The notes beneath the pieces were generated by a model, which searched no databases, had not been told where the DNA came from, and was given only the letters and a program-made list of their open reading frames with translations. Positions 1 through 53,488 of a DNA stretch of 53,488 nt are shown piece by piece. The first letter of the stretch is position 1. Each line of letters begins with the position of its first letter. The DNA is from Bacteroidales bacterium (GTDB lineage Bacteria > Bacteroidota > Bacteroidia > Bacteroidales > 4484-276): positions 1 through 53,488 of the forward strand of contig JAOZMX010000003.1 of the NCBI GenBank assembly GCA_029934065.1. Reading direction: 5' to 3'. The position numbers and the translations under genes are program-made.

Positions 1-429
1 TATTTAGAACAATTTATTATGGAACTCGGCAACGGATTTGCTTTTTTGGAACGGCAAAAAAGAATTTCAGTTGACAGCATAGATTATTATCTCGACTTGC
101 TCTTTTATCATAGGAAATTAAACCGGTTGGTGGCTATTGATTTAAAATTGGGGAAATTTAAACCCGAATACAAGGCACAAATTGAACTTTATTTGCGCTG
201 GCTCGAAAAATACGAAATGCAGGAGAGTGAGGGAAAACCCATTGGCTTACTGCTTTGCAGCGAGGGAAATACCGAACACATTGAATTACTGTTATTAGAC
301 GAAGACAAAATAAAAGTGGCGCAGTATTTAACCGAATTGCCAAGCAAAGAATGGTTTATTGATAAATTACACAAAGCATTGGAGCTGATTAATAATAATG
401 AAGAGATTAAAAATGAAAGTAATGAGTGA
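1..429 (+). CDS. YhcG/DUF1016 PD-(D/E)XK nuclease-domain protein, 5'-truncated by the window edge
   Basis: Frame is open from base 1 (YLEQFIMELGNGFAF...). Motifs ELGxGFAF, DLLFYHRKLxRLVAIDLKxGKF, QxxLYL and PIGLLLC match the YhcG C-terminal domain. Confidence 0.85.
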   Translation, partial: YLEQFIMELGNGFAFLERQKRISVDSIDYYLDLLFYHRKLNRLVAIDLKLGKFKPEYKAQIELYLRWLEKYEMQESEGKPIGLLLCSEGNTEHIELLLLDEDKIKVAQYLTELPSKEWFIDKLHKALELINNNEEIKNESNE

Positions 430-492
430 AAATAAAAAGCATAGCAATTTAAAAGGGAATCGCAATAAAATTCCGTACTGCTCATAGCTCAA

Positions 493-903
493 CTATTTGC
501 ACTCACCGCTTACCGTAACAGCAATCTGTCTGCTTTGCCGCGGTCCGTCAAACTCGCAGAAAAAAATATTCTGCCATGTGGAGAGTCCCAACTTCCCGTC
601 GATGACGGGGATGGTTTCGCTTGCCCCCACCAGCCCGGCTTTCAGGTGAGCATCGCCGTTGCCGTCCTGGGCGTCGTGCAGCCAAACGCCGGCGGGAATC
701 AGTTTGGCAAGCAGGTTGACCACATCCGTCTGTACAGAGTTGTCCCAGTTTTCCTGAATCATGATTGCGGCGGTGGCGCCACGCGCATAAACATTGACCA
801 TTCCGGTTTTGACCCCGCTGGCGGCAACAACAGCCTCCACCTTTTGTGTGATGTCGTACAAACCGTTGTGCCTGTCGGTGATGATGGTAATGATCCGTTG
901 CAC
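493..903 (-). CDS. yjbQ: YjbQ/UPF0047 family protein (secondary thiamine-phosphate synthase)
   Basis: TAAIMIQEN, HDAQDGNGDAHLKA and LSTWQNIFFCEFDGPR are UPF0047 motifs; GTG start. Confidence 0.9.
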   Translation of the reverse strand: MQRIITIITDRHNGLYDITQKVEAVVAASGVKTGMVNVYARGATAAIMIQENWDNSVQTDVVNLLAKLIPAGVWLHDAQDGNGDAHLKAGLVGASETIPVIDGKLGLSTWQNIFFCEFDGPRQSRQIAVTVSGECK

Positions 904-911
904 GGCCGGGA

Positions 912-2822
912 TTATTTTTTCAGATGATCTCCGAGAAATTGCTCCATGGCCCGGTAAAAGTCGAAGCGGTTTTCTTCGTTATGGAAGCCATGTCCTTCGT
1001 TGTCTTTTATCATGTATTCCACCTCGATACCGCGTTTTTTCAAAGCATTGACGATCTGGTCCGATTCGTTGATGTTGACCCTCGGGTCGTTGCGCCCCTG
1101 TGCCACAAACAACGGAGTGATGATCTTGTCGGCATTCAAAGCGGGCGAAGTGGCTCTGAATTGTACGCTGTCGGTCACCGGATTTCCCACCATTTCGTAC
1201 ATCATGTCCAGCATGGGTTTCCAGTAGGGAGGGATGGTTTTCATAAAGGTGAAAAGATTGGAAACGCCCACATAATCAACTGCTGCGGCATAAAGCGTAG
1301 GCGTGACCACCACGCCCTGCAGGGTGGCATATCCGCCGTAACTGCCGCCGTAGATGGCGATTCTGTTTTTGTCGGCAATGCCTTTCACGATGAGCCAGTT
1401 CACGCCGTCGGTAATGTCGTTTTGCATGTTCAGCCCCCACTGTTTGAAGGATTTTTCCATAAATTCACGGCCGTAACCCGTGGAGCCGCGGAAATTCATC
1501 TGCAAAACGGCATATCCCCTGTTGGCAAGGAATTGTACTTCGGGATTGAAACCCCAGTTGTCTCTTGCCCACGGGCCGCCGTGCGGGTTGACCACAACGG
1601 GAAGATTTTTGGCCGTTTCCATAGTCAGCCCTTTGGGAAGAGTAAGGTATCCCGGGATGACCAGTCCGTCGCGGGCGGTAAATTCGATGGGATAGACCGA
1701 AGCCATTTTGTTTTCGTCAAGCCACGGGCTCACATCGTGTATCTTCTCCAGTTTATCATTGTTTTGATCGTAAACGTAGTAGGCGCCCAAAGAACGGTCG
1801 CTGTATGTACGGACAATGTACATGTCTTCCGCTTTGCTCATGGAAGTGATCCCCAGTTCATAGTTTCCGAGGTCGCGGTTCAGGCGGTCGAAAAGCAGCT
1901 TGGTTTCGTTGTCGAAGAAATGTCTTTCCCGTTTCCACGAAGTATAGGATGCCGAGGTGATGACTTTCCGTTTTTTGGAATAAAAGACCGAAGACACATC
2001 ATAATCGTCATTGGCATACAGCACTTCAAGCTCCTTGCCGTTGGCAATATCGAAAATCACCACTGCGGTTTTGTCGCGCCCCAGATTGGAGATGGCATAA
2101 ACATTTTTGTTTTCAAAATCGAAAAATGCCGGCGACACGGTTTCTTTAAAATTGGTAGTCAGCACCGGTTTAAATTCTTCGTCTTCGTTTTCGCGATAAA
2201 GAATTTGTGTGTTGACGCCGTCAACAATGGCAATGGCGATACGCAATTTACCGTTGTGATCGGTCATCCAGCCCTGGATGTTGCCCGGGTTTTCGGCCAG
2301 CATGGTCATCTCCCCGGTTTTGATGTTCAGCCGGTAAGGGTCGAAAACCTGCGGATTGCGCTTGTTCAGGCCGATGATCACCTCATCGTCAATCTCATCC
2401 AGCTCATCAATGATTTGTGTTCTCACACCATCGAAACAGGTGAGGCATTTTTGGTTTTTGCCGTTCTTGTCCACTCCGTAAAGGGCAAAATTCTCATCTC
2501 CCCCGTTGTCCTTCAGATAGAGAATCCGGTTGGGATTGGCCCAGAAATATCCGGCAATGTCGCGATCGGTTTCGCTCGTAAGCCGTGTGGCTTTTTCTTT
2601 CCCTACTTTCTGAACAAAAATGTTCATCCGGTTTTCGTAAGGCGCCGTATAGGAAAAATATTTCCCGTCGGGCGAGATTTGATAAGATGTTTTTTCGGGA
2701 TTTCTGAAAAAATCCTCTAGGGGGATTTGGTTTTGTGCCATTGCTTTTTGGTTTGGTAACATGCCGAACAGGATACTTGTCAGCAATCCTGCGGCCAGCA
2801 TAATCAGATTGGTTTTTTTCAT
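912..2822 (-). CDS. S9 family peptidase (prolyl oligopeptidase/acylaminoacyl peptidase type), secreted
   Basis: Signal peptide, beta-propeller N-terminus, HGGPW, nucleophile GGSYGG, QGRNDPRV (Asp), EGHGF (His). Confidence 0.92.
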   Translation of the reverse strand: MKKTNLIMLAAGLLTSILFGMLPNQKAMAQNQIPLEDFFRNPEKTSYQISPDGKYFSYTAPYENRMNIFVQKVGKEKATRLTSETDRDIAGYFWANPNRILYLKDNGGDENFALYGVDKNGKNQKCLTCFDGVRTQIIDELDEIDDEVIIGLNKRNPQVFDPYRLNIKTGEMTMLAENPGNIQGWMTDHNGKLRIAIAIVDGVNTQILYRENEDEEFKPVLTTNFKETVSPAFFDFENKNVYAISNLGRDKTAVVIFDIANGKELEVLYANDDYDVSSVFYSKKRKVITSASYTSWKRERHFFDNETKLLFDRLNRDLGNYELGITSMSKAEDMYIVRTYSDRSLGAYYVYDQNNDKLEKIHDVSPWLDENKMASVYPIEFTARDGLVIPGYLTLPKGLTMETAKNLPVVVNPHGGPWARDNWGFNPEVQFLANRGYAVLQMNFRGSTGYGREFMEKSFKQWGLNMQNDITDGVNWLIVKGIADKNRIAIYGGSYGGYATLQGVVVTPTLYAAAVDYVGVSNLFTFMKTIPPYWKPMLDMMYEMVGNPVTDSVQFRATSPALNADKIITPLFVAQGRNDPRVNINESDQIVNALKKRGIEVEYMIKDNEGHGFHNEENRFDFYRAMEQFLGDHLKK

Positions 2823-2857
2823 AAGATGTGATTTTTAAAGTGTTTGTAAAACGAGGG

Positions 2858-2865
2858 CAAAGATA
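2858..2865 (-). promoter_or_regulatory. Bacteroidota sigmaA -7 box (TATCTTTG) for the S9 peptidase
   Basis: Exact TAnnTTTG match ~35 nt upstream of the ATG. Confidence 0.55.
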
Positions 2866-2870
2866 GATTA

Positions 2871-4241
2871 TTAATGCAAAATATGTCGTTCGGTCAATAC
2901 ATTTTTAATGTCGTTGAAGGTGGCCGGTTTGGCCAGAATGGTACGATCCTTATAAAGTAAAAATATCGTTGGTGTGGCAAATACATCATAAGCCTCCACC
3001 ACATCTCCTTTCCATTTCTTAAAATCGCAAACGTTGATCCAGTTCAGGTTGTTATTTTTGACGAACCCTTCGAGATCTTCTTTGGTATCGTCCAGCGAAA
3101 CGGCCAAAACCTGTAATGTGTCCTTGTTTACGGATTGATACAAACCGGCCAGTTGCGGAACAATGTTGGTGCAATGGGGACACCAGGTAGCCCAGAATAC
3201 CAGAAGCATATATTCCGAAGGCACTTCCGACAACGTCACCTCATTACCGTCGAGGTCGGTAGCGGTGAAATCCGGTGCTTTTTTGCCCACGGCAAATTTC
3301 TTCAGGCTTTCCACCTTTTTCTCCAGAGTGGCTTTTCGTTCGCTGTTTTCGCAGGTGGTCTCCAGATCAATGTTATCGGCAATGTAGGTGATAACCCTTT
3401 CAAATCCGTAGCTTTCAAACCCATTGATCAGAAAATCCATGGCAAATTCGTAAATCTCCTGATTCACTTTCGTCTCTTCCATGATCACTTTTACCGCTTT
3501 GATGAACTCCAGTTGCAGCATGTCTTTGCTTAACCTGTTGTTTTGATACAGTGAAAGGTATTGAAGTATTTTTCCCGAAATCACATCGCTGTACAACATG
3601 GCGGTGTCGCTGAAATCCATCCTGTCGAAAAAATGTGCCCTGACGTAATCAATTCGTTGCATGCCGATAACCGACGATGGCGGAATGGGCGAGAAATCCA
3701 TGTTGATGTAACCCGCCGTAAAGGTTGTTTTGTTTTGCTCCGTCAGCCCGTTGACGAAATCAATAAATTCGGTACGAAGCGTATCATACTTTTGACAGGC
3801 GATTTTGTAAAACGGATCGTCGGAGGGATAATCCGAAATGAATTGCGACAGCAAATGGGTTTTGTAATCTGTAATATTGCGCCGGTTCATGTATTCATAA
3901 TAAAGCTTGTTTTCGTCCGACTGCAAAAATACCAGACTGTCAATGATATGATTGATGTTGGTGGTAAAGACAATGTTTTCCCGGTTAAAGATCACATCAA
4001 TGAAAATATTTTTGTTGAGCCGCAAACGGTACATGCCGGTTTGAACATCCGGAGCAAAAGAATATTCGAAATAGCCGACATCGTTGACAGGGATAGAATC
4101 GAAAGCTTTCTGTTCGGTGCCGTAAAAACCCGAAATGCCGATCTTTCCGGCCTGAAGCCCCCGAACGGTTCCTTTGAGTTGAAAATCCTGTGACTGAAGC
4201 ACCAAAGGGAAAAGTAAAAATAAAAGAAGTGTTTTTTTCAT
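2871..4241 (-). CDS. TlpA/AhpC-TSA-like thioredoxin-fold protein with N-terminal Bacteroidota domains
   Basis: Signal peptide; C-terminal GKKAPDFT...FWATWCPHC...VSLD...TPTIFLL redoxin fold. Confidence 0.85.
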   Translation of the reverse strand: MKKTLLLFLLFPLVLQSQDFQLKGTVRGLQAGKIGISGFYGTEQKAFDSIPVNDVGYFEYSFAPDVQTGMYRLRLNKNIFIDVIFNRENIVFTTNINHIIDSLVFLQSDENKLYYEYMNRRNITDYKTHLLSQFISDYPSDDPFYKIACQKYDTLRTEFIDFVNGLTEQNKTTFTAGYINMDFSPIPPSSVIGMQRIDYVRAHFFDRMDFSDTAMLYSDVISGKILQYLSLYQNNRLSKDMLQLEFIKAVKVIMEETKVNQEIYEFAMDFLINGFESYGFERVITYIADNIDLETTCENSERKATLEKKVESLKKFAVGKKAPDFTATDLDGNEVTLSEVPSEYMLLVFWATWCPHCTNIVPQLAGLYQSVNKDTLQVLAVSLDDTKEDLEGFVKNNNLNWINVCDFKKWKGDVVEAYDVFATPTIFLLYKDRTILAKPATFNDIKNVLTERHILH

Positions 4242-4286
4242 CTGTTGTATTTCTTGTTTTAGAATGTGAAATGATAAAAGGGAGCT

Positions 4287-4790
4287 TTAATGTTTCATGG
4301 CCTTATAAATGTATATGCCCAATATGGCGGAGATCAATACGACGAAAACGAGAACAAACCATGTTCCCAGTCCGTTTTGCTTTCCCGATGCGGAATGGAC
4401 GATCGCATAAGAGAGATAAGCAAAAAATGAGGTGGAAAATGCGTTCAGTATTCTGATGAGTCTGCAAGCCATTTTGTATTGTACGTATGCATTTTCGGCC
4501 GTGATGGGTTTGGGGTAATTGAAAATATGAGGATAACGGCTCAAAACGACAAGCGAAATATAAATGACGATGCCCACAACGGAGAGCAGCCAAATCATGT
4601 TACTGTTACCGAAAGCGTCGGGCTTGCCGTCTATTCCGTAATGAACCGGGATGGTATCGGGCAGCGCTGCGAAATGGGCAATGGGAAAAGCGATTAAAAA
4701 AACTACGGCTGCCAGCCCGATGAGCTCAAAAAGCCAATCCACCGGTTCTTTGACGATGGTCAGTTTCGGTCTTTCTTCGTTTTTTTTCAT
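4287..4790 (-). CDS. DUF1648 membrane protein
   Basis: LPDTIPVHYGIDGKPDAFG signature plus about four hydrophobic segments. Confidence 0.8.
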   Translation of the reverse strand: MKKNEERPKLTIVKEPVDWLFELIGLAAVVFLIAFPIAHFAALPDTIPVHYGIDGKPDAFGNSNMIWLLSVVGIVIYISLVVLSRYPHIFNYPKPITAENAYVQYKMACRLIRILNAFSTSFFAYLSYAIVHSASGKQNGLGTWFVLVFVVLISAILGIYIYKAMKH

Positions 4791-4791
4791 C

Positions 4792-6939
4792 TTATTTTAG
4801 ATAATCATTAAAATATCCGGTGATTTTTTCGAAGAGGTGAACCCTTGCTTTGCCGCGCATATTGTGTCCTGCCCCCGGATACACAAAATAATCCACCTGT
4901 TTCCCTTTTTTGATACATTTGTCGAGGAAGGTCAGGCTGTTTTGCCACATCACTACCGGATCGTTGGTGCCGTGGATAATCAACAGCTTCCCCTGAAGCT
5001 GATCAACGTAATTCAGGACGGAAGCCTTTTTGTACCCATCGGGATTTTCCATGGGAGTGTCCATGTACCGTTCGCCATACATCACCTCGTACCATTTCCA
5101 GTCAATGACCGGCCCGCCGGCACAGGCCACTTTGAATACATCCGGATGACGCAAAAAAAGCGATGTAGTCATAAAACCGCCGTAGCTCCAGCCGTCCACG
5201 CCGATACGTGTTGTGTCCACATAGCCGAGCGATTTCAGGTACTTCACACCGGCCATCTGGTCGGCCATTTCTTTTTCGCCGCACTGGCGGTGGATGATGC
5301 TTTCGAAGGCAAATCCCCTGTTGGCCGAACCCCTGTTGTCGAGCGTAAAAATAACATATCCCTGCTGGGCCATGTAATTCAGCCAGAACCCGGCACCACC
5401 CGTCCACGTATTGTTGATGAGTTGTGCATGCGGCCCGCCATAAACATAGACAATAGCCGGATATTTTTCCGCCGGGTTGAAATCCGCAGGTTTGATCAGC
5501 CGGCAATACAAATCCGTTGTACTGTCGTCGGCCTTGATCGTAAATATTTCCATCTCGCCCACTTTGTAATCTTTCCACGGATCAACATCCGTAAGAAGCG
5601 TGTCGAGAACTTCACCTTTGTTATTCATCAGATAGTAAGCACGGGCCATCCCGGTGCTGCTGAATATATCCATAAAATACTCCATGTTTCCGGCCCCTTT
5701 TATCCGGTGCGTACCTGCCGTTTGTGTAAGCCGTTTGGTTTTTCCGTTTTTAATTGAAGTTTGATAAAGCTGACGTTCAATGGGACTGGCCTGGGTGGAA
5801 AGGTAATAAACATATTTCTCATCCGGGTCGAAACCCGGAAAATCCGTCACTTCCCATTCTCCCTGTGTGAGTTGACTGATCAGTTCACCATTTGTATCAT
5901 AAAGGTAAAGATGGTTCCATCCGTCACGGCGGCTTTGCCAAATAAATCTGTCGGGTTGATTTTTCAGGAATACGGGGCTGTGCTGCGGCTCGACGTACTT
6001 ATCGTTGCTTTCTTCGAAAAGGGTTTTAACAAGTTTTCCCGTCAGCGCATCGTATTTGTTCATCAGAAGGTGGTTCTGGGCGCGGTTGAGCAAGGCGACA
6101 TAAATATACCGGCTTTCCGGGCCCCAGCATACTGATGTAAGGTATTGGTTTTCGGGCCCTGTGATGCGGAGGTGTGTGTTTTCATTCAATGCGGGATTAA
6201 AGATTTCCATGCTCACTTTCTGGCTTTTCATACCCGCCATGGGATATTTGATGGGATCGGCTTTGGCTTCCCGGTGAAAAATATCCACCAGCGGATAATC
6301 GCCCACCTCGCTCTGATCAATAACATAATAGGCCAGCAACTTCCCGTCGGGCGACCAGAACGAACCGTTCTCGATGCCGAATTCATTCCGTGAAGGAATA
6401 TGACCGGAAAGAATATCGGGGTCGTCCCGGTCGGTAACCTGCATCACTTCTCCGTCAATGGATACAAACAGATTGTTGTCAACAGTGTAAGCCACCGAAA
6501 GCGACGAGGGCTCCACTTCAAGGTTTTCGGCCGTTTCGGGGTATTCATTGGTTTTATTCAATGTGGAATCCGAAAGGTTGTAAATAAAGATTTTGTGGTC
6601 GTGTGTAAAATAAAACTCACTGGCATCTTTCCATGTTATTCCCGGAAAACGTTTCAATTCATCCAGCCCGGCCGTTTTTCCGGCAGCATTCAGCCCGGAA
6701 AGGTGCAGCAAAGTATCCGCATGATCCGGATTGCCGGCGGCTTTGGTGATCAAGGCATTGTTTTCAACAAATGAATACTGATCGGTGCCGGGCACCCACC
6801 TGAGGTTCGATACCGATTCGGGATAAAGATCCCAATTCATATAGTCGTCAAGGGTAAAGTATTTTTCCTGGGCAGGTGCAAGGACGGGAATAACCGTCGC
6901 CATGAGCAGAAATAAGAATAACCGTAGTTTCATTTTCAT
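4792..6939 (-). CDS. S9B dipeptidyl peptidase IV / prolyl tripeptidyl peptidase-like protein
   Basis: DPP-IV N-terminal propeller (FWSPDG, KYPMAG), VYGGPHAQ, GWSYGG, YGERYMDTP, HGTNDPVV, GAGHNM. Confidence 0.92.
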   Translation of the reverse strand: MKMKLRLFLFLLMATVIPVLAPAQEKYFTLDDYMNWDLYPESVSNLRWVPGTDQYSFVENNALITKAAGNPDHADTLLHLSGLNAAGKTAGLDELKRFPGITWKDASEFYFTHDHKIFIYNLSDSTLNKTNEYPETAENLEVEPSSLSVAYTVDNNLFVSIDGEVMQVTDRDDPDILSGHIPSRNEFGIENGSFWSPDGKLLAYYVIDQSEVGDYPLVDIFHREAKADPIKYPMAGMKSQKVSMEIFNPALNENTHLRITGPENQYLTSVCWGPESRYIYVALLNRAQNHLLMNKYDALTGKLVKTLFEESNDKYVEPQHSPVFLKNQPDRFIWQSRRDGWNHLYLYDTNGELISQLTQGEWEVTDFPGFDPDEKYVYYLSTQASPIERQLYQTSIKNGKTKRLTQTAGTHRIKGAGNMEYFMDIFSSTGMARAYYLMNNKGEVLDTLLTDVDPWKDYKVGEMEIFTIKADDSTTDLYCRLIKPADFNPAEKYPAIVYVYGGPHAQLINNTWTGGAGFWLNYMAQQGYVIFTLDNRGSANRGFAFESIIHRQCGEKEMADQMAGVKYLKSLGYVDTTRIGVDGWSYGGFMTTSLFLRHPDVFKVACAGGPVIDWKWYEVMYGERYMDTPMENPDGYKKASVLNYVDQLQGKLLIIHGTNDPVVMWQNSLTFLDKCIKKGKQVDYFVYPGAGHNMRGKARVHLFEKITGYFNDYLK

Positions 6940-6959
6940 TTTCGTTTGATTATTAATGG

Positions 6960-7889
6960 TTATGTGTTCATGTCTTTGGCGGAAATGCCGAAAATTTCAT
7001 CCTTTTCAACATTCCCGATCGGTTCAATATGTACAACAACGTCATACACATTGTGAATATTCTTTTTCAGTTCCTGTTCGAGATTACGGGCGATCTGATG
7101 CGCATCGCCAACATTCAGAACGGGATCCACTTCAATATCGAGACCGATTACGTACATGTTGGCCAGTTTTCTCACCCTGACCCGGTGCGGGTTGTTTGCA
7201 CCGCGAACCTGTTCGACCGCATTGAATATTTTAGTGTAGATTTGTTGGTCGCTCACTCCGTCCATCAGTTCCACGTTGGTTTCCATAAAAATGTCGTATC
7301 CGCTTTTCATGATCCATAGGCTGATCAGCAGGGCAAATACGGAATCAATGACCGGCATTTTCAAACCGATGGTAAGTATCAGGCCAAGAAGTACCGAAAG
7401 CGAGATGACCACATCGTTGCGCATGTTCTTGCCGTTAGCAATCAGCATCGGGCTTTCTATTTTACGGCCTGTTTGCAGTAGATAATACGAAAGTGCCGCT
7501 TTGGCAAAAACCGAGAGTATAATAACATAAACGGCGATGGTTTCCGGGATCACTGTGCTGCCGCCCTCAACAAGTTTTTTAACGGTGGAGATGGCCAGTT
7601 GGGCTCCGGCAAAGAAGATGACGAACGACAAGGCCTTGGCGGCAATAGTGTCGGCTTTACGATAACCGTACGGGAATTTCATGTCGGGTGGTTTGGAGAT
7701 GATCCGTGCCGTAAAGAGTGTGATCAGCGAGGTGACGATGTCGCCGGCCGAATCAAGACCGTCGCCCACTACTGCCAGTGAACCCGCGATGAGACCGACG
7801 GCAATTTTCAATACCGCCAGTCCCGCATTGCCTCCCACTGCAATCCATGATGCCCTGATGATTTTTGATGTTCGTTGTTTATCGTTCAT
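6960..7889 (-). CDS. Cation diffusion facilitator (FieF-like) transporter
   Basis: GSLAVVGDGLDSAGD, PPDMKFPYGY, C-terminal dimerisation domain VVVHIEP. ATG at 7889 preferred over TTG at 7901. Confidence 0.9.
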   Translation of the reverse strand: MNDKQRTSKIIRASWIAVGGNAGLAVLKIAVGLIAGSLAVVGDGLDSAGDIVTSLITLFTARIISKPPDMKFPYGYRKADTIAAKALSFVIFFAGAQLAISTVKKLVEGGSTVIPETIAVYVIILSVFAKAALSYYLLQTGRKIESPMLIANGKNMRNDVVISLSVLLGLILTIGLKMPVIDSVFALLISLWIMKSGYDIFMETNVELMDGVSDQQIYTKIFNAVEQVRGANNPHRVRVRKLANMYVIGLDIEVDPVLNVGDAHQIARNLEQELKKNIHNVYDVVVHIEPIGNVEKDEIFGISAKDMNT

Positions 7890-8006
7890 GTTATTTGTCA
7901 AAATCGAGGTAAAAGTAGGAAAAATAAAAGGATAAGAAATGTATGGATTTTTCGCCCTGAAAAAATTTATTGATTTTTCAGCTTATCCCGTTTGGATGTA
8001 TCAGAA

Positions 8007-9584
8007 TCACCACCATTTTTGCCCGCCGTTTTCATTCACCGTAAAGATGCGTTCCTCTTTGTTTGAACCGGTTTTAACAAGCCATAAGAGTGCATTTTCC
8101 GGAGCGTCAAAACACAAGGGCTTTGTCGTTGCGGCAGTTGCCTTGCCAATGCTTTTCCATTCGTTATCCCAGTAAAACAACTCATAGAGTGCTCCGTTTT
8201 CGAAAGCAGCTTCCCTGATTTCATCGGTGGCTTTTACAATGGCGCGACGTGTTGTGGAATACAGCTTGATGGGATGGTAATGAAGCGTATCGGCACACAG
8301 TGTGATGCGGCTTCCCGAATCCGTTAAGATGAAAGGATGGGCTGCCGGAATCAGCTTGCCGTTTTTATAATACGCCGGCAGGTAAACAATATCGCCGCCC
8401 ATATCCGTAAATACCGTCTTTTTGTCGTTGATTTTTCCCCAGTGTATGGCTTTCCATTCGCCCGAATTGAAAACGCACAGATAAGCATAATGAACACTGT
8501 CGGGCGGAGCGAAAAGCAACGGCACACCAACCTGAAACACGGGGATATAATTTTTTGTGACATCCGTGTAATTTTTTCCTGACAGCCAGCGCGGCACCTT
8601 TTCGTATGAAGGTTTCAGCATGGCAAGACAGCTATCCTGCCGGGCAAAAGTCTTACGGTAAACCTTGGCTTTTTTGTTGTTGAGTTTGTATTCACCCGGA
8701 TTATCTCCGTCGCCCATAAAGATAACCACCTGTTTGTTTTGGTCAAGGAGGGCATTCCACGCATGATTGTTTCCTGTGTTGGGCCAGGCCGGTGTGTAGT
8801 CGCTCATCACTGCAATGCCCTGTGCCCGCATGGCATAAATGGCAAGATTTGTCATGTCTTCACAACGCCCCCTTCCGTATTCCAGCATTTCGTCGAGCCC
8901 GAGATCGGTGGGATGCCGGTAAAAAAGCGGATCGAAACGATACCATCCTTTGAGGTCGTCGTTGATCAGGCATGCTGCCTCCACCGGGTCTGCGGGTGTT
9001 TGAACGGAATCCTGTACCCAGCGATATTTGTCATAAAAATAGCCACGCCACGATTCCAAAGGCTCGTTGCTGCCCCGGTAAGGTAAAACATATTCGCAAA
9101 ACTCATCGAAAGTAAGAGATTCAGCCCAGGGCTTTTTCCACGCTTCAAAGGCAAGGTCAATATTTTCGGTAAGAAAATCGTAGGTTATGGTTTCAAGGTC
9201 CTCGATTACCGTGTCGCGTTCAAAATCCATCGCACCGATTTGTGCTTCTGCTGAATCCCATGCTGCAACCATGGTTTGATAATCGGGGTAGGAAAGCACT
9301 GTAAAATCTACCGGACGGCCCGCTGTATCCACCAGTTTCGCTCGCACATAATCATGCCCCTCCATGTTGCCGATAAGAAAATATGCTGCTTTTAACTTTA
9401 ACGAATCACCGGGGTTTTCTGCGTAGTGCGCAATTACCTGCTCCAATGTTTGCCGGTTTTCTTTGGCATTATTCAGCGCATTTTCCACTTTTTCGGGATA
9501 ATGTTGCCGGAAAGAACATCCGGCTGTAAAAAGTAATAGTAAGGATAAAACCCAAATAATTTTTTTGTATTGATTATTTTTCAT
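8007..9584 (-). CDS. Transglutaminase-like domain lipoprotein
   Basis: Lipobox LLFTAGC, FDEFCEYVLPYR..NEPLESWR, catalytic GRCED, NHAWNA. Confidence 0.8.
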   Translation of the reverse strand: MKNNQYKKIIWVLSLLLLFTAGCSFRQHYPEKVENALNNAKENRQTLEQVIAHYAENPGDSLKLKAAYFLIGNMEGHDYVRAKLVDTAGRPVDFTVLSYPDYQTMVAAWDSAEAQIGAMDFERDTVIEDLETITYDFLTENIDLAFEAWKKPWAESLTFDEFCEYVLPYRGSNEPLESWRGYFYDKYRWVQDSVQTPADPVEAACLINDDLKGWYRFDPLFYRHPTDLGLDEMLEYGRGRCEDMTNLAIYAMRAQGIAVMSDYTPAWPNTGNNHAWNALLDQNKQVVIFMGDGDNPGEYKLNNKKAKVYRKTFARQDSCLAMLKPSYEKVPRWLSGKNYTDVTKNYIPVFQVGVPLLFAPPDSVHYAYLCVFNSGEWKAIHWGKINDKKTVFTDMGGDIVYLPAYYKNGKLIPAAHPFILTDSGSRITLCADTLHYHPIKLYSTTRRAIVKATDEIREAAFENGALYELFYWDNEWKSIGKATAATTKPLCFDAPENALLWLVKTGSNKEERIFTVNENGGQKWW

Positions 9585-9598
9585 CACAATAATTTTAA

Positions 9599-12373
9599 TT
9601 ATTCAAAAACAGGTAAAACACATTGGTTGTCAACATTCTTCAATAAAGTTTTAAAATCTTCTTTCAGGCTTCTTCGCATGATGGCAGAATTTTCGTCGTG
9701 GCAGGTAAGACAAGCCCCCACGGTGAGGATTCGTTTTTGTTCTTCGATGGTAAAAGGCCGGAAATCAGGGCGTGTGGAATGTGAAAAAACATTGTTGTAA
9801 AACGTTTTGTTTTCTGCAAATCCGAAAGGCACCCACGCATCTTCCGGCAAACCGTCGTTGGGATTGTCGGCATATTTCGAAACAAATGTCCATGCCGGTT
9901 TCCCATGGCCGGCCAGTTGAAGTACCCCTTCGCCGTATCCCAAAGCCAGCGGGTCGTTATGGCACGATTTGCAGCTTCTTCCTTTTTTCATGATGGTATG
10001 TGGTGCTGCTGGTGCATAAAGGCGATGAAACAACAACGGCTCTTCATCTCCTCCTTCCGGGTAACTTTTCAGGTCAATCGTCAGAATCATTCCGGGGATG
10101 GCAGGTTGAACGGATTTTTGTTTCCCGTCGTCAAAAACTCCGAGTGCAGGTGGGAGTGCTGCATATTCGCCGGTGTATTCAACCCAAGTTCCCTTTTTGA
10201 ACCGGTTGGTTAACATGTCGTATCCTTGGGTTTCGGGTTCGTAAACATTATGACAACCGATGCAACGGGGGGCCCAGGCAGTATGACATGCACTGCAACT
10301 TACATCCTTGTGTGGCCCGCCGCGTGTACATTTTTCGGAGGGAGGTACCAATTGAAAAACCTTACCCGTATTTTTGCCTGTCAGTATTACCGAGTCGTCA
10401 TCAACCAAAAATGTATTCACCAGCGGCCATCCCGATTTTCCAACGGTGAGCATTCTCCCGGAAAGCGTATCCCAATGTCTTAATTTCAGGATTTTTCCGG
10501 ATTCCCCGTCAACGGCGTCGCTTGAAACGGTTTGCGGCAATTCATCAAAATGGCAGTCTTCGCATCTGATCTGTACCTGTTGTTCTTCATGCCGGTAAAA
10601 ATTTCCGTCGCCCATTGTTTCGTAGCCGCTGTGACAATCAATGCAGTTGAGCCCTGCCTGATGGTGAACATCGTCGGCAACGTGAACAAATACCCTGTCG
10701 TCCTGCAGCAAACGGTACCCCGGTTTCCCGGCCACCTCTTCGGCGGTCTTTTGTGTTTCGTGCCACCCTTCGTAATTGGTTGAGATCCTTCCCGACCGGC
10801 TGTGGCAACCGAAACAACGGCTGTCGGGGATGTTGAGGGTCAAAGCGGGATGCACACCGGGGCCGGGCAGGCTGTCTCCTTTGAATTTCGAATATCCGGC
10901 ATGAGCTGCCAGTGCTTTGTCGCTGTAGTTCAAATGGCAGGCGTTGCATCCACCTCCTCTGGAAAGTTCGTCAACCGGGCCTGTTGCCGTTTTCGGATTC
11001 CCAAGGTGGCATATCACACAAAGGTTTTTCAGGTGTTCGTCGGCGGCGGAATTTGTCAGGTGATGCACGTTGTTGAGTGCCGAAAGCGAATCGCATTCCC
11101 CGAAAACAAAACGGTCAACGGTGATCATGCCGCTGATGGTGGTCATCAGTGTAGTGTTGATGCGCCGGGTGACTTCGGGATGGCAGGCCGCCGTGCCGCA
11201 ACTCTTTCCCGCATCCGTCAGATTTCCCGGAATAAGGCGCATATTTTTGTGTGCCCTGTTTTTATCAATAGTAAACGAATTGCCTCCGTGGCATGAGACG
11301 CAACCCAGGGCTTGCGGGTCGTGCGACGGTGAGAAGCCTTTCATGTCGTCATGGCAGATCATGCATCCCTCGGCCCGGCCGTTAACAACAGGCACTCCCT
11401 GCGCAGGCAATTCTTCAATCCGTTCGCCGAATGATACGGGCCGGAACGAAAATGCCTCCGGCAAATAGTCCCCGCCGCCATCCCAGGGTGTCCGCCATTG
11501 CTGGTTTTCACCCCTGAAAAACCATCCAACCACCGTAAACCCGAGATAAAGATAAAACCCGAAAAGAATTGTCTTTTTCAATATTTTCGAATAATTCCCG
11601 GAAACGTACGGGAGAACACCAAGCATCAGCAGGAAGAGGAACATGATGACTAGCGACAAACCGGGAAGAGGTAGCCAATGGAGAATCTCCTGCAAACCGA
11701 CGAAGTACCATGGGCCTCTCATAATATTGTTTAAATTTTCACCCAGCGGAGCACCGAACAGCCAGCTTATTGCCAGAATTGTCAGTAGGGTGTAAATAAA
11801 TGTCTTTGTCTTTCCGTAAATGGTTCCCGAATGCTCGATAATGATGATGAAAAGGAAAATGGTTGCCGTTGCAATATGATGTACATAGATCAGTTGAAGA
11901 CCATTCCCGTTGCCAAACAGAGAAAATGCCAGCAGGTTGCCGGCAAGGGGGATTTGGGAAATAAGGCTTTGCATGATCTGTCTTGCCTGCGTTGCGTCGT
12001 TGTCCGCTTTTAGAATAAAGCCGGTGATCATAACAAATAACGCCACCAAAACCGAGACGGTCAGCCGCAGCCACACACCATATTTTACTTTTTTCTCGCC
12101 GGAGCGTTTCAGGTGATCCCAGATGTGTAAAAATGTGAAGACAAGAAAAAACTGTGCACTCCAGTAATGAATGTTCCGGATGAATACGGCATACGGGTTG
12201 AGGATAAGCATGGCCCCCAGCGATTGGTATGCGGCTTTTACATCGTAAGGTATGGCAAGAAATATCCCGCTGACGACGGCAATGAAAAAAGCAGCCAAAG
12301 CAATGGCTCCGAAAGTGTTCTCACGAAAAAACGTTTTTATTTCAGTTAGTCGTAGCCCCACGGTTTTTTTCAA
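9599..12373 (-). CDS. Cytochrome b (Rieske/cytb type, ~7 TM) fused to a C-terminal multiheme cytochrome c domain (11 CxxCH + 1 CX4CH)
   Basis: Helix B RNIHYWSAQ...LHIW and helix D HH...EH heme-b ligands, Qo-like RGPWYF. Heme-c motifs: CMICH, CVSCH, CGTAACH, CVICH, CNACH, CFGCH, CIDCH, CEDCH, CSACH, CIGCH, CKSCH, CLTCH. The TTG start overlaps the Rieske stop. Confidence 0.9.
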   Translation of the reverse strand: MKKTVGLRLTEIKTFFRENTFGAIALAAFFIAVVSGIFLAIPYDVKAAYQSLGAMLILNPYAVFIRNIHYWSAQFFLVFTFLHIWDHLKRSGEKKVKYGVWLRLTVSVLVALFVMITGFILKADNDATQARQIMQSLISQIPLAGNLLAFSLFGNGNGLQLIYVHHIATATIFLFIIIIEHSGTIYGKTKTFIYTLLTILAISWLFGAPLGENLNNIMRGPWYFVGLQEILHWLPLPGLSLVIMFLFLLMLGVLPYVSGNYSKILKKTILFGFYLYLGFTVVGWFFRGENQQWRTPWDGGGDYLPEAFSFRPVSFGERIEELPAQGVPVVNGRAEGCMICHDDMKGFSPSHDPQALGCVSCHGGNSFTIDKNRAHKNMRLIPGNLTDAGKSCGTAACHPEVTRRINTTLMTTISGMITVDRFVFGECDSLSALNNVHHLTNSAADEHLKNLCVICHLGNPKTATGPVDELSRGGGCNACHLNYSDKALAAHAGYSKFKGDSLPGPGVHPALTLNIPDSRCFGCHSRSGRISTNYEGWHETQKTAEEVAGKPGYRLLQDDRVFVHVADDVHHQAGLNCIDCHSGYETMGDGNFYRHEEQQVQIRCEDCHFDELPQTVSSDAVDGESGKILKLRHWDTLSGRMLTVGKSGWPLVNTFLVDDDSVILTGKNTGKVFQLVPPSEKCTRGGPHKDVSCSACHTAWAPRCIGCHNVYEPETQGYDMLTNRFKKGTWVEYTGEYAALPPALGVFDDGKQKSVQPAIPGMILTIDLKSYPEGGDEEPLLFHRLYAPAAPHTIMKKGRSCKSCHNDPLALGYGEGVLQLAGHGKPAWTFVSKYADNPNDGLPEDAWVPFGFAENKTFYNNVFSHSTRPDFRPFTIEEQKRILTVGACLTCHDENSAIMRRSLKEDFKTLLKNVDNQCVLPVFE

Positions 12374-12765
12374 TCAATGATAATTTTATTGTTTTCCAGC
12401 TTAAACGGAAGTTGCTGTAAATTTTCCGTTGCGGGGCCATTCTCCGGCTCCCCGTTAATATTAAATGCCGAGCCGTGGCAGGGACAAACCAGGTTCCCTT
12501 CCTTGTTGAGGCTTTTGATCGTACAGCCGAGATGGGTGCAACGCGAGGAAAAAACAGTTAATTTGTCGTTTCTCCGGACGATGATGACCCGGCCGAAAAA
12601 AGAGACGCCTTCGGGAACATCAGCCGGCAGCACCATGCGATTTGGAGTTCCGGAACGGGTTGCTCGTTTAACCAGCATTACCCACAACCAAAAAAAAAGG
12701 ATGGAAAGGGCACCCCACAGATATTTTAAAAAAATTTTTCTCGGTATTTTTTTTGTCTCTTCCAT
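12370..12765 (-). CDS. Rieske [2Fe-2S] subunit of a Rieske/cytochrome b complex
   Basis: CTHLGC and CPCHGS boxes; Tat-like RKIFLK followed by one TM helix. Confidence 0.92.
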   Translation of the reverse strand: MEETKKIPRKIFLKYLWGALSILFFWLWVMLVKRATRSGTPNRMVLPADVPEGVSFFGRVIIVRRNDKLTVFSSRCTHLGCTIKSLNKEGNLVCPCHGSAFNINGEPENGPATENLQQLPFKLENNKIIID

Positions 12766-12785
12766 TGGCAAAAATCAATGAGTGC

Positions 12786-12793
12786 CAAAAGTA
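12786..12793 (-). promoter_or_regulatory. Bacteroidota -7 box (TACTTTTG) for the Rieske-cytb operon
   Basis: TAnnTTTG match 20 nt upstream of the Rieske ATG. Confidence 0.55.
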
Positions 12794-12932
12794 CAAATCA
12801 TTTTCGGACAGCAACTAAACAGACAAAAATGAAATTTATATTCTTTCCAAATTATTATTTTAATCTGTTGAAATAGCGTGTTTTAAAAACCAACATCATT
12901 TTTTGATTTTTTAACAAAATGGTCGTATTGTT

Positions 12933-12966
12933 TTGATTCACAATGAATTTTCATTCAATGAATCAA
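12933..12966. promoter_or_regulatory. Nested inverted repeat, candidate operator between the divergent promoters
   Basis: TTGATTCA...TGAATCAA outer arms enclosing AATGAA-TT-TTCATT. Confidence 0.4.
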
Positions 12967-13003
12967 TCTGGTGATTAAAATTCGTTTTTTGCAAAAAAGT
13001 AAG

Positions 13004-13011
13004 TATGTTTG
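13004..13011 (+). promoter_or_regulatory. Bacteroidota -7 box (TATGTTTG) for the psr operon
   Basis: TAnnTTTG match ~42 nt upstream of the psrA ATG. Confidence 0.55.
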
Positions 13012-13053
13012 CATTGACCTATTTACATATTCATCATACTAAATTTAATATTG

Positions 13054-15318
13054 ATGACAACACGACGAGATTTCATTAAGGTCGTAACGGCAGGTACAGG
13101 AGCTGCAGCATTAGGGTTAAGTGTTCTTGATGTGAAGGGGATGGGAAGTATTTTCGGGGGTGATGAACCGGAACCTGTAAGTGACACCAAACTAAAGCGA
13201 TATCCGACTTATTGCGAGGTGTGTTTTTGGAAATGCGCAGGCTGGACATATGTTGACGACAAAGGAGCGATTAAAAAGATCCTCGGCAACAAAGAGGACC
13301 CGCATTGCAACGGGCGATTGTGTCCGCGCGGGACAGGTGGAATAGGCATGTATTATGATGAGGATCGACTGAAGACGCCGTTGATCCGTGAAGAAAAAGA
13401 CGGTAAGCAGTATTTCAGGGAAGCCTCATGGGAAGAAGCCCTTGAATTGACCGCCAGGCGGTTGAAGGAGGTGGCGGAGAGACATTCGCCGGAATGCATT
13501 GCATTGTTCAACCACGGTTCGGGCGGGAAATATTTCGGGACGCTGCTCAAGGCTTTCGGCTCGGAAAATATTGCCGCTCCGTCGTTTGCCCAGTGCCGCG
13601 GGCCGCGCGAAACCGGCTGGATCGCCACTTTCGGACAGGCGGTAGGATCGCCCGAGCCCACCGATATCCGCGATACCAACTGCCTTGTGCTCATTGGCTC
13701 ACATCTCGGCGAGAACATGCACAACGGGCAGGTACAGGAGATGTCGGAGGCCATCGAACGCGGCGCAACCATTATCACCGTTGACCCGAGGTTTTCAACT
13801 GCAGCAAGCAAATCAAAGTATTGGTTGCCCATCAAACCGGCGACGGATATGGCTTTGCTGTTGGCGTGGATACACGTACTGATCTATGAAGAGATTTATA
13901 ACAAGAAATATGTGGAAAAATATACCTACGGGTTCGACTTGCTGAAAGAACATGTGAAAGATATGACGCCGGAATGGGCTTACGGTATTACAACCATCGA
14001 GCCGGCTGTGATCAGGAAGACGGCACGCGAGATGGCCGATGCCGCACCCTCGGTCATTGTTCATCCCGGAAGGCATGTCACCTGGTATGGCGACGACACC
14101 CAGCGTACCCGTGCCATTGCCATTCTCAATGCCTTGCTCGGCTCATGGGGCAACCGCGGTGGTTTTTACATGAGCGAAAAGGTACACATTCCCCATCAGA
14201 AACTGCCGCCGTTTCCCAAACCCAAGCGAACCTGGCGTGATGCATTTCCGGGACAATACAAGCTGGCCAGCCTCGCCCTCTCCTCGGGGATTTGCGATGC
14301 CACCATCCCCACCGACGACAGGGATTGCTCTTTCAAAGCGTGGATCGTTTCGGGGACCAACCTGCCATTGACATTACCCAATAAAAAGAATACCCTCGAA
14401 GCCATCTCGCACCTTGAGTTCATAGTGGTCATTGATACCATGCCCATGGAGATCACCGGTTATGCCGATGTGATCCTGCCCGAATGTACCTACCTTGAAA
14501 GGTATGACCTGCTTCGCACCTCGGGACATCGCGAGCCGTACATCGCCCTGCGTATGCCGGCAGCCGAACCCAAATACAATACCAAACCGGGATGGTGGAT
14601 CGCCAAAAATCTGGCCAATAAACTCGGATTGGGGGAATATTTCCCGTACGACGATATTACCGAGGTTTTGGACTGGCAACTGAAGCAGATGGGCTCTTCG
14701 CTGGAAGAGATGAAGAAGATCGGTGTGAAAAAATTCGACCGTCAGGAAGGAGGGCTTTATTTCCAGGAAGGCGAGGACATTGAATTCAATACTCCAACCG
14801 GGAAGATCGAACTTTGGTCCAACGAAATGGCCGCAGAGAATTATGATCCCATGCCTGTTTATACACCTCATCCCGAACCGGAAGAGGGCTTTTACCGCCT
14901 GATCTACGGCCGTGCGCCCATGCATACCTTCAGCCGTACATCCAACAACCACAATCTCTGGGATTTGAAAAAGGAAAATGAAGTATGGGTTAATCCCAAA
15001 GTTGCCAAGTTGTGGGATTTGAACAACGGCGACAAGGTCTGGCTCAAAAATCAGGATGGCATTGTCTCCTCTTTTCCCATCAAGGTCAGGGTTACCGAAC
15101 GCATTCGTTGGGATTCGGTGTACATGGTGCATGGCTTCGGCCATTCCGACAAATTTCTGACACGGGCATACGGCCATGGCGCCAACGATTCCGAGCTGAT
15201 CACCAATGTGATGATCGACCCGGTGATGGGAGGAACCGGAATGAGGGGGAATTTTGTGACATTTTTAAAAGAAAAACCGAAAAATATGGAAAATTCAGGG
15301 AAGGAGGTTAAAGCATGA
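13054..15318 (+). CDS. psrA: Polysulfide/thiosulfate reductase catalytic molybdopterin subunit (PsrA/PhsA family)
   Basis: Tat signal TRRDFIK, [4Fe-4S] motif CEVCFWKC...LCPRG, Mo-ligand region PSFAQCRGPR, ADVILPECTYLER, HTFSRT; followed by PsrB/PsrC-like genes. Confidence 0.85.
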   Translation: MTTRRDFIKVVTAGTGAAALGLSVLDVKGMGSIFGGDEPEPVSDTKLKRYPTYCEVCFWKCAGWTYVDDKGAIKKILGNKEDPHCNGRLCPRGTGGIGMYYDEDRLKTPLIREEKDGKQYFREASWEEALELTARRLKEVAERHSPECIALFNHGSGGKYFGTLLKAFGSENIAAPSFAQCRGPRETGWIATFGQAVGSPEPTDIRDTNCLVLIGSHLGENMHNGQVQEMSEAIERGATIITVDPRFSTAASKSKYWLPIKPATDMALLLAWIHVLIYEEIYNKKYVEKYTYGFDLLKEHVKDMTPEWAYGITTIEPAVIRKTAREMADAAPSVIVHPGRHVTWYGDDTQRTRAIAILNALLGSWGNRGGFYMSEKVHIPHQKLPPFPKPKRTWRDAFPGQYKLASLALSSGICDATIPTDDRDCSFKAWIVSGTNLPLTLPNKKNTLEAISHLEFIVVIDTMPMEITGYADVILPECTYLERYDLLRTSGHREPYIALRMPAAEPKYNTKPGWWIAKNLANKLGLGEYFPYDDITEVLDWQLKQMGSSLEEMKKIGVKKFDRQEGGLYFQEGEDIEFNTPTGKIELWSNEMAAENYDPMPVYTPHPEPEEGFYRLIYGRAPMHTFSRTSNNHNLWDLKKENEVWVNPKVAKLWDLNNGDKVWLKNQDGIVSSFPIKVRVTERIRWDSVYMVHGFGHSDKFLTRAYGHGANDSELITNVMIDPVMGGTGMRGNFVTFLKEKPKNMENSGKEVKA

Positions 15319-15848
15319 GATACGCAATGGCCATAGATACCACGAAATGCGTGGGGTGTGGTGACTGTGTGGTTGCCTGCCAGACCGAAAATAATGTGCC
15401 GCACGGATATTGCCGCGACTGGATCGTGGAAAACGTTGCCGGCACCTATCCCAACGTGGAGATTGAATTGCGGTCGGAACGATGCAACCACTGCGATAAT
15501 GCACCCTGTGTGAGATGTTGCCCCACAGGCGCCAGCCATATCGTTGAAGGCGGGATCGTGATGGTAACACACGAGGAATGTATCGGTTGCGGCGCCTGCA
15601 TCGAATCCTGTCCTTACGATGCGCGGTATTCCCATCCCGAAGGATATGTGGATAAGTGTACTTTCTGCAAACACCGGATCGACAACGGTCAGTTGCCGGC
15701 CTGCGTTGAGGTGTGTCCTACAAAATGCCTCTATTTCGGCGACCTCGACGATCCCAACTCCGATGTGTCGAAAGCACTGCAAAACCGGAAATGGAAAGTG
15801 CTGGCTCCCGAAGCAGGAACAAAACCACAACTCTATTTTCTTACCTGA
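15315..15848 (+). CDS. psrB: 4x[4Fe-4S] electron-transfer subunit (PsrB/NrfC family)
   Basis: CVGCGDCVVAC, CNHCDNAPCVRCCP, CIGCGACIESCPY, KCTFC...PACVEVCP; ATGA overlap with psrA. Confidence 0.88.
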   Translation: MRYAMAIDTTKCVGCGDCVVACQTENNVPHGYCRDWIVENVAGTYPNVEIELRSERCNHCDNAPCVRCCPTGASHIVEGGIVMVTHEECIGCGACIESCPYDARYSHPEGYVDKCTFCKHRIDNGQLPACVEVCPTKCLYFGDLDDPNSDVSKALQNRKWKVLAPEAGTKPQLYFLT

Positions 15849-15872
15849 TCTTAACTTAAAGCAATTGAGACA

Positions 15873-16814
15873 ATGAAAGAAGAATTATTTGTCAGCGGTC
15901 GTGATATTCCCAATATCGATCCGTATCTGAACATTTGGCATTGGCAAATCCCGCTTTACCTCTTTCTCGGGGGTCTGGCCGCCGGAATCTTGTTTTTTGC
16001 CGGTTATTACACCATTTTGCGCAAAGAAAAAGAGATGGAAGCCACGGTGAAATGGGCTCCGTTTCTGGCGCCTTTCGCACTGGTGCTGGGCTTGTTTGCC
16101 CTGTTTCTCGACCTGAAGCACAAACTCTATTTCTGGCAGCTTTACACCACGGTGCGTTTCACTTCTCCCATGTCGTGGGGAGCATGGACGCTGATGCTCA
16201 TCACACCCATTTCTTTTATCTGGGCTGCAAGTTACATCAAAGAAGTGTTCCCCAAATGGGACTGGAAATTTGATGTTCTTAACAGGTTCGAGGCGTATAT
16301 CATCAAAAACCGTAAAGGGATTGCGTGGATCATGATGATCCTTGCTGTCATTCTCGGCGTTTATACCGGAATACTTCTTTCGGCGTTCAACGCACGGCCT
16401 TTGTGGAACACCTCCATACTGGGGCCGCTGTTCCTCGTCTCGGGACTCTCCACGGGGCTGGCAGCCATCATGCTGATGTCAAAAAGCAAGTACGAACGCA
16501 AAGTGGTAAGCCGGCTCGATCTGATCATGATCGCCGTCGAACTGTTTCTGATCATTCACCTGTTCATGGGTTTTTTGGCCGCTTCGGAAGTGCAGGTGGA
16601 AGCTGCAGCCCTGTTCCTCGGCGGAGACTTCACCGCGGTTTTCTGGATTTTCGTCATTTTCCTCGGACTTGTTTTCCCGGCCGTACTCGAGGTACTTGAA
16701 CTTCGGGGATACCATATCCCTGTATGGATTCCGGCGGTGTTGATTCTTATAGGAGGACTCGTTTTCAGATTTGTAATGGTTGAAGCCGGCCAAATAACGC
16801 GGTTTTTATATTGA
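15873..16814 (+). CDS. psrC: NrfD/PsrC family membrane anchor (quinone-interacting)
   Basis: WHWQIPLYLFLGGLAAG, LFLDL, TSPMSWGAW, YTGILLS...RPLWN; about 8 TM helices. Confidence 0.88.
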   Translation: MKEELFVSGRDIPNIDPYLNIWHWQIPLYLFLGGLAAGILFFAGYYTILRKEKEMEATVKWAPFLAPFALVLGLFALFLDLKHKLYFWQLYTTVRFTSPMSWGAWTLMLITPISFIWAASYIKEVFPKWDWKFDVLNRFEAYIIKNRKGIAWIMMILAVILGVYTGILLSAFNARPLWNTSILGPLFLVSGLSTGLAAIMLMSKSKYERKVVSRLDLIMIAVELFLIIHLFMGFLAASEVQVEAAALFLGGDFTAVFWIFVIFLGLVFPAVLEVLELRGYHIPVWIPAVLILIGGLVFRFVMVEAGQITRFLY

Positions 16815-16836
16815 TTCACTTTAAAGAAATTAAACA

Positions 16837-17376
16837 ATGAATAAAAACACAAAGATTAAAAACGGGCCAAGGTACATCAACCCTTATCTCGGAGGTATTT
16901 TGCTCGGCCTGTTGCTGCTGGCCACATTTTTTATTGCCGGACGCGGCCTGAGTGCCAGCGGGGCGGTCAAACTTTCCATCGTGACCATCGTTGACAAGAT
17001 CGCGCCGTCGCATGCCATGGCCAACGGATATTACAGCAAATTCATCCCTGCCGACGGCTCTTCGCCATTGTTCAACTGGTTGATATTTGCCGCCATCGGC
17101 ACTTTTTTCGGAGGGATGTTATCAGGAGCGATTTTCGGGCGACTTAAAAAATTCAGGATTGAGCACGCGCCCACCGTCTCCTCAAGAACACGCATCATCG
17201 CCGCCATCATCGGAGGTATTCTCTTCGGCATCGGAAGCCAGTTTGGCCGCGGTTGCTCCAGTGGCGCCGCATTGAGTGGCACCGCTTCTTTTTCATTTGG
17301 CGGTCTGATCGTGATGCTGCTGATGTTCGGCATCGGATACGCCTTTGCTTATTTCTTCAGAAAATTATGGATATAA
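16837..17376 (+). CDS. YeeE/YedE sulfur-compound transporter, half-size subunit 1
   Basis: NPYLGG, GRGLSASG, GGILFGIGSQFGRGCSSG (GCxSG motif). Confidence 0.85.
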   Translation: MNKNTKIKNGPRYINPYLGGILLGLLLLATFFIAGRGLSASGAVKLSIVTIVDKIAPSHAMANGYYSKFIPADGSSPLFNWLIFAAIGTFFGGMLSGAIFGRLKKFRIEHAPTVSSRTRIIAAIIGGILFGIGSQFGRGCSSGAALSGTASFSFGGLIVMLLMFGIGYAFAYFFRKLWI

Positions 17377-17391
17377 TTAAAAATTGACGAT

Positions 17392-17997
17392 ATGGGACCT
17401 TTAATTCCTCAGGGATATATCACAGGACAATGGGAATTTGTCATCGCCCTTTTGATCGGGGCGGCTTTCGGCTTTTTGCTCGAATCCTCGGGATTTTCTT
17501 CTTCAAGAAATATCGCCGGCGTCTTTTACGGATACAATTTTGTGGTGCTCCGTGTATTTTTTACGGCGATGATCGTGGCCATGGTCGGGCTGTTGTATTT
17601 CGACTACCTCGGCTGGATTGACATGAGCATGGTATTTGTACTGCCCACCTTTCTTGCGCCGATGCTGCTCGGCGGTTTCATCATGGGGCTTGGGTTTGTC
17701 ATCGGCGGCTTTTGCCCCGGAACCAGTTACACCGCATGCGCCATCGGAAAACTCGACGGGTTTGCTTTCCTCGGTGGTTTCTTTCTCGGGGTATTCCTCT
17801 TTTCCGAGGCTTTTCCGTTGTTCGAAAAGTTTTATTACTCGGGAGATATGGGAAACATCACCATCGGCGAAGTGCTGCATGTGTCCGACAGGGTGGTTGC
17901 TTTTGCTTTTGTTGTCATCGCCATCGCGGCTTTTTATGTGACCTGGCTTATTGAAAAGAAAGTCAGAGCAAACAGAACAGAATCAAAATTTGAATAA
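17392..17997 (+). CDS. YeeE/YedE sulfur-compound transporter, half-size subunit 2
   Basis: GAAFGFLLESSGF and LGGFIMGLGFVIGGFCPGT motifs. Confidence 0.85.
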   Translation: MGPLIPQGYITGQWEFVIALLIGAAFGFLLESSGFSSSRNIAGVFYGYNFVVLRVFFTAMIVAMVGLLYFDYLGWIDMSMVFVLPTFLAPMLLGGFIMGLGFVIGGFCPGTSYTACAIGKLDGFAFLGGFFLGVFLFSEAFPLFEKFYYSGDMGNITIGEVLHVSDRVVAFAFVVIAIAAFYVTWLIEKKVRANRTESKFE

Positions 17998-17999
17998 TC

Positions 18000-18614
18000 A
18001 TGAATAAGAATTATTTATTTCTTTCGCTTTTGATGATATTGCTGGCAGGCGGGTTGTTGTTGCTCCCCGACAGGACGAATTATTCACAAATCCCGCCCGA
18101 AGATCTGTTGTGGGATATTATCCAGCCCACGCGTTATGTTACCACCGAACAGGTGGCAAAGATGATCATCGAACAGGATCCCACGCTTGAACTGATTGAC
18201 GTGAGGGATGCCGATGCCTTCAAAGCTTTTTCGCTGCCCAACGCCGTCAACATTCCGTTGGATAGCCTGTTGTCGCCAAACTATTCCGATTATCTCGGCA
18301 TCGAAGACATGAACGCCGTTTTTTACGCCAACGACGACATGCTGGCCGATCAGGCCTGGGTGATTGCCAAAAGACTGAACTATTCGGGAATTTATGTCAT
18401 GAAAGGCGGCCTCAACTGCTGGATAAAAACCATCATTCAGCCTGCACCGCCGCCCGAAACCGCCTCACTCGACGCGTTCGATCTTTACGATTTCAGAAAA
18501 GGAGCCAGCATATACTTTACGGGCAAAACCATTACGGCGCCCAAATCCGATAACAAATCCAAAGTTATTGTCCGCAGAAAGAAAAAAACCAAAGCCACTG
18601 CCGGCGGTTGTTAG
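18000..18614 (+). CDS. Membrane-anchored rhodanese-like protein lacking the canonical active-site Cys, with a C-terminal GGC tail
   Basis: N-terminal TM; LIDVR..F...SLPNAVNIP; active-site loop VFYANDD; MKGGLNCW; ends RRKKKTKATAGGC. Confidence 0.85.
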   Translation: MNKNYLFLSLLMILLAGGLLLLPDRTNYSQIPPEDLLWDIIQPTRYVTTEQVAKMIIEQDPTLELIDVRDADAFKAFSLPNAVNIPLDSLLSPNYSDYLGIEDMNAVFYANDDMLADQAWVIAKRLNYSGIYVMKGGLNCWIKTIIQPAPPPETASLDAFDLYDFRKGASIYFTGKTITAPKSDNKSKVIVRRKKKTKATAGGC

Positions 18615-18645
18615 TCAATTTGTTAACAAAAAAAATCAACAAACG

Positions 18646-19200
18646 ATGTCCAATAAACACGTACACGAAACAAATCCCAAAAGAACCGTTATCGTAATGG
18701 TCATTTTCGTTGCCGTTATTGTGGCCGGCCTGCTCTCGCTCAAAACGCCGCGCCTCACTTATGTGCTGACGCCTGAACAGACGCTCGCCCTGGTGACCGG
18801 CGGAGAGGGGTGTGTTCACCCTTATCAGCTTGTCCCCGTGCTCAACGGTACGGTGGATACGGTCATCCTCATCGACATTCGCAACAAATTCGAATTCGGC
18901 AAGGGACATATCAAGGGCGCCGAGAACATTTCGGCCTACGACCTGACCAACGAAGAGAATATCGCCCGACTGAAAGAATTCAAAAAAAATGGTATGGCAG
19001 TGGTGCTTTACGGCAACACCCAACTGGAAGCCAACGGCCCGTGGATGGTTTTCAGGCAGCTCGGATTCGACAACGTGATGCTGCTGCTGGGCGGATACCG
19101 GTATTACGCCCTGCACAAACACAATCTTGCAGCAACAAAGGGCGACAAAAGTTATCTTCCCGGAATGGCGGATTTCAACTATGCCGAAGTGGCAAAATGA
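18646..19200 (+). CDS. Second membrane-anchored rhodanese-like protein, also lacking the active-site Cys
   Basis: TM segment; LIDIRNKFEFGKGHIKGAENI; loop VLYGNTQ; LGFDNVMLLLGGY. ATG at 18646 avoids overlap with the upstream gene. Confidence 0.85.
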   Translation: MSNKHVHETNPKRTVIVMVIFVAVIVAGLLSLKTPRLTYVLTPEQTLALVTGGEGCVHPYQLVPVLNGTVDTVILIDIRNKFEFGKGHIKGAENISAYDLTNEENIARLKEFKKNGMAVVLYGNTQLEANGPWMVFRQLGFDNVMLLLGGYRYYALHKHNLAATKGDKSYLPGMADFNYAEVAK

Positions 19201-19271
19201 TGCTTTGACGTTCTCCCGCCATCTTCCATGCCGGATAATCGGTACAAAATTTTCATTCCGTTTTATTTTTT

Positions 19272-19430
19272 GGGCGGCAACCGCGTGCTCCGTTATAGCT
19301 GTGTGCCTGCAAGGCCGTGTTCCGCTGCGGCGTGCGGGGGCTCATTTCAATCGCCTCCGCCGCCGTGCTCCACATCGGCCCGCAGGCACACAGGCTGCCA
19401 CTCCGCCCGCTGCCGCAGCACTACGCGTTA
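19272..19430. repeat. Long GC-rich nested inverted repeat (REP/MITE-like or structured RNA)
   Basis: Perfect 12-bp arms CTGTGTGCCTGC (19299-19310) / GCAGGCACACAG (19382-19393), with inner GGCCG/CGGCC and CGGCG..GCGG/CCGC..CGCCG stems and outer GGGCGG/CCGCCC. Confidence 0.6.
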
Positions 19431-19460
19431 ACAAGAATCCACAAACCCCATCTAAAATCA

Positions 19461-19541
19461 ACCCGCCTTCGCCAAGGCTTCGGCGGGCGGGGAAATCGTT
19501 AATCTGAAATCTGCAATCTGCAATCTGCAATCCCCAATCCT
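19461..19541. repeat. REP-like palindrome followed by a degenerate 7-bp tandem repeat
   Basis: CCCGCCTTCGCCAAGGCTTCGGCGGGCGGG, then about 7 copies of (C/A/T)AATCxx (AAATCGT TAATCTG AAATCTG CAATCTG CAATCTG CAATCCC CAATCCT). Confidence 0.6.
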
Positions 19542-19668
19542 TTCGTTTCTCCGCCTTGATATCAATTTAACAGAAAACATCCCCCGGCCAAAGCAACCAT
19601 TATCGTCAAACGGTGTCTGATAGGTATATTTCATGATGTTATCATATCACTTCATAAAACTTACTCAA

Positions 19669-22600
19669 ATGAAATTACGCAATATTTTACGTTTAACAGT
19701 GCTTCCGGTATTTTTTCTTTTTTTGGTCATCAACAGTTCCGCCCAGGGCTGGCGCCCCCATGAGATGGAGGTGAAAGTGGAACTGGCGGATCGCTCAGAT
19801 GCCCAAATGCTGAATGATTTGCATCTTATCGGAGACATTTATATCAAGTATGCCCTGATGTACGTAACGCCCGACGAGTTGCAGCGCATCAAAGAAACGG
19901 GACTTCGTTACGAGATTACCAAACCCGACCTCAATGTCTGGGCGGCAGATTTTCTGGAAAATCGCGACGAATACCACTCTTACGAAGAAACCCTCGAACT
20001 GATGGACAGCCTTGCCGATAATCTCCCCGGCCTCGTTATGAAGGTTGTTTACGGCGAATCGATACAGGGGCGACAGTTGTCGGCCCTCAAGATCAGTGAT
20101 AATGTAACCGTGGACGAGCCCGAACCCGAAATGGCTTTCGATGCCAACATCCACGGCGACGAGATTGGAGCATGCGAAAATGCCATCCGCTTTGCCCGCT
20201 GGCTTTGTCAGCAGTACGGCAACAACCAGGAGATCACCGACCTTGTCGACTCCCGCGAGATATGGATCTATCCGTTGGTGAACCCCGATGGCCGCGAAGC
20301 GCTGACACGCTACAACGCAGCCGGAATCGACCTCAACCGCGACTGGGGCTACCTCTGGGGCGGCGACGGCAACAGCCCGTCTCCCTTTTCGCAGCCCGAA
20401 TCCAAAGCCCTGCGACAAATGGTACTCGATAACCAGTTTTCCATCCAGATGACCTTTCACAGCGGTATCGAACTTTTCCTTTATCCGTGGTACAACCGTA
20501 CCGACAACTGCCCCGACTATGCCGAGGTTACCCAACTGGCGGATGTTTATTCCAGTACCTCGGGATACGGCAACCTGCAGAGCGGGCCGGGAACCTCGCT
20601 CTATCCCACCACGGGAACCACCGCTGAATCCTATTACGGTATCATGGGTTCCGACGGCATCGTGCTGGAAATATCCAACAACAAACAACCTCCGCCTTCG
20701 CAAATCGGTTATTATTTCTCCATCAATATCAATCCGATGGTGAAAATGATTGAATACGCCGGTTATGGTGTGGAGGGTACGGTAACGGATGCCGGAACGG
20801 GAGACCCTGTGGCGGCAGTCGTTTACGTGGGTAATACGCTCCCCTGCTATGCCGACCCTCTGGTGGGCGATTTTCATAAATTCGTTATGCCAGGCACCTA
20901 TAACGTCAAGGTGAAAGCCAACGGCTATCAGACAAAAATCATCAATGATGTCACGGTGAATGCATTGAGTGCCGTCACGGTTGACGTGGCACTGGAACCC
21001 GAAGAGCACCAAAGCATCTACCGCATCATCGCCTCCATGATACCCGGCGGCAGCAATACGGCCGACGAAGGCACCTCGTGGGATGCCATCGGCCCGCCCG
21101 ACAATCTGAATTATTCGCTGGGGAAAGCCGGCTGGATGGTGTTTGATATGCAGGAACTCGTCGTAAACGGCGAAGGGGACGACCTCATCGTTTTCGAAGG
21201 CGACGAAAGCCCCGAAGGATTTACCATTTATGCCGGAAGCTCCATGGACGGCCCGTGGCAGTTGCTTGGCGAAGGCGAAGGGACCACCCAGTTTGATCTC
21301 GGCGAATGTGCCCTCAACGAAGCCCGCTATTTCAAAATCGAAGATGACGGCGACGGCAATGCCAATGTGGCCGATGCCGGATTTGACCTCGATGCGGTGC
21401 AATCCATGAGCTCCCTCTCCGGCCCTTACCTTCTGATATCACAGATTGTTGTGGATGACCAGGCGGGCAATGCCAACGGCCAGCTCGACCCCGGCGAAAC
21501 GGCTGATTTTGAAATTACACTGAAAAATATCGGTACCGAGGATGCGCTGAATATCGAGGGAACACTCACTTGTGCCGATCCGCTTATCACCGTCGGTACC
21601 CCGGGAGCACAATCATACGGCAACATTCCGACGGGAGAGACCTCAACAGCAACTTTCACCGTCAGCGCCGACGAGCAGATACCTGCCGGACACACAAGCG
21701 TCCTCGAGCTTGCTTATAGCGGAGATAACGGCTTGTCGGGAGTTAAGAATTTCGAGATTACCTTTCCCGACTATTGTTTCCCGACGGCCAACTGCTCCTA
21801 CGGCGACGGATTTACCGGATTCTCCCTGGAAAGTATCGACAACATGAACAGCGGATGCAGCGATGGCGGCTACGGCGATTTTACGGACATGAGCACCGAT
21901 TTGACGGCAGGTGAAACCTACACCGTGTCGTGGGAAACGGGATACTCCAATCAGGAAGCCTCCTTGTGGATCGATTTGGATGATGATATGGAATTTGAAC
22001 CGGAAGAGTTGTTGATCACCGATTTCAATCTGGAAAATTCCGGTCAGGTTTATACGACGGATTTTACGGTTCCCGGAAATGCTTCACCGGGAGAGAAACG
22101 TTTGCGTATCAGAGCCAACTGGCAGAACTCGTCGGCTGATCCCTGCGCGGACTTTACCTATGGCGAAACGGAAGACTACACCGTGAATGTCATTTCGGGC
22201 GGCTACATGCAACCTGCTTTCACGGCCGATCAAACCGAAATTTGTCAGGGTGATGAAGTGCAATTTACCGATAACTCGACGGGAAACATCACCTCGTGGT
22301 CATGGGAATTCCCCGGCGGAGACCCTTCTGCCTCTTCCGAGCAGAACCCGCTGGTGACTTACGAAAATCCCGGCTCCTTTGATGTAACGTTAACCGTCTC
22401 CGACGGACAGACTACTCAGAGCGTTACCCATGAAAATTACATTACCGTGAATGCGCTGCCCGAAGTTACTTTCGGCGAGATCGAAGACATGTGCATCAAC
22501 TGGCCGCCGCAAGAGTTAACGCAGGGAGCACCCGAAGGCGGCATCTATTCGGGCCCCGGTGTGTCCAACGGCTTTTTCGATCCTGCGCAGGCCGGATTGG

Positions 22601-22947
22601 GAACCCATACATTGACTTACACCTATACCGATAACAACGGCTGCGGGAACAGTGCCCAACAAACCGTTTATGTGGATGCCTGTACGGGAATCAGCCACCC
22701 TGAATGCGGGTTCGGCATCAATCCCAATCCCGGAAAGGGGGTGTTTTATTTATCAGTTGAAAATGATATGATTGCACGGCATATCTATGTGATGGACCTG
22801 ACGGGCAGGGAAATATTTTCCCAAAATAATATTGCCCTGAGTCCCGAAAATCCGTTTACAATAGATTTATCGGATAAAGATGCGGGGATTTATTTTCTGA
22901 AAATAAGCACCCAAAAAGAAAGGACTTTGAAGATAATCAAACAATAA
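19669..22947 (+). CDS. M14 zinc carboxypeptidase with carboxypeptidase-regulatory-like, GEVED, PKD and T9SS CTD domains
   Basis: NIHGDE (HxxE), NPDG, RYNAAGIDLNRDW, TFHSG, VLEIS; GETEDYTV; WSWEFPGG...PGSFDVTLTV; PNPGKG...GIYFLKI...KIIKQ. Confidence 0.9.
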   Translation: MKLRNILRLTVLPVFFLFLVINSSAQGWRPHEMEVKVELADRSDAQMLNDLHLIGDIYIKYALMYVTPDELQRIKETGLRYEITKPDLNVWAADFLENRDEYHSYEETLELMDSLADNLPGLVMKVVYGESIQGRQLSALKISDNVTVDEPEPEMAFDANIHGDEIGACENAIRFARWLCQQYGNNQEITDLVDSREIWIYPLVNPDGREALTRYNAAGIDLNRDWGYLWGGDGNSPSPFSQPESKALRQMVLDNQFSIQMTFHSGIELFLYPWYNRTDNCPDYAEVTQLADVYSSTSGYGNLQSGPGTSLYPTTGTTAESYYGIMGSDGIVLEISNNKQPPPSQIGYYFSININPMVKMIEYAGYGVEGTVTDAGTGDPVAAVVYVGNTLPCYADPLVGDFHKFVMPGTYNVKVKANGYQTKIINDVTVNALSAVTVDVALEPEEHQSIYRIIASMIPGGSNTADEGTSWDAIGPPDNLNYSLGKAGWMVFDMQELVVNGEGDDLIVFEGDESPEGFTIYAGSSMDGPWQLLGEGEGTTQFDLGECALNEARYFKIEDDGDGNANVADAGFDLDAVQSMSSLSGPYLLISQIVVDDQAGNANGQLDPGETADFEITLKNIGTEDALNIEGTLTCADPLITVGTPGAQSYGNIPTGETSTATFTVSADEQIPAGHTSVLELAYSGDNGLSGVKNFEITFPDYCFPTANCSYGDGFTGFSLESIDNMNSGCSDGGYGDFTDMSTDLTAGETYTVSWETGYSNQEASLWIDLDDDMEFEPEELLITDFNLENSGQVYTTDFTVPGNASPGEKRLRIRANWQNSSADPCADFTYGETEDYTVNVISGGYMQPAFTADQTEICQGDEVQFTDNSTGNITSWSWEFPGGDPSASSEQNPLVTYENPGSFDVTLTVSDGQTTQSVTHENYITVNALPEVTFGEIEDMCINWPPQELTQGAPEGGIYSGPGVSNGFFDPAQAGLGTHTLTYTYTDNNGCGNSAQQTVYVDACTGISHPECGFGINPNPGKGVFYLSVENDMIARHIYVMDLTGREIFSQNNIALSPENPFTIDLSDKDAGIYFLKISTQKERTLKIIKQ

Positions 22948-22989
22948 TCCCCAAAGCCCTTTTGTATTGTTTAAATGTTAATGGCGGGA

Positions 22990-23385
22990 TTATTCCGCCT
23001 TCTTAAACAGATAGCGCGTGATAAAAATCCCGTTTCCGCCGCCGGCGCCCTGATTGCCGGAATAAACTCCCGATGTTACATTGTAGAGTTCCCATCCTTC
23101 GTTGGTAAGCTCTCTGATCTTGTCCGTGATTTTGACATCGTTGTCTTTGATGTTTCCGAAATTGATCCCGGCAAGGCTGAAAAAGTTTTTGAGTTTGATC
23201 TCGTCCATCCCGCCTTTTGCATCCTGGCTGATCATTCGCGAACGTCCAACCCCTCCGGGGACCACCGATTCGATAACGGTTACCTGATACCAGTTGACGC
23301 TCGGATTCGGGTTCTTAAATCCGTAAAAAATACCTGTTCCTGCAAGTGCAATGATAATCATTGCGATATAAACTGTTTTTTTCAT
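22990..23385 (-). CDS. Conserved Bacteroidota hypothetical exported protein
   Basis: N-terminal signal/TM; VTVIESVVPGGVGRSRMI and EGWEL...GIFITRYLFKK look like conserved motifs; AT-rich leader. Confidence 0.7.
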   Translation of the reverse strand: MKKTVYIAMIIIALAGTGIFYGFKNPNPSVNWYQVTVIESVVPGGVGRSRMISQDAKGGMDEIKLKNFFSLAGINFGNIKDNDVKITDKIRELTNEGWELYNVTSGVYSGNQGAGGGNGIFITRYLFKKAE

Positions 23386-23397
23386 AATGATTAAATT

Positions 23398-23838
23398 TTA
23401 CCGGTTTTCCATATAATCCCATTGATATTTAAAGATCACGTAAAGTGAACTCATTGTATGTTTGTCGATCATGATGTTTTCAACATTTTTTCCGTTGTAA
23501 GTTCCTTTAACGGAAGTTTTCAACACGACCATCTCTTTTTTTCTTCTGGTCACCCTTTTTTTCTTTCCGTCGGCTTTGCTCCACATGTAATGCATCAGCT
23601 TGACACGTTCGCCTTTTTTCTTGTAGGTAAAACTTACGCCGTAAGTTACCCCGTCGATGGTGTAAAGGTCGAAGTCTTTCTCCGTATTGACCGTCAAAGT
23701 CTCTTTAAAAGTTTTGTCGTAAGGCACTTCCTTGCCGTTTTCTTTGATGGTAAAATCCGACAGAGTGATCGTTGCCTGTTGCGAAAAAGTAATCGCCGGC
23801 AGGATGATCAACCCCAACATCCAAATAATTTTCTTCAT
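23398..23838 (-). CDS. Hypothetical secreted, Lys-rich protein
   Basis: Signal peptide MKKIIWMLGLIILPAITFSQ; TATGTTTG box at 23887-23894; 12 nt from the next gene. Confidence 0.7.
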   Translation of the reverse strand: MKKIIWMLGLIILPAITFSQQATITLSDFTIKENGKEVPYDKTFKETLTVNTEKDFDLYTIDGVTYGVSFTYKKKGERVKLMHYMWSKADGKKKRVTRRKKEMVVLKTSVKGTYNGKNVENIMIDKHTMSSLYVIFKYQWDYMENR

Positions 23839-24197
23839 GGTTTTAAAATTTTAATTACACATTAATGATGATGTTTTTTAGTGGCACAAACATAATTAAA
23901 TTTTTACATATTTTTTCATCAATTTCCGGTTGCCACGAATCATTTAAAACAAAAATTGTCGTGGAGGCAAGCGTTTTGGATGCAAAACATGATAAGTCAA
24001 CACCGGCTTTGGATTTTGCCAGAGGATGCATTTTTGGAACGGACTTATGATTTCACTTTCAATAATTAAAACTATTTTTGTCAAAAACAAAGCGATACTC
24101 AATAGGTGTTGCGATGTCCCGCGGTATTTTTGCGAAAGTTAGGGCGAGAGTGTTATTTGACAATAATCATTAAGGTTTAATTTAAAAATAAATATTG

Positions 24198-26558
24198 ATG
24201 AAAAATTCGGTGATCCTGCATTTGTTTGCAACCGTTTTATTCATGTTTGGGGTGCTTGTGTCAGCCTATTCCCAGCAGGAAAATAAGGGGGAGAGGCGGC
24301 CCAGGATCGGCGTTGTGCTGAGCGGAGGAGGGGCCAAGGGAATTGCCCATGTGGGGATACTGAAAGCCATGGAAGAGGCCGGGCTGAGACCCGATTTCAT
24401 TGTGGGCACGAGTATGGGGAGTATCATCGGCGGATTGTATGCCACAGGCTATTCGGCCGATCAGCTCGATTCCATCATCAGGCAAATAGACTGGAACCTT
24501 GTGCTGTCAAACAATATTCCTCTGAATTACATCTCGTTTGAAGAGAAAGAGTATTACAACCGTTACCTGGTGGAGCTTGCTTTTGATAACGGCAAATTGA
24601 CCCTTCCTTCGGGAATGATCGAAGGACAGATGTTGGGCCAGATGCTGTCGCATTATACCTGGCCTGCCATGAAGTACGATTCATTTGACGAGTTTCCCAT
24701 TCCGTTTCGTTGTGTTGCAACAGATGTCAGCACAGGGAAGCCCATCGTGTTTCACAAAGGTTCCCTTTCGGAAGCGTTGAGGGCAAGCATGGCCATACCA
24801 ACGGTTTTTACCGCCGCCGATCTCGACAGTACACTTGCCGTTGACGGCGGTGTGCTGGATAACTTTCCGGTGGATGTGGCGCTGAAAATGGGAGCCGATT
24901 ATATTATCGGGGTCAACGTGTCGGACGAAGGACTTATCCCTGCAAAGGAGCTGAAAAGTATGACCGGGATACTGATGCAGGTGGCAATGTTTTCGAGCCT
25001 TCGAAAGGTAAAAGAAGATATCGCACTTTGTGATATCTACATCAAACCTGATCTGAAAAAATACTCCACCGGGAGCTTTAACAACTATGCTCAAATACTG
25101 GAGCTGGGCTATCAGGCCGGCGATTCGGCAGCAGCCATGTTTCGCGAGCTTGCCAAAAATTTCAGCGAGCATTATCCCCCTCCTTCGGGCGTTTCGCTAA
25201 GTGTGGATCCTGTTTACATTTCAAAAATCGAGTTGGTGGGAAACAATCATGTCAGCCGAAAACTGATTCTTGGAAAACTCGGTTTAACCGGTGATCAAAT
25301 TGCTACGAGAGAAGAAATAGAAATGGGGATCAACAGAGTGTTCGGCATCAATGCATTTAAAAGAGTCTCCTATCAGATCGAAAAAGTTCCTCATGCCGAC
25401 AAATACATCCTGAATGTTAAGATGGTTGAAAAACAACCCGCTTCACTCAAGGCGAGTGTTCATTACGACAACCTTTTCTCGGCCGGTATCGTTTTGAATT
25501 TTACCATGCGGGATTTGCTCGGAAAATCTTCCCGGTTTATTGTCGAAGGGGACATTTCGGCCAATCCTAAAGCACGGGTAAGCTACCTGAAATATCTCGG
25601 AAAAAAACAAAGAATTGCAGGTATTGTGAAATACCGGTTCCTGAATGAAAAAATTCCCGAATACGACCATGGGACACCTGTGGACATCGGCGCTTCCACC
25701 TACAATGAATTTTCCGGAGGACTGCTGTTGACACAATTGTTAAAACATAGTGTTTTTGCCGGAATTACTTATAATTACGGGCTGGAAAAACTAAAATTCG
25801 GCGAGCTGGTACCCGAAGGAATAAAAAACCTGAAAATTAACCAGTTTCGTGCTGATATTTTCTACGATTTCAATACGCTTAACGATCGCAATTATCCTTC
25901 AAAAGGAACGGCGATAAAGGCTTTCACAAGCTTATTTATGAATAACAAATATTATATCAATTTCGATAACCCCGGCGATACCGTTTATATTGATGACGGG
26001 ATGGGTAATTCCTATCCTTTTACCGAGACGCTTTTGAACGAACTTATCATTGAACCGCAAACGCCCAATGTTTACGGGAAGGTACAATTCGATTATTCGG
26101 AGTTCATTCCGTTAGCTAAAAATTTTCAGATGATTCCGACGATTGCATTCGGGGTTACCATCGCAAAAATCGAAGAGGGCATTTTTGATAATTTCAGGAT
26201 CGGGGGACTTCAAATGGTCAGGGTAACCGATGTCCCGTTTTTCGGATTGCATTTCGGGGAAATTATGGATGAAAACTTCCTGTCGGCAGGTTTGCTGCTG
26301 CAAAATATCCTGTTTGATAATATTTATTTGAAATACGGAGTCAATGTTCTTGCCCATCATCCGTATGTTCCAATTAACAATCTGGATAATTTCGACTTTA
26401 AGAATATGATCGACTCGTACTCATTGTTAGGTTACGGGATCAAAGTAACGTACAAAAGCCCCCTCGGCCCGGTTAGTTTCGGACTTGGAGATAATACAAA
26501 CGGAGGGCCTTTAAGATGGTACATCGGCATTGGTTACTCATTTAACTACAAAGATTAA
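24198..26558 (+). CDS. Patatin-like phospholipase with POTRA and Omp85-like barrel (PlpD / type Vd-like)
   Basis: GVVLSGGGAKG, GTSMG, ASMAIP, DGG; central POTRA-like ISKIELVGN; C-terminal SPLGPVSF...WYIGIGYSF barrel end. Confidence 0.88.
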   Translation: MKNSVILHLFATVLFMFGVLVSAYSQQENKGERRPRIGVVLSGGGAKGIAHVGILKAMEEAGLRPDFIVGTSMGSIIGGLYATGYSADQLDSIIRQIDWNLVLSNNIPLNYISFEEKEYYNRYLVELAFDNGKLTLPSGMIEGQMLGQMLSHYTWPAMKYDSFDEFPIPFRCVATDVSTGKPIVFHKGSLSEALRASMAIPTVFTAADLDSTLAVDGGVLDNFPVDVALKMGADYIIGVNVSDEGLIPAKELKSMTGILMQVAMFSSLRKVKEDIALCDIYIKPDLKKYSTGSFNNYAQILELGYQAGDSAAAMFRELAKNFSEHYPPPSGVSLSVDPVYISKIELVGNNHVSRKLILGKLGLTGDQIATREEIEMGINRVFGINAFKRVSYQIEKVPHADKYILNVKMVEKQPASLKASVHYDNLFSAGIVLNFTMRDLLGKSSRFIVEGDISANPKARVSYLKYLGKKQRIAGIVKYRFLNEKIPEYDHGTPVDIGASTYNEFSGGLLLTQLLKHSVFAGITYNYGLEKLKFGELVPEGIKNLKINQFRADIFYDFNTLNDRNYPSKGTAIKAFTSLFMNNKYYINFDNPGDTVYIDDGMGNSYPFTETLLNELIIEPQTPNVYGKVQFDYSEFIPLAKNFQMIPTIAFGVTIAKIEEGIFDNFRIGGLQMVRVTDVPFFGLHFGEIMDENFLSAGLLLQNILFDNIYLKYGVNVLAHHPYVPINNLDNFDFKNMIDSYSLLGYGIKVTYKSPLGPVSFGLGDNTNGGPLRWYIGIGYSFNYKD

Positions 26559-26636
26559 TTTCCGGATATCCTTTAGTGTTGTTTTGACAACTGTTAAGTA
26601 AGCAAAATTAAAATAAAAGAACCTTGATGAATAGGA

Positions 26637-28538
26637 TCAATACGCTCTAACATTTTTCTTTTCAACGTAGTTGATAAAAGACTGATTGACCACTTTGTTG
26701 CCTCCCGGCGTAGGATAATTGCCCGTAAAATACCAATCGCCGGTATGCTCCGGAATGGCGGCATGCAGGTCTTCGATGGACTGATAGATGATTTCCACTT
26801 TGGAAGTGATGCCCTGCGGAGTGACGATTTGGGCAATTTTGTCGGATATCTGTTGGGCGGTAAAGGGCTTGTAAATTTCCTTCACGTAATTGACGATCTC
26901 TTCCTTGGGCAAATCCTGCTGCATTTTCGACTTTTTGTAAACCTCGTTGATCACACCTTCCAATCCGTTGCTTTTGAGCAGCTCGACGGCAGCTCTGAAA
27001 GCCACAAAGTCGCTGATCTTGGTCATGTCGATGCCGTAGCAGTCGGGATAGCGGATTTGCGGTGCCGAGGATGCAATGATGATCTTCCGGGGTTGCAGTC
27101 TGTCCAGGATGCGGATGATGCTCTGCCGGAGGGTGGTCCCCCTCACGATGGAATCGTCAATCACCACCAGATTATCAATGCCGCGCCGAACAACGCCGTA
27201 GGTGATGTCGTAAACGTGGCCCACCAGGTCTTCTCTTCCCGAATCTTTCGAGATAAAGGTGCGGAGCTTGACATCTTTCACGGCAATATCTTCCACACGC
27301 GGAGCAAGCGAAAGGATCTTTTCGAGCGCCGCGGGAGTAGCATCGGCTCCGAGCTCCGTTATGCGATCCGCCTTCACCCGGTTGCAAAAACGGTTGACCT
27401 CTTCTATTAAGCCCTTGAATGCCACTGTGGCCGTGTTGGGGATGTAAGAAAATACCGTATTCTCCAGATCGTGGTTAATGGCATTGAGAATGGCGGGAGC
27501 AAGGTATTTTCCGAGGCGCTTGCGCTCCTGATAAATGTCTTTGTCGGTGCCGCGCGAAAAATAGATGCGCTCGAACGAACAGGCTTTCTTGGGGCCGGGT
27601 GTAATGAACTCCACGTTTTCGATTGTGCCGTCCTTTTTAATGATCAACACGTGTCCGGGCTCAAGCTCTCTGACATCATCGGCTTTGACGTTAAAAGTAG
27701 TTTGTATCACGGGTCTTTCGGAAGCCGCCACGGCAATTTCGTCGTCGTAATAATAAAATGCGGGCCTGATGCCGGAAGGGTCGCGCATCACAAAAGCATC
27801 ACCATGCCCCAGCATCCCGGCGATGGTATATCCGCCGTCCCAACGCTTTGCAGCTTTGACCAGAATTTGCCGGATGTCGAGGTCTTTGGCGATCTTGTCC
27901 GATATCTCGCGTTTGACAAAACCCAGTTTTTTATATTTCCGGTAATGGATTTCGTTCTCTTCATCCAGAAAGTGGCCGATCTTTTCCAGAATGGTGATCG
28001 TGTCGGTGGTTTCAACGGGATACTGCCCCAACTCAATAAGCTGCCCGAAGAGCTCGTCAACGTTGGTCAGGTTGAAGTTGCCTGCGAGAACAAGGTTTTT
28101 GGTTAACCAGTTGCTTCGGCGCATCACGGGATGGAGATTTTTCACGCCGTGTCCGCCGAAGGTTCCGTACCTTAAATGAGCCAGAAAGACTTCGCCCGTG
28201 AACTCCATGTTCTTTTTCAACCAGTTCACATCTTTCAGGCGGTCGGGATGTTGCTTTTGCAGCTCGTTGAATCCGGAATAGATGTGCTTGAAAGTATCAA
28301 TGATGGGGGTGGAGCTGTTGGAGCGGTACCGGTTGATGTATTTCATGCCCGGCTCGGGGTCGAGTTTGATGTTGGCGATCCCGGCGCCGTCCTGACCGCG
28401 GTTGTGCTGTTTTTGCATCATCAGATGCATTTTGTTGAGGGCGTAAAATCCGGTGCCGTATTTGACTTGATAATATTCCGGTGGTTTCAGCAGCCTGAGC
28501 AGCGCGATTCCACATTCGTGTTTGATGATTTCGCTCAT
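26637..28538 (-). CDS. purF: Amidophosphoribosyltransferase (Bacteroidota long form)
   Basis: KHECG N-terminal nucleophile, QHNRGQDGAG, HLRYGT, CSFERIYFSRG, PRPP motif VVIDDSIVRGTT, YPDCYGIDM, FTGNYP. Confidence 0.93.
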   Translation of the reverse strand: MSEIIKHECGIALLRLLKPPEYYQVKYGTGFYALNKMHLMMQKQHNRGQDGAGIANIKLDPEPGMKYINRYRSNSSTPIIDTFKHIYSGFNELQKQHPDRLKDVNWLKKNMEFTGEVFLAHLRYGTFGGHGVKNLHPVMRRSNWLTKNLVLAGNFNLTNVDELFGQLIELGQYPVETTDTITILEKIGHFLDEENEIHYRKYKKLGFVKREISDKIAKDLDIRQILVKAAKRWDGGYTIAGMLGHGDAFVMRDPSGIRPAFYYYDDEIAVAASERPVIQTTFNVKADDVRELEPGHVLIIKKDGTIENVEFITPGPKKACSFERIYFSRGTDKDIYQERKRLGKYLAPAILNAINHDLENTVFSYIPNTATVAFKGLIEEVNRFCNRVKADRITELGADATPAALEKILSLAPRVEDIAVKDVKLRTFISKDSGREDLVGHVYDITYGVVRRGIDNLVVIDDSIVRGTTLRQSIIRILDRLQPRKIIIASSAPQIRYPDCYGIDMTKISDFVAFRAAVELLKSNGLEGVINEVYKKSKMQQDLPKEEIVNYVKEIYKPFTAQQISDKIAQIVTPQGITSKVEIIYQSIEDLHAAIPEHTGDWYFTGNYPTPGGNKVVNQSFINYVEKKNVRAY

Positions 28539-28575
28539 GGTGTTAACATCAGATTTGCGGCAAAATTACCCGGTG

Positions 28576-28583
28576 CAAATGTA
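28576..28583 (-). promoter_or_regulatory. -7 box (TACATTTG) for purF
   Basis: TAnnTTTG match; a second match TAATTTTG lies at 28561-28568. Confidence 0.5.
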
Positions 28584-28591
28584 GTAAAACC

Positions 28592-28632
28592 AAAATAAAA
28601 ACACCCCCTCCGTTTTTACGGAAGAGGTGTTT
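28592..28632 (-). terminator. Intrinsic terminator downstream of the nor gene
   Basis: AAACACC..TCCGT-TTTT-ACGGA..GGTGTTT hairpin with a U-rich tract on the minus strand. A second hairpin AGCTTTCAGCC/GGTTGAAAGCT lies at 28667-28693. Confidence 0.65.
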
Positions 28633-28700
28633 GCGCCTTAAATTATTAACCCAAAATACAAATTTCAGCTTTCAGCCTTTCCGGTTGAAAGCTACGATTA

Positions 28701-30947
28701 TCATGCTGTCAGGGCTTTTTTGCCCATGAAAGTTTTTTTGAACAGATCGAGGAATACGACCACACCGCCGAGGATCATCATCGAATCGGGGAGGATACGG
28801 AACCACATCCAGCCTTTCAGCAGTTCGATGGCTTCGCGTGTCCTTGTGTAGTAATATCCCATTTCGGCAGACACTTTGGTTTGCTGCAGCCCAATGATGA
28901 GCGTAGGTATGGTGTAGATCAACACACCTATTGTCAGCAGCCAGAATCCGATTTTACTCCATTTGTCGTTCCATACCCATCCGTTGGCCATGGCGTTGGC
29001 ACGGGATGTCATGTAGAGGAATGCGATGGAGATGTATCCGAAAGCACCCAATAAAGCCACATGTCCGTGGGGCATGATCAGGTATGTGCCGTGCGAATAG
29101 TAGGAGATGGTCGGAGTGTTGATGACCATGCCGAAAAATCCGGCGCCGATCCAGTTGAGAACGGCCGACCCTGCAATCCACATGAACGGTGTCCCGAACG
29201 GGTTTGTTCTGCCTTCGGCTTTTTGTTCCCTCTGGTTTTTCCATGCTTCAACGATCATCAGTGCCAGCGGAAGCGGCTCAAGCGACGAGAATATCCCGCC
29301 GATGGCGATCCAGTATTCGTCCAGGCCCTGCCAGAAATAGTGGTGTCCCACACCGAGGGTTCCCGACATCATGATCAGGAACAACTCGAAGAACATGGTT
29401 CTTTCGGCAACCTTTTGCGAGATTAGTCCCAGCGACACGGTAAAGTATGCGATTACACCGGCAGCAAAGAGTTCGAACGTCAGTTCCACCCAAAGGTGAA
29501 TCACCCACCAGCGGTAATAATCATCAACGGTAAAGTTGGGCATTACTTTGTGTATCGGCATCATCCCTGCAATGTACAGCGTTGCGATGGCAAATGCCGA
29601 CCAGATGATCGTGCCGACCAACGGATTGTTGGTTGCCGATTTTCTGATGAGGGTGATGATCAACAGGAACCAGAATACCAGTCCGAGTACCAGTCCGATA
29701 TCCCAAATTCTTCCGAGGTTGAGCAATTCGCGCCCTTCGTTACCGAGCCAGAACCAAACCTCACGCATTTGTCCTGTGGCGCCCATGTACAATCCGATCA
29801 TGGATCCAACGGCAACAACGAGTAAGGCTACCCACAGCACATCCACAAGCCAGGGGAATTTATGATCTTTGTTGGCTACCCACGGGGCGATCAACAATCC
29901 GCCCACAAGCCAGCCCACGGCTACCCAGAGGATGGCCAGTTGGGTGTGCATCGAACGGATCACATTGAACGGCAAAAGGCTTTGCGAGAAAACAAAATCC
30001 TGTGTGGGATCAGCATAAAGGTGTGCCAGGTAAGCTCCGAGGAAAAGCTGAACCACAAACAACAGACTGACAATGGGGATGTACTTCAGCAGTTTCTTCT
30101 GCGATTTGAAAAGCGAAGTGATCTTTAAGGCAGGTTCAAGCTTTTCGCCGGGTTTTTTCTTGAACAGGTATTCGTACGAAAGGAAGATAACGACGATGGT
30201 CAGTGTCCAGAGGAACAGAAACTCCCACAACGAAACGATGTGGTTGTTGTAAAGCAGGTCCTGATCCACCAACGGTTCTTTCGGCCAGTTGTTCGACCAT
30301 GTTCTTTCCTCGCCGATCTTGCCTTCGGTACCAGGGCGGATGGAAGAAGCTACTAATTGCGACCAGTCAACGAAGGCAGCAATCTTTTTTGCTTCCTCCG
30401 GCAGAATCACACCGCCGGGAAATGCTCTTTCGTGATCACCGTTGACCAGCATGTCGGTCAGGTGTTGTACGTTTTTCTTGTAGGCTGCTGCCGATGCATT
30501 CGTATAGGTTACCCCTTCTTCGAGCAGCTTGGTCTGTTTGTGGAAGTCCCGCTTCACAAGCTCTTTGACTGCACCACGCTCAATATCGGTCAGGCTTTTG
30601 GCCGATTTATGATACTTTTGCTGTGCATAATAATCGTACAAATACTCGGCCCTGTGATGGAAAAAATCGGTGGAGAAATCAGGGCCCATGTAAGCGCCCA
30701 TACCGAGCATCGTGCCCCAGTCCATCAGGTCAAACTCCTGAAAATAACCTTTTCCTTCAACAACGTCATCGTAAGTGTACAATACTTCTCCAGATTCCGA
30801 TTTAACGTCCTTCGGGATCGGAGGAACTTCTTTTTGCAGGGTGGCAGTGAAATAGATCAGTGCCGAAACCATGAAAATCGCTATGAACCAGAAAGCCGTA
30901 TAGAGTCCCTTCTTGCTCATGAACTTGTCTAATAAAGATTCTTTCAT
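28701..30947 (-). CDS. norB: Single-subunit quinol-dependent nitric oxide reductase (qNor, NorZ-type)
   Basis: Heme-copper oxidase superfamily: GAYMGPDF, RSMHTQL, EGRELLNLGRIW, YRWWVIHLWVE, GHHYFW, LEPLPL, HGHVALLG; no CxxCH in the N-terminal domain. Confidence 0.88.
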   Translation of the reverse strand: MKESLLDKFMSKKGLYTAFWFIAIFMVSALIYFTATLQKEVPPIPKDVKSESGEVLYTYDDVVEGKGYFQEFDLMDWGTMLGMGAYMGPDFSTDFFHHRAEYLYDYYAQQKYHKSAKSLTDIERGAVKELVKRDFHKQTKLLEEGVTYTNASAAAYKKNVQHLTDMLVNGDHERAFPGGVILPEEAKKIAAFVDWSQLVASSIRPGTEGKIGEERTWSNNWPKEPLVDQDLLYNNHIVSLWEFLFLWTLTIVVIFLSYEYLFKKKPGEKLEPALKITSLFKSQKKLLKYIPIVSLLFVVQLFLGAYLAHLYADPTQDFVFSQSLLPFNVIRSMHTQLAILWVAVGWLVGGLLIAPWVANKDHKFPWLVDVLWVALLVVAVGSMIGLYMGATGQMREVWFWLGNEGRELLNLGRIWDIGLVLGLVFWFLLIITLIRKSATNNPLVGTIIWSAFAIATLYIAGMMPIHKVMPNFTVDDYYRWWVIHLWVELTFELFAAGVIAYFTVSLGLISQKVAERTMFFELFLIMMSGTLGVGHHYFWQGLDEYWIAIGGIFSSLEPLPLALMIVEAWKNQREQKAEGRTNPFGTPFMWIAGSAVLNWIGAGFFGMVINTPTISYYSHGTYLIMPHGHVALLGAFGYISIAFLYMTSRANAMANGWVWNDKWSKIGFWLLTIGVLIYTIPTLIIGLQQTKVSAEMGYYYTRTREAIELLKGWMWFRILPDSMMILGGVVVFLDLFKKTFMGKKALTA

Positions 30948-31031
30948 TTTTTAACTTTTTAAATTTAAATAAATAGAATGATATTAATTATTTATTGCTA
31001 CATTAAAAGTAGTATTAAATGCTAAAGAAAA

Positions 31032-31451
31032 TCAATATTTCATCACCCCCGTTTGTTTCAAATCTTCGAGGGTGGTCGTTTTAAGTGTTTTTAAAAAGCT
31101 TGCTTTGTGTTTTGCCCATACAAAATGCAGCGCACAAGGGTTATCATCCGAGCATTCGCTGAATCCGAGAATGCAGGAATTGAGGCTGTTCATGCCTTCA
31201 ACGGCTTCGATGATCTTGGCCAATGTGATTTCGTTAAGCTTTTTGATGATCTTAAAACCGCCGTCCCTTCCCTGAATGCTAACAAGCAATCCTTCATTGG
31301 ATTTTGCCAACTTTGTCATCAGCCTTGTTAAGTATTTATAGGGAATATTAAGCTGTTCATGGATGTATTTTGCCGTGAACAACTCCCGGTCCTGATTGGC
31401 CATAAATATCAAAACCCTTACTGCGTATTCTGTTGTTTTTGTTAAAATCAT
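31032..31451 (-). CDS. Rrf2 family transcriptional regulator (Fe-S type), probable NO-responsive regulator of nor
   Basis: TEYAVRVL, wHTH IPYKYL, SIQGRDGGF, ITLAKIIEAVEG, CILGFSECSDDNPCALH. ATG 31451 preferred because a TACTTTTG box lies at 31462-31469. Confidence 0.9.
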   Translation of the reverse strand: MILTKTTEYAVRVLIFMANQDRELFTAKYIHEQLNIPYKYLTRLMTKLAKSNEGLLVSIQGRDGGFKIIKKLNEITLAKIIEAVEGMNSLNSCILGFSECSDDNPCALHFVWAKHKASFLKTLKTTTLEDLKQTGVMKY

Positions 31452-31549
31452 AAATACCATGCAAAAGTAGTATTTAATTTTAAATTACAAATTTTTTAAC
31501 AAAAAATTTTTCAGAACGGGCCGGCATTCGTTTCGGGTCGCCTTCTTTG

Positions 31550-31579
31550 GTTACTTTCTTGGCGAGACAAGAAAGTAAC
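31550..31579. repeat. Perfect 12-bp hairpin (small repeat-element-like)
   Basis: GTTACTTTCTTG-GCGAGA-CAAGAAAGTAAC between divergent genes. Confidence 0.6.
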
Positions 31580-31833
31580 AATAAAAATCCTTGGCAATGA
31601 AAAACCGGCACCCTTTTGAATCAGCAATAATCGTGAGTAAAAAAGTCTTCCAATTATTGAAGAAAATATTTTATTAAATTCTGTACATACCCATAAAACC
31701 TTGTTTGGTTGTGGTTCGCCCACGTTGGGATTAAAAGAGACGGTGGATGTTCAAAAAAATTTATTTACTTTTGTGAGGAAGCTTGTATCCGGTATAGCTC
31801 CAAAGAATGGATTGATTACAAATTGAAACACAA

Positions 31834-33336
31834 ATGAAAAAAATTGCAATACTTTTGATTTTAACGGTTTTCTCGATGCAGATCAATGCCCAATATGCGA
31901 CTCCCGGTACCGGTGTAAACTGGACGATGGACGATCTGGTAACAAATTCACAAGGTGTGGTGATCTGGAACTGGGAAGATCAGTATGAGATTTTGCAGGA
32001 CCTTACCATCTCTGCCGGCGACACATTAAGTTTTTATACCGCAACAACGGTGATTCCGCATGAGGATGTACTGATCACAGTGAACGGCATTCTCCGCACT
32101 TTGACCGCTTTGCAGGATGAGGTGATTTTTACCGGTCAGAACAACGGAAGTGTTTATTACAAAGGATTCAGGTTTGAAAATACTTCGGGGACAACGCTGA
32201 CGCGAACATTTTTTTACGGTGCGGGAGGCATCAAAATGGTGAACGCCGGGGCGGAATTCACCGATTGCTGGTTTGAGGGGTTTGATCAGGGTAATTGTAC
32301 GGGTACGGTGGATTTGTTCCAGAGCGATCCTGTTTTTACGGGTTGCAGTTTTATTTATAATGCGGGGCCGGCGGTCAGTTCTGCTGCCAACGGGGTGTCT
32401 TCACCGCAGCTTTTCGGCTGTTATCTGTTTGGAAATGTAAAAGCCAACGTCAATATGCCGCAGATCAATCTCGGTACTTCGGGCAACGACAGCATCAGGA
32501 TCGTCAATTGCTCTGTTATCGGCGATGCCGGTCTCGAACAGGTGGGGGGAATTGCCCTTGCTACGCTGGCCGGTGGGGAGATCAAATGCAGGATTGAGAA
32601 TTGCGGGATTGTTCAAAACCGTTATGGCATTGTCCAATATGGAAACGACATCGGTTCGCTCATCAAAAATAATGTGATCGAAGGCAACAACACCCAGGGT
32701 GCACCCATGCTTGGCGGCAGCGGCATCAATTTTTTCGGTGGTCAAACCAACCAGTCTATTGTTACGGGAAACAAAATAACCGGAAATCTTTGGGGGATTA
32801 CCATTCAAAATACGGCCAAGCCTGATCTGGGCGACCTGCAAAGCGGTATCAGCCCGGGGTTGAATCAAATTTACGACAACGGCAACGAAGGTGTGGTGTA
32901 TGACCTTTACAACAACACACCCAACGACATCATGGCCGAAAACAATTACTGGGGAACCATGGATCCCGACACGGTGGAGCTGCATATCGTCCATCAGCCC
33001 GACGATCCTACGCTTGGGTTTGTGGATTATCTGCCGCTGTGGGACGTTTACACCGGAACAGAAAACAAGATTCGGGAAAAGGATGAAGCGTTGATCGTTG
33101 AACTGTATCCCAATCCGGCAAATGATCATTTGTTCGTTAAAACGACCGGAATGGATGTTTCCGGTCAACCGACAATGATACGGCTCACCGGCTTATCGGG
33201 AGAAAATCTTTTTTCAACACGGATTTTTACCGGAACGCTGAAAATTCCGGTAGCACACCTCCGGCAGGGGCTTTATCTTTTGCATGTCCGGCAGGGCAGT
33301 GCTGCCGAAGTGCGGAAAGTAATCATCAGCCATTGA
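31834..33336 (+). CDS. T9SS-secreted protein with right-handed parallel beta-helix repeats
   Basis: Signal peptide; Asn/Gly-rich helix coils (IxNNxIxGN); AENNYWG; CTD LYPNPAND...GLYLL...RKVII; TACTTTTG box at 31766-31773. Confidence 0.85.
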   Translation: MKKIAILLILTVFSMQINAQYATPGTGVNWTMDDLVTNSQGVVIWNWEDQYEILQDLTISAGDTLSFYTATTVIPHEDVLITVNGILRTLTALQDEVIFTGQNNGSVYYKGFRFENTSGTTLTRTFFYGAGGIKMVNAGAEFTDCWFEGFDQGNCTGTVDLFQSDPVFTGCSFIYNAGPAVSSAANGVSSPQLFGCYLFGNVKANVNMPQINLGTSGNDSIRIVNCSVIGDAGLEQVGGIALATLAGGEIKCRIENCGIVQNRYGIVQYGNDIGSLIKNNVIEGNNTQGAPMLGGSGINFFGGQTNQSIVTGNKITGNLWGITIQNTAKPDLGDLQSGISPGLNQIYDNGNEGVVYDLYNNTPNDIMAENNYWGTMDPDTVELHIVHQPDDPTLGFVDYLPLWDVYTGTENKIREKDEALIVELYPNPANDHLFVKTTGMDVSGQPTMIRLTGLSGENLFSTRIFTGTLKIPVAHLRQGLYLLHVRQGSAAEVRKVIISH

Positions 33337-33475
33337 TCTCCTTGCTATTGGAGGCAAACCGGTATTCTTTTTCCATACCCTGAAAAACAGGAGAAATCAT
33401 TGTTGTTTTCCGAAAATTGATTGATCAAAAGAAAACTTTAATATTTTCGCGCCTTAATTTTCTAATATGTAAGGC

Positions 33476-34927
33476 ATGGTTTTTAGTACGCTTTTGTTTC
33501 TTTTCTTGTTTTTACCTGCTGTAATTATCGGAAATTTTGTTCTTCCCTTCCGGTATAGAAATTATTTCTTGTTACTGGCCAGCTTTGTGTTTTTTGCCTG
33601 GGGAGGAGTAAGTTATTCCCTGTTGTTGGTGGTATCGGTATTGATCAATTACACGATCGGATTGTTGATCCACAAGTACAGGGGGAGGAAAGGGGCCAAA
33701 ATTGCAGTGGGTATTGGCGTCAGCCTGAATTTGCTGATCATTGTTGTCTTTAAATACGCCAATTTTATTTTTGAGAATATCAATTTCATCAGGGCCGATC
33801 TTAATTACGATCCGATCCATTTGGAAAAGATATTGTTGCCCATCGGTATTTCGTTTTATACTTTTCAGGCAATGAGTTATCTGATTGATTTGTACAGAGG
33901 ACAAGTTACTGTTCAAAAAAAACTGACCGATCTGGCTTTGTATATTTTTCTCTTTCCGCAATTAATTGCCGGCCCCATTATCAGGTATCACGATATTGCC
34001 AACCAAATCAGAAACAGAGAGAACAACCTTGATAATTTTGTCAGCGGCATCAGACGGTTCATCCTGGGGCTGGCCAAAAAAGTATTTATTGCCAATCAAA
34101 TGGCTGTTATTGCCGATCAGGCTTTCAGCATTCCCCCCGAGGGGCTTTCCACGGCTTTTGCATGGATGGGGGTTATTGCCTACTCGCTTCAGATTTATTT
34201 CGACTTTTCAGGCTATTCGGATATGGCCATCGGATTGGGCAGGATGTTTGGTTTCAGGTTTTTGGAAAATTTCAACTTTCCATACATTGCCCGCTCCATC
34301 AAAGAGTTCTGGCGAAGATGGCACATTTCTTTATCAAGCTGGTTCAGGGACTATTTATACATTCCGTTGGGCGGAAACAGAAAAGGTGTCGGTAGGACCT
34401 ACCTCAACCTGTTCATTGTATTTTTCCTGACGGGTTTATGGCACGGGGCATCGTGGAATTTTGTAATATGGGGGCTCTTTCACGGGCTTTTCCTTGTTCT
34501 GGAAAGAATTGGGCTTGGAAATCTGCTCCTTAAAACCTGGAAGCCTTTTCAACATCTTTACACACTTTTTATAGTGTTGATTTCCTGGGTATTCTTCAGG
34601 GCCGATACGCTTCCTTCGGCCCTTGGATACTTAAAAGCCATGTTTGTTTTTAAACCCATAACCATGAACCTTGATTTGATTTCGGAATATGATAATGTCC
34701 TTTATTACATCATTGGTGCCGTTGCCATTTTGAGTTCAAGCACCATCTGGGTGGATACCGGAAAAGTATTAGCCGAAATGCAGAAGAAACTTTCGCCGGT
34801 GGCAAACATCATCTATGTTAATATCGGTTTCATATTTGAATTGCTTTCAATCATAGCAGTCCTTGTGTTTACCACATTTTTTCTGGTTTCAAACAGTTAT
34901 AATCCGTTTATTTATTTCAGGTTTTAG
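33476..34927 (+). CDS. MBOAT O-acyltransferase (AlgI/PatA family)
   Basis: MVFS..FLF.FLP, LPIGISFYTFQ, FPQLIAGPI, YFDFSGYSDMAIG, FWRRWHISLS, GLWHGA, YNPFIYFRF. Confidence 0.93.
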   Translation: MVFSTLLFLFLFLPAVIIGNFVLPFRYRNYFLLLASFVFFAWGGVSYSLLLVVSVLINYTIGLLIHKYRGRKGAKIAVGIGVSLNLLIIVVFKYANFIFENINFIRADLNYDPIHLEKILLPIGISFYTFQAMSYLIDLYRGQVTVQKKLTDLALYIFLFPQLIAGPIIRYHDIANQIRNRENNLDNFVSGIRRFILGLAKKVFIANQMAVIADQAFSIPPEGLSTAFAWMGVIAYSLQIYFDFSGYSDMAIGLGRMFGFRFLENFNFPYIARSIKEFWRRWHISLSSWFRDYLYIPLGGNRKGVGRTYLNLFIVFFLTGLWHGASWNFVIWGLFHGLFLVLERIGLGNLLLKTWKPFQHLYTLFIVLISWVFFRADTLPSALGYLKAMFVFKPITMNLDLISEYDNVLYYIIGAVAILSSSTIWVDTGKVLAEMQKKLSPVANIIYVNIGFIFELLSIIAVLVFTTFFLVSNSYNPFIYFRF

Positions 34928-34941
34928 GTCAAAAAATATTT

Positions 34942-36069
34942 ATGAAAGTACGCAACATCATATTATCTGTCGTTTTTGTTCTGATGCTTTTGATACCGGT
35001 AAGCAATCGGTTTCTGCATTTTGCAAAAGATATCGGGAGTAACGAAAACCGTGCCCTTGCCAAAATGCCGGAATTCAAACTTACCTATCTTGACCCTTTT
35101 CCCACAAAGTATGAAGCCTATTATCAGGATCATTTTTTTATCCGGAACCGCATTAGCAAAATGTGGTCGGAAATAAACCGCAAAGTATTTAAAAGATCGC
35201 CCACCGATAAAGCGCTCATTGGTAATGACGGCTGGCTATACATTAAAAAAGATGAACTGAAAACCTATCTGGGACAAAATCTTTTTGACAGTACCGAACT
35301 TGCAAAGTTTAAAAATGAGGTGATCAGAAGAAGGGATTACCTCGACTCGCTGGGATGTAAGTATTATTTTGTAATTGCACCCACAAAATATTCGGTTTAC
35401 CCCGAACATTTGCCGAAAATCTACCGCTTGAGGAAGTATTACACCCGAACGGATCAGATTGTTGACATTGTTTCAACTGTCGAAGGTGTGGAGTTGATTG
35501 ACCTGCGTAAAGTGTTAAATGAATCGAAGACACACGGGTTGTTGTATCGCCCCTCCGACAATCACTGGAATGCATTGGGCGGCTATTATGCTTATACCGA
35601 AATAATGAACCGGATACGCAATGATTTCCCGGAAATAACGCCGGTATATCCCCTGGACAGTTTTAATATTGACGTGCAGGAAGTGGAGGGAGGCAATGTG
35701 TCCCAGATGATGAATGCAAAGGATGATTTCTTTGAATTCATCCCGAAGATCACTTTTAAGAAACAAAAGGTCTGGGTAAGTGAAAAAGCAGGCTATGTGT
35801 CGCCGAAGAATTTCGGGTTTGAAACCGATTACGAGATGGTGTTTACGAATAAAAATCAGAATGATCCGAAAATCCTTGTTATTCGCGATTCATTCGGCTA
35901 TGGAGTTTTGCCGTATCTTTCGGCACATTTCAGCAAATCAGTGTATATTTTCGATGAATGGAAATACATGCTGAACAAGCCCATTGTGGAGAATGAAAAG
36001 CCGGATATTTTTATGCATTTAACATTAGAATGTTTTTATCATCAAATGCTGGAAAATGCCGGCAAATGA
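34942..36069 (+). CDS. AlgJ/AlgX-like (DHHW) SGNH O-acetyltransferase
   Basis: N-terminal TM, ENRALA, GNDGWLY, APTKYSVYPE, DNHWNALG, IRDSFG; adjacent to the AlgI-like gene. Confidence 0.85.
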   Translation: MKVRNIILSVVFVLMLLIPVSNRFLHFAKDIGSNENRALAKMPEFKLTYLDPFPTKYEAYYQDHFFIRNRISKMWSEINRKVFKRSPTDKALIGNDGWLYIKKDELKTYLGQNLFDSTELAKFKNEVIRRRDYLDSLGCKYYFVIAPTKYSVYPEHLPKIYRLRKYYTRTDQIVDIVSTVEGVELIDLRKVLNESKTHGLLYRPSDNHWNALGGYYAYTEIMNRIRNDFPEITPVYPLDSFNIDVQEVEGGNVSQMMNAKDDFFEFIPKITFKKQKVWVSEKAGYVSPKNFGFETDYEMVFTNKNQNDPKILVIRDSFGYGVLPYLSAHFSKSVYIFDEWKYMLNKPIVENEKPDIFMHLTLECFYHQMLENAGK

Positions 36070-36191
36070 TGCTGTCCTCCGGAGATGTCTTATACGGAAT
36101 AAAAATAAATTCGGTTAAATACTTCTGCATGACCTTTAATTCCCATTGCCCTAAAAGCCGGTTAAAGAGAAAATAATCTGTATGAAGTATT

Positions 36192-36226
36192 AAAAAAAAA
36201 GGAGCCCGAAAAGGACTCCTTTTTTT
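36192..36226. terminator. Bidirectional intrinsic terminator
   Basis: A9-GGAGCCC-GAAA-AGGACTCC-T7 between convergent genes. Confidence 0.8.
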
Positions 36227-36247
36227 ATTGTAGGTCAGAAACAAATG

Positions 36248-39200
36248 CTATCTGATCACAAGTTTCTTGGTTACTACGCCGTTGGTAGTGCGGATTTCCA
36301 TGAAATAAACACCCGGCTGATAGTCGGAGGTGTTGATTTGCAGTGTTTGTCCGTCAACCTGGCGGTTGAAGATTTCCTGACCGTTGTTGTTCATGATTCT
36401 TACCTTTTGCAGGTTGCTTCCGGTAATGACATTTACCACATCGCTGGCAGGATTCGGGAATACGGATGTTTCGGCAACCGTATTTAGGTCGTCGATCCCG
36501 ACATACATTCCGAGGTCTTCAACCAGTGTGGCCTGAAGAATCTCTTTCGTATCGTTGTCCTGCAGGAATACAACAAGGTCCATGTGGTCGATATCCCAAT
36601 CGTTGTCCCAGGTAAACGGAAGTTCAACCTCGTAAGTTGACTGACTGCCGAAATCAAGTGCAGTACCCATTTGGTCGGGCAGCATTTTGCGGCAGACAAA
36701 GTTGACTTCATCCAGGCCCAGCCAGTTATCGGGAATTTCGGATTCGGTAGCGACTGCCTGAAGTACGACATTTGCTCCCGGATAAGGATAGATATTGTTG
36801 GCCGTGATGGTAAAGTTGAAACTGTTACCACCTGTATATTCAGGTACTGCGGTCAATTCAAAAACCGAAATCTTGGCAGCCCGTTCTTCGTAAAGTGGCA
36901 GATAAGTTTCGTACAAACTTTGCGTTGCATTACCGCCAACTACGGTGAGTACTCCGTCAAACCATGCTGTCGGATAACCTGAAAGACCGTAATAGTTGGT
37001 GATCCTGTACATTGATTCGGTGGTTTCGTAATCATCACCGCCGTGGTATTCGATCACGGCAACATCGTGCCCGTTTTCAACCAGGTCGTCAGCACCCATG
37101 GCAGCGCCGGGGCAGTACTGACACCATGTACCCGTTCCGATCTCAAGCACAACCATTTGACGGTCGGTACCGCCTTCGATCGTAGCGGGGACGGGACCTG
37201 CACCTGCCGAATAACCTTCGTCGTAAATTGCCTTCACATCATACTGATAGGTGCCCGGAAGCAGGTCCATATCGGCATAAGTTGTTTCGGTAATCTCCTG
37301 TGCGATCATCTCGGCATCGCGATAAACATTGTAGCCGATAAAATCGTCCGATGGCGGAGCATCCCATGTCAGGGTTACATCATTGTCATCAACGGTTGCC
37401 ACAAGGTTTGTCGGCGGTGGTAATGCTACAAATTCCGTAAGTTCGATATTGTCGAAATAGGCTTTCGGTGTACCGTTCACATCCCATGCATAAAAGTCTG
37501 CAGCACCAAGCTGGTTCAGTGTTCCGGTTCCAAAGGATCCTGTGCTCCATTGCCACTCAACCACCATGTTGCCGTCAACATACATTTCGGCCCAGTCCAA
37601 ATTAAGGTCAATGATCATATTGACATTGATCCATGTATCGTAGTTGTAACTGAATGTTCCTGCACCCTGACCGCCGGCATCAACGGTTCCCAGTCCGCCG
37701 GCATCAAAGTATGCCTGCATACCCCATTGGCTGTTGGCGCCGTTAAATTCCTGCAATACGTTGAAATATCCGTAATATCCCGTGGGGATATAAACGTAAA
37801 ATTTAAAGGCATACTTTCCGGAGGTTTTATCGCCAAGCAACATGACGGCGTCGTTGAGTCCTTCGATCACCATTGAATTGCTTCCTTCGTAGGCCACATC
37901 ATCACTAACCATCGGGTCGGTAGCCGAACCGGGTGCATTGTCCCATGTGGTCCAGAAATCAATACCCTGCGAAACGGCTTGCTGTACCAGATAATCGTTG
38001 GCAGTATATTCTTCAAACGGCTCGAAAATGAGCGAATTGGAAAGCTCGCCAAAATCAATGTCGTCAAAATAAGCTTTCGGTGTACCGTTCACATCCCATG
38101 CATAGAAATTCATCGCTGCAAGCTGATTCAGTGTTCCGGTTCCGAATGTTCCCGTACTCCATTGCCATTCAACGACCATGTTTCCGTCAACATACATTTC
38201 GGCAAAATCTGCATCCAGATCAATGTTAAAGTTGATGTAAATCCAGGTGTCGTAGCTGTAATTGAAAGTGCCTGCACCCTGACCGCCTGCGTCAACCGTT
38301 CCCACTCCGCCGGCATCAAAGTATGCCTGCATGCCCCATTGGCTGTTGGAACCGTTGAATTCCTGCAGGATGTTGAAGTATCCGTAATATCCGTCGGGGA
38401 TATAAGCATAGAAGTTGATGTTCCATTTACCGGAAGTTTTATCACCCAGCAAAAGTACCGCATCATTTCCTGTTTCAATAACCACAGAGTTGCTGCCGGC
38501 ATGAGCTTCGTCATTGCTTACATAGGGGTCGGTAGCCGAACCGGGTGCATTGTCCCATGTGGTCCAGTAATCGCGTCCCATGGCATTGGCCTGCTGTGCC
38601 AGATGCTCTCCTGCATTGTAATCTTCAAAAGTTTCCCATGCACCTGACGGGTTACCCCCGGTGATGGTTACCGACACAGGACCGACGAGAGAAGACATTC
38701 CTTCGTCGTAAACCGCACTTACCTGATAGTTGTATGTTCCCGGATCAAGGTCCATATCCATGTATTCCAGTTCGGAAATTTCTTCGGCGATTATGTTGCC
38801 GTTGCGATAGACGTTATAACCTATGAATGCATCGCTTGAAGGAGCATCCCATGTTACATGAACATCATTTTCGTTCACCACTTCCGCCTGCAGATTTTCA
38901 GGAGGAGGAAGCAGCGGGCCGCCGGCAACGATTACTGTATAATCTTCTGTTTCACCATAGCTGAAATCCTCGCAAGGATCAGCAGATGAATTTTGCCAGT
39001 TGGCACGGATCCTCATTCTTTTTGCTCCTGACGTAATACCGTTGGGCACTGTAAAATCTGCGTTGTAATACTGGCCGCTGTTTGACAAAGCAAAATCAGT
39101 GATCAGTCTCTCGGAAGCATCAAATGTTTTATCATCATTGAAATCAATCCAGAGGCAAGCCTGCTGGTTGCTGTACCCGGTTTCCCACTGAATGGTATAG

Positions 39201-42200
39201 GTTTGTCCCGGTTCAATTTCGGTGCTCATATTGGTATAGTCACCGTATCCGCTATTACTGCAACCACTATTGGAGTTATCAATGTCATCAAAGACAAATC
39301 CGGTAAAACCGTCACCATACGAACAGTTGGCGCTGGGATAACAATAGTCCGGGAATAATATTTCAATAACATCTTCCTGCGTTACGCCGAGGTCTGCTTC
39401 AAATGCTACGGTCAATTCGGCTACATACCCTGCGGGGATGGCTTCGCTGGCAGAAACCGTAAAGCTGGCTTCTCCTGTGGCTCCACCGGCCAAATCACCG
39501 ACAACCTGAGGCTCGGATGTCAATACGGTAACATACGGATCGGAGGATGTTAATGATGCTTCGACATTGTAAGCGTCGGCACCTCCGTTATTTTCAACCA
39601 CAACGGTCATGATGGCCGTTTCGCCCGGATCAAGTTGTCCGTTGTTATTTCCGTTGGAGTCGTCAATGGTGTATTCAATATATTGCAAAACGGGTGCATA
39701 CCCTTTGATGGTAATGTAGCTGTCCCAAACATCTGTTCCGTTGGTTGATTGCAACAGGAATGAAACGGAATGATTGTTGGGAATGTTGGCATCCACATCC
39801 AGTGCAAAGGCATCGGCAACGGTAACCGTGGCATCCGGATCAATGTTTCCGAAATATTCGGTTCCGTCGGTGATGGTTACATAAGGATCGGTGGTTGACA
39901 TGGTAACGGTTACGTTTTCTGCCACATCAACACCAACATTTTTCATGGTCATGTCCAGTGTGATGCTTTCGCCGTAATCCATTTGTCCGTTATTATTACC
40001 TGAAGGATCGTTGATGATGTATGAGTCACCAACAACATAAGGTCCTTCGGGAGGAATCACGTCAACATTTGCCGAATAGCGGTAGTAATTTTGTTTGGTG
40101 ACGGTAACCACCATCGTGCTCGGCGGATACTGCGGGTCTATCATCAGGTTGGTTGCGCCGCCCTGGCTTACTGCAGTAGCAATGATTTCGCCGTCAACAG
40201 TTAAAGCAATATAGGCGCCTTCTTCAACGAGAACCGTAAAAGTGGTTTCCCCGGCATAAAGGATGGGGTTGTGCGTAACGGCAAGGTTTTGGGGAACTTC
40301 GGAATATACCTGAAGGAAAGCGCCGCCATGATGGTGGAACAGGTTGTAAGTAACCTCTTTGTTATTCGTGTTATAAGGCCAGTCGCTCTGCTGGAGGAAA
40401 TATTTTCCGCCGGCATTACCGAAGGCGGGAAGGAAACCGCGTTCAGGTGACAATTGTCCGTAATCGGGCAAAAAGTCGGGGTTCATGTTATCGAACATTC
40501 CCCAAACGTAGGTATCATTTACAAATGAATATGAAACTTCGGAAGCTGCGATGATGCCAAGTGCACCGGCATTTTGGCCGTTGTGAGTATGACGGTGGAA
40601 TTTTTCGGCAAAACATTCGCCGCTGATGTTGTATTTTCCGGTCAGACAGTTGATGGAAAAGATAAACGGAAATTCGTTGTCTTCGGTATTGGTCAACTGG
40701 TTGATGTCGTTACTTTGGAAATCGGGTTCGCCCCAGCCTGTTTCGCCGCCGTGATCACGGTGCTGCAAAACAAAGGCGCCGTCGTTGATGGCATTGATAA
40801 CTGCCTGTGCATTACCGCCCGACCATCCGCCAAGTTCTGCCGGAGTTGCGGGAATGTATCCCAGACCGTTAGGGCCAAACACACCCAAAACAGTTCCTGT
40901 ATTGGTAGCTGTTGACCATGGGTCGGAGTTTGGATTACCACTGTAGATGGCATTGATCCGTACCGGCTCTTTACCTTCCACTTCGCGCCAGTAACCGCCA
41001 ACGGTTTCGGAGCAAATCTGGAACCAGCGTTCGGTTTGCCAGCCAAGTGCCGTGATGGGCTTGTGATAGAAGTTGGCATCCGTAGGTGGGTTGGCTTCGT
41101 AATCCAGCATCTTCGATACCATGGTTTGCAGGTGGGTTTCGTTTTGTGCCGTCATTCTGGCAAAAATGATATCCGGCATGTCGTTGTTGTTGACGTCTGC
41201 GTAAATATTGTCCGAAGCACAGTAGCTGTCCCAGATGGGAGCAATGATGCTGTTGTTGGCGTTGGTGCCGTAGTCGGCCATCAGCAGGACGGCAACCGGC
41301 GGGATGTCCCAGTTATTGTAAGCATCGTTAAAGAAGTTCTCCAGTCCGCTTGCCGTGTTGGTTCCGATGTCGGCCAATGTCATAATTCCGGTGTAAATCC
41401 CTTGAGCTGTACGCCATTCTTTGATTTGCTCGGCGAAAGGCATCCAAACGGGATCGTTGGGAATGACGATCAGGTATTCAAAACCCGTTTCGTCACGAAG
41501 TGCGTGATTTTTGTAACGTGTGTTATAATCTACCTCGGGAAGCGATTCCGCATTGAGCAATGCATCTTCGAGGATCGGGTCGAACCAGCGGCTGCGGAGA
41601 CGATCCTGACCGAAATGGCCGTTGCCGCCTTCAAAAACAACCTCAATTTCAATGTCACGGTAAACGATCAGTTCCTTGGTTACCGGATTGTACTGAAACG
41701 GGGTGATACCCACGATGGCGGCATCAACACCTCTCAATTGTGTTTGATCCGACAGAAGAAACGGTTGTTCCGGATAGAAAGCATCCTTACTGTAAAGTTT
41801 TTGATCTTTTTGATATACCAGCGGTCCGTTATCCGTATCCAAAGGAATTTTGGGGGCCGGAGCCAGTTCTACATCCGTAAAGGTTTCAGTGCGGTAACTC
41901 TTAACGTTGAGAATTGCTCTTGCTCCCTGCGGGATGGCGATGTAACGTCCGAATCCCGGAAGGTCGGGTGCGCCTGCATTGTTGGGCAAAAAGGCACCTG
42001 ACATTTCGATCTTTTTCATCGGTGTTCCGTCAATCATATTGTCCACTAATGAAAACTCCTGAATGGAAAAGTTAATGTTCAAACCGGTGGCCGATTGATT
42101 GTTGAGGGTCATTCCGGTTTTTCCCCAGGCATCATCATACTGGTATGTCTGCGCCTGAAGCATAGTCATCGAGAACAGCATTGCTGCGAGTAAGACCAGC

Positions 42201-42235
42201 TTTTGTCGTGTTGGAAATTTTGTAAATAAACTCAT
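36248..42235 (-). CDS. C25 (gingipain-like) cysteine peptidase, 1995 aa: propeptide, catalytic domain, Ig-like, GEVED, FN3, two tandem beta-sandwich repeats, FN3, Omp28-like CxxC domain, T9SS CTD
   Basis: GAPDLP and PFQYNPV propeptide; ASDNIY; QHRDHG (His) and INCLTG (Cys); GETEDYTV; TGTWCQYCP; VFPNPAS...GVYFM...KKLVIR; TACATTTG box at 42348-42355. Confidence 0.9.
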   Translation of the reverse strand: MSLFTKFPTRQKLVLLAAMLFSMTMLQAQTYQYDDAWGKTGMTLNNQSATGLNINFSIQEFSLVDNMIDGTPMKKIEMSGAFLPNNAGAPDLPGFGRYIAIPQGARAILNVKSYRTETFTDVELAPAPKIPLDTDNGPLVYQKDQKLYSKDAFYPEQPFLLSDQTQLRGVDAAIVGITPFQYNPVTKELIVYRDIEIEVVFEGGNGHFGQDRLRSRWFDPILEDALLNAESLPEVDYNTRYKNHALRDETGFEYLIVIPNDPVWMPFAEQIKEWRTAQGIYTGIMTLADIGTNTASGLENFFNDAYNNWDIPPVAVLLMADYGTNANNSIIAPIWDSYCASDNIYADVNNNDMPDIIFARMTAQNETHLQTMVSKMLDYEANPPTDANFYHKPITALGWQTERWFQICSETVGGYWREVEGKEPVRINAIYSGNPNSDPWSTATNTGTVLGVFGPNGLGYIPATPAELGGWSGGNAQAVINAINDGAFVLQHRDHGGETGWGEPDFQSNDINQLTNTEDNEFPFIFSINCLTGKYNISGECFAEKFHRHTHNGQNAGALGIIAASEVSYSFVNDTYVWGMFDNMNPDFLPDYGQLSPERGFLPAFGNAGGKYFLQQSDWPYNTNNKEVTYNLFHHHGGAFLQVYSEVPQNLAVTHNPILYAGETTFTVLVEEGAYIALTVDGEIIATAVSQGGATNLMIDPQYPPSTMVVTVTKQNYYRYSANVDVIPPEGPYVVGDSYIINDPSGNNNGQMDYGESITLDMTMKNVGVDVAENVTVTMSTTDPYVTITDGTEYFGNIDPDATVTVADAFALDVDANIPNNHSVSFLLQSTNGTDVWDSYITIKGYAPVLQYIEYTIDDSNGNNNGQLDPGETAIMTVVVENNGGADAYNVEASLTSSDPYVTVLTSEPQVVGDLAGGATGEASFTVSASEAIPAGYVAELTVAFEADLGVTQEDVIEILFPDYCYPSANCSYGDGFTGFVFDDIDNSNSGCSNSGYGDYTNMSTEIEPGQTYTIQWETGYSNQQACLWIDFNDDKTFDASERLITDFALSNSGQYYNADFTVPNGITSGAKRMRIRANWQNSSADPCEDFSYGETEDYTVIVAGGPLLPPPENLQAEVVNENDVHVTWDAPSSDAFIGYNVYRNGNIIAEEISELEYMDMDLDPGTYNYQVSAVYDEGMSSLVGPVSVTITGGNPSGAWETFEDYNAGEHLAQQANAMGRDYWTTWDNAPGSATDPYVSNDEAHAGSNSVVIETGNDAVLLLGDKTSGKWNINFYAYIPDGYYGYFNILQEFNGSNSQWGMQAYFDAGGVGTVDAGGQGAGTFNYSYDTWIYINFNIDLDADFAEMYVDGNMVVEWQWSTGTFGTGTLNQLAAMNFYAWDVNGTPKAYFDDIDFGELSNSLIFEPFEEYTANDYLVQQAVSQGIDFWTTWDNAPGSATDPMVSDDVAYEGSNSMVIEGLNDAVMLLGDKTSGKYAFKFYVYIPTGYYGYFNVLQEFNGANSQWGMQAYFDAGGLGTVDAGGQGAGTFSYNYDTWINVNMIIDLNLDWAEMYVDGNMVVEWQWSTGSFGTGTLNQLGAADFYAWDVNGTPKAYFDNIELTEFVALPPPTNLVATVDDNDVTLTWDAPPSDDFIGYNVYRDAEMIAQEITETTYADMDLLPGTYQYDVKAIYDEGYSAGAGPVPATIEGGTDRQMVVLEIGTGTWCQYCPGAAMGADDLVENGHDVAVIEYHGGDDYETTESMYRITNYYGLSGYPTAWFDGVLTVVGGNATQSLYETYLPLYEERAAKISVFELTAVPEYTGGNSFNFTITANNIYPYPGANVVLQAVATESEIPDNWLGLDEVNFVCRKMLPDQMGTALDFGSQSTYEVELPFTWDNDWDIDHMDLVVFLQDNDTKEILQATLVEDLGMYVGIDDLNTVAETSVFPNPASDVVNVITGSNLQKVRIMNNNGQEIFNRQVDGQTLQINTSDYQPGVYFMEIRTTNGVVTKKLVIR
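37440..38640 (-). repeat. Intragenic tandem duplication with a 612-nt period
   Basis: GCTTTCGGTGTACCGTTCACATCCCATGCATA at 37461 and 38073; both copies encode WTTWDNAPGSATDP...QWGMQAYFDAGG...YAWDVNGTPKAYFD. Confidence 0.9.
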
Positions 42236-42367
42236 TTTGATTTTAATTTAATTAAAAAATTGATTTGTTAATATGACATATCATTATTGATATTGATAAT
42301 TCGAGACAATGAAAATTTTTGTGAATAATCATCTTTCGATTTGTGGGCAAATGTATGAAATAATCTG

Positions 42368-45300
42368 TTATTTACTGATAATTACTTTTTTGGTATAGAT
42401 GATTGTGTTGCCTGTGACCATCAGATGGTAAACTCCTTCCGGAAAACCGGCTGCGTCAATGCTGTAATTCAGATATCCGTTGACTTCTATGTTGTTTTCA
42501 TCCAGCATCAGCTTTCCGGTGGCATTGTACAAACGTACGGATATGTTGTCCACGGCGGTGATGGTAAGGTGGAATAAACCGTTGTTCGGGTTCGGATAGA
42601 TCGAAAGTTCATTGCTTTCGGTTTCGTCAATTCCGGTGCAATCTTGCACGAGAATGGCATATCCGGATATGGCGCCTTGTCCGCAGGCGTTTACTCCACG
42701 AACACTCAATGTGGCATTTCCGTTCCATGTATCATCCCATGAAACGGAGCATTGGGTGTTGTTTTGGGTCAGGATGCCGGCAGCTTCCGGTTCGAGCACC
42801 CACTCGTAGGCATCTGCATTTCCTATTTCGTTGGTTTGATAACTGTCTTCCGTGCCCATGCAGGTTTTTTCTTTTCCCGAGATATCTGTTGCGGCATCGG
42901 GTAACGGTGCCACCTCAATGATAAGTGCGTCGGACCATTCTCCCTCGCTGCAAACATTGATGGGCTGGGCACGCAGCATTGCTTCCCCGCTGAAAGTTTC
43001 GGACCATGAGATATTTACTTCAAAGTTTTCGTTGATAAGCGTACCTGCCTCCGAAGGTGTTAATTCCCAAACGATTTCGTCAGCATTGGGAACTTCATTC
43101 ACGACATAATTCACATTGGTTTCGCCGGCGCATACTTCTGCCGGCCCATCGGGCGGATTGATTGTTTCGGGAGTATCCCAGATGTGAATATCCAGCGGTG
43201 ACGACCATTCTCCTTCGCCACACTGGTTTGTCCCTTTGACCATAAGTTGGCAGGCTCCCGCAAAATCAGATGCATAGGTTACCTGCGCCATTTGGCCTTC
43301 CCAGGTTACCGTTCCGGCTTCGGCAGGGGTAATTTCCCACACATAACCGGTGGCGCCCGGAATGTCGGTTACGGTGTAATCCGCCGTTCCCGGATCGAGG
43401 CACAACTGCGAATCGCCGGCGGGTGGCTCGTTGCTGATGCCGGGCTGTGTCATAAAGGTCAGCATCATATCATCGCTTACTTCGTCGCTGCCGTCAATGG
43501 CTGTGAGTGTCAGCGTTACAAAACCCGAAGAAATGTCTTCGTCGCTCGGCGTATAAACCGGGCCGGGAATTGAAGGATCATCAAATGTCCCCGTTCCGCT
43601 GGTGCTCCAGAGCAAACTTTCGTAATAACTTGCGTAAGCGTTGGTTTGAAAATCATTTCCTTCGCAGATGGTTTCGTCCCATCCGGCAAAGGCCGTTACA
43701 TTTTCGTCGGCCATGGGCGGCAACTCGATAAAATCAACCCATGCACAATCTTCTCCTCCTGCACCCGAACCATCTTTGTAATATCTCCAGATCAGATTAT
43801 GTATTCCTTCATCCACGGGATAGGCAAAATACTCCCACTCTTTCTCTCCCGACCATTCGCCCATCAGCGCACCGTCAACAAAAAACTGCAGCACATCGCC
43901 GCTTTGCGATGATACTTTTCGGTAAAACGAAACGGAATCCATGGTGACCACATCGGCACTGAGACCGAGAATACACATTTGTCCGTCGCCGACGGCACCC
44001 GACCGAAGACTGTAATTTCCTTCGTACACCGTTTCGCCGGTAATGAACCATGGGTTGCTTCCGCCGTTTTGCCAGTCGTATTTGGAGAGGTCTCCGGTTT
44101 CAAAATCCTCGATATTGGCTCCGGCCATGATCAGTACTTCCTGTTCGATGCTTGCCGCAACACACGAAGCGCTGAAATCAGTTTGTATCATAAAACCGTT
44201 GGGGGCCTGTTCGTGCAACGAAACGTTGAATACGGCATAACCGTTGGCTCCCGCTTCAATCACATCAAGATCGTATTCCGAAGTGTTAAAGATCAGGAAC
44301 GGATCATTCGTTAAGATGGTGGCATGGACGGCGTAGGCATTACCCGTTCCGATGTTTGTTGTTGGTATGTAAATGTCTGCCGTTTCGCCGGGGTCAAGGC
44401 GTCCGTTGTTGTTCCCGTCGGGATCGGATACCATCACATCGGCCGAAATTTCAAACACCGGAGCATGTGCGATAATGCTGAACGTACTTTCCCATGTGTC
44501 GGTGCCGTCGGTAGCCGTCAACACAAAATCGATCGTTGCCTGATCGGGAATGTCGTCGTGTGCCTGAATGGTGTATGCTCCTGCAACGGTTTCTGTTGCG
44601 TCGGGATCGATATTTCCGAAATTAGACACATTATTGATGATGGTCACATATTCGCTTTGGGTCGAAATGGTGGCTTCGATGTTTTCGGCCGTTTCCATTC
44701 CCACGTTTTTCAAGGTCATGTCCAGGAGGATGTTTTCGCCGTAATCCATCAGGCCGTTTCCGTTTCCGCCTTCCACGTCATCAATTTCATAATTGTTGTA
44801 AACGATATGGCATCCTTCGGGTGGAATCACCTCTACCGTTGATTCGTATCTGAAATAATTTTGTTTGGTAACAGTGACCACAATCTCGGTTTCGGGGATT
44901 TGCGGCTCGATGGCTATGTCGGTAGGAAAGCCTGTCCCTACGCCTGTTCCGATAATTTCTCCGTCCACTGTAAGGGCGACCAGAGCACCGGGATTGGCCG
45001 ACACGGTAAAGACATCCGCGCCGCTGTAAAGTACCGGTTCGTGGGTGACAACCAGGTTTTGAGGTACCTCTGAATAAACCGTCAGAAAAGCGCCGCCATG
45101 ATGGTGGAAAAGGTTATAGGTAACTTCTTTGTTGCCGGTGTTGTAAGGCCATGAAGACTGTTTCAGGAAGTATTTTCCCGAGGCATTGGCAAATGCCGGG
45201 AGCACACCTCTTTCTTCGACAGGCATGCCGTAATCGGGAAGGAACTCGGGCCACATGTTGTCGTACATGCCCCACACATAGGTGTCGTTGACGAACGAGT

Positions 45301-47008
45301 AAGAAACTTCGGAAGCGGCAATGATGCCGAGGGCGCCCGAATTGCCTCCGTTTTTGGTGTAACGGTGAAATTTCTCGGCAAAGCATTCGCCCGACCAGTT
45401 GTATTTTCCCGTCAGACAGTTGATGGAAAAGATAAAACAAAGATCCGTGTTGTGCAGCGCGTTGATGTTGGAACTGCTGTAACCGGGTTCGCCCCAGCCC
45501 TGTTCGTAACCGTGATCGCGGTGTTGAAGCATGAAAGCGCCATTGTTGATGGCATTGTTCACCATGTTGGCATTGCCGCCGGTCCAGCCGCCAAGCTCGG
45601 CGGGTGTGGCGGGAATATAATCCTGGCCGTTGGGGCCGAAATAGTTGACAACGGTGTAAGTATTCGTAGCCGTTGACCATACCGTGCTGGGATTCCCCTG
45701 ATAAATGGCATTGATCCTTACCGGGTTTTTGCCCTGACTTCTCCAGAATCCGCCTACGGTTTCCGAACAAATCTGAAACCAGCGCTCGGTTTGCCATCCG
45801 AGAGCAGTGATGGGATGATCATAAAAACCGGGGTTGGTCGGCGGGTTTCGCTCATAGTTGATGAACTTCGAAACCATGGTTTGCAACTGACTGCTGTTGG
45901 TTGCAGTGATCCTTGCAAAAATAATATCCGGCACTTTGTTGTTGTTCACGTCGGCGTAAATGTTGTCCGATGCGCAATAACTGTCCCAGATCGGCGCAAT
46001 GATGCGGTTGCTTGTATTGGTGCCGTAATCTGCCAGCAAAAGAACTGCTGCAGGCGGGATGTCCCATGTGTTGTAAGCGTTGTTGAAGTAGTTTTCCAGA
46101 CCCGACGCCGAGCTTGTGCCTATTTCTGCAAGGGTAACGATCTTGGTGATGATCCCCTGTTTTTGTCTGAACAATTTGACGGAGTCGGCCCACTGCGTAA
46201 ACTCCGGATTGTTGGGCACTACGATCAGGTATTCGCAACCTGCTTCGTCGCGGGGGCTGTTTTTGAGTATTTCCAGCCGCCGTTTGTTGTAATCAATTTC
46301 GGGGATGGATGCTCTGTTGATGAACATGTCCTGTAAGATGGGGTCCCACCAGCGGCTGCGCAAACGGTCGTCGCCGAAATGACCCGTTCCGCCTGTGAAC
46401 CGGATTTCCACTTCCACATCCCTGTAAACGATCAATTCCTGTGTTACCGGATTGTACTGGAATGGCGTGATGCCCAGTATGACGGCGTCCATGCCGCGTA
46501 CCTGTGTGGGCTCCGAAATGCGAATGGGATTTTCAGGGTAGAAGGCATTCTTGTTGTAAATTTCCGGATTTTTGTTGTAATCCAGCGGCCCGTCCTCGGT
46601 TTCCAGCGGAATCCTCGGCGCGGGAGCCATGGAGATATTTTCGAATTTTTCGATCCTGAAATTTTTAATGATCAACTTTGGTGTGGCACCCTGCGGTACG
46701 GCAACAAATCTGCTCGTCCCCGGGAGGTTGGGAGCCCCTTCGTCGTTGGGTAAAAAAGTTCCCGGCAGGGCAATGTCCTGCATGGGCTCACCATTAATAC
46801 TTGTTCCCCTGATGCTGAATTCAGTGACAGAGAAATTGATTTTCACACCCGAATCGTCATTTTTCTTCAGTGTATAACCTGCGTCTCCCCAACTGTCCGA
46901 ATACTTGATTTCCTGACCCGATAACGGGCTGAAAAGACTTAAGGAAAAAAAGGTGATGATTGTAAGGAAGGAAAATTTTGTTAAAAAAAGTTTTTGAGAA
47001 TAAGTCAT
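42368..47008 (-). CDS. Second C25 (gingipain-like) cysteine peptidase with Ig/PKD-like repeats and T9SS CTD
   Basis: Same QHRDHG / INCLTG dyad, GWQTERWFQICSETVGG, three GxNxCGxG Ig-like repeats, IYPNPNNG...KKVIISK. ATG 47008 preferred. Confidence 0.9.
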   Translation of the reverse strand: MTYSQKLFLTKFSFLTIITFFSLSLFSPLSGQEIKYSDSWGDAGYTLKKNDDSGVKINFSVTEFSIRGTSINGEPMQDIALPGTFLPNDEGAPNLPGTSRFVAVPQGATPKLIIKNFRIEKFENISMAPAPRIPLETEDGPLDYNKNPEIYNKNAFYPENPIRISEPTQVRGMDAVILGITPFQYNPVTQELIVYRDVEVEIRFTGGTGHFGDDRLRSRWWDPILQDMFINRASIPEIDYNKRRLEILKNSPRDEAGCEYLIVVPNNPEFTQWADSVKLFRQKQGIITKIVTLAEIGTSSASGLENYFNNAYNTWDIPPAAVLLLADYGTNTSNRIIAPIWDSYCASDNIYADVNNNKVPDIIFARITATNSSQLQTMVSKFINYERNPPTNPGFYDHPITALGWQTERWFQICSETVGGFWRSQGKNPVRINAIYQGNPSTVWSTATNTYTVVNYFGPNGQDYIPATPAELGGWTGGNANMVNNAINNGAFMLQHRDHGYEQGWGEPGYSSSNINALHNTDLCFIFSINCLTGKYNWSGECFAEKFHRYTKNGGNSGALGIIAASEVSYSFVNDTYVWGMYDNMWPEFLPDYGMPVEERGVLPAFANASGKYFLKQSSWPYNTGNKEVTYNLFHHHGGAFLTVYSEVPQNLVVTHEPVLYSGADVFTVSANPGALVALTVDGEIIGTGVGTGFPTDIAIEPQIPETEIVVTVTKQNYFRYESTVEVIPPEGCHIVYNNYEIDDVEGGNGNGLMDYGENILLDMTLKNVGMETAENIEATISTQSEYVTIINNVSNFGNIDPDATETVAGAYTIQAHDDIPDQATIDFVLTATDGTDTWESTFSIIAHAPVFEISADVMVSDPDGNNNGRLDPGETADIYIPTTNIGTGNAYAVHATILTNDPFLIFNTSEYDLDVIEAGANGYAVFNVSLHEQAPNGFMIQTDFSASCVAASIEQEVLIMAGANIEDFETGDLSKYDWQNGGSNPWFITGETVYEGNYSLRSGAVGDGQMCILGLSADVVTMDSVSFYRKVSSQSGDVLQFFVDGALMGEWSGEKEWEYFAYPVDEGIHNLIWRYYKDGSGAGGEDCAWVDFIELPPMADENVTAFAGWDETICEGNDFQTNAYASYYESLLWSTSGTGTFDDPSIPGPVYTPSDEDISSGFVTLTLTAIDGSDEVSDDMMLTFMTQPGISNEPPAGDSQLCLDPGTADYTVTDIPGATGYVWEITPAEAGTVTWEGQMAQVTYASDFAGACQLMVKGTNQCGEGEWSSPLDIHIWDTPETINPPDGPAEVCAGETNVNYVVNEVPNADEIVWELTPSEAGTLINENFEVNISWSETFSGEAMLRAQPINVCSEGEWSDALIIEVAPLPDAATDISGKEKTCMGTEDSYQTNEIGNADAYEWVLEPEAAGILTQNNTQCSVSWDDTWNGNATLSVRGVNACGQGAISGYAILVQDCTGIDETESNELSIYPNPNNGLFHLTITAVDNISVRLYNATGKLMLDENNIEVNGYLNYSIDAAGFPEGVYHLMVTGNTIIYTKKVIISK

Positions 47009-47153
47009 TAAAATTGCTTGGTTAAGTTTATAATTTAGTTTAATTAACATCAATCTTCGTAAAAAATTTTAGAAAGTGGCGCTAAAAATACTACTTTTTT
47101 TTAACACGGTATTAAATTCATTTTTTCTATCTTTGTCGCAACCATTTAAAATC

Positions 47154-47465
47154 ATGATTATGTCACCATTGTTGAAGAGAATCCTGAAAAGCAAAATCAC
47201 CTGGATCGTTGTGATCTTTGGCGTGTGGATGGTGTTTTTCGATCAGAACAGTCTGATCCGGCAAATTTCACTCTCCCGCGAGCTGAACAAGGCGCAGAAA
47301 CAGGAACAGTATTACCGGAAAGAGATTGCCAAAGACAGTCTTCAGCTTGAAAAACTAAAGACCGATGACAAGGAGGTTGAAAAACTGGCCCGGGAAAAAT
47401 ACATGATGAAAAAAGACGACGAAAAGATATTTCTCATCGTCAGAGAGGATGAGGAGGAAAAATAG
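47154..47465 (+). CDS. ftsB: Septum formation initiator (FtsB/DivIC family)
   Basis: TM, then WMVFFDQNS, coiled coil, EKLAREKYMMKKDDE; TATCTTTG box at 47128-47135 supports a start at 47154 or 47160. Confidence 0.8.
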   Translation: MIMSPLLKRILKSKITWIVVIFGVWMVFFDQNSLIRQISLSRELNKAQKQEQYYRKEIAKDSLQLEKLKTDDKEVEKLAREKYMMKKDDEKIFLIVREDEEEK

Positions 47466-47509
47466 ACCGGAGTTGCCGGGATCCTTTCCAAAGGCCAAAG
47501 ACTCATGGC

Positions 47510-47720
47510 GCTCAAAATCTTAATCGTATCAACGACGGGGAATTTGCTGTGTATTGATAAATTGCTGCTGCTCCTCACCGGGTATGGGAATCCGGTCTGT
47601 TTTGCAATTTCCATCCCGCAGCAATAGGTCTCCTGCATGAACAAAATATCCGGATCTTCCTGTTCGATCACTTTTACCGTGTTGATGGTGTTGGAAGTGT
47701 CTTTTTGATATTGATTTTTG
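47510..47720 (-). pseudogene. Remnant of an endonuclease/exonuclease/phosphatase (EEP) family gene
   Basis: Isolated EEP motifs VIEQEDPDILFMQETY and NLSIHSKFPVV; no proper start, no N-terminal NI/NV motif, no C-terminal GDFN/SDH. Confidence 0.6.
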
Positions 47721-47824
47721 CTTGATAAAAACCGGATTAAAAATATTTTTTCAAAATGATGATAAAAAAATAACCGTACATTTGCTCGTTGATTATTTAC
47801 ATGAATTTTAAACTAAAAAATGCT

Positions 47825-49348
47825 ATGACACTAATGATAAAAGGAGCCGGGCTAACCATTGAGGATGTGGTGAATGTGGCCCGTCATCAACAAAAAGTAG
47901 CCCTTCATCCCGATGCTTTGGCAAGGATTAAAAAATGCCGTGCCATGCTCGAAAAGAAAATTGCGGCACATGAGATCATGTACGGGGTCAACACGGGCAT
48001 CGGAGAGTTTTCGGAGGTTGTGCTTTCGGACGAGCAGGTCAAGGAATTTCAAAAATATTTGATATACAACCATTCGGCGGGCATCGGAGAGCCCATGCCG
48101 GAAGATTATGTGCGCGGTGCCATGCTCGGAAGGATCAATGTGCATGCCCATGGAAATTCGGGTATCCGCCCCGAAATTACGCTTACGTTGGTCGAGATGC
48201 TCAACAAAGGGGTGACGCCGTGGGTTTGCCGCAAAGGCTCCGTTGGTGCCAGCGGCGACTTGGCGCCCATGTCGCAAATCGCTTTGCTGATGATGGGAGA
48301 GGGCAGGGCTTACTACAAGGGCAAACTCTATCCCGGCAGGGAGGCCATGGAAAAGGCCGGCATTCCGCTGCCCGGACTGCAGGCCCGCGACGGACTGGGG
48401 ATCATCAACGGTTCCAATGTGCTGACGGCCATGAGTGCACTTTTTCTGTACGATGCCTTCAACTGGCTGAAACAAGCCGAGATCACCGCCGCCATGTCGC
48501 TGGAAGCCTTGAAGGCCAACATGAAACCCTACGACAGGAAAATCCATGAGGTGCGCGGATTTAAAGGTGCCATCAGCAGTGCCTTGAACATCAAAAGGAT
48601 GGTTGCCGGCGGCGATCTTGCCGAAGGAAGGATACCCTGCAAGGTGCAGGATGCCTATTCCATGCGCTCCACACCGCAGGTGATCGGCGCTGCCCGTGAT
48701 GCCCTGACCTATGCCCGCTCGCAGGTGGAGATCGAGTTGAACGGCGTGGGCGACAATCCCATCTTCTTTCCCGATGAGAACATTCAGCTTTCGGGAGCCA
48801 ACTTTCAGGGTACTCCGGTGTCGTTGCCCATGGATATGGCCGGGGCGGCCGTTACCATGGTCAGCGTATTGTCGGAACGCAGAATGAACCGGCTCAACAA
48901 CCCGGCATTGAGTGTCGGTTTGCCGGCATTTCTGACCAAGGGAGCGGGGATGTTCTCGGGGCTGATGCTCAGCCAATATACCGCCGACATGCAGATTGTG
49001 GAACAACGTATCCTGAGCGCCCCGGCGTCGGTACAATCCATACCCGCTGCCGCCGACCAGGAGGATTTTGTCTCCATGGGAATGAATACGGCCATCAAAA
49101 ATTTTCAGATTCTCGACAATGCTTACGGTATCCTCGGCATTGAAATGATGGCTGCCGCACAGGCACTCGATTTTCGCGACTATCAATTCGGGACGGGAAC
49201 AACAAAGGCCAAAGAGGTGGTAAGACGCCATGTGGATTTCCTTGACATCGACAGGCCGCTCTACGATGACCATAACAAAATGAAAGAACTGGTGAAATCG
49301 TGTGAAGTGCTCAACGAAGTGGAAAAAACAATCGGGCCTCTGGAATGA
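47825..49348 (+). CDS. MIO-dependent aromatic amino acid ammonia-lyase (HAL/HutH-like)
   Basis: YGVNTGIG, GSVGASGDLAPM (ASG/MIO), INGS, VQDAYSMRSTPQV, DNP, QEDFVSMG; TACATTTG box at 47777-47784. Confidence 0.88.
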   Translation: MTLMIKGAGLTIEDVVNVARHQQKVALHPDALARIKKCRAMLEKKIAAHEIMYGVNTGIGEFSEVVLSDEQVKEFQKYLIYNHSAGIGEPMPEDYVRGAMLGRINVHAHGNSGIRPEITLTLVEMLNKGVTPWVCRKGSVGASGDLAPMSQIALLMMGEGRAYYKGKLYPGREAMEKAGIPLPGLQARDGLGIINGSNVLTAMSALFLYDAFNWLKQAEITAAMSLEALKANMKPYDRKIHEVRGFKGAISSALNIKRMVAGGDLAEGRIPCKVQDAYSMRSTPQVIGAARDALTYARSQVEIELNGVGDNPIFFPDENIQLSGANFQGTPVSLPMDMAGAAVTMVSVLSERRMNRLNNPALSVGLPAFLTKGAGMFSGLMLSQYTADMQIVEQRILSAPASVQSIPAAADQEDFVSMGMNTAIKNFQILDNAYGILGIEMMAAAQALDFRDYQFGTGTTKAKEVVRRHVDFLDIDRPLYDDHNKMKELVKSCEVLNEVEKTIGPLE

Positions 49349-49430
49349 TTTTTATTTGAAAGATAACATGAAATAACTTCAGTAAGCCCGTATGGCATGG
49401 TGCCGGGCTGACACAAAAAAATGATGCATT

Positions 49431-49985
49431 ATGAAAGACCACGAAAAAGATCAATTGATCCAGCTTGTTGTTGCGCCGTATCTGCAAAAGGCAACGGCGC
49501 TGATCGGCGTTGCACGCAAAGTCGGCGGTAACCAGTTCCGGCACATGATGGCCACATTTTCCATTTTGATTGATTACCACTACACCGATCATATTTTGCT
49601 GAAAGCTTCGCTGATCCACGATTTGTTTGAAGATGTGCCCGAAACCCATCCCGACGAGATCAGAAACCTTGATGCCGACGGCCCGATGGTTTTGAAACTG
49701 GTGGAAGAGGTGAGCCGAAAACCCGGAGAAAGCAAAATAGATTATCTGAAAAACATCCTTTTGCATGGCTCCGAGCGGGCAAAGATCCTTAAAGTGGCCG
49801 ATCGTATCAGCAACATTACCGATCTTCATCTCGATATCATCATCAAGGATAAAATGGCCGATTACCTCGAACAAACCATGACCTACATCTACCCGATGGC
49901 CGAAGAGGTCAATCACTTCATGGCCATCGAAATAAAAGACCTGGTTGACCGGCGAAGAATGTACCTCAATAGCTGGAATATGTAG
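49431..49985 (+). CDS. Stand-alone HD hydrolase of the RelA/SpoT hydrolase (SAH/Mesh1-like) family
   Basis: RKVG...H, LIHDLFEDV (HDxxED), LVEEVS, LKVADRISN. Confidence 0.7.
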   Translation: MKDHEKDQLIQLVVAPYLQKATALIGVARKVGGNQFRHMMATFSILIDYHYTDHILLKASLIHDLFEDVPETHPDEIRNLDADGPMVLKLVEEVSRKPGESKIDYLKNILLHGSERAKILKVADRISNITDLHLDIIIKDKMADYLEQTMTYIYPMAEEVNHFMAIEIKDLVDRRRMYLNSWNM

Positions 49986-50054
49986 CGAAGGATGAATTGT
50001 TTACGGATTATTTAATTTGATTGTTTAATAATTTTATCATTTTTTTCTGATTTT

Positions 50055-50492
50055 ATGGATGAACAACGAAATATAGCGGAGCCACCCGGCAGAAGATATC
50101 GCCGGCCTATACTCCTCTCCATTTTGTGTATCCTGAGTTTTGTCGGCAGTGGATTGAGTGGTACGACACTGTTCATGATTTATGCATCATACAAGGAAAT
50201 TATCCCCGCATTGCAGGAGATGAGCTCGGGGGTTGAAGGGATGGAGTTGATCGTTAATGCTCCGAGAGGATTTTTTCTGGCCGGTGCGGTGCTCAACTTT
50301 TTCTCTTTTATCGGTGTAAACCTGATGTGGCGGATGCGAAAAGCGGGATTTCATTTTTATACCGGATCGCAGGTGCTGCTGTTCTTTCTTCCCATCGTCT
50401 ATATCGCCGGATACCCCTTCCCTTTGCTCGACGGCCTGTTCACGCTGATGTTCATCATCATGTATGCCAAGTATTATAAAATATTACGTTAA
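50055..50492 (+). CDS. Hypothetical 4-TM membrane protein (paralog A)
   Basis: RPILLSILCILSFVGSG and MWRMRKAGFHFYTGSQ; hydrophobic profile. Confidence 0.75.
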   Translation: MDEQRNIAEPPGRRYRRPILLSILCILSFVGSGLSGTTLFMIYASYKEIIPALQEMSSGVEGMELIVNAPRGFFLAGAVLNFFSFIGVNLMWRMRKAGFHFYTGSQVLLFFLPIVYIAGYPFPLLDGLFTLMFIIMYAKYYKILR

Positions 50493-50509
50493 TAAATAAA
50501 GAACAAATA

Positions 50510-50941
50510 ATGGCCGACGGAAAAACTGAAACAACACAGCCGGTTGAAAAGGCAGATAAAGGAAAAAGACCGCTCGGGTTATCCCTTTTGCTGATCTTTT
50601 CTTTTGTGTACAACGGATTGCTGACCCTTGTTATGGCCACCGGTCTGTTCTTCCCGGGTGTGGTGCAAAACCTGTTGCAGCGATATTACAAACACATCTA
50701 TATTTCGCCTGCGCTTGCCGTATTGTGGACCCTTGCCGGAGTGGTGGTTTTCGGCTTTTCATTTTTCGGCCTGGTGCTTTTGTGGCGTTACAAACGCAGG
50801 GGATTTCTCTATTATGCCTCTGCACAGATCATCATTCTCGCCTTGTTGATCTTTGTTTTCCATTCGTATGACCTGACCAATATTTCCATTGCCGTAGTGG
50901 TACTTGTGATCTTCGGCCTTTATGCGAAAAACATGAAATAG
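50510..50941 (+). CDS. Hypothetical 4-TM membrane protein (paralog B)
   Basis: RPLGLSLLLIFSFVYNG and LWRYKRRGFLYYASAQ mirror the upstream gene. Confidence 0.75.
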   Translation: MADGKTETTQPVEKADKGKRPLGLSLLLIFSFVYNGLLTLVMATGLFFPGVVQNLLQRYYKHIYISPALAVLWTLAGVVVFGFSFFGLVLLWRYKRRGFLYYASAQIIILALLIFVFHSYDLTNISIAVVVLVIFGLYAKNMK

Positions 50942-51011
50942 TTGCGGGTTTTTGGATTTTCCCCGTCCGGGTAAGATCATAATCATTATTTTTGCCCTTA
51001 AAACACGTTCA

Positions 51012-51581
51012 ATGATCAATTTCGATTACAAGCCGTTTTTGCTGAAAGACCACTATTTTGATCATTCCAGCACGCTTCACGGGATAAACCATACTTATCG
51101 CGTGATGTTCCATGTGCTGAATATCGGCAGAAAGGCAGGGCTGAATCATGACATCCGGCTGGCATTCTGTGCGGCATTCATCCACGATATGGCACGGCTG
51201 CACGACAGTTATTGTACCGAACACGGCATCAGATCGGTCAAAAGAAAACTGCCTGCTTTCAAGCAACTGTTTTTTCAAACGGGCATTGATGCCGACGGTA
51301 TCAGAGCCATCAAACTGGCTGTGGCCAATCATTCCATCCGGCACGAGATCAGCAAAAGCAATCCCTATTATCATACCGTGGCCCTTTTGAAAGATGCCGA
51401 TGCCCTCGACCGGATCAGGATCGGAGAACATAACCTGAAGATCAAATACCTTCGCTACCCGGAAACGGTTGAGCTGGTTGATTTTGCCAAAGAACTCTAT
51501 TACCGCTCGGACGGTCAGATCATCCGGAACATGGATGAGCTCATTGACCTTGCCGTTGGCCTCGGGGAAAAGCCTTTCTGA
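51012..51581 (+). CDS. HD-domain metal-dependent phosphohydrolase
   Basis: LHGINHTYRV, FIHDMAR, EHG, NHS, LKDADALDRIR; TATTTTTG box at 50987-50994. Confidence 0.8.
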   Translation: MINFDYKPFLLKDHYFDHSSTLHGINHTYRVMFHVLNIGRKAGLNHDIRLAFCAAFIHDMARLHDSYCTEHGIRSVKRKLPAFKQLFFQTGIDADGIRAIKLAVANHSIRHEISKSNPYYHTVALLKDADALDRIRIGEHNLKIKYLRYPETVELVDFAKELYYRSDGQIIRNMDELIDLAVGLGEKPF

Positions 51582-51642
51582 CCTTCAAATAAAAATCCGG
51601 AAAATCCGTTTTACTCCCTTATCATTCAAACTACTTTTTTGT

Positions 51643-52296
51643 ATGCTGAAGATCAGGAAGGTTTTCTTTTTTGCGGGATTGATGCTGATGCTCTTTTCAT
51701 TGCAGGGCTGTTTTGAAATTGCCGAAGAGATCACTATCAACGAAGACACCTCGGGGACGCTGACCCTGACGGCGGGCGTTAGCGAGGACAACGGCATTTT
51801 CGGTTTGCTGGGGTCGTTTACCGACATCAGTTTCCTGGATGATATCGAAAATGATGTTCGGTATGTTGTGAACAATCTGAAAAGCCAGCCGGGGGTCTCC
51901 AACGTCAGGTTTACAAAACCCGGTGAGGGGCGCTATCGCTTGTCGTTTGACTTTCGGGACGGCGAATCCCTGAACGATGCATTGTATGCGGCGGCCGGAC
52001 AGGAGAAAAAATTTTGCAGCCCGTCGTTTTACAAGATCGGATCATCCAAATTCCGCAGGAAGAACATCACCAACTGGGCGACAATGTTTCTGAAACGGGA
52101 AAAGGAAAACCTGCCCGACGAATCGCTGTTCGACCTGATCGAGTATAAAACAGTGGTCAGTCTGCCGCGTCCCGTCAGGTCGGTACGGGCTGCCGGTGCC
52201 GTGGTCTCGGACGACGAAAAGTCGGTCTCCACAAGTAATTTTGTCTCCGATATCCTCAACAAGCGGATCAATACCAAAGTTGTCATTCGCTATTAA
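51643..52296 (+). CDS. Hypothetical lipoprotein
   Basis: Lipobox LFSLQGC followed by EEITINEDTSGT; ATG at 51643. Confidence 0.75.
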   Translation: MLKIRKVFFFAGLMLMLFSLQGCFEIAEEITINEDTSGTLTLTAGVSEDNGIFGLLGSFTDISFLDDIENDVRYVVNNLKSQPGVSNVRFTKPGEGRYRLSFDFRDGESLNDALYAAAGQEKKFCSPSFYKIGSSKFRRKNITNWATMFLKREKENLPDESLFDLIEYKTVVSLPRPVRSVRAAGAVVSDDEKSVSTSNFVSDILNKRINTKVVIRY

Positions 52297-52340
52297 ACAC
52301 TTTCCCCATAGCAAAAAAGGCTGATATTTTTTTTGTTACT

Positions 52341-52604
52341 GCTTACCTTACTGTTGATGGTTATTCCCCGGAGAATGCCACTGTGGAACTTTCGGAAGGA
52401 TGGAACCTGATCCCCGTTTTGTCGGAAGAATTGGTTGAGGTACAAACATTGTTTGCGGGGAACATGGATAAAATGGTCATGGTGAAAGAGGCGGTGGGGT
52501 ATAAGGTTTTTTGGCCGGCCAAAAACATTGCGACATTGCAGAAATTACAACCCGGCGGGGCTTACCTCGTCAAGGCGACGGAGGGGTTTACGATTACTTT
52601 TTAG
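52341..52604 (+). pseudogene. Orphan C-terminal domain fragment of a secreted-protein family (GWNLIPVLS module)
   Basis: Open frame AYLTVDGYSPENATVELSEGWNLIPVLS...VFWP...LQPGGAYLVK...ITF with no ATG and no signal peptide. Confidence 0.55.
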
Positions 52605-52765
52605 CTGTTCCGGTTTTCAGGAGAAGGCATTTCCGCCGGATATCAGATGCCTGCCCTCGACTTGCCGGGATCTGATGTTCTGCCTGACTTTTTCCTTTGA
52701 AATTGAACAACATGTCGGTTGGCTTTGCCTACCAAGAGCCTGTTATTTTAGGGTAAGAATCGGCA

Positions 52766-53047
52766 TTACCTGTCGTAAACATCGTTGTAAATCTCGGGAT
52801 CGTCCGAATCGCCCGCTTCGTCGGCCTCGTGCCATGCCTCGGAAGGATCGTCAAGGTAGTCGCCTTCAACCCGAAACGTATCCACCCGTTTACGGTCTTT
52901 TTCTTGCTGTGCGTCCAGCCAAAAGTTGTGGTAAGGCCTGGAGGGCAAAGGCGGCGGCTCCTCCGGCTCTTTAGAAGGAAACAGCAACTCATACAAAATA
53001 GCTAATATCGCCAGCAGGGCGAGTAACTTTAATATGAATTTAATCAT
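52766..53047 (-). CDS. Small hypothetical membrane-anchored protein with a Pro-rich linker and acidic tail
   Basis: ATG after an AT-rich leader, N-terminal TM, PEEPPPLP, D/E-rich C-terminus. Confidence 0.55.
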   Translation of the reverse strand: MIKFILKLLALLAILAILYELLFPSKEPEEPPPLPSRPYHNFWLDAQQEKDRKRVDTFRVEGDYLDDPSEAWHEADEAGDSDDPEIYNDVYDR

Positions 53048-53488
53048 GGCCAATCAGATTTAAATCCGGTATATTTTTTTTCAAATGTTTAGGAAAACAT
53101 TTCAGATCGTGTTCCAAAATATTGTGCCCGCATATAAAACAGGAATCCTTTATGAATTTCTTAAACCGTGAAATACCGATCGAATGAAAAGTTTCGCTGT
53201 CAACTTTTAATATTTTTTCTATAACTCCTAAAAATATGATCGTATTGTAATTTAAGATAGACTTTTCAAAAACCGATTTTCTCTCTAATCATTATTTCCA
53301 AGTGCAGACTTTATTTTGTTTCGATTCTTAAACAACAAGCCTTTTATGAACTATTTTGATGTTTAACAATTCCCTTCCAATTATTTAAATTTAGGGTCCT
53401 TTTCTTTTAGCATCGTACGAGTGGTAACAATGATTTCCCAACCATCCAACCCGGGTTTTAGCCCAAAACAGCCATTTGATATCAGATG

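Follow-up and report, generated by a model that had tools for sequence, protein, structure and literature searches.

Within the 53,488-nt stretch of Bacteroidales DNA analysed here (the window), nine genes lie in two divergent arms at the places given by the first-pass annotation, and the analysis reproduced their positions, all 12 heme sites and the divergent spacer of 288 nt. The left arm encodes a Rieske protein and a cytochrome b-multiheme fusion, and the right arm a polysulfide reductase-type operon, psrABC, followed by two YeeE/YedE half-proteins and two rhodanese-homology proteins. This arrangement is more than chance, as it recurs in dozens of genomes.

On the minus strand, a 133-aa Rieske [2Fe-2S] protein (12370-12771; PF00355, 52 bits) precedes a 924-aa fusion ORF (9599-12373), in which a cytochrome b (PF00033 at aa 20-177) is followed by c-type heme domains. 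The end of the Rieske ORF overlaps the start of the fusion ORF by 4 nt (TTGA), through which the two are probably translationally coupled, and the Rieske gene is directly upstream of the fusion at 66 of 69 fusion loci. The Rieske protein combines a Tat-like (S/T)-R-(K/R)-x-F motif at its N-terminus and an N-terminal anchor with the boxes CTHLGC and CPCHGS; all six Rieske Cys/His residues are kept in 66 of 66 locus orthologs. Residues 1 to ~300 of the fusion protein are a complete cytochrome b core of seven helices, made up of a b6-type and a subunit-IV-like part, and residues ~321-924 are an ExtM-like dodecaheme domain with a beta-rich insert, placed in the periplasm because the cytochrome b part has seven helices. 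The heme sites comprise 11 CxxCH motifs and one CGTAACH (392-398). Among 61 fusion orthologs, the 12 heme motifs and the b-heme ligands H69, H83, H166 and H181 are 100% conserved, as are, at 100% and 98%, two extra cysteines (C682 and C918). The sequence GPWYF (220-224) presumably occupies the expected PEWY site, a placement aligned by eye. An AF2 model of the full-length fusion (pLDDT 77.5) aligned over ~310-340 columns to the cytochrome b of bc1 complexes in Foldseek, and a model of the heme domain (pLDDT 85.8, pTM 0.86) had no PDB fold match at E<=1e-3. Rieske/cytochrome b complexes had been described as unusual in anaerobic Bacteroidales; this genome holds at least three.

The right arm opens on the plus strand with psrA (13051-15318; Pfam Molybdopterin, Molydop_binding and Fe4S4). 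Its RRDFIK twin-arginine motif and domain content predict a Mo-bisPGD catalytic subunit that is exported by the Tat route and belongs to the Psr/Phs clade. The best NCBIfam match, PhsA, scored 461 bits, under the cut-off of 694, and the best PDB match was Thermus thermophilus PsrA (2vpw_A; 655 bits, full length), followed by a next match at 171 bits; scores against ArrA were 126-150 bits. C182 aligns to T. thermophilus C173, and T. thermophilus H145 and R332 are also kept, three putative active-site residues of that enzyme. Fusion-linked sequences fall together in a PsrA tree, a grouping that may reflect mere shared ancestry and the choice of rows. The psrB product (15315-15848; PF13247, 83 bits) varies between loci at 44-97% identity; with 19 cysteines, including four CxxCxxCxxxC-type groups, it is predicted to be a four-cluster ferredoxin-like electron-transfer subunit. 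The Cys-free PsrC (15873-16814; PF03916, 167 bits) appears to be an NrfD-type, heme-free membrane quinol subunit. As a precedent for a heme partner of Psr, NrfD-family complexes often have a PsrB-like protein that bears a multiheme subunit. Psr catalysis is described as endergonic and membrane-potential dependent (PMC8076601).

Downstream, a YeeE/YedE protein is split in two. YeeE half-protein 1 (YeeE1; 16837-17376, plus) matches the C-terminal half of the Sulf_transp profile (PF04143, 65 bits, positions 176-306 of 310), and half-protein 2 (17392-17997, plus) the N-terminal half (52 bits, positions 3-161 of 310). All 48 aligned orthologs of YeeE1 retain the cysteine of its RGC(T/S)S motif, and all 45 of half-protein 2 that of the GG(F/Y)CPG motif. 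Both rhodanese-domain proteins, Rhd1 (18000-18614, plus; PF00581, 50 bits) and Rhd2 (18568/18646-19200, plus; PF00581, 53 bits), have replaced the canonical active-site residue, with A in Rhd1 and G in Rhd2, and only one of 38 Rhd1 orthologs has a cysteine at this position, judged by eye. The description of these proteins as Cys-less thus holds for the active site but not for the whole chain, since Rhd1 has an invariant C-terminal -GGC: GGC or GGCS ends 38 of 38 Rhd1 locus orthologs, and -GGC ends all 120 top database homologs, with a mean of 6.25 K/R among their last 20 residues. From its sequence, Rhd1 would be a membrane-anchored periplasmic rhodanese-homology protein with a basic tail leading to -GGC. 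Among sulfur-carrier proteins, SoxY and DsrC, for example, have C-terminal arms that bear a cysteine, and we propose, also in view of the invariant YeeE cysteines, that the Rhd1 tail is a carrier arm for the substrate. A C-terminal GGC is also found in 21 of 23 aligned Rhd2 orthologs, the exceptions being locus L010 and the window, whose Rhd2 is without the KKKK...GGC tail of its orthologs; no remnant of this tail was found downstream in the window.

The arms are separated by a spacer (12772-13050) of 279 nt between the listed TTG starts, or 288 nt, as first reported, between the first ATGs (12765 and 13054). The boxes and central palindrome claimed for it are present. TAnnTTTG occurs once per strand (12786-12793, minus; 13004-13011, plus), and window-wide its 41 matches are not enriched over the 36.5 +/- 6.1 expected (41 reached in 25 of 100 shuffles); positions alone make the boxes suggestive as promoter-like elements. 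A perfect 8-nt inverted repeat, TTGATTCA (12933-12940) and TGAATCAA (12959-12966), has arms 18 nt apart; the corresponding spacers at 32 orthologous loci showed no palindrome in common. Several relatives have a Crp/Fnr gene between the Rieske gene and psrA.

The linkage of the two arms was examined in an order sample of 251 genomes and a phylum sample of 301. In the order sample, 16 genomes carry the fusion and 75 PsrA, and 15 of the 16 fusion genomes have both; a PsrA ortholog also occurs in 60 of the 235 fusion-free genomes. Fisher's test gives p = 6e-8 for genomes and p = 5e-5 for genera (10 of 11), with the caveat that related genomes are not independent. The phylum sample has the 12-heme protein in 10 genomes and PsrA in 41, with PsrA in all 10 of the former and both genes on one contig within ~4 kb in eight of nine genomes other than G000. 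Among the 69 fusion loci, psrA lies within 10 kb at 44: adjacent and divergent at 32, divergent with a 2-7 kb insert at 4 more, as a contig-edge fragment at one, downstream on the same strand at 6 and otherwise arranged at 1. Cultured carriers include Mangrovibacterium lignilyticum (L062) and Rosettibacter primus (L044). At 22 fusion loci no psrA was present, 16 of them with an upstream flank of at least 4 kb; in the genomes of 15 such flanked loci, a search recovered a PsrA homolog elsewhere in 15/15 (>=64% identity in 11), in four just past the 10-kb flank and apparently on the same contig. The proposed linkage is therefore far beyond chance and usually adjacent and divergent (15/16, 10/10, 44/69), and the picture of independent, rarely adjacent arms does not apply to the left arm, which is almost never found without Psr. 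Nor are the arms equal halves, as had been supposed: 60 of the 75 PsrA-positive order-sample genomes have Psr-YeeE-Rhd but lack the left arm, and psrABC-yeeE-yeeE-rhd is intact at 12 of 12 Psr-only loci examined. The linkage is real but one-sided, with an autonomous Psr-YeeE-Rhd operon and a dependent left arm.

It is decidedly unlikely, in our estimate, that the arms are independent respiratory units brought together only by shared Crp/Fnr-type control or island travel, the 12-heme complex serving other acceptors such as octahemes of the tetrathionate-reductase family (OTR) encoded elsewhere. Crp/Fnr genes at 31/69 fusion loci would fit such a history, as would L026, L032 and L034, where the gene next to and divergent from the Rieske gene encodes an OTR octaheme instead of PsrA, the two OTR clusters of G000 on other contigs and the three order-sample genomes with arms on different contigs. 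Against this stand the nearly full nesting of the heme protein in Psr-positive genomes in two separate samples and an adjacency that comes in three gene orders and reaches from Bacteroidales to Ignavibacteria-type lineages and a Spirochaetota MAG, as well as stand-alone 12-heme genes that directly adjoin psrA.

These stand-alone genes (634-655 aa) are located beside psrABC-yeeE-yeeE(-rhd) in L111-L114, and no Rieske/cytochrome b gene was found near them. A PF00033 match is absent from two of the five genomes with a stand-alone 12-heme gene, both rated 100% complete. The conserved partner of Psr is thus the 12-heme cytochrome, and the Rieske/cytochrome b part is dispensable in some lineages; a circuit of two halves through the quinone pool, as first proposed, is thereby ruled out as the core of the partnership. 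The same genes bear on a reverse flow, the first of the two options originally offered, in which Psr would oxidise sulfide, polysulfide or thiosulfate with menaquinone and the left arm would re-oxidise menaquinol and deliver the electrons to an outside acceptor (metal, oxyanion or S0). A Rieske/cytochrome b complex is by nature suited to passing quinol electrons on to a periplasmic chain of higher potential, and some carriers are probably facultative anaerobes. ExtM-type cytochromes are reported from extracellular-electron-transfer specialists (PMC5877670). We nevertheless regard this direction as very unlikely: most PsrA-positive order-sample genomes (60/75) have Psr-YeeE-Rhd without such an outlet, 12-heme proteins beside psr in cytochrome b-free genomes mean that a quinol re-oxidation loop is not the shared function, and no outer-membrane multiheme conduit was found in the window or the genome's multiheme inventory.

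The suggested resemblance to Geobacter was confirmed. The heme domain aligns over the full length of the ExtM model (positions 11-588 of 599; 263 bits, E 4.8e-78, below the curated cut-off of 800 bits), and the left arm is homologous in parts to ExtO/ExtP/ExtQ/ExtM (Cbc6). The rhodanese is part of this likeness: in related loci, genes for an ExtH-like rhodanese and an ExtI-like porin lie between the two arms or next to them. The triad of both with a further rhodanese is found at 14-15 of 69 fusion loci versus 0 of 12 Psr-only loci, and an OTR gene at 8-10 of the 69, so that the surroundings of the fusion have a sulfur theme. ExtM, ExtP, ExtH and ExtI scores are all under curated cut-offs; a reference true ext cluster gave ExtH 483, ExtI 718, ExtKL 425+90, ExtM 1084, ExtN 653, ExtP 218 and ExtS 345 bits. 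The cytochrome b domain of the fusion scored 64 bits against ExtP, and the genome's other two cytochrome b proteins 220 and 188 bits. The ExtM operon is reported to encode ExtKL as well; this protein, MccSep, is a polysulfide reductase that S0 respiration requires (PMC13510729). No MccSep was found in this genome (95% complete). The pairing of a Psr operon with a Rieske/cytochrome b-12-heme protein is conserved, unstudied and similar to part of a Geobacter sulfur-respiration gene cluster.

Our preferred reading, held with about even confidence, is that the locus forms one branch of an island for chalcogen respiration on the periplasmic side, its most likely substrate being polysulfide or sulfur derived from S0. 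PsrABC would be a molybdoenzyme reductase receiving electrons from menaquinol through PsrC, the split YeeE pair would transport sulfur species across the inner membrane, and one or two membrane-anchored rhodanese-homology proteins would hold the substrate covalently on their C-terminal -GGC arm. Some lineages may have added to the operon, as its dedicated redox partner, the ExtM-like periplasmic cytochrome with 12 hemes. In this genome the cytochrome forms one chain with a complete b6-type cytochrome b and has a Rieske protein alongside. Such a fusion would make the left arm a self-contained menaquinol:dodecaheme oxidoreductase, with electrons passing from menaquinol via Rieske and the 12-heme chain to the Psr system or the carrier-bound substrate, a second and possibly energy-conserving quinone-pool route alongside PsrC. 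A bc-type Rieske centre normally lies well above the polysulfide/sulfide couple in potential, so this flow is questionable unless potentials are unusual or the substrate is of higher potential. The sub-threshold Ext family scores, the missing MccSep, the autonomy of Psr from the left arm and the Rhd2 tail loss in the window also count against this reading.

The same architecture could instead serve arsenate or selenite/tellurite, respired by the Psr/Phs-type enzyme and the 12-heme cytochrome, which we consider unlikely. As acceptors of higher potential, these would suit a Rieske/cytochrome b Q-cycle; selenium or thio-arsenic species would in that case be the substrates of the YeeE pair and the GGC proteins. 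The cultured relative Melioribacter roseus, which has MerR-psrABC, is reported to be stimulated in growth by arsenate and not by S0, thiosulfate or sulfite (PMC3534657), and its psrA to be induced by arsenate (PMC5492636); S0 and thiosulfate are not respired by this species. This induction counsels caution on the sulfur substrate, even though it comes from a distant branch (Melioribacteraceae PsrA is only ~52% identical to that of the window). Psr/Phs specificity is described as not readable from sequence (PMC3534657), ExtI has been linked to the reduction of selenite and tellurite (PMC5877670), and MccSep is reported to turn over selenite also (PMC13510729). The NCBIfam names of ExtM, ExtH and ExtI place these families in a 'selenite/tellurite reduction operon', and the top NCBIfam match of YeeE1 is the selenium protein YedE/FdhT, though at 26 bits. 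What favours sulfur is PsrA itself, far closer to the T. thermophilus polysulfide reductase, with active-site residues kept, than to ArrA, together with the tetrathionate-reductase-family octahemes and many rhodaneses that surround the fusion in relatives.

Open reading frame listing and domain scans of the window recovered every gene named in the first-pass annotation. The T9SS-tailed proteins it encodes, together with the names of related MAGs, assign the organism to Bacteroidales. On the minus strand, a 133-aa Rieske protein (12370-12771) is encoded directly ahead of a 924-aa fusion protein (9599-12373), the stop of the Rieske gene overlapping the start of the fusion ORF. This fusion combines a cytochrome b domain with 12 downstream c-type heme sites, consisting of 11 CxxCH motifs and one CGTAACH. 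On the plus strand, psrA (13051-15318), whose product carries a twin-arginine RRDFIK leader, is followed by psrB, psrC (NrfD type), two half-size YeeE/Sulf_transp genes and two rhodanese-domain genes, encoding Rhd1 and Rhd2, which extend to position 19200. The spacer between the first ATGs of the two arms measures 288 nt, exactly as first described. Of the regulatory elements proposed within it, a TAnnTTTG box does lie upstream of each arm at a plausible distance, but such boxes are not above chance in the window as a whole. The palindrome is present as a perfect 8-nt inverted repeat, but no palindrome shared by 32 orthologous spacers was seen, and a conserved operator in the divergent region was rejected as a candidate on these grounds. 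Scattered TTGA-N-TCAA sites occur in the 32 spacers, as counted without a background control.

The N-terminal ~300 residues of the fusion protein form a complete cytochrome b core with seven predicted helices, and Foldseek aligned it with bc1 cytochrome b over 310-340 columns. Its b-heme histidines, H69/H83 and H166/H181, are invariant and have b6-type spacing; these two pairs, assigned to helices B and D, and the complete helical core are as expected for cytochrome b of a bc-type complex. An invariant GPWYF at residues 220-224, matched to PEWY by eye, occupies what we take to be the place of the Qo-site PEWY motif. Residues 326-903 match the NCBIfam ExtM model over positions 11-588 of 599 (263 bits, E 5e-78), and in a MAFFT alignment of 61 fusion orthologs, obtained by taking every second match from ~119 fusion sequences of 880-960 aa, all 12 heme motifs as well as two extra cysteines (C682 and C918) are invariant. 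The AF2 model of the heme domain is confident (pLDDT 85.8); its fold had no match in the PDB at E<=1e-3, where weak beta-propeller-like matches were all that was returned, and a PDB search with the fusion sequence retrieved cytochrome b6 and cytochrome b only. The accompanying Rieske protein has a Tat-like N-terminus and CTHLGC and CPCHGS boxes with the disulfide cysteines, and the six ligand/disulfide residues are kept in 66/66 orthologs. The fusion family is large: of 8000 database clusters scored, 1410 matched at E<=1e-3, and their annotations read only hypothetical protein, DUF4405 or 'cytochrome b N-terminal domain'.

PsrA of the divergent operon matches Thermus thermophilus PsrA (2vpw_A) over its full length at 655 bits, with the next PDB entry at 171 bits. 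Its residue C182, presumably the Mo ligand, aligns with C173 of the T. thermophilus enzyme, the neighbouring His and Arg are kept, and an N-terminal 4Fe-4S Cys motif (the C55/C58/C62 group) is present. The top NCBIfam model is PhsA (461 bits, cut-off 694), and the ArrA and TtrA models score far lower; together with the match to T. thermophilus PsrA, this places the protein in the Psr/Phs clade. A four-cluster FeS subunit (PF13247) and an NrfD-type subunit (PF03916) are encoded contiguously in the same operon. As predicted from its genes, the enzyme is thus a Psr/Phs-clade member with a Tat-exported Mo-bisPGD subunit, an FeS subunit and a heme-free NrfD-type subunit, while its substrate, polysulfide or thiosulfate versus arsenate or selenite, cannot be read from sequence. 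PsrABC of T. thermophilus and Wolinella succinogenes (PDB 2VPW-2VPZ) has a corresponding PsrA, four-cluster PsrB and NrfD-type PsrC; beyond these, the window operon adds the split YeeE pair and the GGC-tailed rhodanese-homology proteins, and some of the genomes couple it to a dodecaheme cytochrome resembling ExtM. No soluble sulfur transferase of the Sud type was identified.

The two YeeE proteins match complementary halves of the PF04143 profile (65 and 52 bits), and their conserved Cys is invariant. Split over two genes, they score 22-24 bits with TsuA equivalog models, for which the cut-offs are 400-645. Rhd1 and Rhd2 both have a rhodanese fold (PF00581 at 50 and 53 bits, respectively). At the position of the active-site Cys, which we assigned by eye on the presumed rhodanese motif, Rhd1 has A and Rhd2 has G, and the corresponding residue in Rhd1 orthologs is S or A in 37/38 and Cys in 1/38. 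Hence, the earlier designation as Cys-less rhodaneses is apt for the presumed catalytic residue of both proteins, but it overlooks that Rhd1 ends in an invariant -GGC following a basic stretch, found in 38/38 locus orthologs and 120/120 database homologs. Rhd2 orthologs likewise end in -GGC in 21 of 23 cases, with the window's Rhd2 being without the tail. Because an N-terminal anchor is followed by an acidic flank, the Rhd domains should face the periplasm. In SoxY and DsrC, a Cys on a flexible C-terminal arm beside glycines carries the sulfur substrate between enzymes, and by analogy the -GGC tail may be read as a covalent sulfur-carrier arm. This likeness concerns the arm, with its terminal Cys next to glycines; unlike SoxY and DsrC, the GGC proteins use a rhodanese-homology domain as scaffold, with an N-terminal membrane anchor and a polybasic arm ending exactly in -GGC. 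The invariant Cys of the split YeeE pair would be consistent with a thiol relay. Such a role of the -GGC tail would recast seemingly dead rhodaneses and provides a testable hypothesis for the presentation of insoluble or labile sulfur to Psr. The non-coding sequence directly following the tail-less Rhd2 gene (19201-19630) is GC-rich and contains three CTGCAAT repeats; it may be a trace of the event by which Rhd2 lost the KKKK...GGC tail present in its orthologs.

Among 69 loci retrieved through the fusion protein, the Rieske gene precedes the fusion in 66. In 32 of the 69, psrA is adjacent and divergent as in the window; it is divergent with an insert of 2-7 kb in four loci (plus one contig-edge fragment), downstream on the same strand in six and in another arrangement in one, whereas 22 loci lack psrA in the fetched stretch and three are too partial to judge. 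Six of these 22 had almost no upstream sequence. Whole-genome searches for 15 of the other 16 revealed a PsrA homolog in 15/15, 11 of them at at least 64% identity, and in four of these genomes psrA lies just past the 10-kb flank, apparently on the same contig. In a sample of 251 genomes of the same order, the fusion was present in 16, a PsrA ortholog in 75 and both in 15, the exception being a 113-aa fusion fragment in a contaminated assembly. In a sample of 301 genomes of the phylum, all 10 genomes with an ExtM-like protein were among the 41 with PsrA, and the two genes lie within ~4 kb of each other in eight of the nine carriers other than the window's own genome (G000). Co-occurrence has a nominal p of 6e-8, or 5e-5 at genus level, with related genomes not being independent. 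Conversely, 60 of the 75 PsrA-positive genomes of the order sample have no fusion, and psrABC-yeeE-yeeE-rhd was intact in 12/12 Psr-only loci fetched, indicating that the right arm stands on its own and that the left arm depends on it. The proposed linkage of the two arms therefore holds in one direction: the fusion (15/16) and, in the phylum sample, the ExtM-like protein (10/10) nest in Psr genomes and are often adjacent, but Psr occurs mostly without the fusion. Judged by identities, PsrAs linked to the fusion had at first seemed no different from those of Psr-only loci, a view abandoned because a PsrA tree disagreed. In this quick tree, the label 'fusion' or 'only' needs two changes compared to a shuffled mean of 10.8, with a sampling bias in that 'fusion' sequences were retrieved by way of the fusion protein across all phyla and 'only' sequences were the best-scoring matches of one order.

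In five of the nine other carriers in the phylum sample, the 12-heme protein stands alone; it measures 624-663 aa and has an N-terminal anchor. Its gene adjoins psrABC-yeeE-yeeE in four loci, with Rieske/cytochrome b genes not nearby; MobA, MerR and unrelated genes are its further neighbours. Two of these stand-alone genomes, both rated 100% complete, had no Cytochrome_B match. Because the stand-alone 12-heme gene lies beside psr without Rieske/cytochrome b, the conserved partnership is that of the ExtM-like cytochrome and Psr, and the Rieske/cytochrome b module is an input added and fused on by some lineages. The occurrence of the stand-alone protein in genomes free of cytochrome b weakens any model that makes a quinone-pool loop via Rieske/cytochrome b the essence of the system, and suggests that the dodecaheme cytochrome and Psr are coupled directly, by redox exchange or through the substrate. 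A predicted complex of the heme domain with PsrB scored 0.00 against a mark of 0.32 in a run without controls, and is evidence neither way.

Additional genes accompany the two arms. Crp/Fnr regulators are found between or beside them in 31/69 fusion loci, an octaheme of the tetrathionate-reductase family (OTR) together with a PhsC-like cytochrome b in 8-10/69, and a triad of rhodanese, phosphate-type porin and two-domain rhodanese, whose members match the ExtH and ExtI models weakly, in 14-15/69 fusion loci and 0/12 Psr-only loci. In G000, contig C158 (3621-11070; loci L096 and L109) encodes a Crp/Fnr regulator, an OTR octaheme (585 bits), a PhsC-like cytochrome b-PAS fusion, two rhodaneses, a phosphate-type porin and a two-domain rhodanese, and modules of this type sit between the psr and Rieske/fusion genes in other genomes. 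PhsC/Ni_hydr_CYTB b-type cytochromes fused to one or two PAS domains were seen on G000 contigs C96 (6494-7825) and C158 (6132-7289) and in the fetched locus L026 (5178-6716), each adjoining an OTR octaheme; these may be membrane redox sensors and not plain quinol dehydrogenases. A conserved protein of ~240 aa is encoded between the Rieske gene and a divergent OTR octaheme gene in L026 (8670-9404) and in a second locus, L032 (8767-9489), and has no Pfam or NCBIfam match.

The first-pass annotation had also likened the system to Geobacter ext/cbc clusters. According to PMC5877670, the ext cluster encodes the rhodanese ExtH, the porin ExtI, ExtKL, ExtM (12 hemes), ExtN (10 hemes), the Rieske protein ExtO, the cytochrome b ExtP, ExtQ and ExtS, and ExtKL is described in PMC13510729 as MccSep, a pentaheme selenoprotein polysulfide reductase essential in S0 respiration. 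Like the ext cluster with ExtO, the b6-type ExtP, its small membrane partner ExtQ and ExtM, the left arm of the window combines Rieske, cytochrome b and 12-heme components, and its heme domain matches Geobacter ExtM across the whole model. Weak counterparts of ExtH and of the phosphate-porin-like channel ExtI adjoin the fusion in relatives and are also present on C158, and we count the tie of the ext cluster to a polysulfide-reducing terminal enzyme as a further likeness. In contrast to ext, cytochrome b, subunit-IV part and 12-heme domain form a single polypeptide in the window, and the place of the heme selenoenzyme as partner reductase is taken by a molybdoenzyme, PsrABC, which is accompanied by YeeE and GGC proteins.

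For comparison, we scored an authentic ext cluster found in a genome of Desulfobacterota (L105), the parts of which all lie far above the window's proteins. The fusion reaches 263 bits for the ExtM equivalog NF040943 (cut-off 800), compared to 1084 for true ExtM, and 64 bits for the ExtP equivalog NF040969 (cut-off 290), for which the genuine cluster's own ExtP scores only 218. Matches to ExtH and ExtI on C158 and in relatives' loci range from 25-65 (cut-off 200) and 26-45 bits (cut-off 150), respectively, with 25 and 26 bits on C158 and 65 and 45 bits in the relative's locus L035, all sub-threshold. Neither an ExtH rhodanese nor an ExtI porin is encoded in the window, no window protein matches ExtN at the cut-off of 200 (fusion, 39 bits), and the NCBIfam search gave no ExtS family match among window proteins. 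ExtKL/MccSep (NF040886) had no match at E<=0.001 in G000, a genome 95% complete, nor does any open frame of G000 have 3-7 CxxCH motifs. The comparison with Geobacter was therefore right in kind, in that the heme domain spans the ExtM model, but the sub-threshold scores and the missing MccSep make the window system a distant relative of ext parts and not a member of the ext system. NCBIfam model NF040968, named 'FeS_ExtO' for an iron-sulfur subunit, scores 660 bits on the 10-heme ExtN of the true ext cluster (L105:7892-9187) and misses the Rieske protein of that cluster; the name seems unfit for its matches.

Rieske/cytochrome b genes of Caldithrix abyssi lie within a Nap/epsilon-Hao cluster and have been proposed to feed multiheme cytochromes (PMC5317091). 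There, as in the window, such a module sits among the genes for a periplasmic molybdoenzyme equipped with a quinol dehydrogenase of its own; Caldithrix has a high-potential acceptor (nitrate/nitrite) and separate tetra- and octahemes, whereas the window has a fused 12-heme domain and a Psr-type enzyme. The Caldithrix arrangement itself is present on contig C164 of G000 (7740-13646; L095), where a second Rieske protein (144 aa) and a cytochrome b6/subunit-IV protein (347 aa, ExtP 220 bits) are followed by a Hao-like octaheme and NapA, the latter in two ORFs (9332-10531 and 7740-9311) and hence split, frameshifted or affected by an assembly error. A third cytochrome b, cut by the start of contig C32 (9-3889; L094; ExtP 188 and ExtQ 47 bits), precedes a 752-aa protein with 8 CxxCH and C-terminal TPR repeats. 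Given the Nap/Hao-linked copy and the third cytochrome b, Rieske/cytochrome b modules are not rare in this organism. For electron exchange between a multiheme c cytochrome and a four-cluster FeS subunit on an NrfD-type anchor, PMC8076601 provides precedent in NrfABCD, NhcABCD, QrcABCD, ACIII and MccACD, all members of the NrfD family in which a PsrB-like protein carries a multiheme subunit. Unlike in these complexes, the gene for the 12-heme protein lies on the opposite strand; the protein lacks a solved structural relative, and its contact with PsrB is hypothetical. The same source reports Psr catalysis to be endergonic and membrane-potential-dependent, which, together with the frequent multiheme subunits of NrfD complexes, makes a second electron input route plausible (PMC8076601).

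Overall, the system is built from known parts, namely a Psr/Phs operon, a bc-type complex and an ExtM-family cytochrome. In the reading we favour, PsrABC would reduce a chalcogen substrate in the periplasm, the GGC carriers and the YeeE pair would traffic sulfur, and the dodecaheme cytochrome would act as dedicated redox partner of the Psr system, wired in this lineage to menaquinol by its own Rieske/cytochrome b. One point against this reading is that the Rieske centre of a bc-type complex is expected to be too oxidising for polysulfide. In addition, Melioribacter roseus has MerR-psrABC and did not use S0 or thiosulfate (PMC3534657), and its psrA was induced on arsenate (PMC5492636). In view of the M. 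roseus data, the Rieske potential and the sub-threshold ext scores, arsenate or a selenium/tellurium oxyanion may be the substrate instead, and electrons could likewise flow in either direction.

A more far-reaching reading, which we regard as unlikely, joins these elements into a new respiratory assembly, in which a bc-type complex with a dodecaheme arm docks on PsrAB and acts on a carrier-bound sulfur substrate. Here, the c-type arm of the bc-type complex would be replaced by the ExtM-like dodecaheme domain with no known fold match, and a Q-cycle could supply or supplement the otherwise endergonic, membrane-potential-dependent menaquinol-to-polysulfide step. The substrate would be sulfur held covalently on the -GGC arm and not free polysulfide, so that a SoxY-like swinging arm would be used reductively on membrane-anchored rhodanese-homology carriers. 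Alternatively, C682 and C918 might make the cytochrome itself a carrier-persulfide reductase, standing in for MccSep.

Anaerobic Bacteroidales commonly carry operons of the Psr type (75 of the 251 genomes in the order sample), and sulfur intermediates play an important part in both sediments and guts. Should the ExtM-like cytochrome serve Psr as a dedicated partner, as in our favoured reading, the so far function-less Geobacter ExtM/Cbc6 would share this role across phyla. The same electron-delivery scaffold would then feed either of two interchangeable terminal reductases, the heme selenoenzyme MccSep in Geobacter or the molybdoenzyme in the window. In the literature searched, with partial coverage, we found no description of the cytochrome b-dodecaheme fusion family, of the fusion beside psrABC, of its one-sided dependence on Psr or of GGC-tailed rhodaneses. 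Two cultured carriers, Mangrovibacterium lignilyticum, with the complete divergent cluster (L062), and Rosettibacter primus (L044), render the system directly testable.

Several other genes of G000 were recorded alongside. Contig C3 (1951-4434; L092) encodes a second ExtM-like cytochrome, a stand-alone protein of 827 aa with 11 CxxCH (ExtM 185 bits) and no respiratory genes alongside. The window itself encodes a quinol-type nitric oxide reductase (28701-31460; COX1 and NorB cytochrome c-like, 748 aa) beside an Rrf2-family regulator, an M14 carboxypeptidase with a T9SS tail (19633-22947) and two gingipain-like C25 peptidases of 1995 and 1561 aa with T9SS sorting tails (36248-47053).

Follow-up and report, generated by a model that had tools for sequence, protein, structure and literature searches.

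The window, a 53,488-nucleotide stretch from a marine Bacteroidales bacterium, encodes a cytochrome b that continues, within a single polypeptide, into a periplasmic domain with twelve heme attachment sites, and the gene of its Rieske partner lies immediately upstream. By sequence, the fusion protein belongs to the known GPWY clade of cytochrome b, with halves related to ExtP and ExtM. We propose that the two proteins form a Rieske/cytochrome b menaquinol oxidase that probably feeds the reduction of sulfur or selenium compounds in the periplasm. Rieske/cytochrome b complexes are textbook energy-conserving quinol oxidases, and genomes are known to encode variants that have multiheme partners. 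The locus provides a testable hypothesis for the route by which quinol electrons reach periplasmic sulfur reductases and for whether energy is conserved there.

Table 1 Features of the fusion gene and its neighbourhood, in window positions.
Feature	Position	Strand	Description or evidence
Fusion ORF	9599..12373	-	924 aa, start TTG
Periplasmic ExtM-type dodecaheme domain, residues 331-924	9602..11383	-	11 CxxCH + 1 CX4CH
Hemes 4-8 (C452, C476, C520, C577, C604), putative equivalents of Otr hemes 2-6	10550..11020	-	hhalign, VIA-align
Heme site 3, CGTAACH (CX4CH)	11180..11200	-	spacing varies in relatives
Cytochrome b part, residues 1-300, predicted cytochrome b6 + subunit IV equivalents	11474..12373	-	Pfam Cytochrome_B, E 5.6e-11
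Qo-site motif GPWY, residues 220-223	11705..11716	-	sequence; PEWY replaced
Rieske [2Fe-2S] subunit, 133 aa	12370..12771	-	Pfam PF00355, E 6e-14
Divergent intergenic (putative promoter) region, Rieske/cytochrome b vs psr-type operon	12772..13050	.	read directly
Nested palindrome TTGATTCA..TGAATCAA in the divergent intergenic region	12933-12966	.	read directly
PsrA/PhsA-type molybdopterin catalytic subunit, twin-arginine TRRDFIK	13051..15318	+	Pfam Molybdopterin
PsrB-type 4Fe-4S subunit	15315-15848	+	Pfam Fer4_11
PsrC/NrfD-type membrane quinol-binding subunit	15873-16814	+	Pfam NrfD
Pair of half-size genes for YeeE/YedE-type transporters of sulfur (or selenium)	16837..17997	+	Pfam Sulf_transp; weak NCBIfam TsuA/YedE
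Two tandem membrane-anchored rhodanese genes	18000-18614, about 18568-19200	+	Pfam Rhodanese

The fusion gene is one uninterrupted frame with a seven-helix cytochrome b at its N-terminal end and the multiheme part at its C-terminal end. A direct joining of cytochrome b to a multiheme domain of ~590 residues had been reported in a preliminary description of this DNA and is borne out by the intact frame and by the database, where 119 of the best 120 matches are full-length, each covering at least 94% of the query. A motif scan placed eleven CxxCH motifs (first residues 337, 358, 452, 476, 520, 577, 604, 693, 704, 801, and 888) and a single CX4CH, CGTAACH at residues 392–398, the latter exactly where that description had it. 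Residues 1–336 contain no cysteine, and all twelve heme sites follow residue 336. Only six open frames with at least eight CxxCH motifs occur in the six-frame translation of the 3.64 Mb genome, and the run of twelve sites is far from chance. On contig C110, none of the remaining open frames reaches two CxxCH motifs. Eighteen histidines outside the motifs lie past residue 330, in agreement with the earlier mention of extra histidines as possible distal ligands. Heme attachment is supported by a CcsBA-type system encoded in the genome. As had been observed, the window holds no cytochrome c maturation genes; PF01578 and PF05140 match only contig C28, in one 1044-residue frame resembling a fused CcsBA of System II.

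The cytochrome b part has cytochrome b6 as its PDB sequence match (E 1e-7). An AlphaFold2 model of residues 1–330 (pLDDT 90.0, pTM 0.88) contains seven long helices (21–40, 60–89, 98–120, 160–182, 189–205, 237–256, and 260–286), in keeping with the approximately seven membrane helices first noticed. Hydropathy alone recovered six of them; the seventh, helix B, bears the heme-ligand histidines and fell under the threshold used. The model superposes on bc1 cytochrome b (8e73_O, E 4e-8, TMq 0.64, ~310 columns), with 66 structural matches to bc1 cytochrome b chains at E ≤ 1e-3, and the predicted fold includes the subunit-IV-equivalent helices E–G. The b-heme ligands, H69/H83 and H166/H181 on helices B and D, are spaced by 14 and 15 residues as in cytochrome b6; an alignment of 48 sequences shows no variation at H69 or H166 and at least 90% conservation of H83 and H181. 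Because this part of the protein has no cysteine, it has no heme ci site. The seven helices put the C-terminal domain on the periplasmic side, at the place taken in canonical complexes by a separate cytochrome c1 or f, as the preliminary description had anticipated. Firmicute and heliobacterial b6c-type complexes likewise carry a cytochrome c on a periplasmic C-terminus after an odd number of helices, and Bacillus QcrC represents the subunit IV–cytochrome c fusion type.

The canonical Qo motif PEWY is absent from the fusion protein, and GPWY, which stands in its place, is a natural variant that defines its own clade: 50 of 58 family ORFs have GPWY and four have GPWF. The Rieske protein has an N-terminal membrane anchor, a Tat-like RKIFLK motif, and the boxes CTHLGC and CPCHGSAF, disulfide cysteines included. 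The TGA stop of its gene overlaps the TTG start of the fusion gene in the sequence ATTGA, and in 66 of 69 related loci the homolog is immediately preceded by a Rieske gene. All 55 Rieske family members keep CxCHGS, and all have the S-F or S-Y signature, which PMC4122944 reads as one of mid to high potential.

The GPWY clade was noted in 2014 together with a fused Ignavibacterium example (Kao & Hunte, PMC4122944). Judged by its published description, the Ignavibacterium album protein (YP_005846642) shares with ours the GPWY motif, a serine-type Rieske partner of the mid/high-potential class, and the cytochrome b–multiheme fusion. The clade was known in Ignavibacteria, delta-proteobacteria, and Nitrospinae (PMC4122944), to which we add Bacteroidota. 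That study calls the fused part simply a ‘triheme cytochrome c7 domain’, whereas the domain found here has 12 sites and putative homology to octaheme tetrathionate reductase (Otr). The PEWY/PDWY-cyt c clades of the same study and the b6c-type complexes share the fusion at a periplasmic C-terminus but carry a single class I mono-heme domain with PEWY/PDWY motifs instead of a 590-residue dodecaheme domain with GPWY. Anammox Rieske/cytochrome b complexes likewise combine non-canonical cores with multiheme c-type partners (PMC12954380). They belong to another cytochrome b clade, have other partners, and are not known to have a sulfur-gene context.

NCBIfam profiles relate the fusion to the Ext proteins of Geobacter. 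The ExtP profile matches residues 19–181 with 64 bits (equivalog cut-off 290), and the ExtM profile NF040943 matches residues 326–903 over positions 11–588 of 599 (E 4.8e-78); with 263 bits, far short of the equivalog cut-off (800), the ExtM-type domain is a homolog, not an equivalog, of ExtM. ExtO is not among the NCBIfam matches of the Rieske protein. In Geobacter, ExtO is a 14 kDa Rieske protein, ExtP is b6-type, ExtQ is subunit-IV-like, and ExtM is a 12-heme protein of ~68 kDa (PMC5877670). The module may represent the fused Bacteroidota/Ignavibacteriota form of this ExtO–ExtP–ExtQ–ExtM (Cbc6) complex. The equivalents of ExtP, ExtQ, and ExtM form one polypeptide in the order b–IV–M, whereas the Geobacter gene order is M–N–O–P–Q. 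In Geobacter sulfurreducens the cluster (ExtMNOPQS, Cbc6, or bc complex, GSU2930–2935) adjoins ExtHIJ and ExtKL (MccSep), and it has in common with the fusion locus a rhodanese, a phosphate-porin-like protein, and a polysulfide-reductase-type enzyme. The window has no counterparts of ExtN (10-heme), ExtS, or ExtKL/MccSep, and its neighbouring reductase is of the molybdenum PsrABC type in contrast to the heme-selenocysteine MccSep of Geobacter. In 2026 ExtKL was shown to be MccSep, a polysulfide reductase without which S0 respiration fails and which is served by an ‘unidentified electron donor’ (PMC13510729). The linkage to psr-type, rhodanese, and anion-porin genes has since become weightier, the neighbour of the Geobacter homolog being an S0-respiration enzyme.

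The novelty implied by the preliminary description does not hold, because the GPWY clade and the NCBIfam ExtP and ExtM families already catalogue the architecture. That description had also named two findings that would overturn it, homologs that are normally two genes and a match to an already characterised family. Split forms are indeed common, while a literature search found no biochemical characterisation of any family member.

The model of the dodecaheme domain (pLDDT 91.6) includes a beta-rich insert at about residues 640–832, and the domain has strongly conserved motifs outside the heme sites, SRGGGC and CHSRSGRIS. All 12 heme sites are kept in 38 fused sequences and in a set of 79 fused and stand-alone sequences. 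Eight histidines and three to four methionines are conserved candidates for distal ligands to the 12 hemes. The CX4CH motif had been regarded as a possible special heme, a reading that comparison with relatives does not support. At this third site, 61 of the 79 aligned relatives have CX4, two have CX3, and 16 have CX2, with the cysteines and the histidine invariant, and we therefore consider it an ordinary site for heme c that varies in loop length. The c3 cytochromes use CX4CH for bis-His hemes; Pfam Cytochrom_c3_2 matched residues 336–400 weakly, with 21 bits, under its cut-off of 25.

The genes transcribed divergently from the module point to sulfur metabolism. The PsrA-type protein has PhsA as its best NCBIfam match (461 bits; cut-off 694). 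In a set of 55 sources, each exceeding 11 kb, the fusion gene is linked to PsrA in 36, PsrB in 35, NrfD in 31, YeeE halves in 31, and rhodanese genes in 33, usually as two copies; 19 of the 55 have no Psr gene within the flanks covered. A PsrA ortholog is present in 19 of 20 carrier genomes, in 16 of them within ~10 kb on the same contig, and this recurrence of a PsrABC-type neighbour cluster across carrier genomes is new here. PsrA orthologs were found in 91 of 301 genomes of the order, 72 of which have no fusion gene. Also new is the recurrence nearby of ExtH/ExtI-like rhodanese and porin genes, the likeness being one of protein type: tandem rhodanese and Porin_O_P genes adjoin the module in 13 of the 55 sources and also occur on contig C158 of this genome, and an ExtI-like porin is encoded in only nine of the 20 carrier genomes. 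Otr-like genes adjoin the module in eight of 55 sources, and they were the only multiheme ORF cluster detected among the conserved neighbours. The same genome has a second Rieske–cytochrome b–octaheme module directly upstream of nap genes, and thus the same design beside another periplasmic molybdenum reductase.

We hypothesize that menaquinol would be oxidised at the GPWY-type Qo site on the periplasmic side of the membrane. One electron would pass through the Rieske cluster into the fused heme chain and on to periplasmic acceptors, and the other would cross the membrane via hemes bL and bH in an electrogenic step. In this scheme, which is modelled on the established Q-cycle of bc complexes, the dodecaheme domain would take the place of cytochrome c1/f, and the Rieske protein, from a translationally coupled upstream gene, would be the second subunit. 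The likeliest acceptors would belong to a set for the respiration of sulfur/selenium compounds whose genes lie beside the module and in other parts of the genome (PsrABC-type reductase, rhodaneses, YeeE-type transporter, ExtI-like porin, and Otr-like octahemes), to which the fusion module may be an optional add-on. Our analysis establishes the identities of the domains, the topology, the heme sites with their conservation, the genuineness of the fusion, and the linkage of the genes; we infer the direction of electron flow, Q-cycle operation, partner, and substrate, taking direction and partner from the gene neighbourhood only. Psr itself needs no such module, since PsrABC has its own quinol-binding PsrC and PsrA often occurs without the fusion gene. 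The polysulfide and thiosulfate couples are strongly negative. Together with a Rieske protein of mid to high potential, this makes the thermodynamics awkward for polysulfide and thiosulfate, and a Rieske-fed chain would better fit acceptors of higher potential such as tetrathionate and selenite.

The fused domain could be a built-in heme wire or a catalytic multiheme, and these options, put forward at the outset, are still the right pair. New here is that hemes 4–8 are, by profile alignment, homologous to hemes 2–6 of Otr-type octaheme cytochromes. Comparison of ExtM-type with Otr-like alignments by hhalign (probability 95.4, E 1.8e-8, 134 columns) aligned five consecutive heme sites and a DVHH/DVHM distal histidine. 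In a VIA-align comparison of the whole domain with 48,161 chains, the best match was Otr 1sp3_A, whose whole chain was covered (rmsd 4.2 Å, 275 residues) at Z 7.3, a value in the range common for models without clear relatives; all following matches were octaheme-lineage enzymes or cytochromes. Foldseek returned nothing at E ≤ 1e-3 for the model of the domain. Otr (PDB 1sp3, PF11783) has eight hemes, in contrast to the 12 of the fusion domain, which is also covalently tied to a quinol oxidase.

On the catalytic side of this pair, the domain would itself be the terminal reductase, an Otr-lineage multiheme with one open or unusually ligated heme, and the polypeptide with its Rieske protein would be a self-contained menaquinol oxidoreductase with tetrathionate, selenite/tellurite, polysulfide, or an oxyanion of nitrogen as its substrate. 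Heme 4 aligns with Otr heme 2, reportedly the lysine-ligated heme of catalysis (2004 Otr structure). Invariant charged features outside the heme sites (CHSRSGRIS, SRGGGC, K461, and two additional cysteines, C682 and C918) hint at a role beyond that of a wire, and the potential of the Rieske type would suit tetrathionate or selenite. However, the ExtM-type domain has no conserved lysine upstream of heme 4, where Otr-like proteins have the invariant K110, and PF11783 has no match to the fusion protein. Counting eight histidines and three to four methionines against 12 hemes leaves room for one open site, but eight histidines with four methionines could ligate all 12. Two separate Otr-like enzymes are, moreover, already encoded in the genome. 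We regard a terminal reductase as unlikely. Similarly tentative is its extended form, in which heme 4 would turn over a sulfur or selenium compound and ExtMOPQ would be the quinol-to-periplasm step of S0 respiration. If true, the catalytic reading would make the polypeptide and its Rieske protein the first Rieske/cytochrome b complex to contain its own terminal reductase, and the reduction of tetrathionate, selenite, or polysulfide would be coupled directly to a Q cycle. By extension, the quinol-to-periplasm step missing from S0 respiration in both Geobacter and Bacteroidota would be supplied by complexes of the ExtMOPQ type.

A menaquinol oxidase of this kind might instead serve extracellular electron transfer, its heme domain, as a wire or capacitor in the periplasm, passing quinol electrons on to insoluble Fe(III), Mn(IV), or solid S0. 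This seems improbable. In Geobacter, metal reduction has been assigned to other inner-membrane cytochromes (ImcH, CbcL, and CbcBA), which counts against it. An outer-membrane cytochrome–porin conduit lies beside the gene in none of the 55 sources, where the conserved neighbours are sulfur-handling genes, and the nearby porin is of the phosphate-selective (anion) kind. On the other side, the genome encodes an MtrC-like cytochrome of 827 residues with 11 CxxCH motifs (contig C3), and the homologous cluster of Geobacter was originally put forward as the site of quinol oxidation for metal respiration (Butler et al. 2010). Proteomic studies cited in PMC5877670 reported Ext proteins to be more abundant with Fe(III).

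We consider it highly improbable that the module works in an oxidative or reverse direction. The Psr-type enzyme and rhodaneses would then oxidise sulfide, polysulfide, or thiosulfate while quinol electrons left through the module toward O2 or NOx, or periplasmic electrons would enter the heme chain and drive the complex backwards. The mid/high-potential Rieske signature would suit high-potential acceptors, a quinol-type NorB is encoded in the window, and the hydrothermal vent and marine sediment labels of matching metagenomes are compatible with such a role. In addition, PMC4122944 groups the GPWY-clade Rieske proteins with those of the APWY clade, and APWY is read there as characteristic of reverse-working complexes. 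Yet the only homologous cluster for which there are experiments has its role in S0 reduction. Regulators of the Crp/Fnr family, which typically go with anaerobic respiration, were found with the locus in 29 of the 55 sources, and genes for a cytochrome-c-dependent oxidase or Sox were not seen beside it. The proposed menaquinol oxidase for sulfur or selenium respiration remains the preferred reading.

The family is widespread, comprising 1407 matches at E ≤ 1e-3 among 50%-identity representatives, and the 150 best of these include 74 stand-alone ExtM-like and 31 fused full forms. Of the 301 genomes sampled from its order, 20 have the fusion gene. It is hardly conceivable that the fusion is an assembly or frameshift artefact of two genes, and we rejected this: although stand-alone ExtM-like proteins are common and two loci from other phyla (L062 and L063) have Rieske, cytochrome b, and multiheme cytochrome in that order as separate adjacent genes, the uninterrupted frame is matched by full-length fused homologs from many assemblies, the same frame runs without internal stops in 18 other genomes of the order, and the junction at 11331–11627 is spanned without indels by contigs of three metagenome runs (X2, X3, and X5) that come from two independent studies. 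The metagenome runs holding this stretch of the window are labelled marine sediment and hydrothermal vent. Carriers of the fusion include the isolates Mangrovibacterium lignilyticum and Rosettibacter primus, along with chromosome-level assemblies.

The heme-rich region at 9599–11400 that was singled out in the preliminary description forms the 3′ two-thirds of a single minus-strand ORF (9599..12373) encoding a 924-aa fusion protein. A motif scan returned the 11 CxxCH motifs counted there (residues 337, 358, 452, 476, 520, 577, 604, 693, 704, 801, and 888) and the one CX4CH site, CGTAACH, at residues 392–398 (window 11180–11200); cysteine is absent upstream of residue 337. The N-terminal third matches Pfam Cytochrome_B (E 5.6e-11) and, in a PDB sequence search, cytochrome b6 chains (E about 1e-7), and the b-heme histidines (H69/H83 and H166/H181) are all present with b6-like spacing. 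Its AlphaFold2 model (residues 1–330; pLDDT 90.0, pTM 0.88) has seven long helices, in line with the earlier estimate of about seven, and a structure search gave 66 matches at E ≤ 1e-3, the best of which (E 4e-8, TMq 0.64) superposes ~310 columns of the model with a full-length bc1 cytochrome b. On these sequence and model data, the fusion protein holds the equivalents of cytochrome b6 and subunit IV together. The N-terminus of cytochrome b is cytoplasmic, so seven helices place the C-terminal heme domain in the periplasm, as had been proposed. The Qo motif is GPWY (residues 220–223) instead of PEWY. In the Rieske protein encoded directly upstream, the CTHLGC and CPCHGS boxes are intact and a Tat-like RKIFLK motif is present; the TGA stop of its gene and the TTG start of the cytochrome b gene overlap (ATTGA). 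A genome search for ccsA/ccsB found a 1044-aa frame on contig C28 that matches both ResB and CcsA profiles; cytochrome c maturation is therefore available to this genome.

The fusion is real. In a search of a 5.8-billion-protein collection, 119 of the best 120 matches, at 883–951 aa, cover at least 94% of the query, the sole exception (P0035) being a 704-aa fragment. A one-genome-per-species scan found 69 loci; chromosome-level assemblies are among their sources, as are two named isolates, Mangrovibacterium lignilyticum and Rosettibacter primus. Within the same order, the fusion gene occurs in 20 of 301 sampled genomes (13 of 209 genera), and the frame is long and free of internal stops in 18 of the 19 other carriers; in the nineteenth (G225), the gene is a mere fragment where a contig ends. 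The junction between cytochrome b and heme domain is crossed without indels by public contigs of two separate studies (see table), and an assembly or frameshift artefact is a vanishingly improbable source of the gene. One contig joint in metagenome run X1, omitting 11044–12156, was taken as spurious because its shorter side has 23 letters only. DNA near-identical to 9599–13050 was found in metagenome runs labelled hydrothermal vent and marine sediment, with at least half of the sampled words of that interval present in each of four runs from two studies; RNA runs were not listed among the public runs carrying it.

Sorting of the best 150 representatives at 50% identity by architecture yielded 31 full and 15 partial fused proteins, 74 full stand-alone and 24 partial heme proteins, and six consisting of cytochrome b only. 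In MAGs of Desulfobacteraceae (L062) and Spirochaetae (L063), Rieske, cytochrome b (306 and 313 aa, respectively), and multiheme cytochrome (704 and 655 aa) are encoded by three adjacent genes in the same order. Fused forms and adjacent split genes in the same order thus identify the fusion as a joining of neighbours that is typical of certain lineages, chiefly Bacteroidota and Ignavibacteriota.

The NCBIfam profile ExtM (‘selenite/tellurite reduction operon c-type cytochrome’) aligns with residues 326–903 over positions 11–588 of 599 (E 4.8e-78), although its score of 263 bits is well below the equivalog cut-off of 800, and ExtP, the b-type cytochrome of the same operon, aligns with residues 19–181 at 64 bits versus a cut-off of 290. 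In Geobacter sulfurreducens, ExtM is described as a 12-heme, 68-kDa cytochrome, ExtO as a 14-kDa Rieske protein, ExtP as a cytochrome b, and ExtQ as a small membrane protein, with their genes in the cluster extHIJKLMNOPQS (PMC5877670). Butler et al. 2010 named the same cluster the conserved ‘bc complex’ of Geobacter (PMC2825233), and Cbc6 is a further name for it (PMC10553843). Kao & Hunte 2014 described an Ignavibacterium album protein fused to a ‘triheme cytochrome c7 domain’, and partner Rieske proteins of a mid-to-high-potential sequence type in their GPWY clade of cytochromes b (PMC4122944). Our family survey agrees with that clade description: 54 of 58 ORFs carry GPWY or GPWF, and in 55 of 55 Rieske proteins CxCHG is followed by serine. 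The genome paper of Melioribacter roseus reports no bc1 genes, and a Deferribacter paper had no bearing on this module. Our literature search did not find a biochemical or genetic study of any family member. Given the ExtM/ExtP placement and the GPWY clade, the architecture is already catalogued, and the novelty implied in the preliminary description is not supported. The fusion protein is a member of a known, widespread, still uncharacterised kind, and its interest lies in a testable link to sulfur respiration and in the core of its heme domain, which resembles octaheme tetrathionate reductase (Otr), rather than in the fusion itself.

None of the 12 heme sites varies among 38 fused proteins, and all are conserved across 79 fused and stand-alone relatives. 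The CX4CH motif at site 3 had been put forward as a possible special heme. Across the 79 relatives both cysteines and the histidine of this site never vary, while the spacing is CX4 in 61, CX3 in 2, and CX2 in 16; the loop length is interchangeable, which speaks against the extended motif being special. The earlier question of whether the domain is a wire or a catalyst was apt, whereas the emphasis on this motif was not. Conserved candidates for distal ligands are His 351, 375, 447, 508, 570, 595, 688, and 792 and Met 410, 587, and 762, with Met 378 at about 75%, giving 11–12 His/Met candidates for 12 hemes, a count made by conservation; on this count, one heme may be open or unusually ligated. 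Cys 682, Cys 918, Lys 461, and Lys 667 are conserved as well and are additional ligand candidates.

The AlphaFold2 model of the heme domain (residues 308–924; pLDDT 91.6, pTM 0.90) is confident and includes a predicted beta-rich insert at ~640–832. With this 617-residue model as query, Foldseek found nothing in the PDB at E ≤ 1e-3, its highest-ranked entries being unrelated beta proteins, and PDB sequence and profile searches gave short local NrfA/c7-like matches only. An exhaustive VIA-align search ranked first the Shewanella Otr (1sp3_A; Z 7.3, rmsd 4.2 Å, 275 residues, whole chain spanned), followed at Z 3.7–4.6 by octaheme-lineage 4qo5, OcwA, and HAO. The tool warns that Z values of 7–8 are common, so the match to 1sp3_A is weak by itself; the ranking is supported by an independent profile–profile comparison of the ExtM-type family with six Otr-like proteins of related loci (probability 95.4, E 1.8e-8, 134 columns). 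In that comparison, ExtM-type hemes 4–8 (C452, C476, C520, C577, and C604) pair with Otr-type hemes 2–6, and H570 (DVHH) pairs with the histidine of the Otr DVHM motif. Together, the alignment and the structural ranking suggest that the dodecaheme domain is built around a five-heme core of Otr type, flanked on either side by additional hemes; we found no prior statement of this in the literature. The Otr counterpart of heme 4 is known as the lysine-ligated catalytic heme, and the alignment of 79 relatives has no conserved lysine in the corresponding region upstream of heme 4.

A PsrABC-type cluster diverges from the Rieske gene, starting at 13051 on the plus strand, together with transporter and rhodanese genes. 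In tblastn searches against the 69 loci, many of them too short to show more, Rieske was found in 66, PsrA in 44, PsrB in 39, NrfD in 33, the YeeE halves in 31 and 30, and rhodanese in 29. The ORF-clustering counts in the table refer to 55 sources >11 kb (54 loci and the window, whose own Rieske gene was dropped by the overlap filter). The Otr-like genes occur in loci without Psr within the fetched flanks (L057 and L058 contain no more than a piece of PsrA at their edge), and in six of these eight loci a cytochrome b561–PAS gene follows. The downstream neighbours in the window, a transglutaminase-like gene (8007–9587), a CDF transporter, and an S9 peptidase, were rejected as parts of the system, lying beside the gene in none of the 69 loci.

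Locations of features, with the number of sources (of 55) in which each was found by ORF clustering
Feature	Location	Strand or orientation	Details	Sources
Run X2, record 16	10431–13050		Spans junction without indel	
Run X3, record 20	11123–11627		Spans junction without indel	
Run X5, record 29	11331–11566		Spans junction without indel	
Rieske gene	12370..12771		Directly upstream of cytochrome b gene; 133 aa	
PsrA/PhsA-type molybdoenzyme		Divergent from Rieske gene	Tat signal; best NCBIfam PhsA, 461 bits vs cut-off 694	36
PsrB-type FeS subunit		Divergent from Rieske gene		35
PsrC/NrfD-type subunit		Divergent from Rieske gene		31
YeeE/YedE-type transporters		Divergent from Rieske gene	Two, half-size	31
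Membrane-anchored rhodaneses		Divergent from Rieske gene	Two	
Rhodanese				33
Crp/Fnr regulator				29
MobA				19
Periplasmic tandem rhodanese				13
Phosphate-porin-type porin				13
Otr-like octaheme			PF11783	8
Octaheme module L083	C164 5527–13646	Minus	Rieske 144 aa, cytochrome b 347 aa, octaheme 508 aa (PF13447)	
Octaheme module L082	C32 9–3889		Cytochrome b at least 366 aa (cut by contig end), Rieske 171 aa, 752-aa protein	
Separate cluster L080	C158 3621–11024		Crp-family regulator to tandem rhodanese	

In Bacteroidales the Psr genes are divergently oriented, and in Melioribacteraceae (L040 and L060) they lie downstream of the module in the same orientation; this variation by lineage argues for selection on the linkage between fusion module and Psr. 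A PsrA ortholog (55–73% identity) is present in 91 of the 301 genomes of the order, including 19 of the 20 fusion-gene carriers (the exception is G225), and in 16 carriers a single contig has both genes no more than about 10 kb apart. Since 72 genomes have a Psr cluster and lack the fusion gene, the module is an optional addition to the Psr set, which does not require it. An ExtI-like porin was detected in 44 of the 301 genomes and in nine of the 20 carriers. Five of the 44 (G263, G238, G118, G283, and G093) have a single in-frame TGA inside the porin match, for which pseudogenes, errors, or recoding are candidate causes. A scan for FNR boxes (TTGAT-N4-ATCAA, up to 2 mismatches) gave one match only near the operon starts, with 2 mismatches, at 12765–12778 straddling the Rieske start codon; window-wide, the 59 matches are a modest excess over the 44.5 expected. 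Between the Rieske and psrA-type genes, the divergent promoter region contains a nested palindrome, TTGATTCA-N18-TGAATCAA (inner AATGAA-AA-TTCATT; 12933–12966), a possible regulator site.

Geobacter offers a parallel. Mihara et al. (Sci Adv, August 2026; PMC13510729) identified ExtKL, encoded just upstream of extM, as MccSep, a pentaheme selenoprotein polysulfide reductase that is essential for S0 respiration and can drive methyl viologen oxidation with selenite as well; they term its physiological electron donor ‘unidentified’. The same kind of Rieske/cytochrome b/ExtM module thus lies beside two non-homologous polysulfide-reductase-type systems, both with rhodanese and anion porin: the heme-selenocysteine MccSep in Desulfobacterota and the molybdenum PsrABC-type in Bacteroidota and Ignavibacteriota. 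This pair of unrelated neighbours is our strongest pointer to function.

On balance, we favour a quinol oxidase that feeds periplasmic reduction of sulfur or selenium compounds. This reading draws on the complete cytochrome b with both b hemes, the variant Qo motif and coupled Rieske gene, the periplasmic 12-heme domain with all sites conserved, the maturation system, and the persistent linkage to sulfur-handling genes. The quinone of Bacteroidota is menaquinone. Menaquinol would be oxidised at Qo, one electron passing through Rieske and the heme chain to a periplasmic acceptor and the other crossing the membrane via bL and bH, an electrogenic and energy-conserving route that would operate alongside direct transfer through PsrC. 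Thermodynamics is the weak point of this scheme: serine-type Rieske proteins have a predicted potential in the mid to high range, whereas polysulfide and thiosulfate belong to strongly negative couples. The Rieske-fed branch would therefore be better suited to tetrathionate, selenite/tellurite, or similar acceptors than to polysulfide itself. This better fit, with the Otr-like core and the Otr-like neighbour genes, keeps alive the reading of the heme domain as itself a reductase, which we nonetheless consider rather unlikely. A role as an extracellular electron transfer module seems quite improbable, and operation in an oxidative or reverse direction more improbable still.

Two further Rieske/cytochrome b modules with octaheme partners are encoded in the genome. 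The module on contig C164 immediately precedes napA, two NapG/H-like FeS genes, and napB, so that a multiheme-equipped Rieske/cytochrome b beside a periplasmic molybdenum reductase is a repeated design in this genome. The napA on C164 is split into two ORFs (9332–10531 and 7740–9311), and a frameshift or sequencing error may therefore be present. The 752-aa protein on C32 combines 8 CxxCH motifs with TPR and HEAT repeats. A separate cluster on C158, resembling ExtH/ExtI plus a tetrathionate-reductase-type enzyme, encodes a Crp-family regulator, an Otr-like octaheme (539 aa, C-terminal anchor), a cytochrome b561 fused to PAS domains, a Porin_O_P porin, and three rhodaneses, one of them tandem. 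Contig C96 carries the second Otr-like gene of the genome. At L081 (C3 1045–4434), an 827-aa protein with 11 CxxCH motifs has weak similarity to MtrC/MtrF domain II/IV and short stretches in common with the heme domain of the fusion protein, and its gene adjoins a TerB-DnaJ (tellurite-resistance-type) gene. Elsewhere in the window, the minus strand carries a quinol-type nitric oxide reductase-like gene (28701–30947; COX1 plus NorB cytochrome-c-like N-terminal domain) and genes for two very large gingipain-type (Peptidase_C25) proteins of 1995 and 1561 aa (36248–47053). Both of these end in a C-terminal sorting domain for type IX secretion, which is shared by an M14 carboxypeptidase at 19633–22947.
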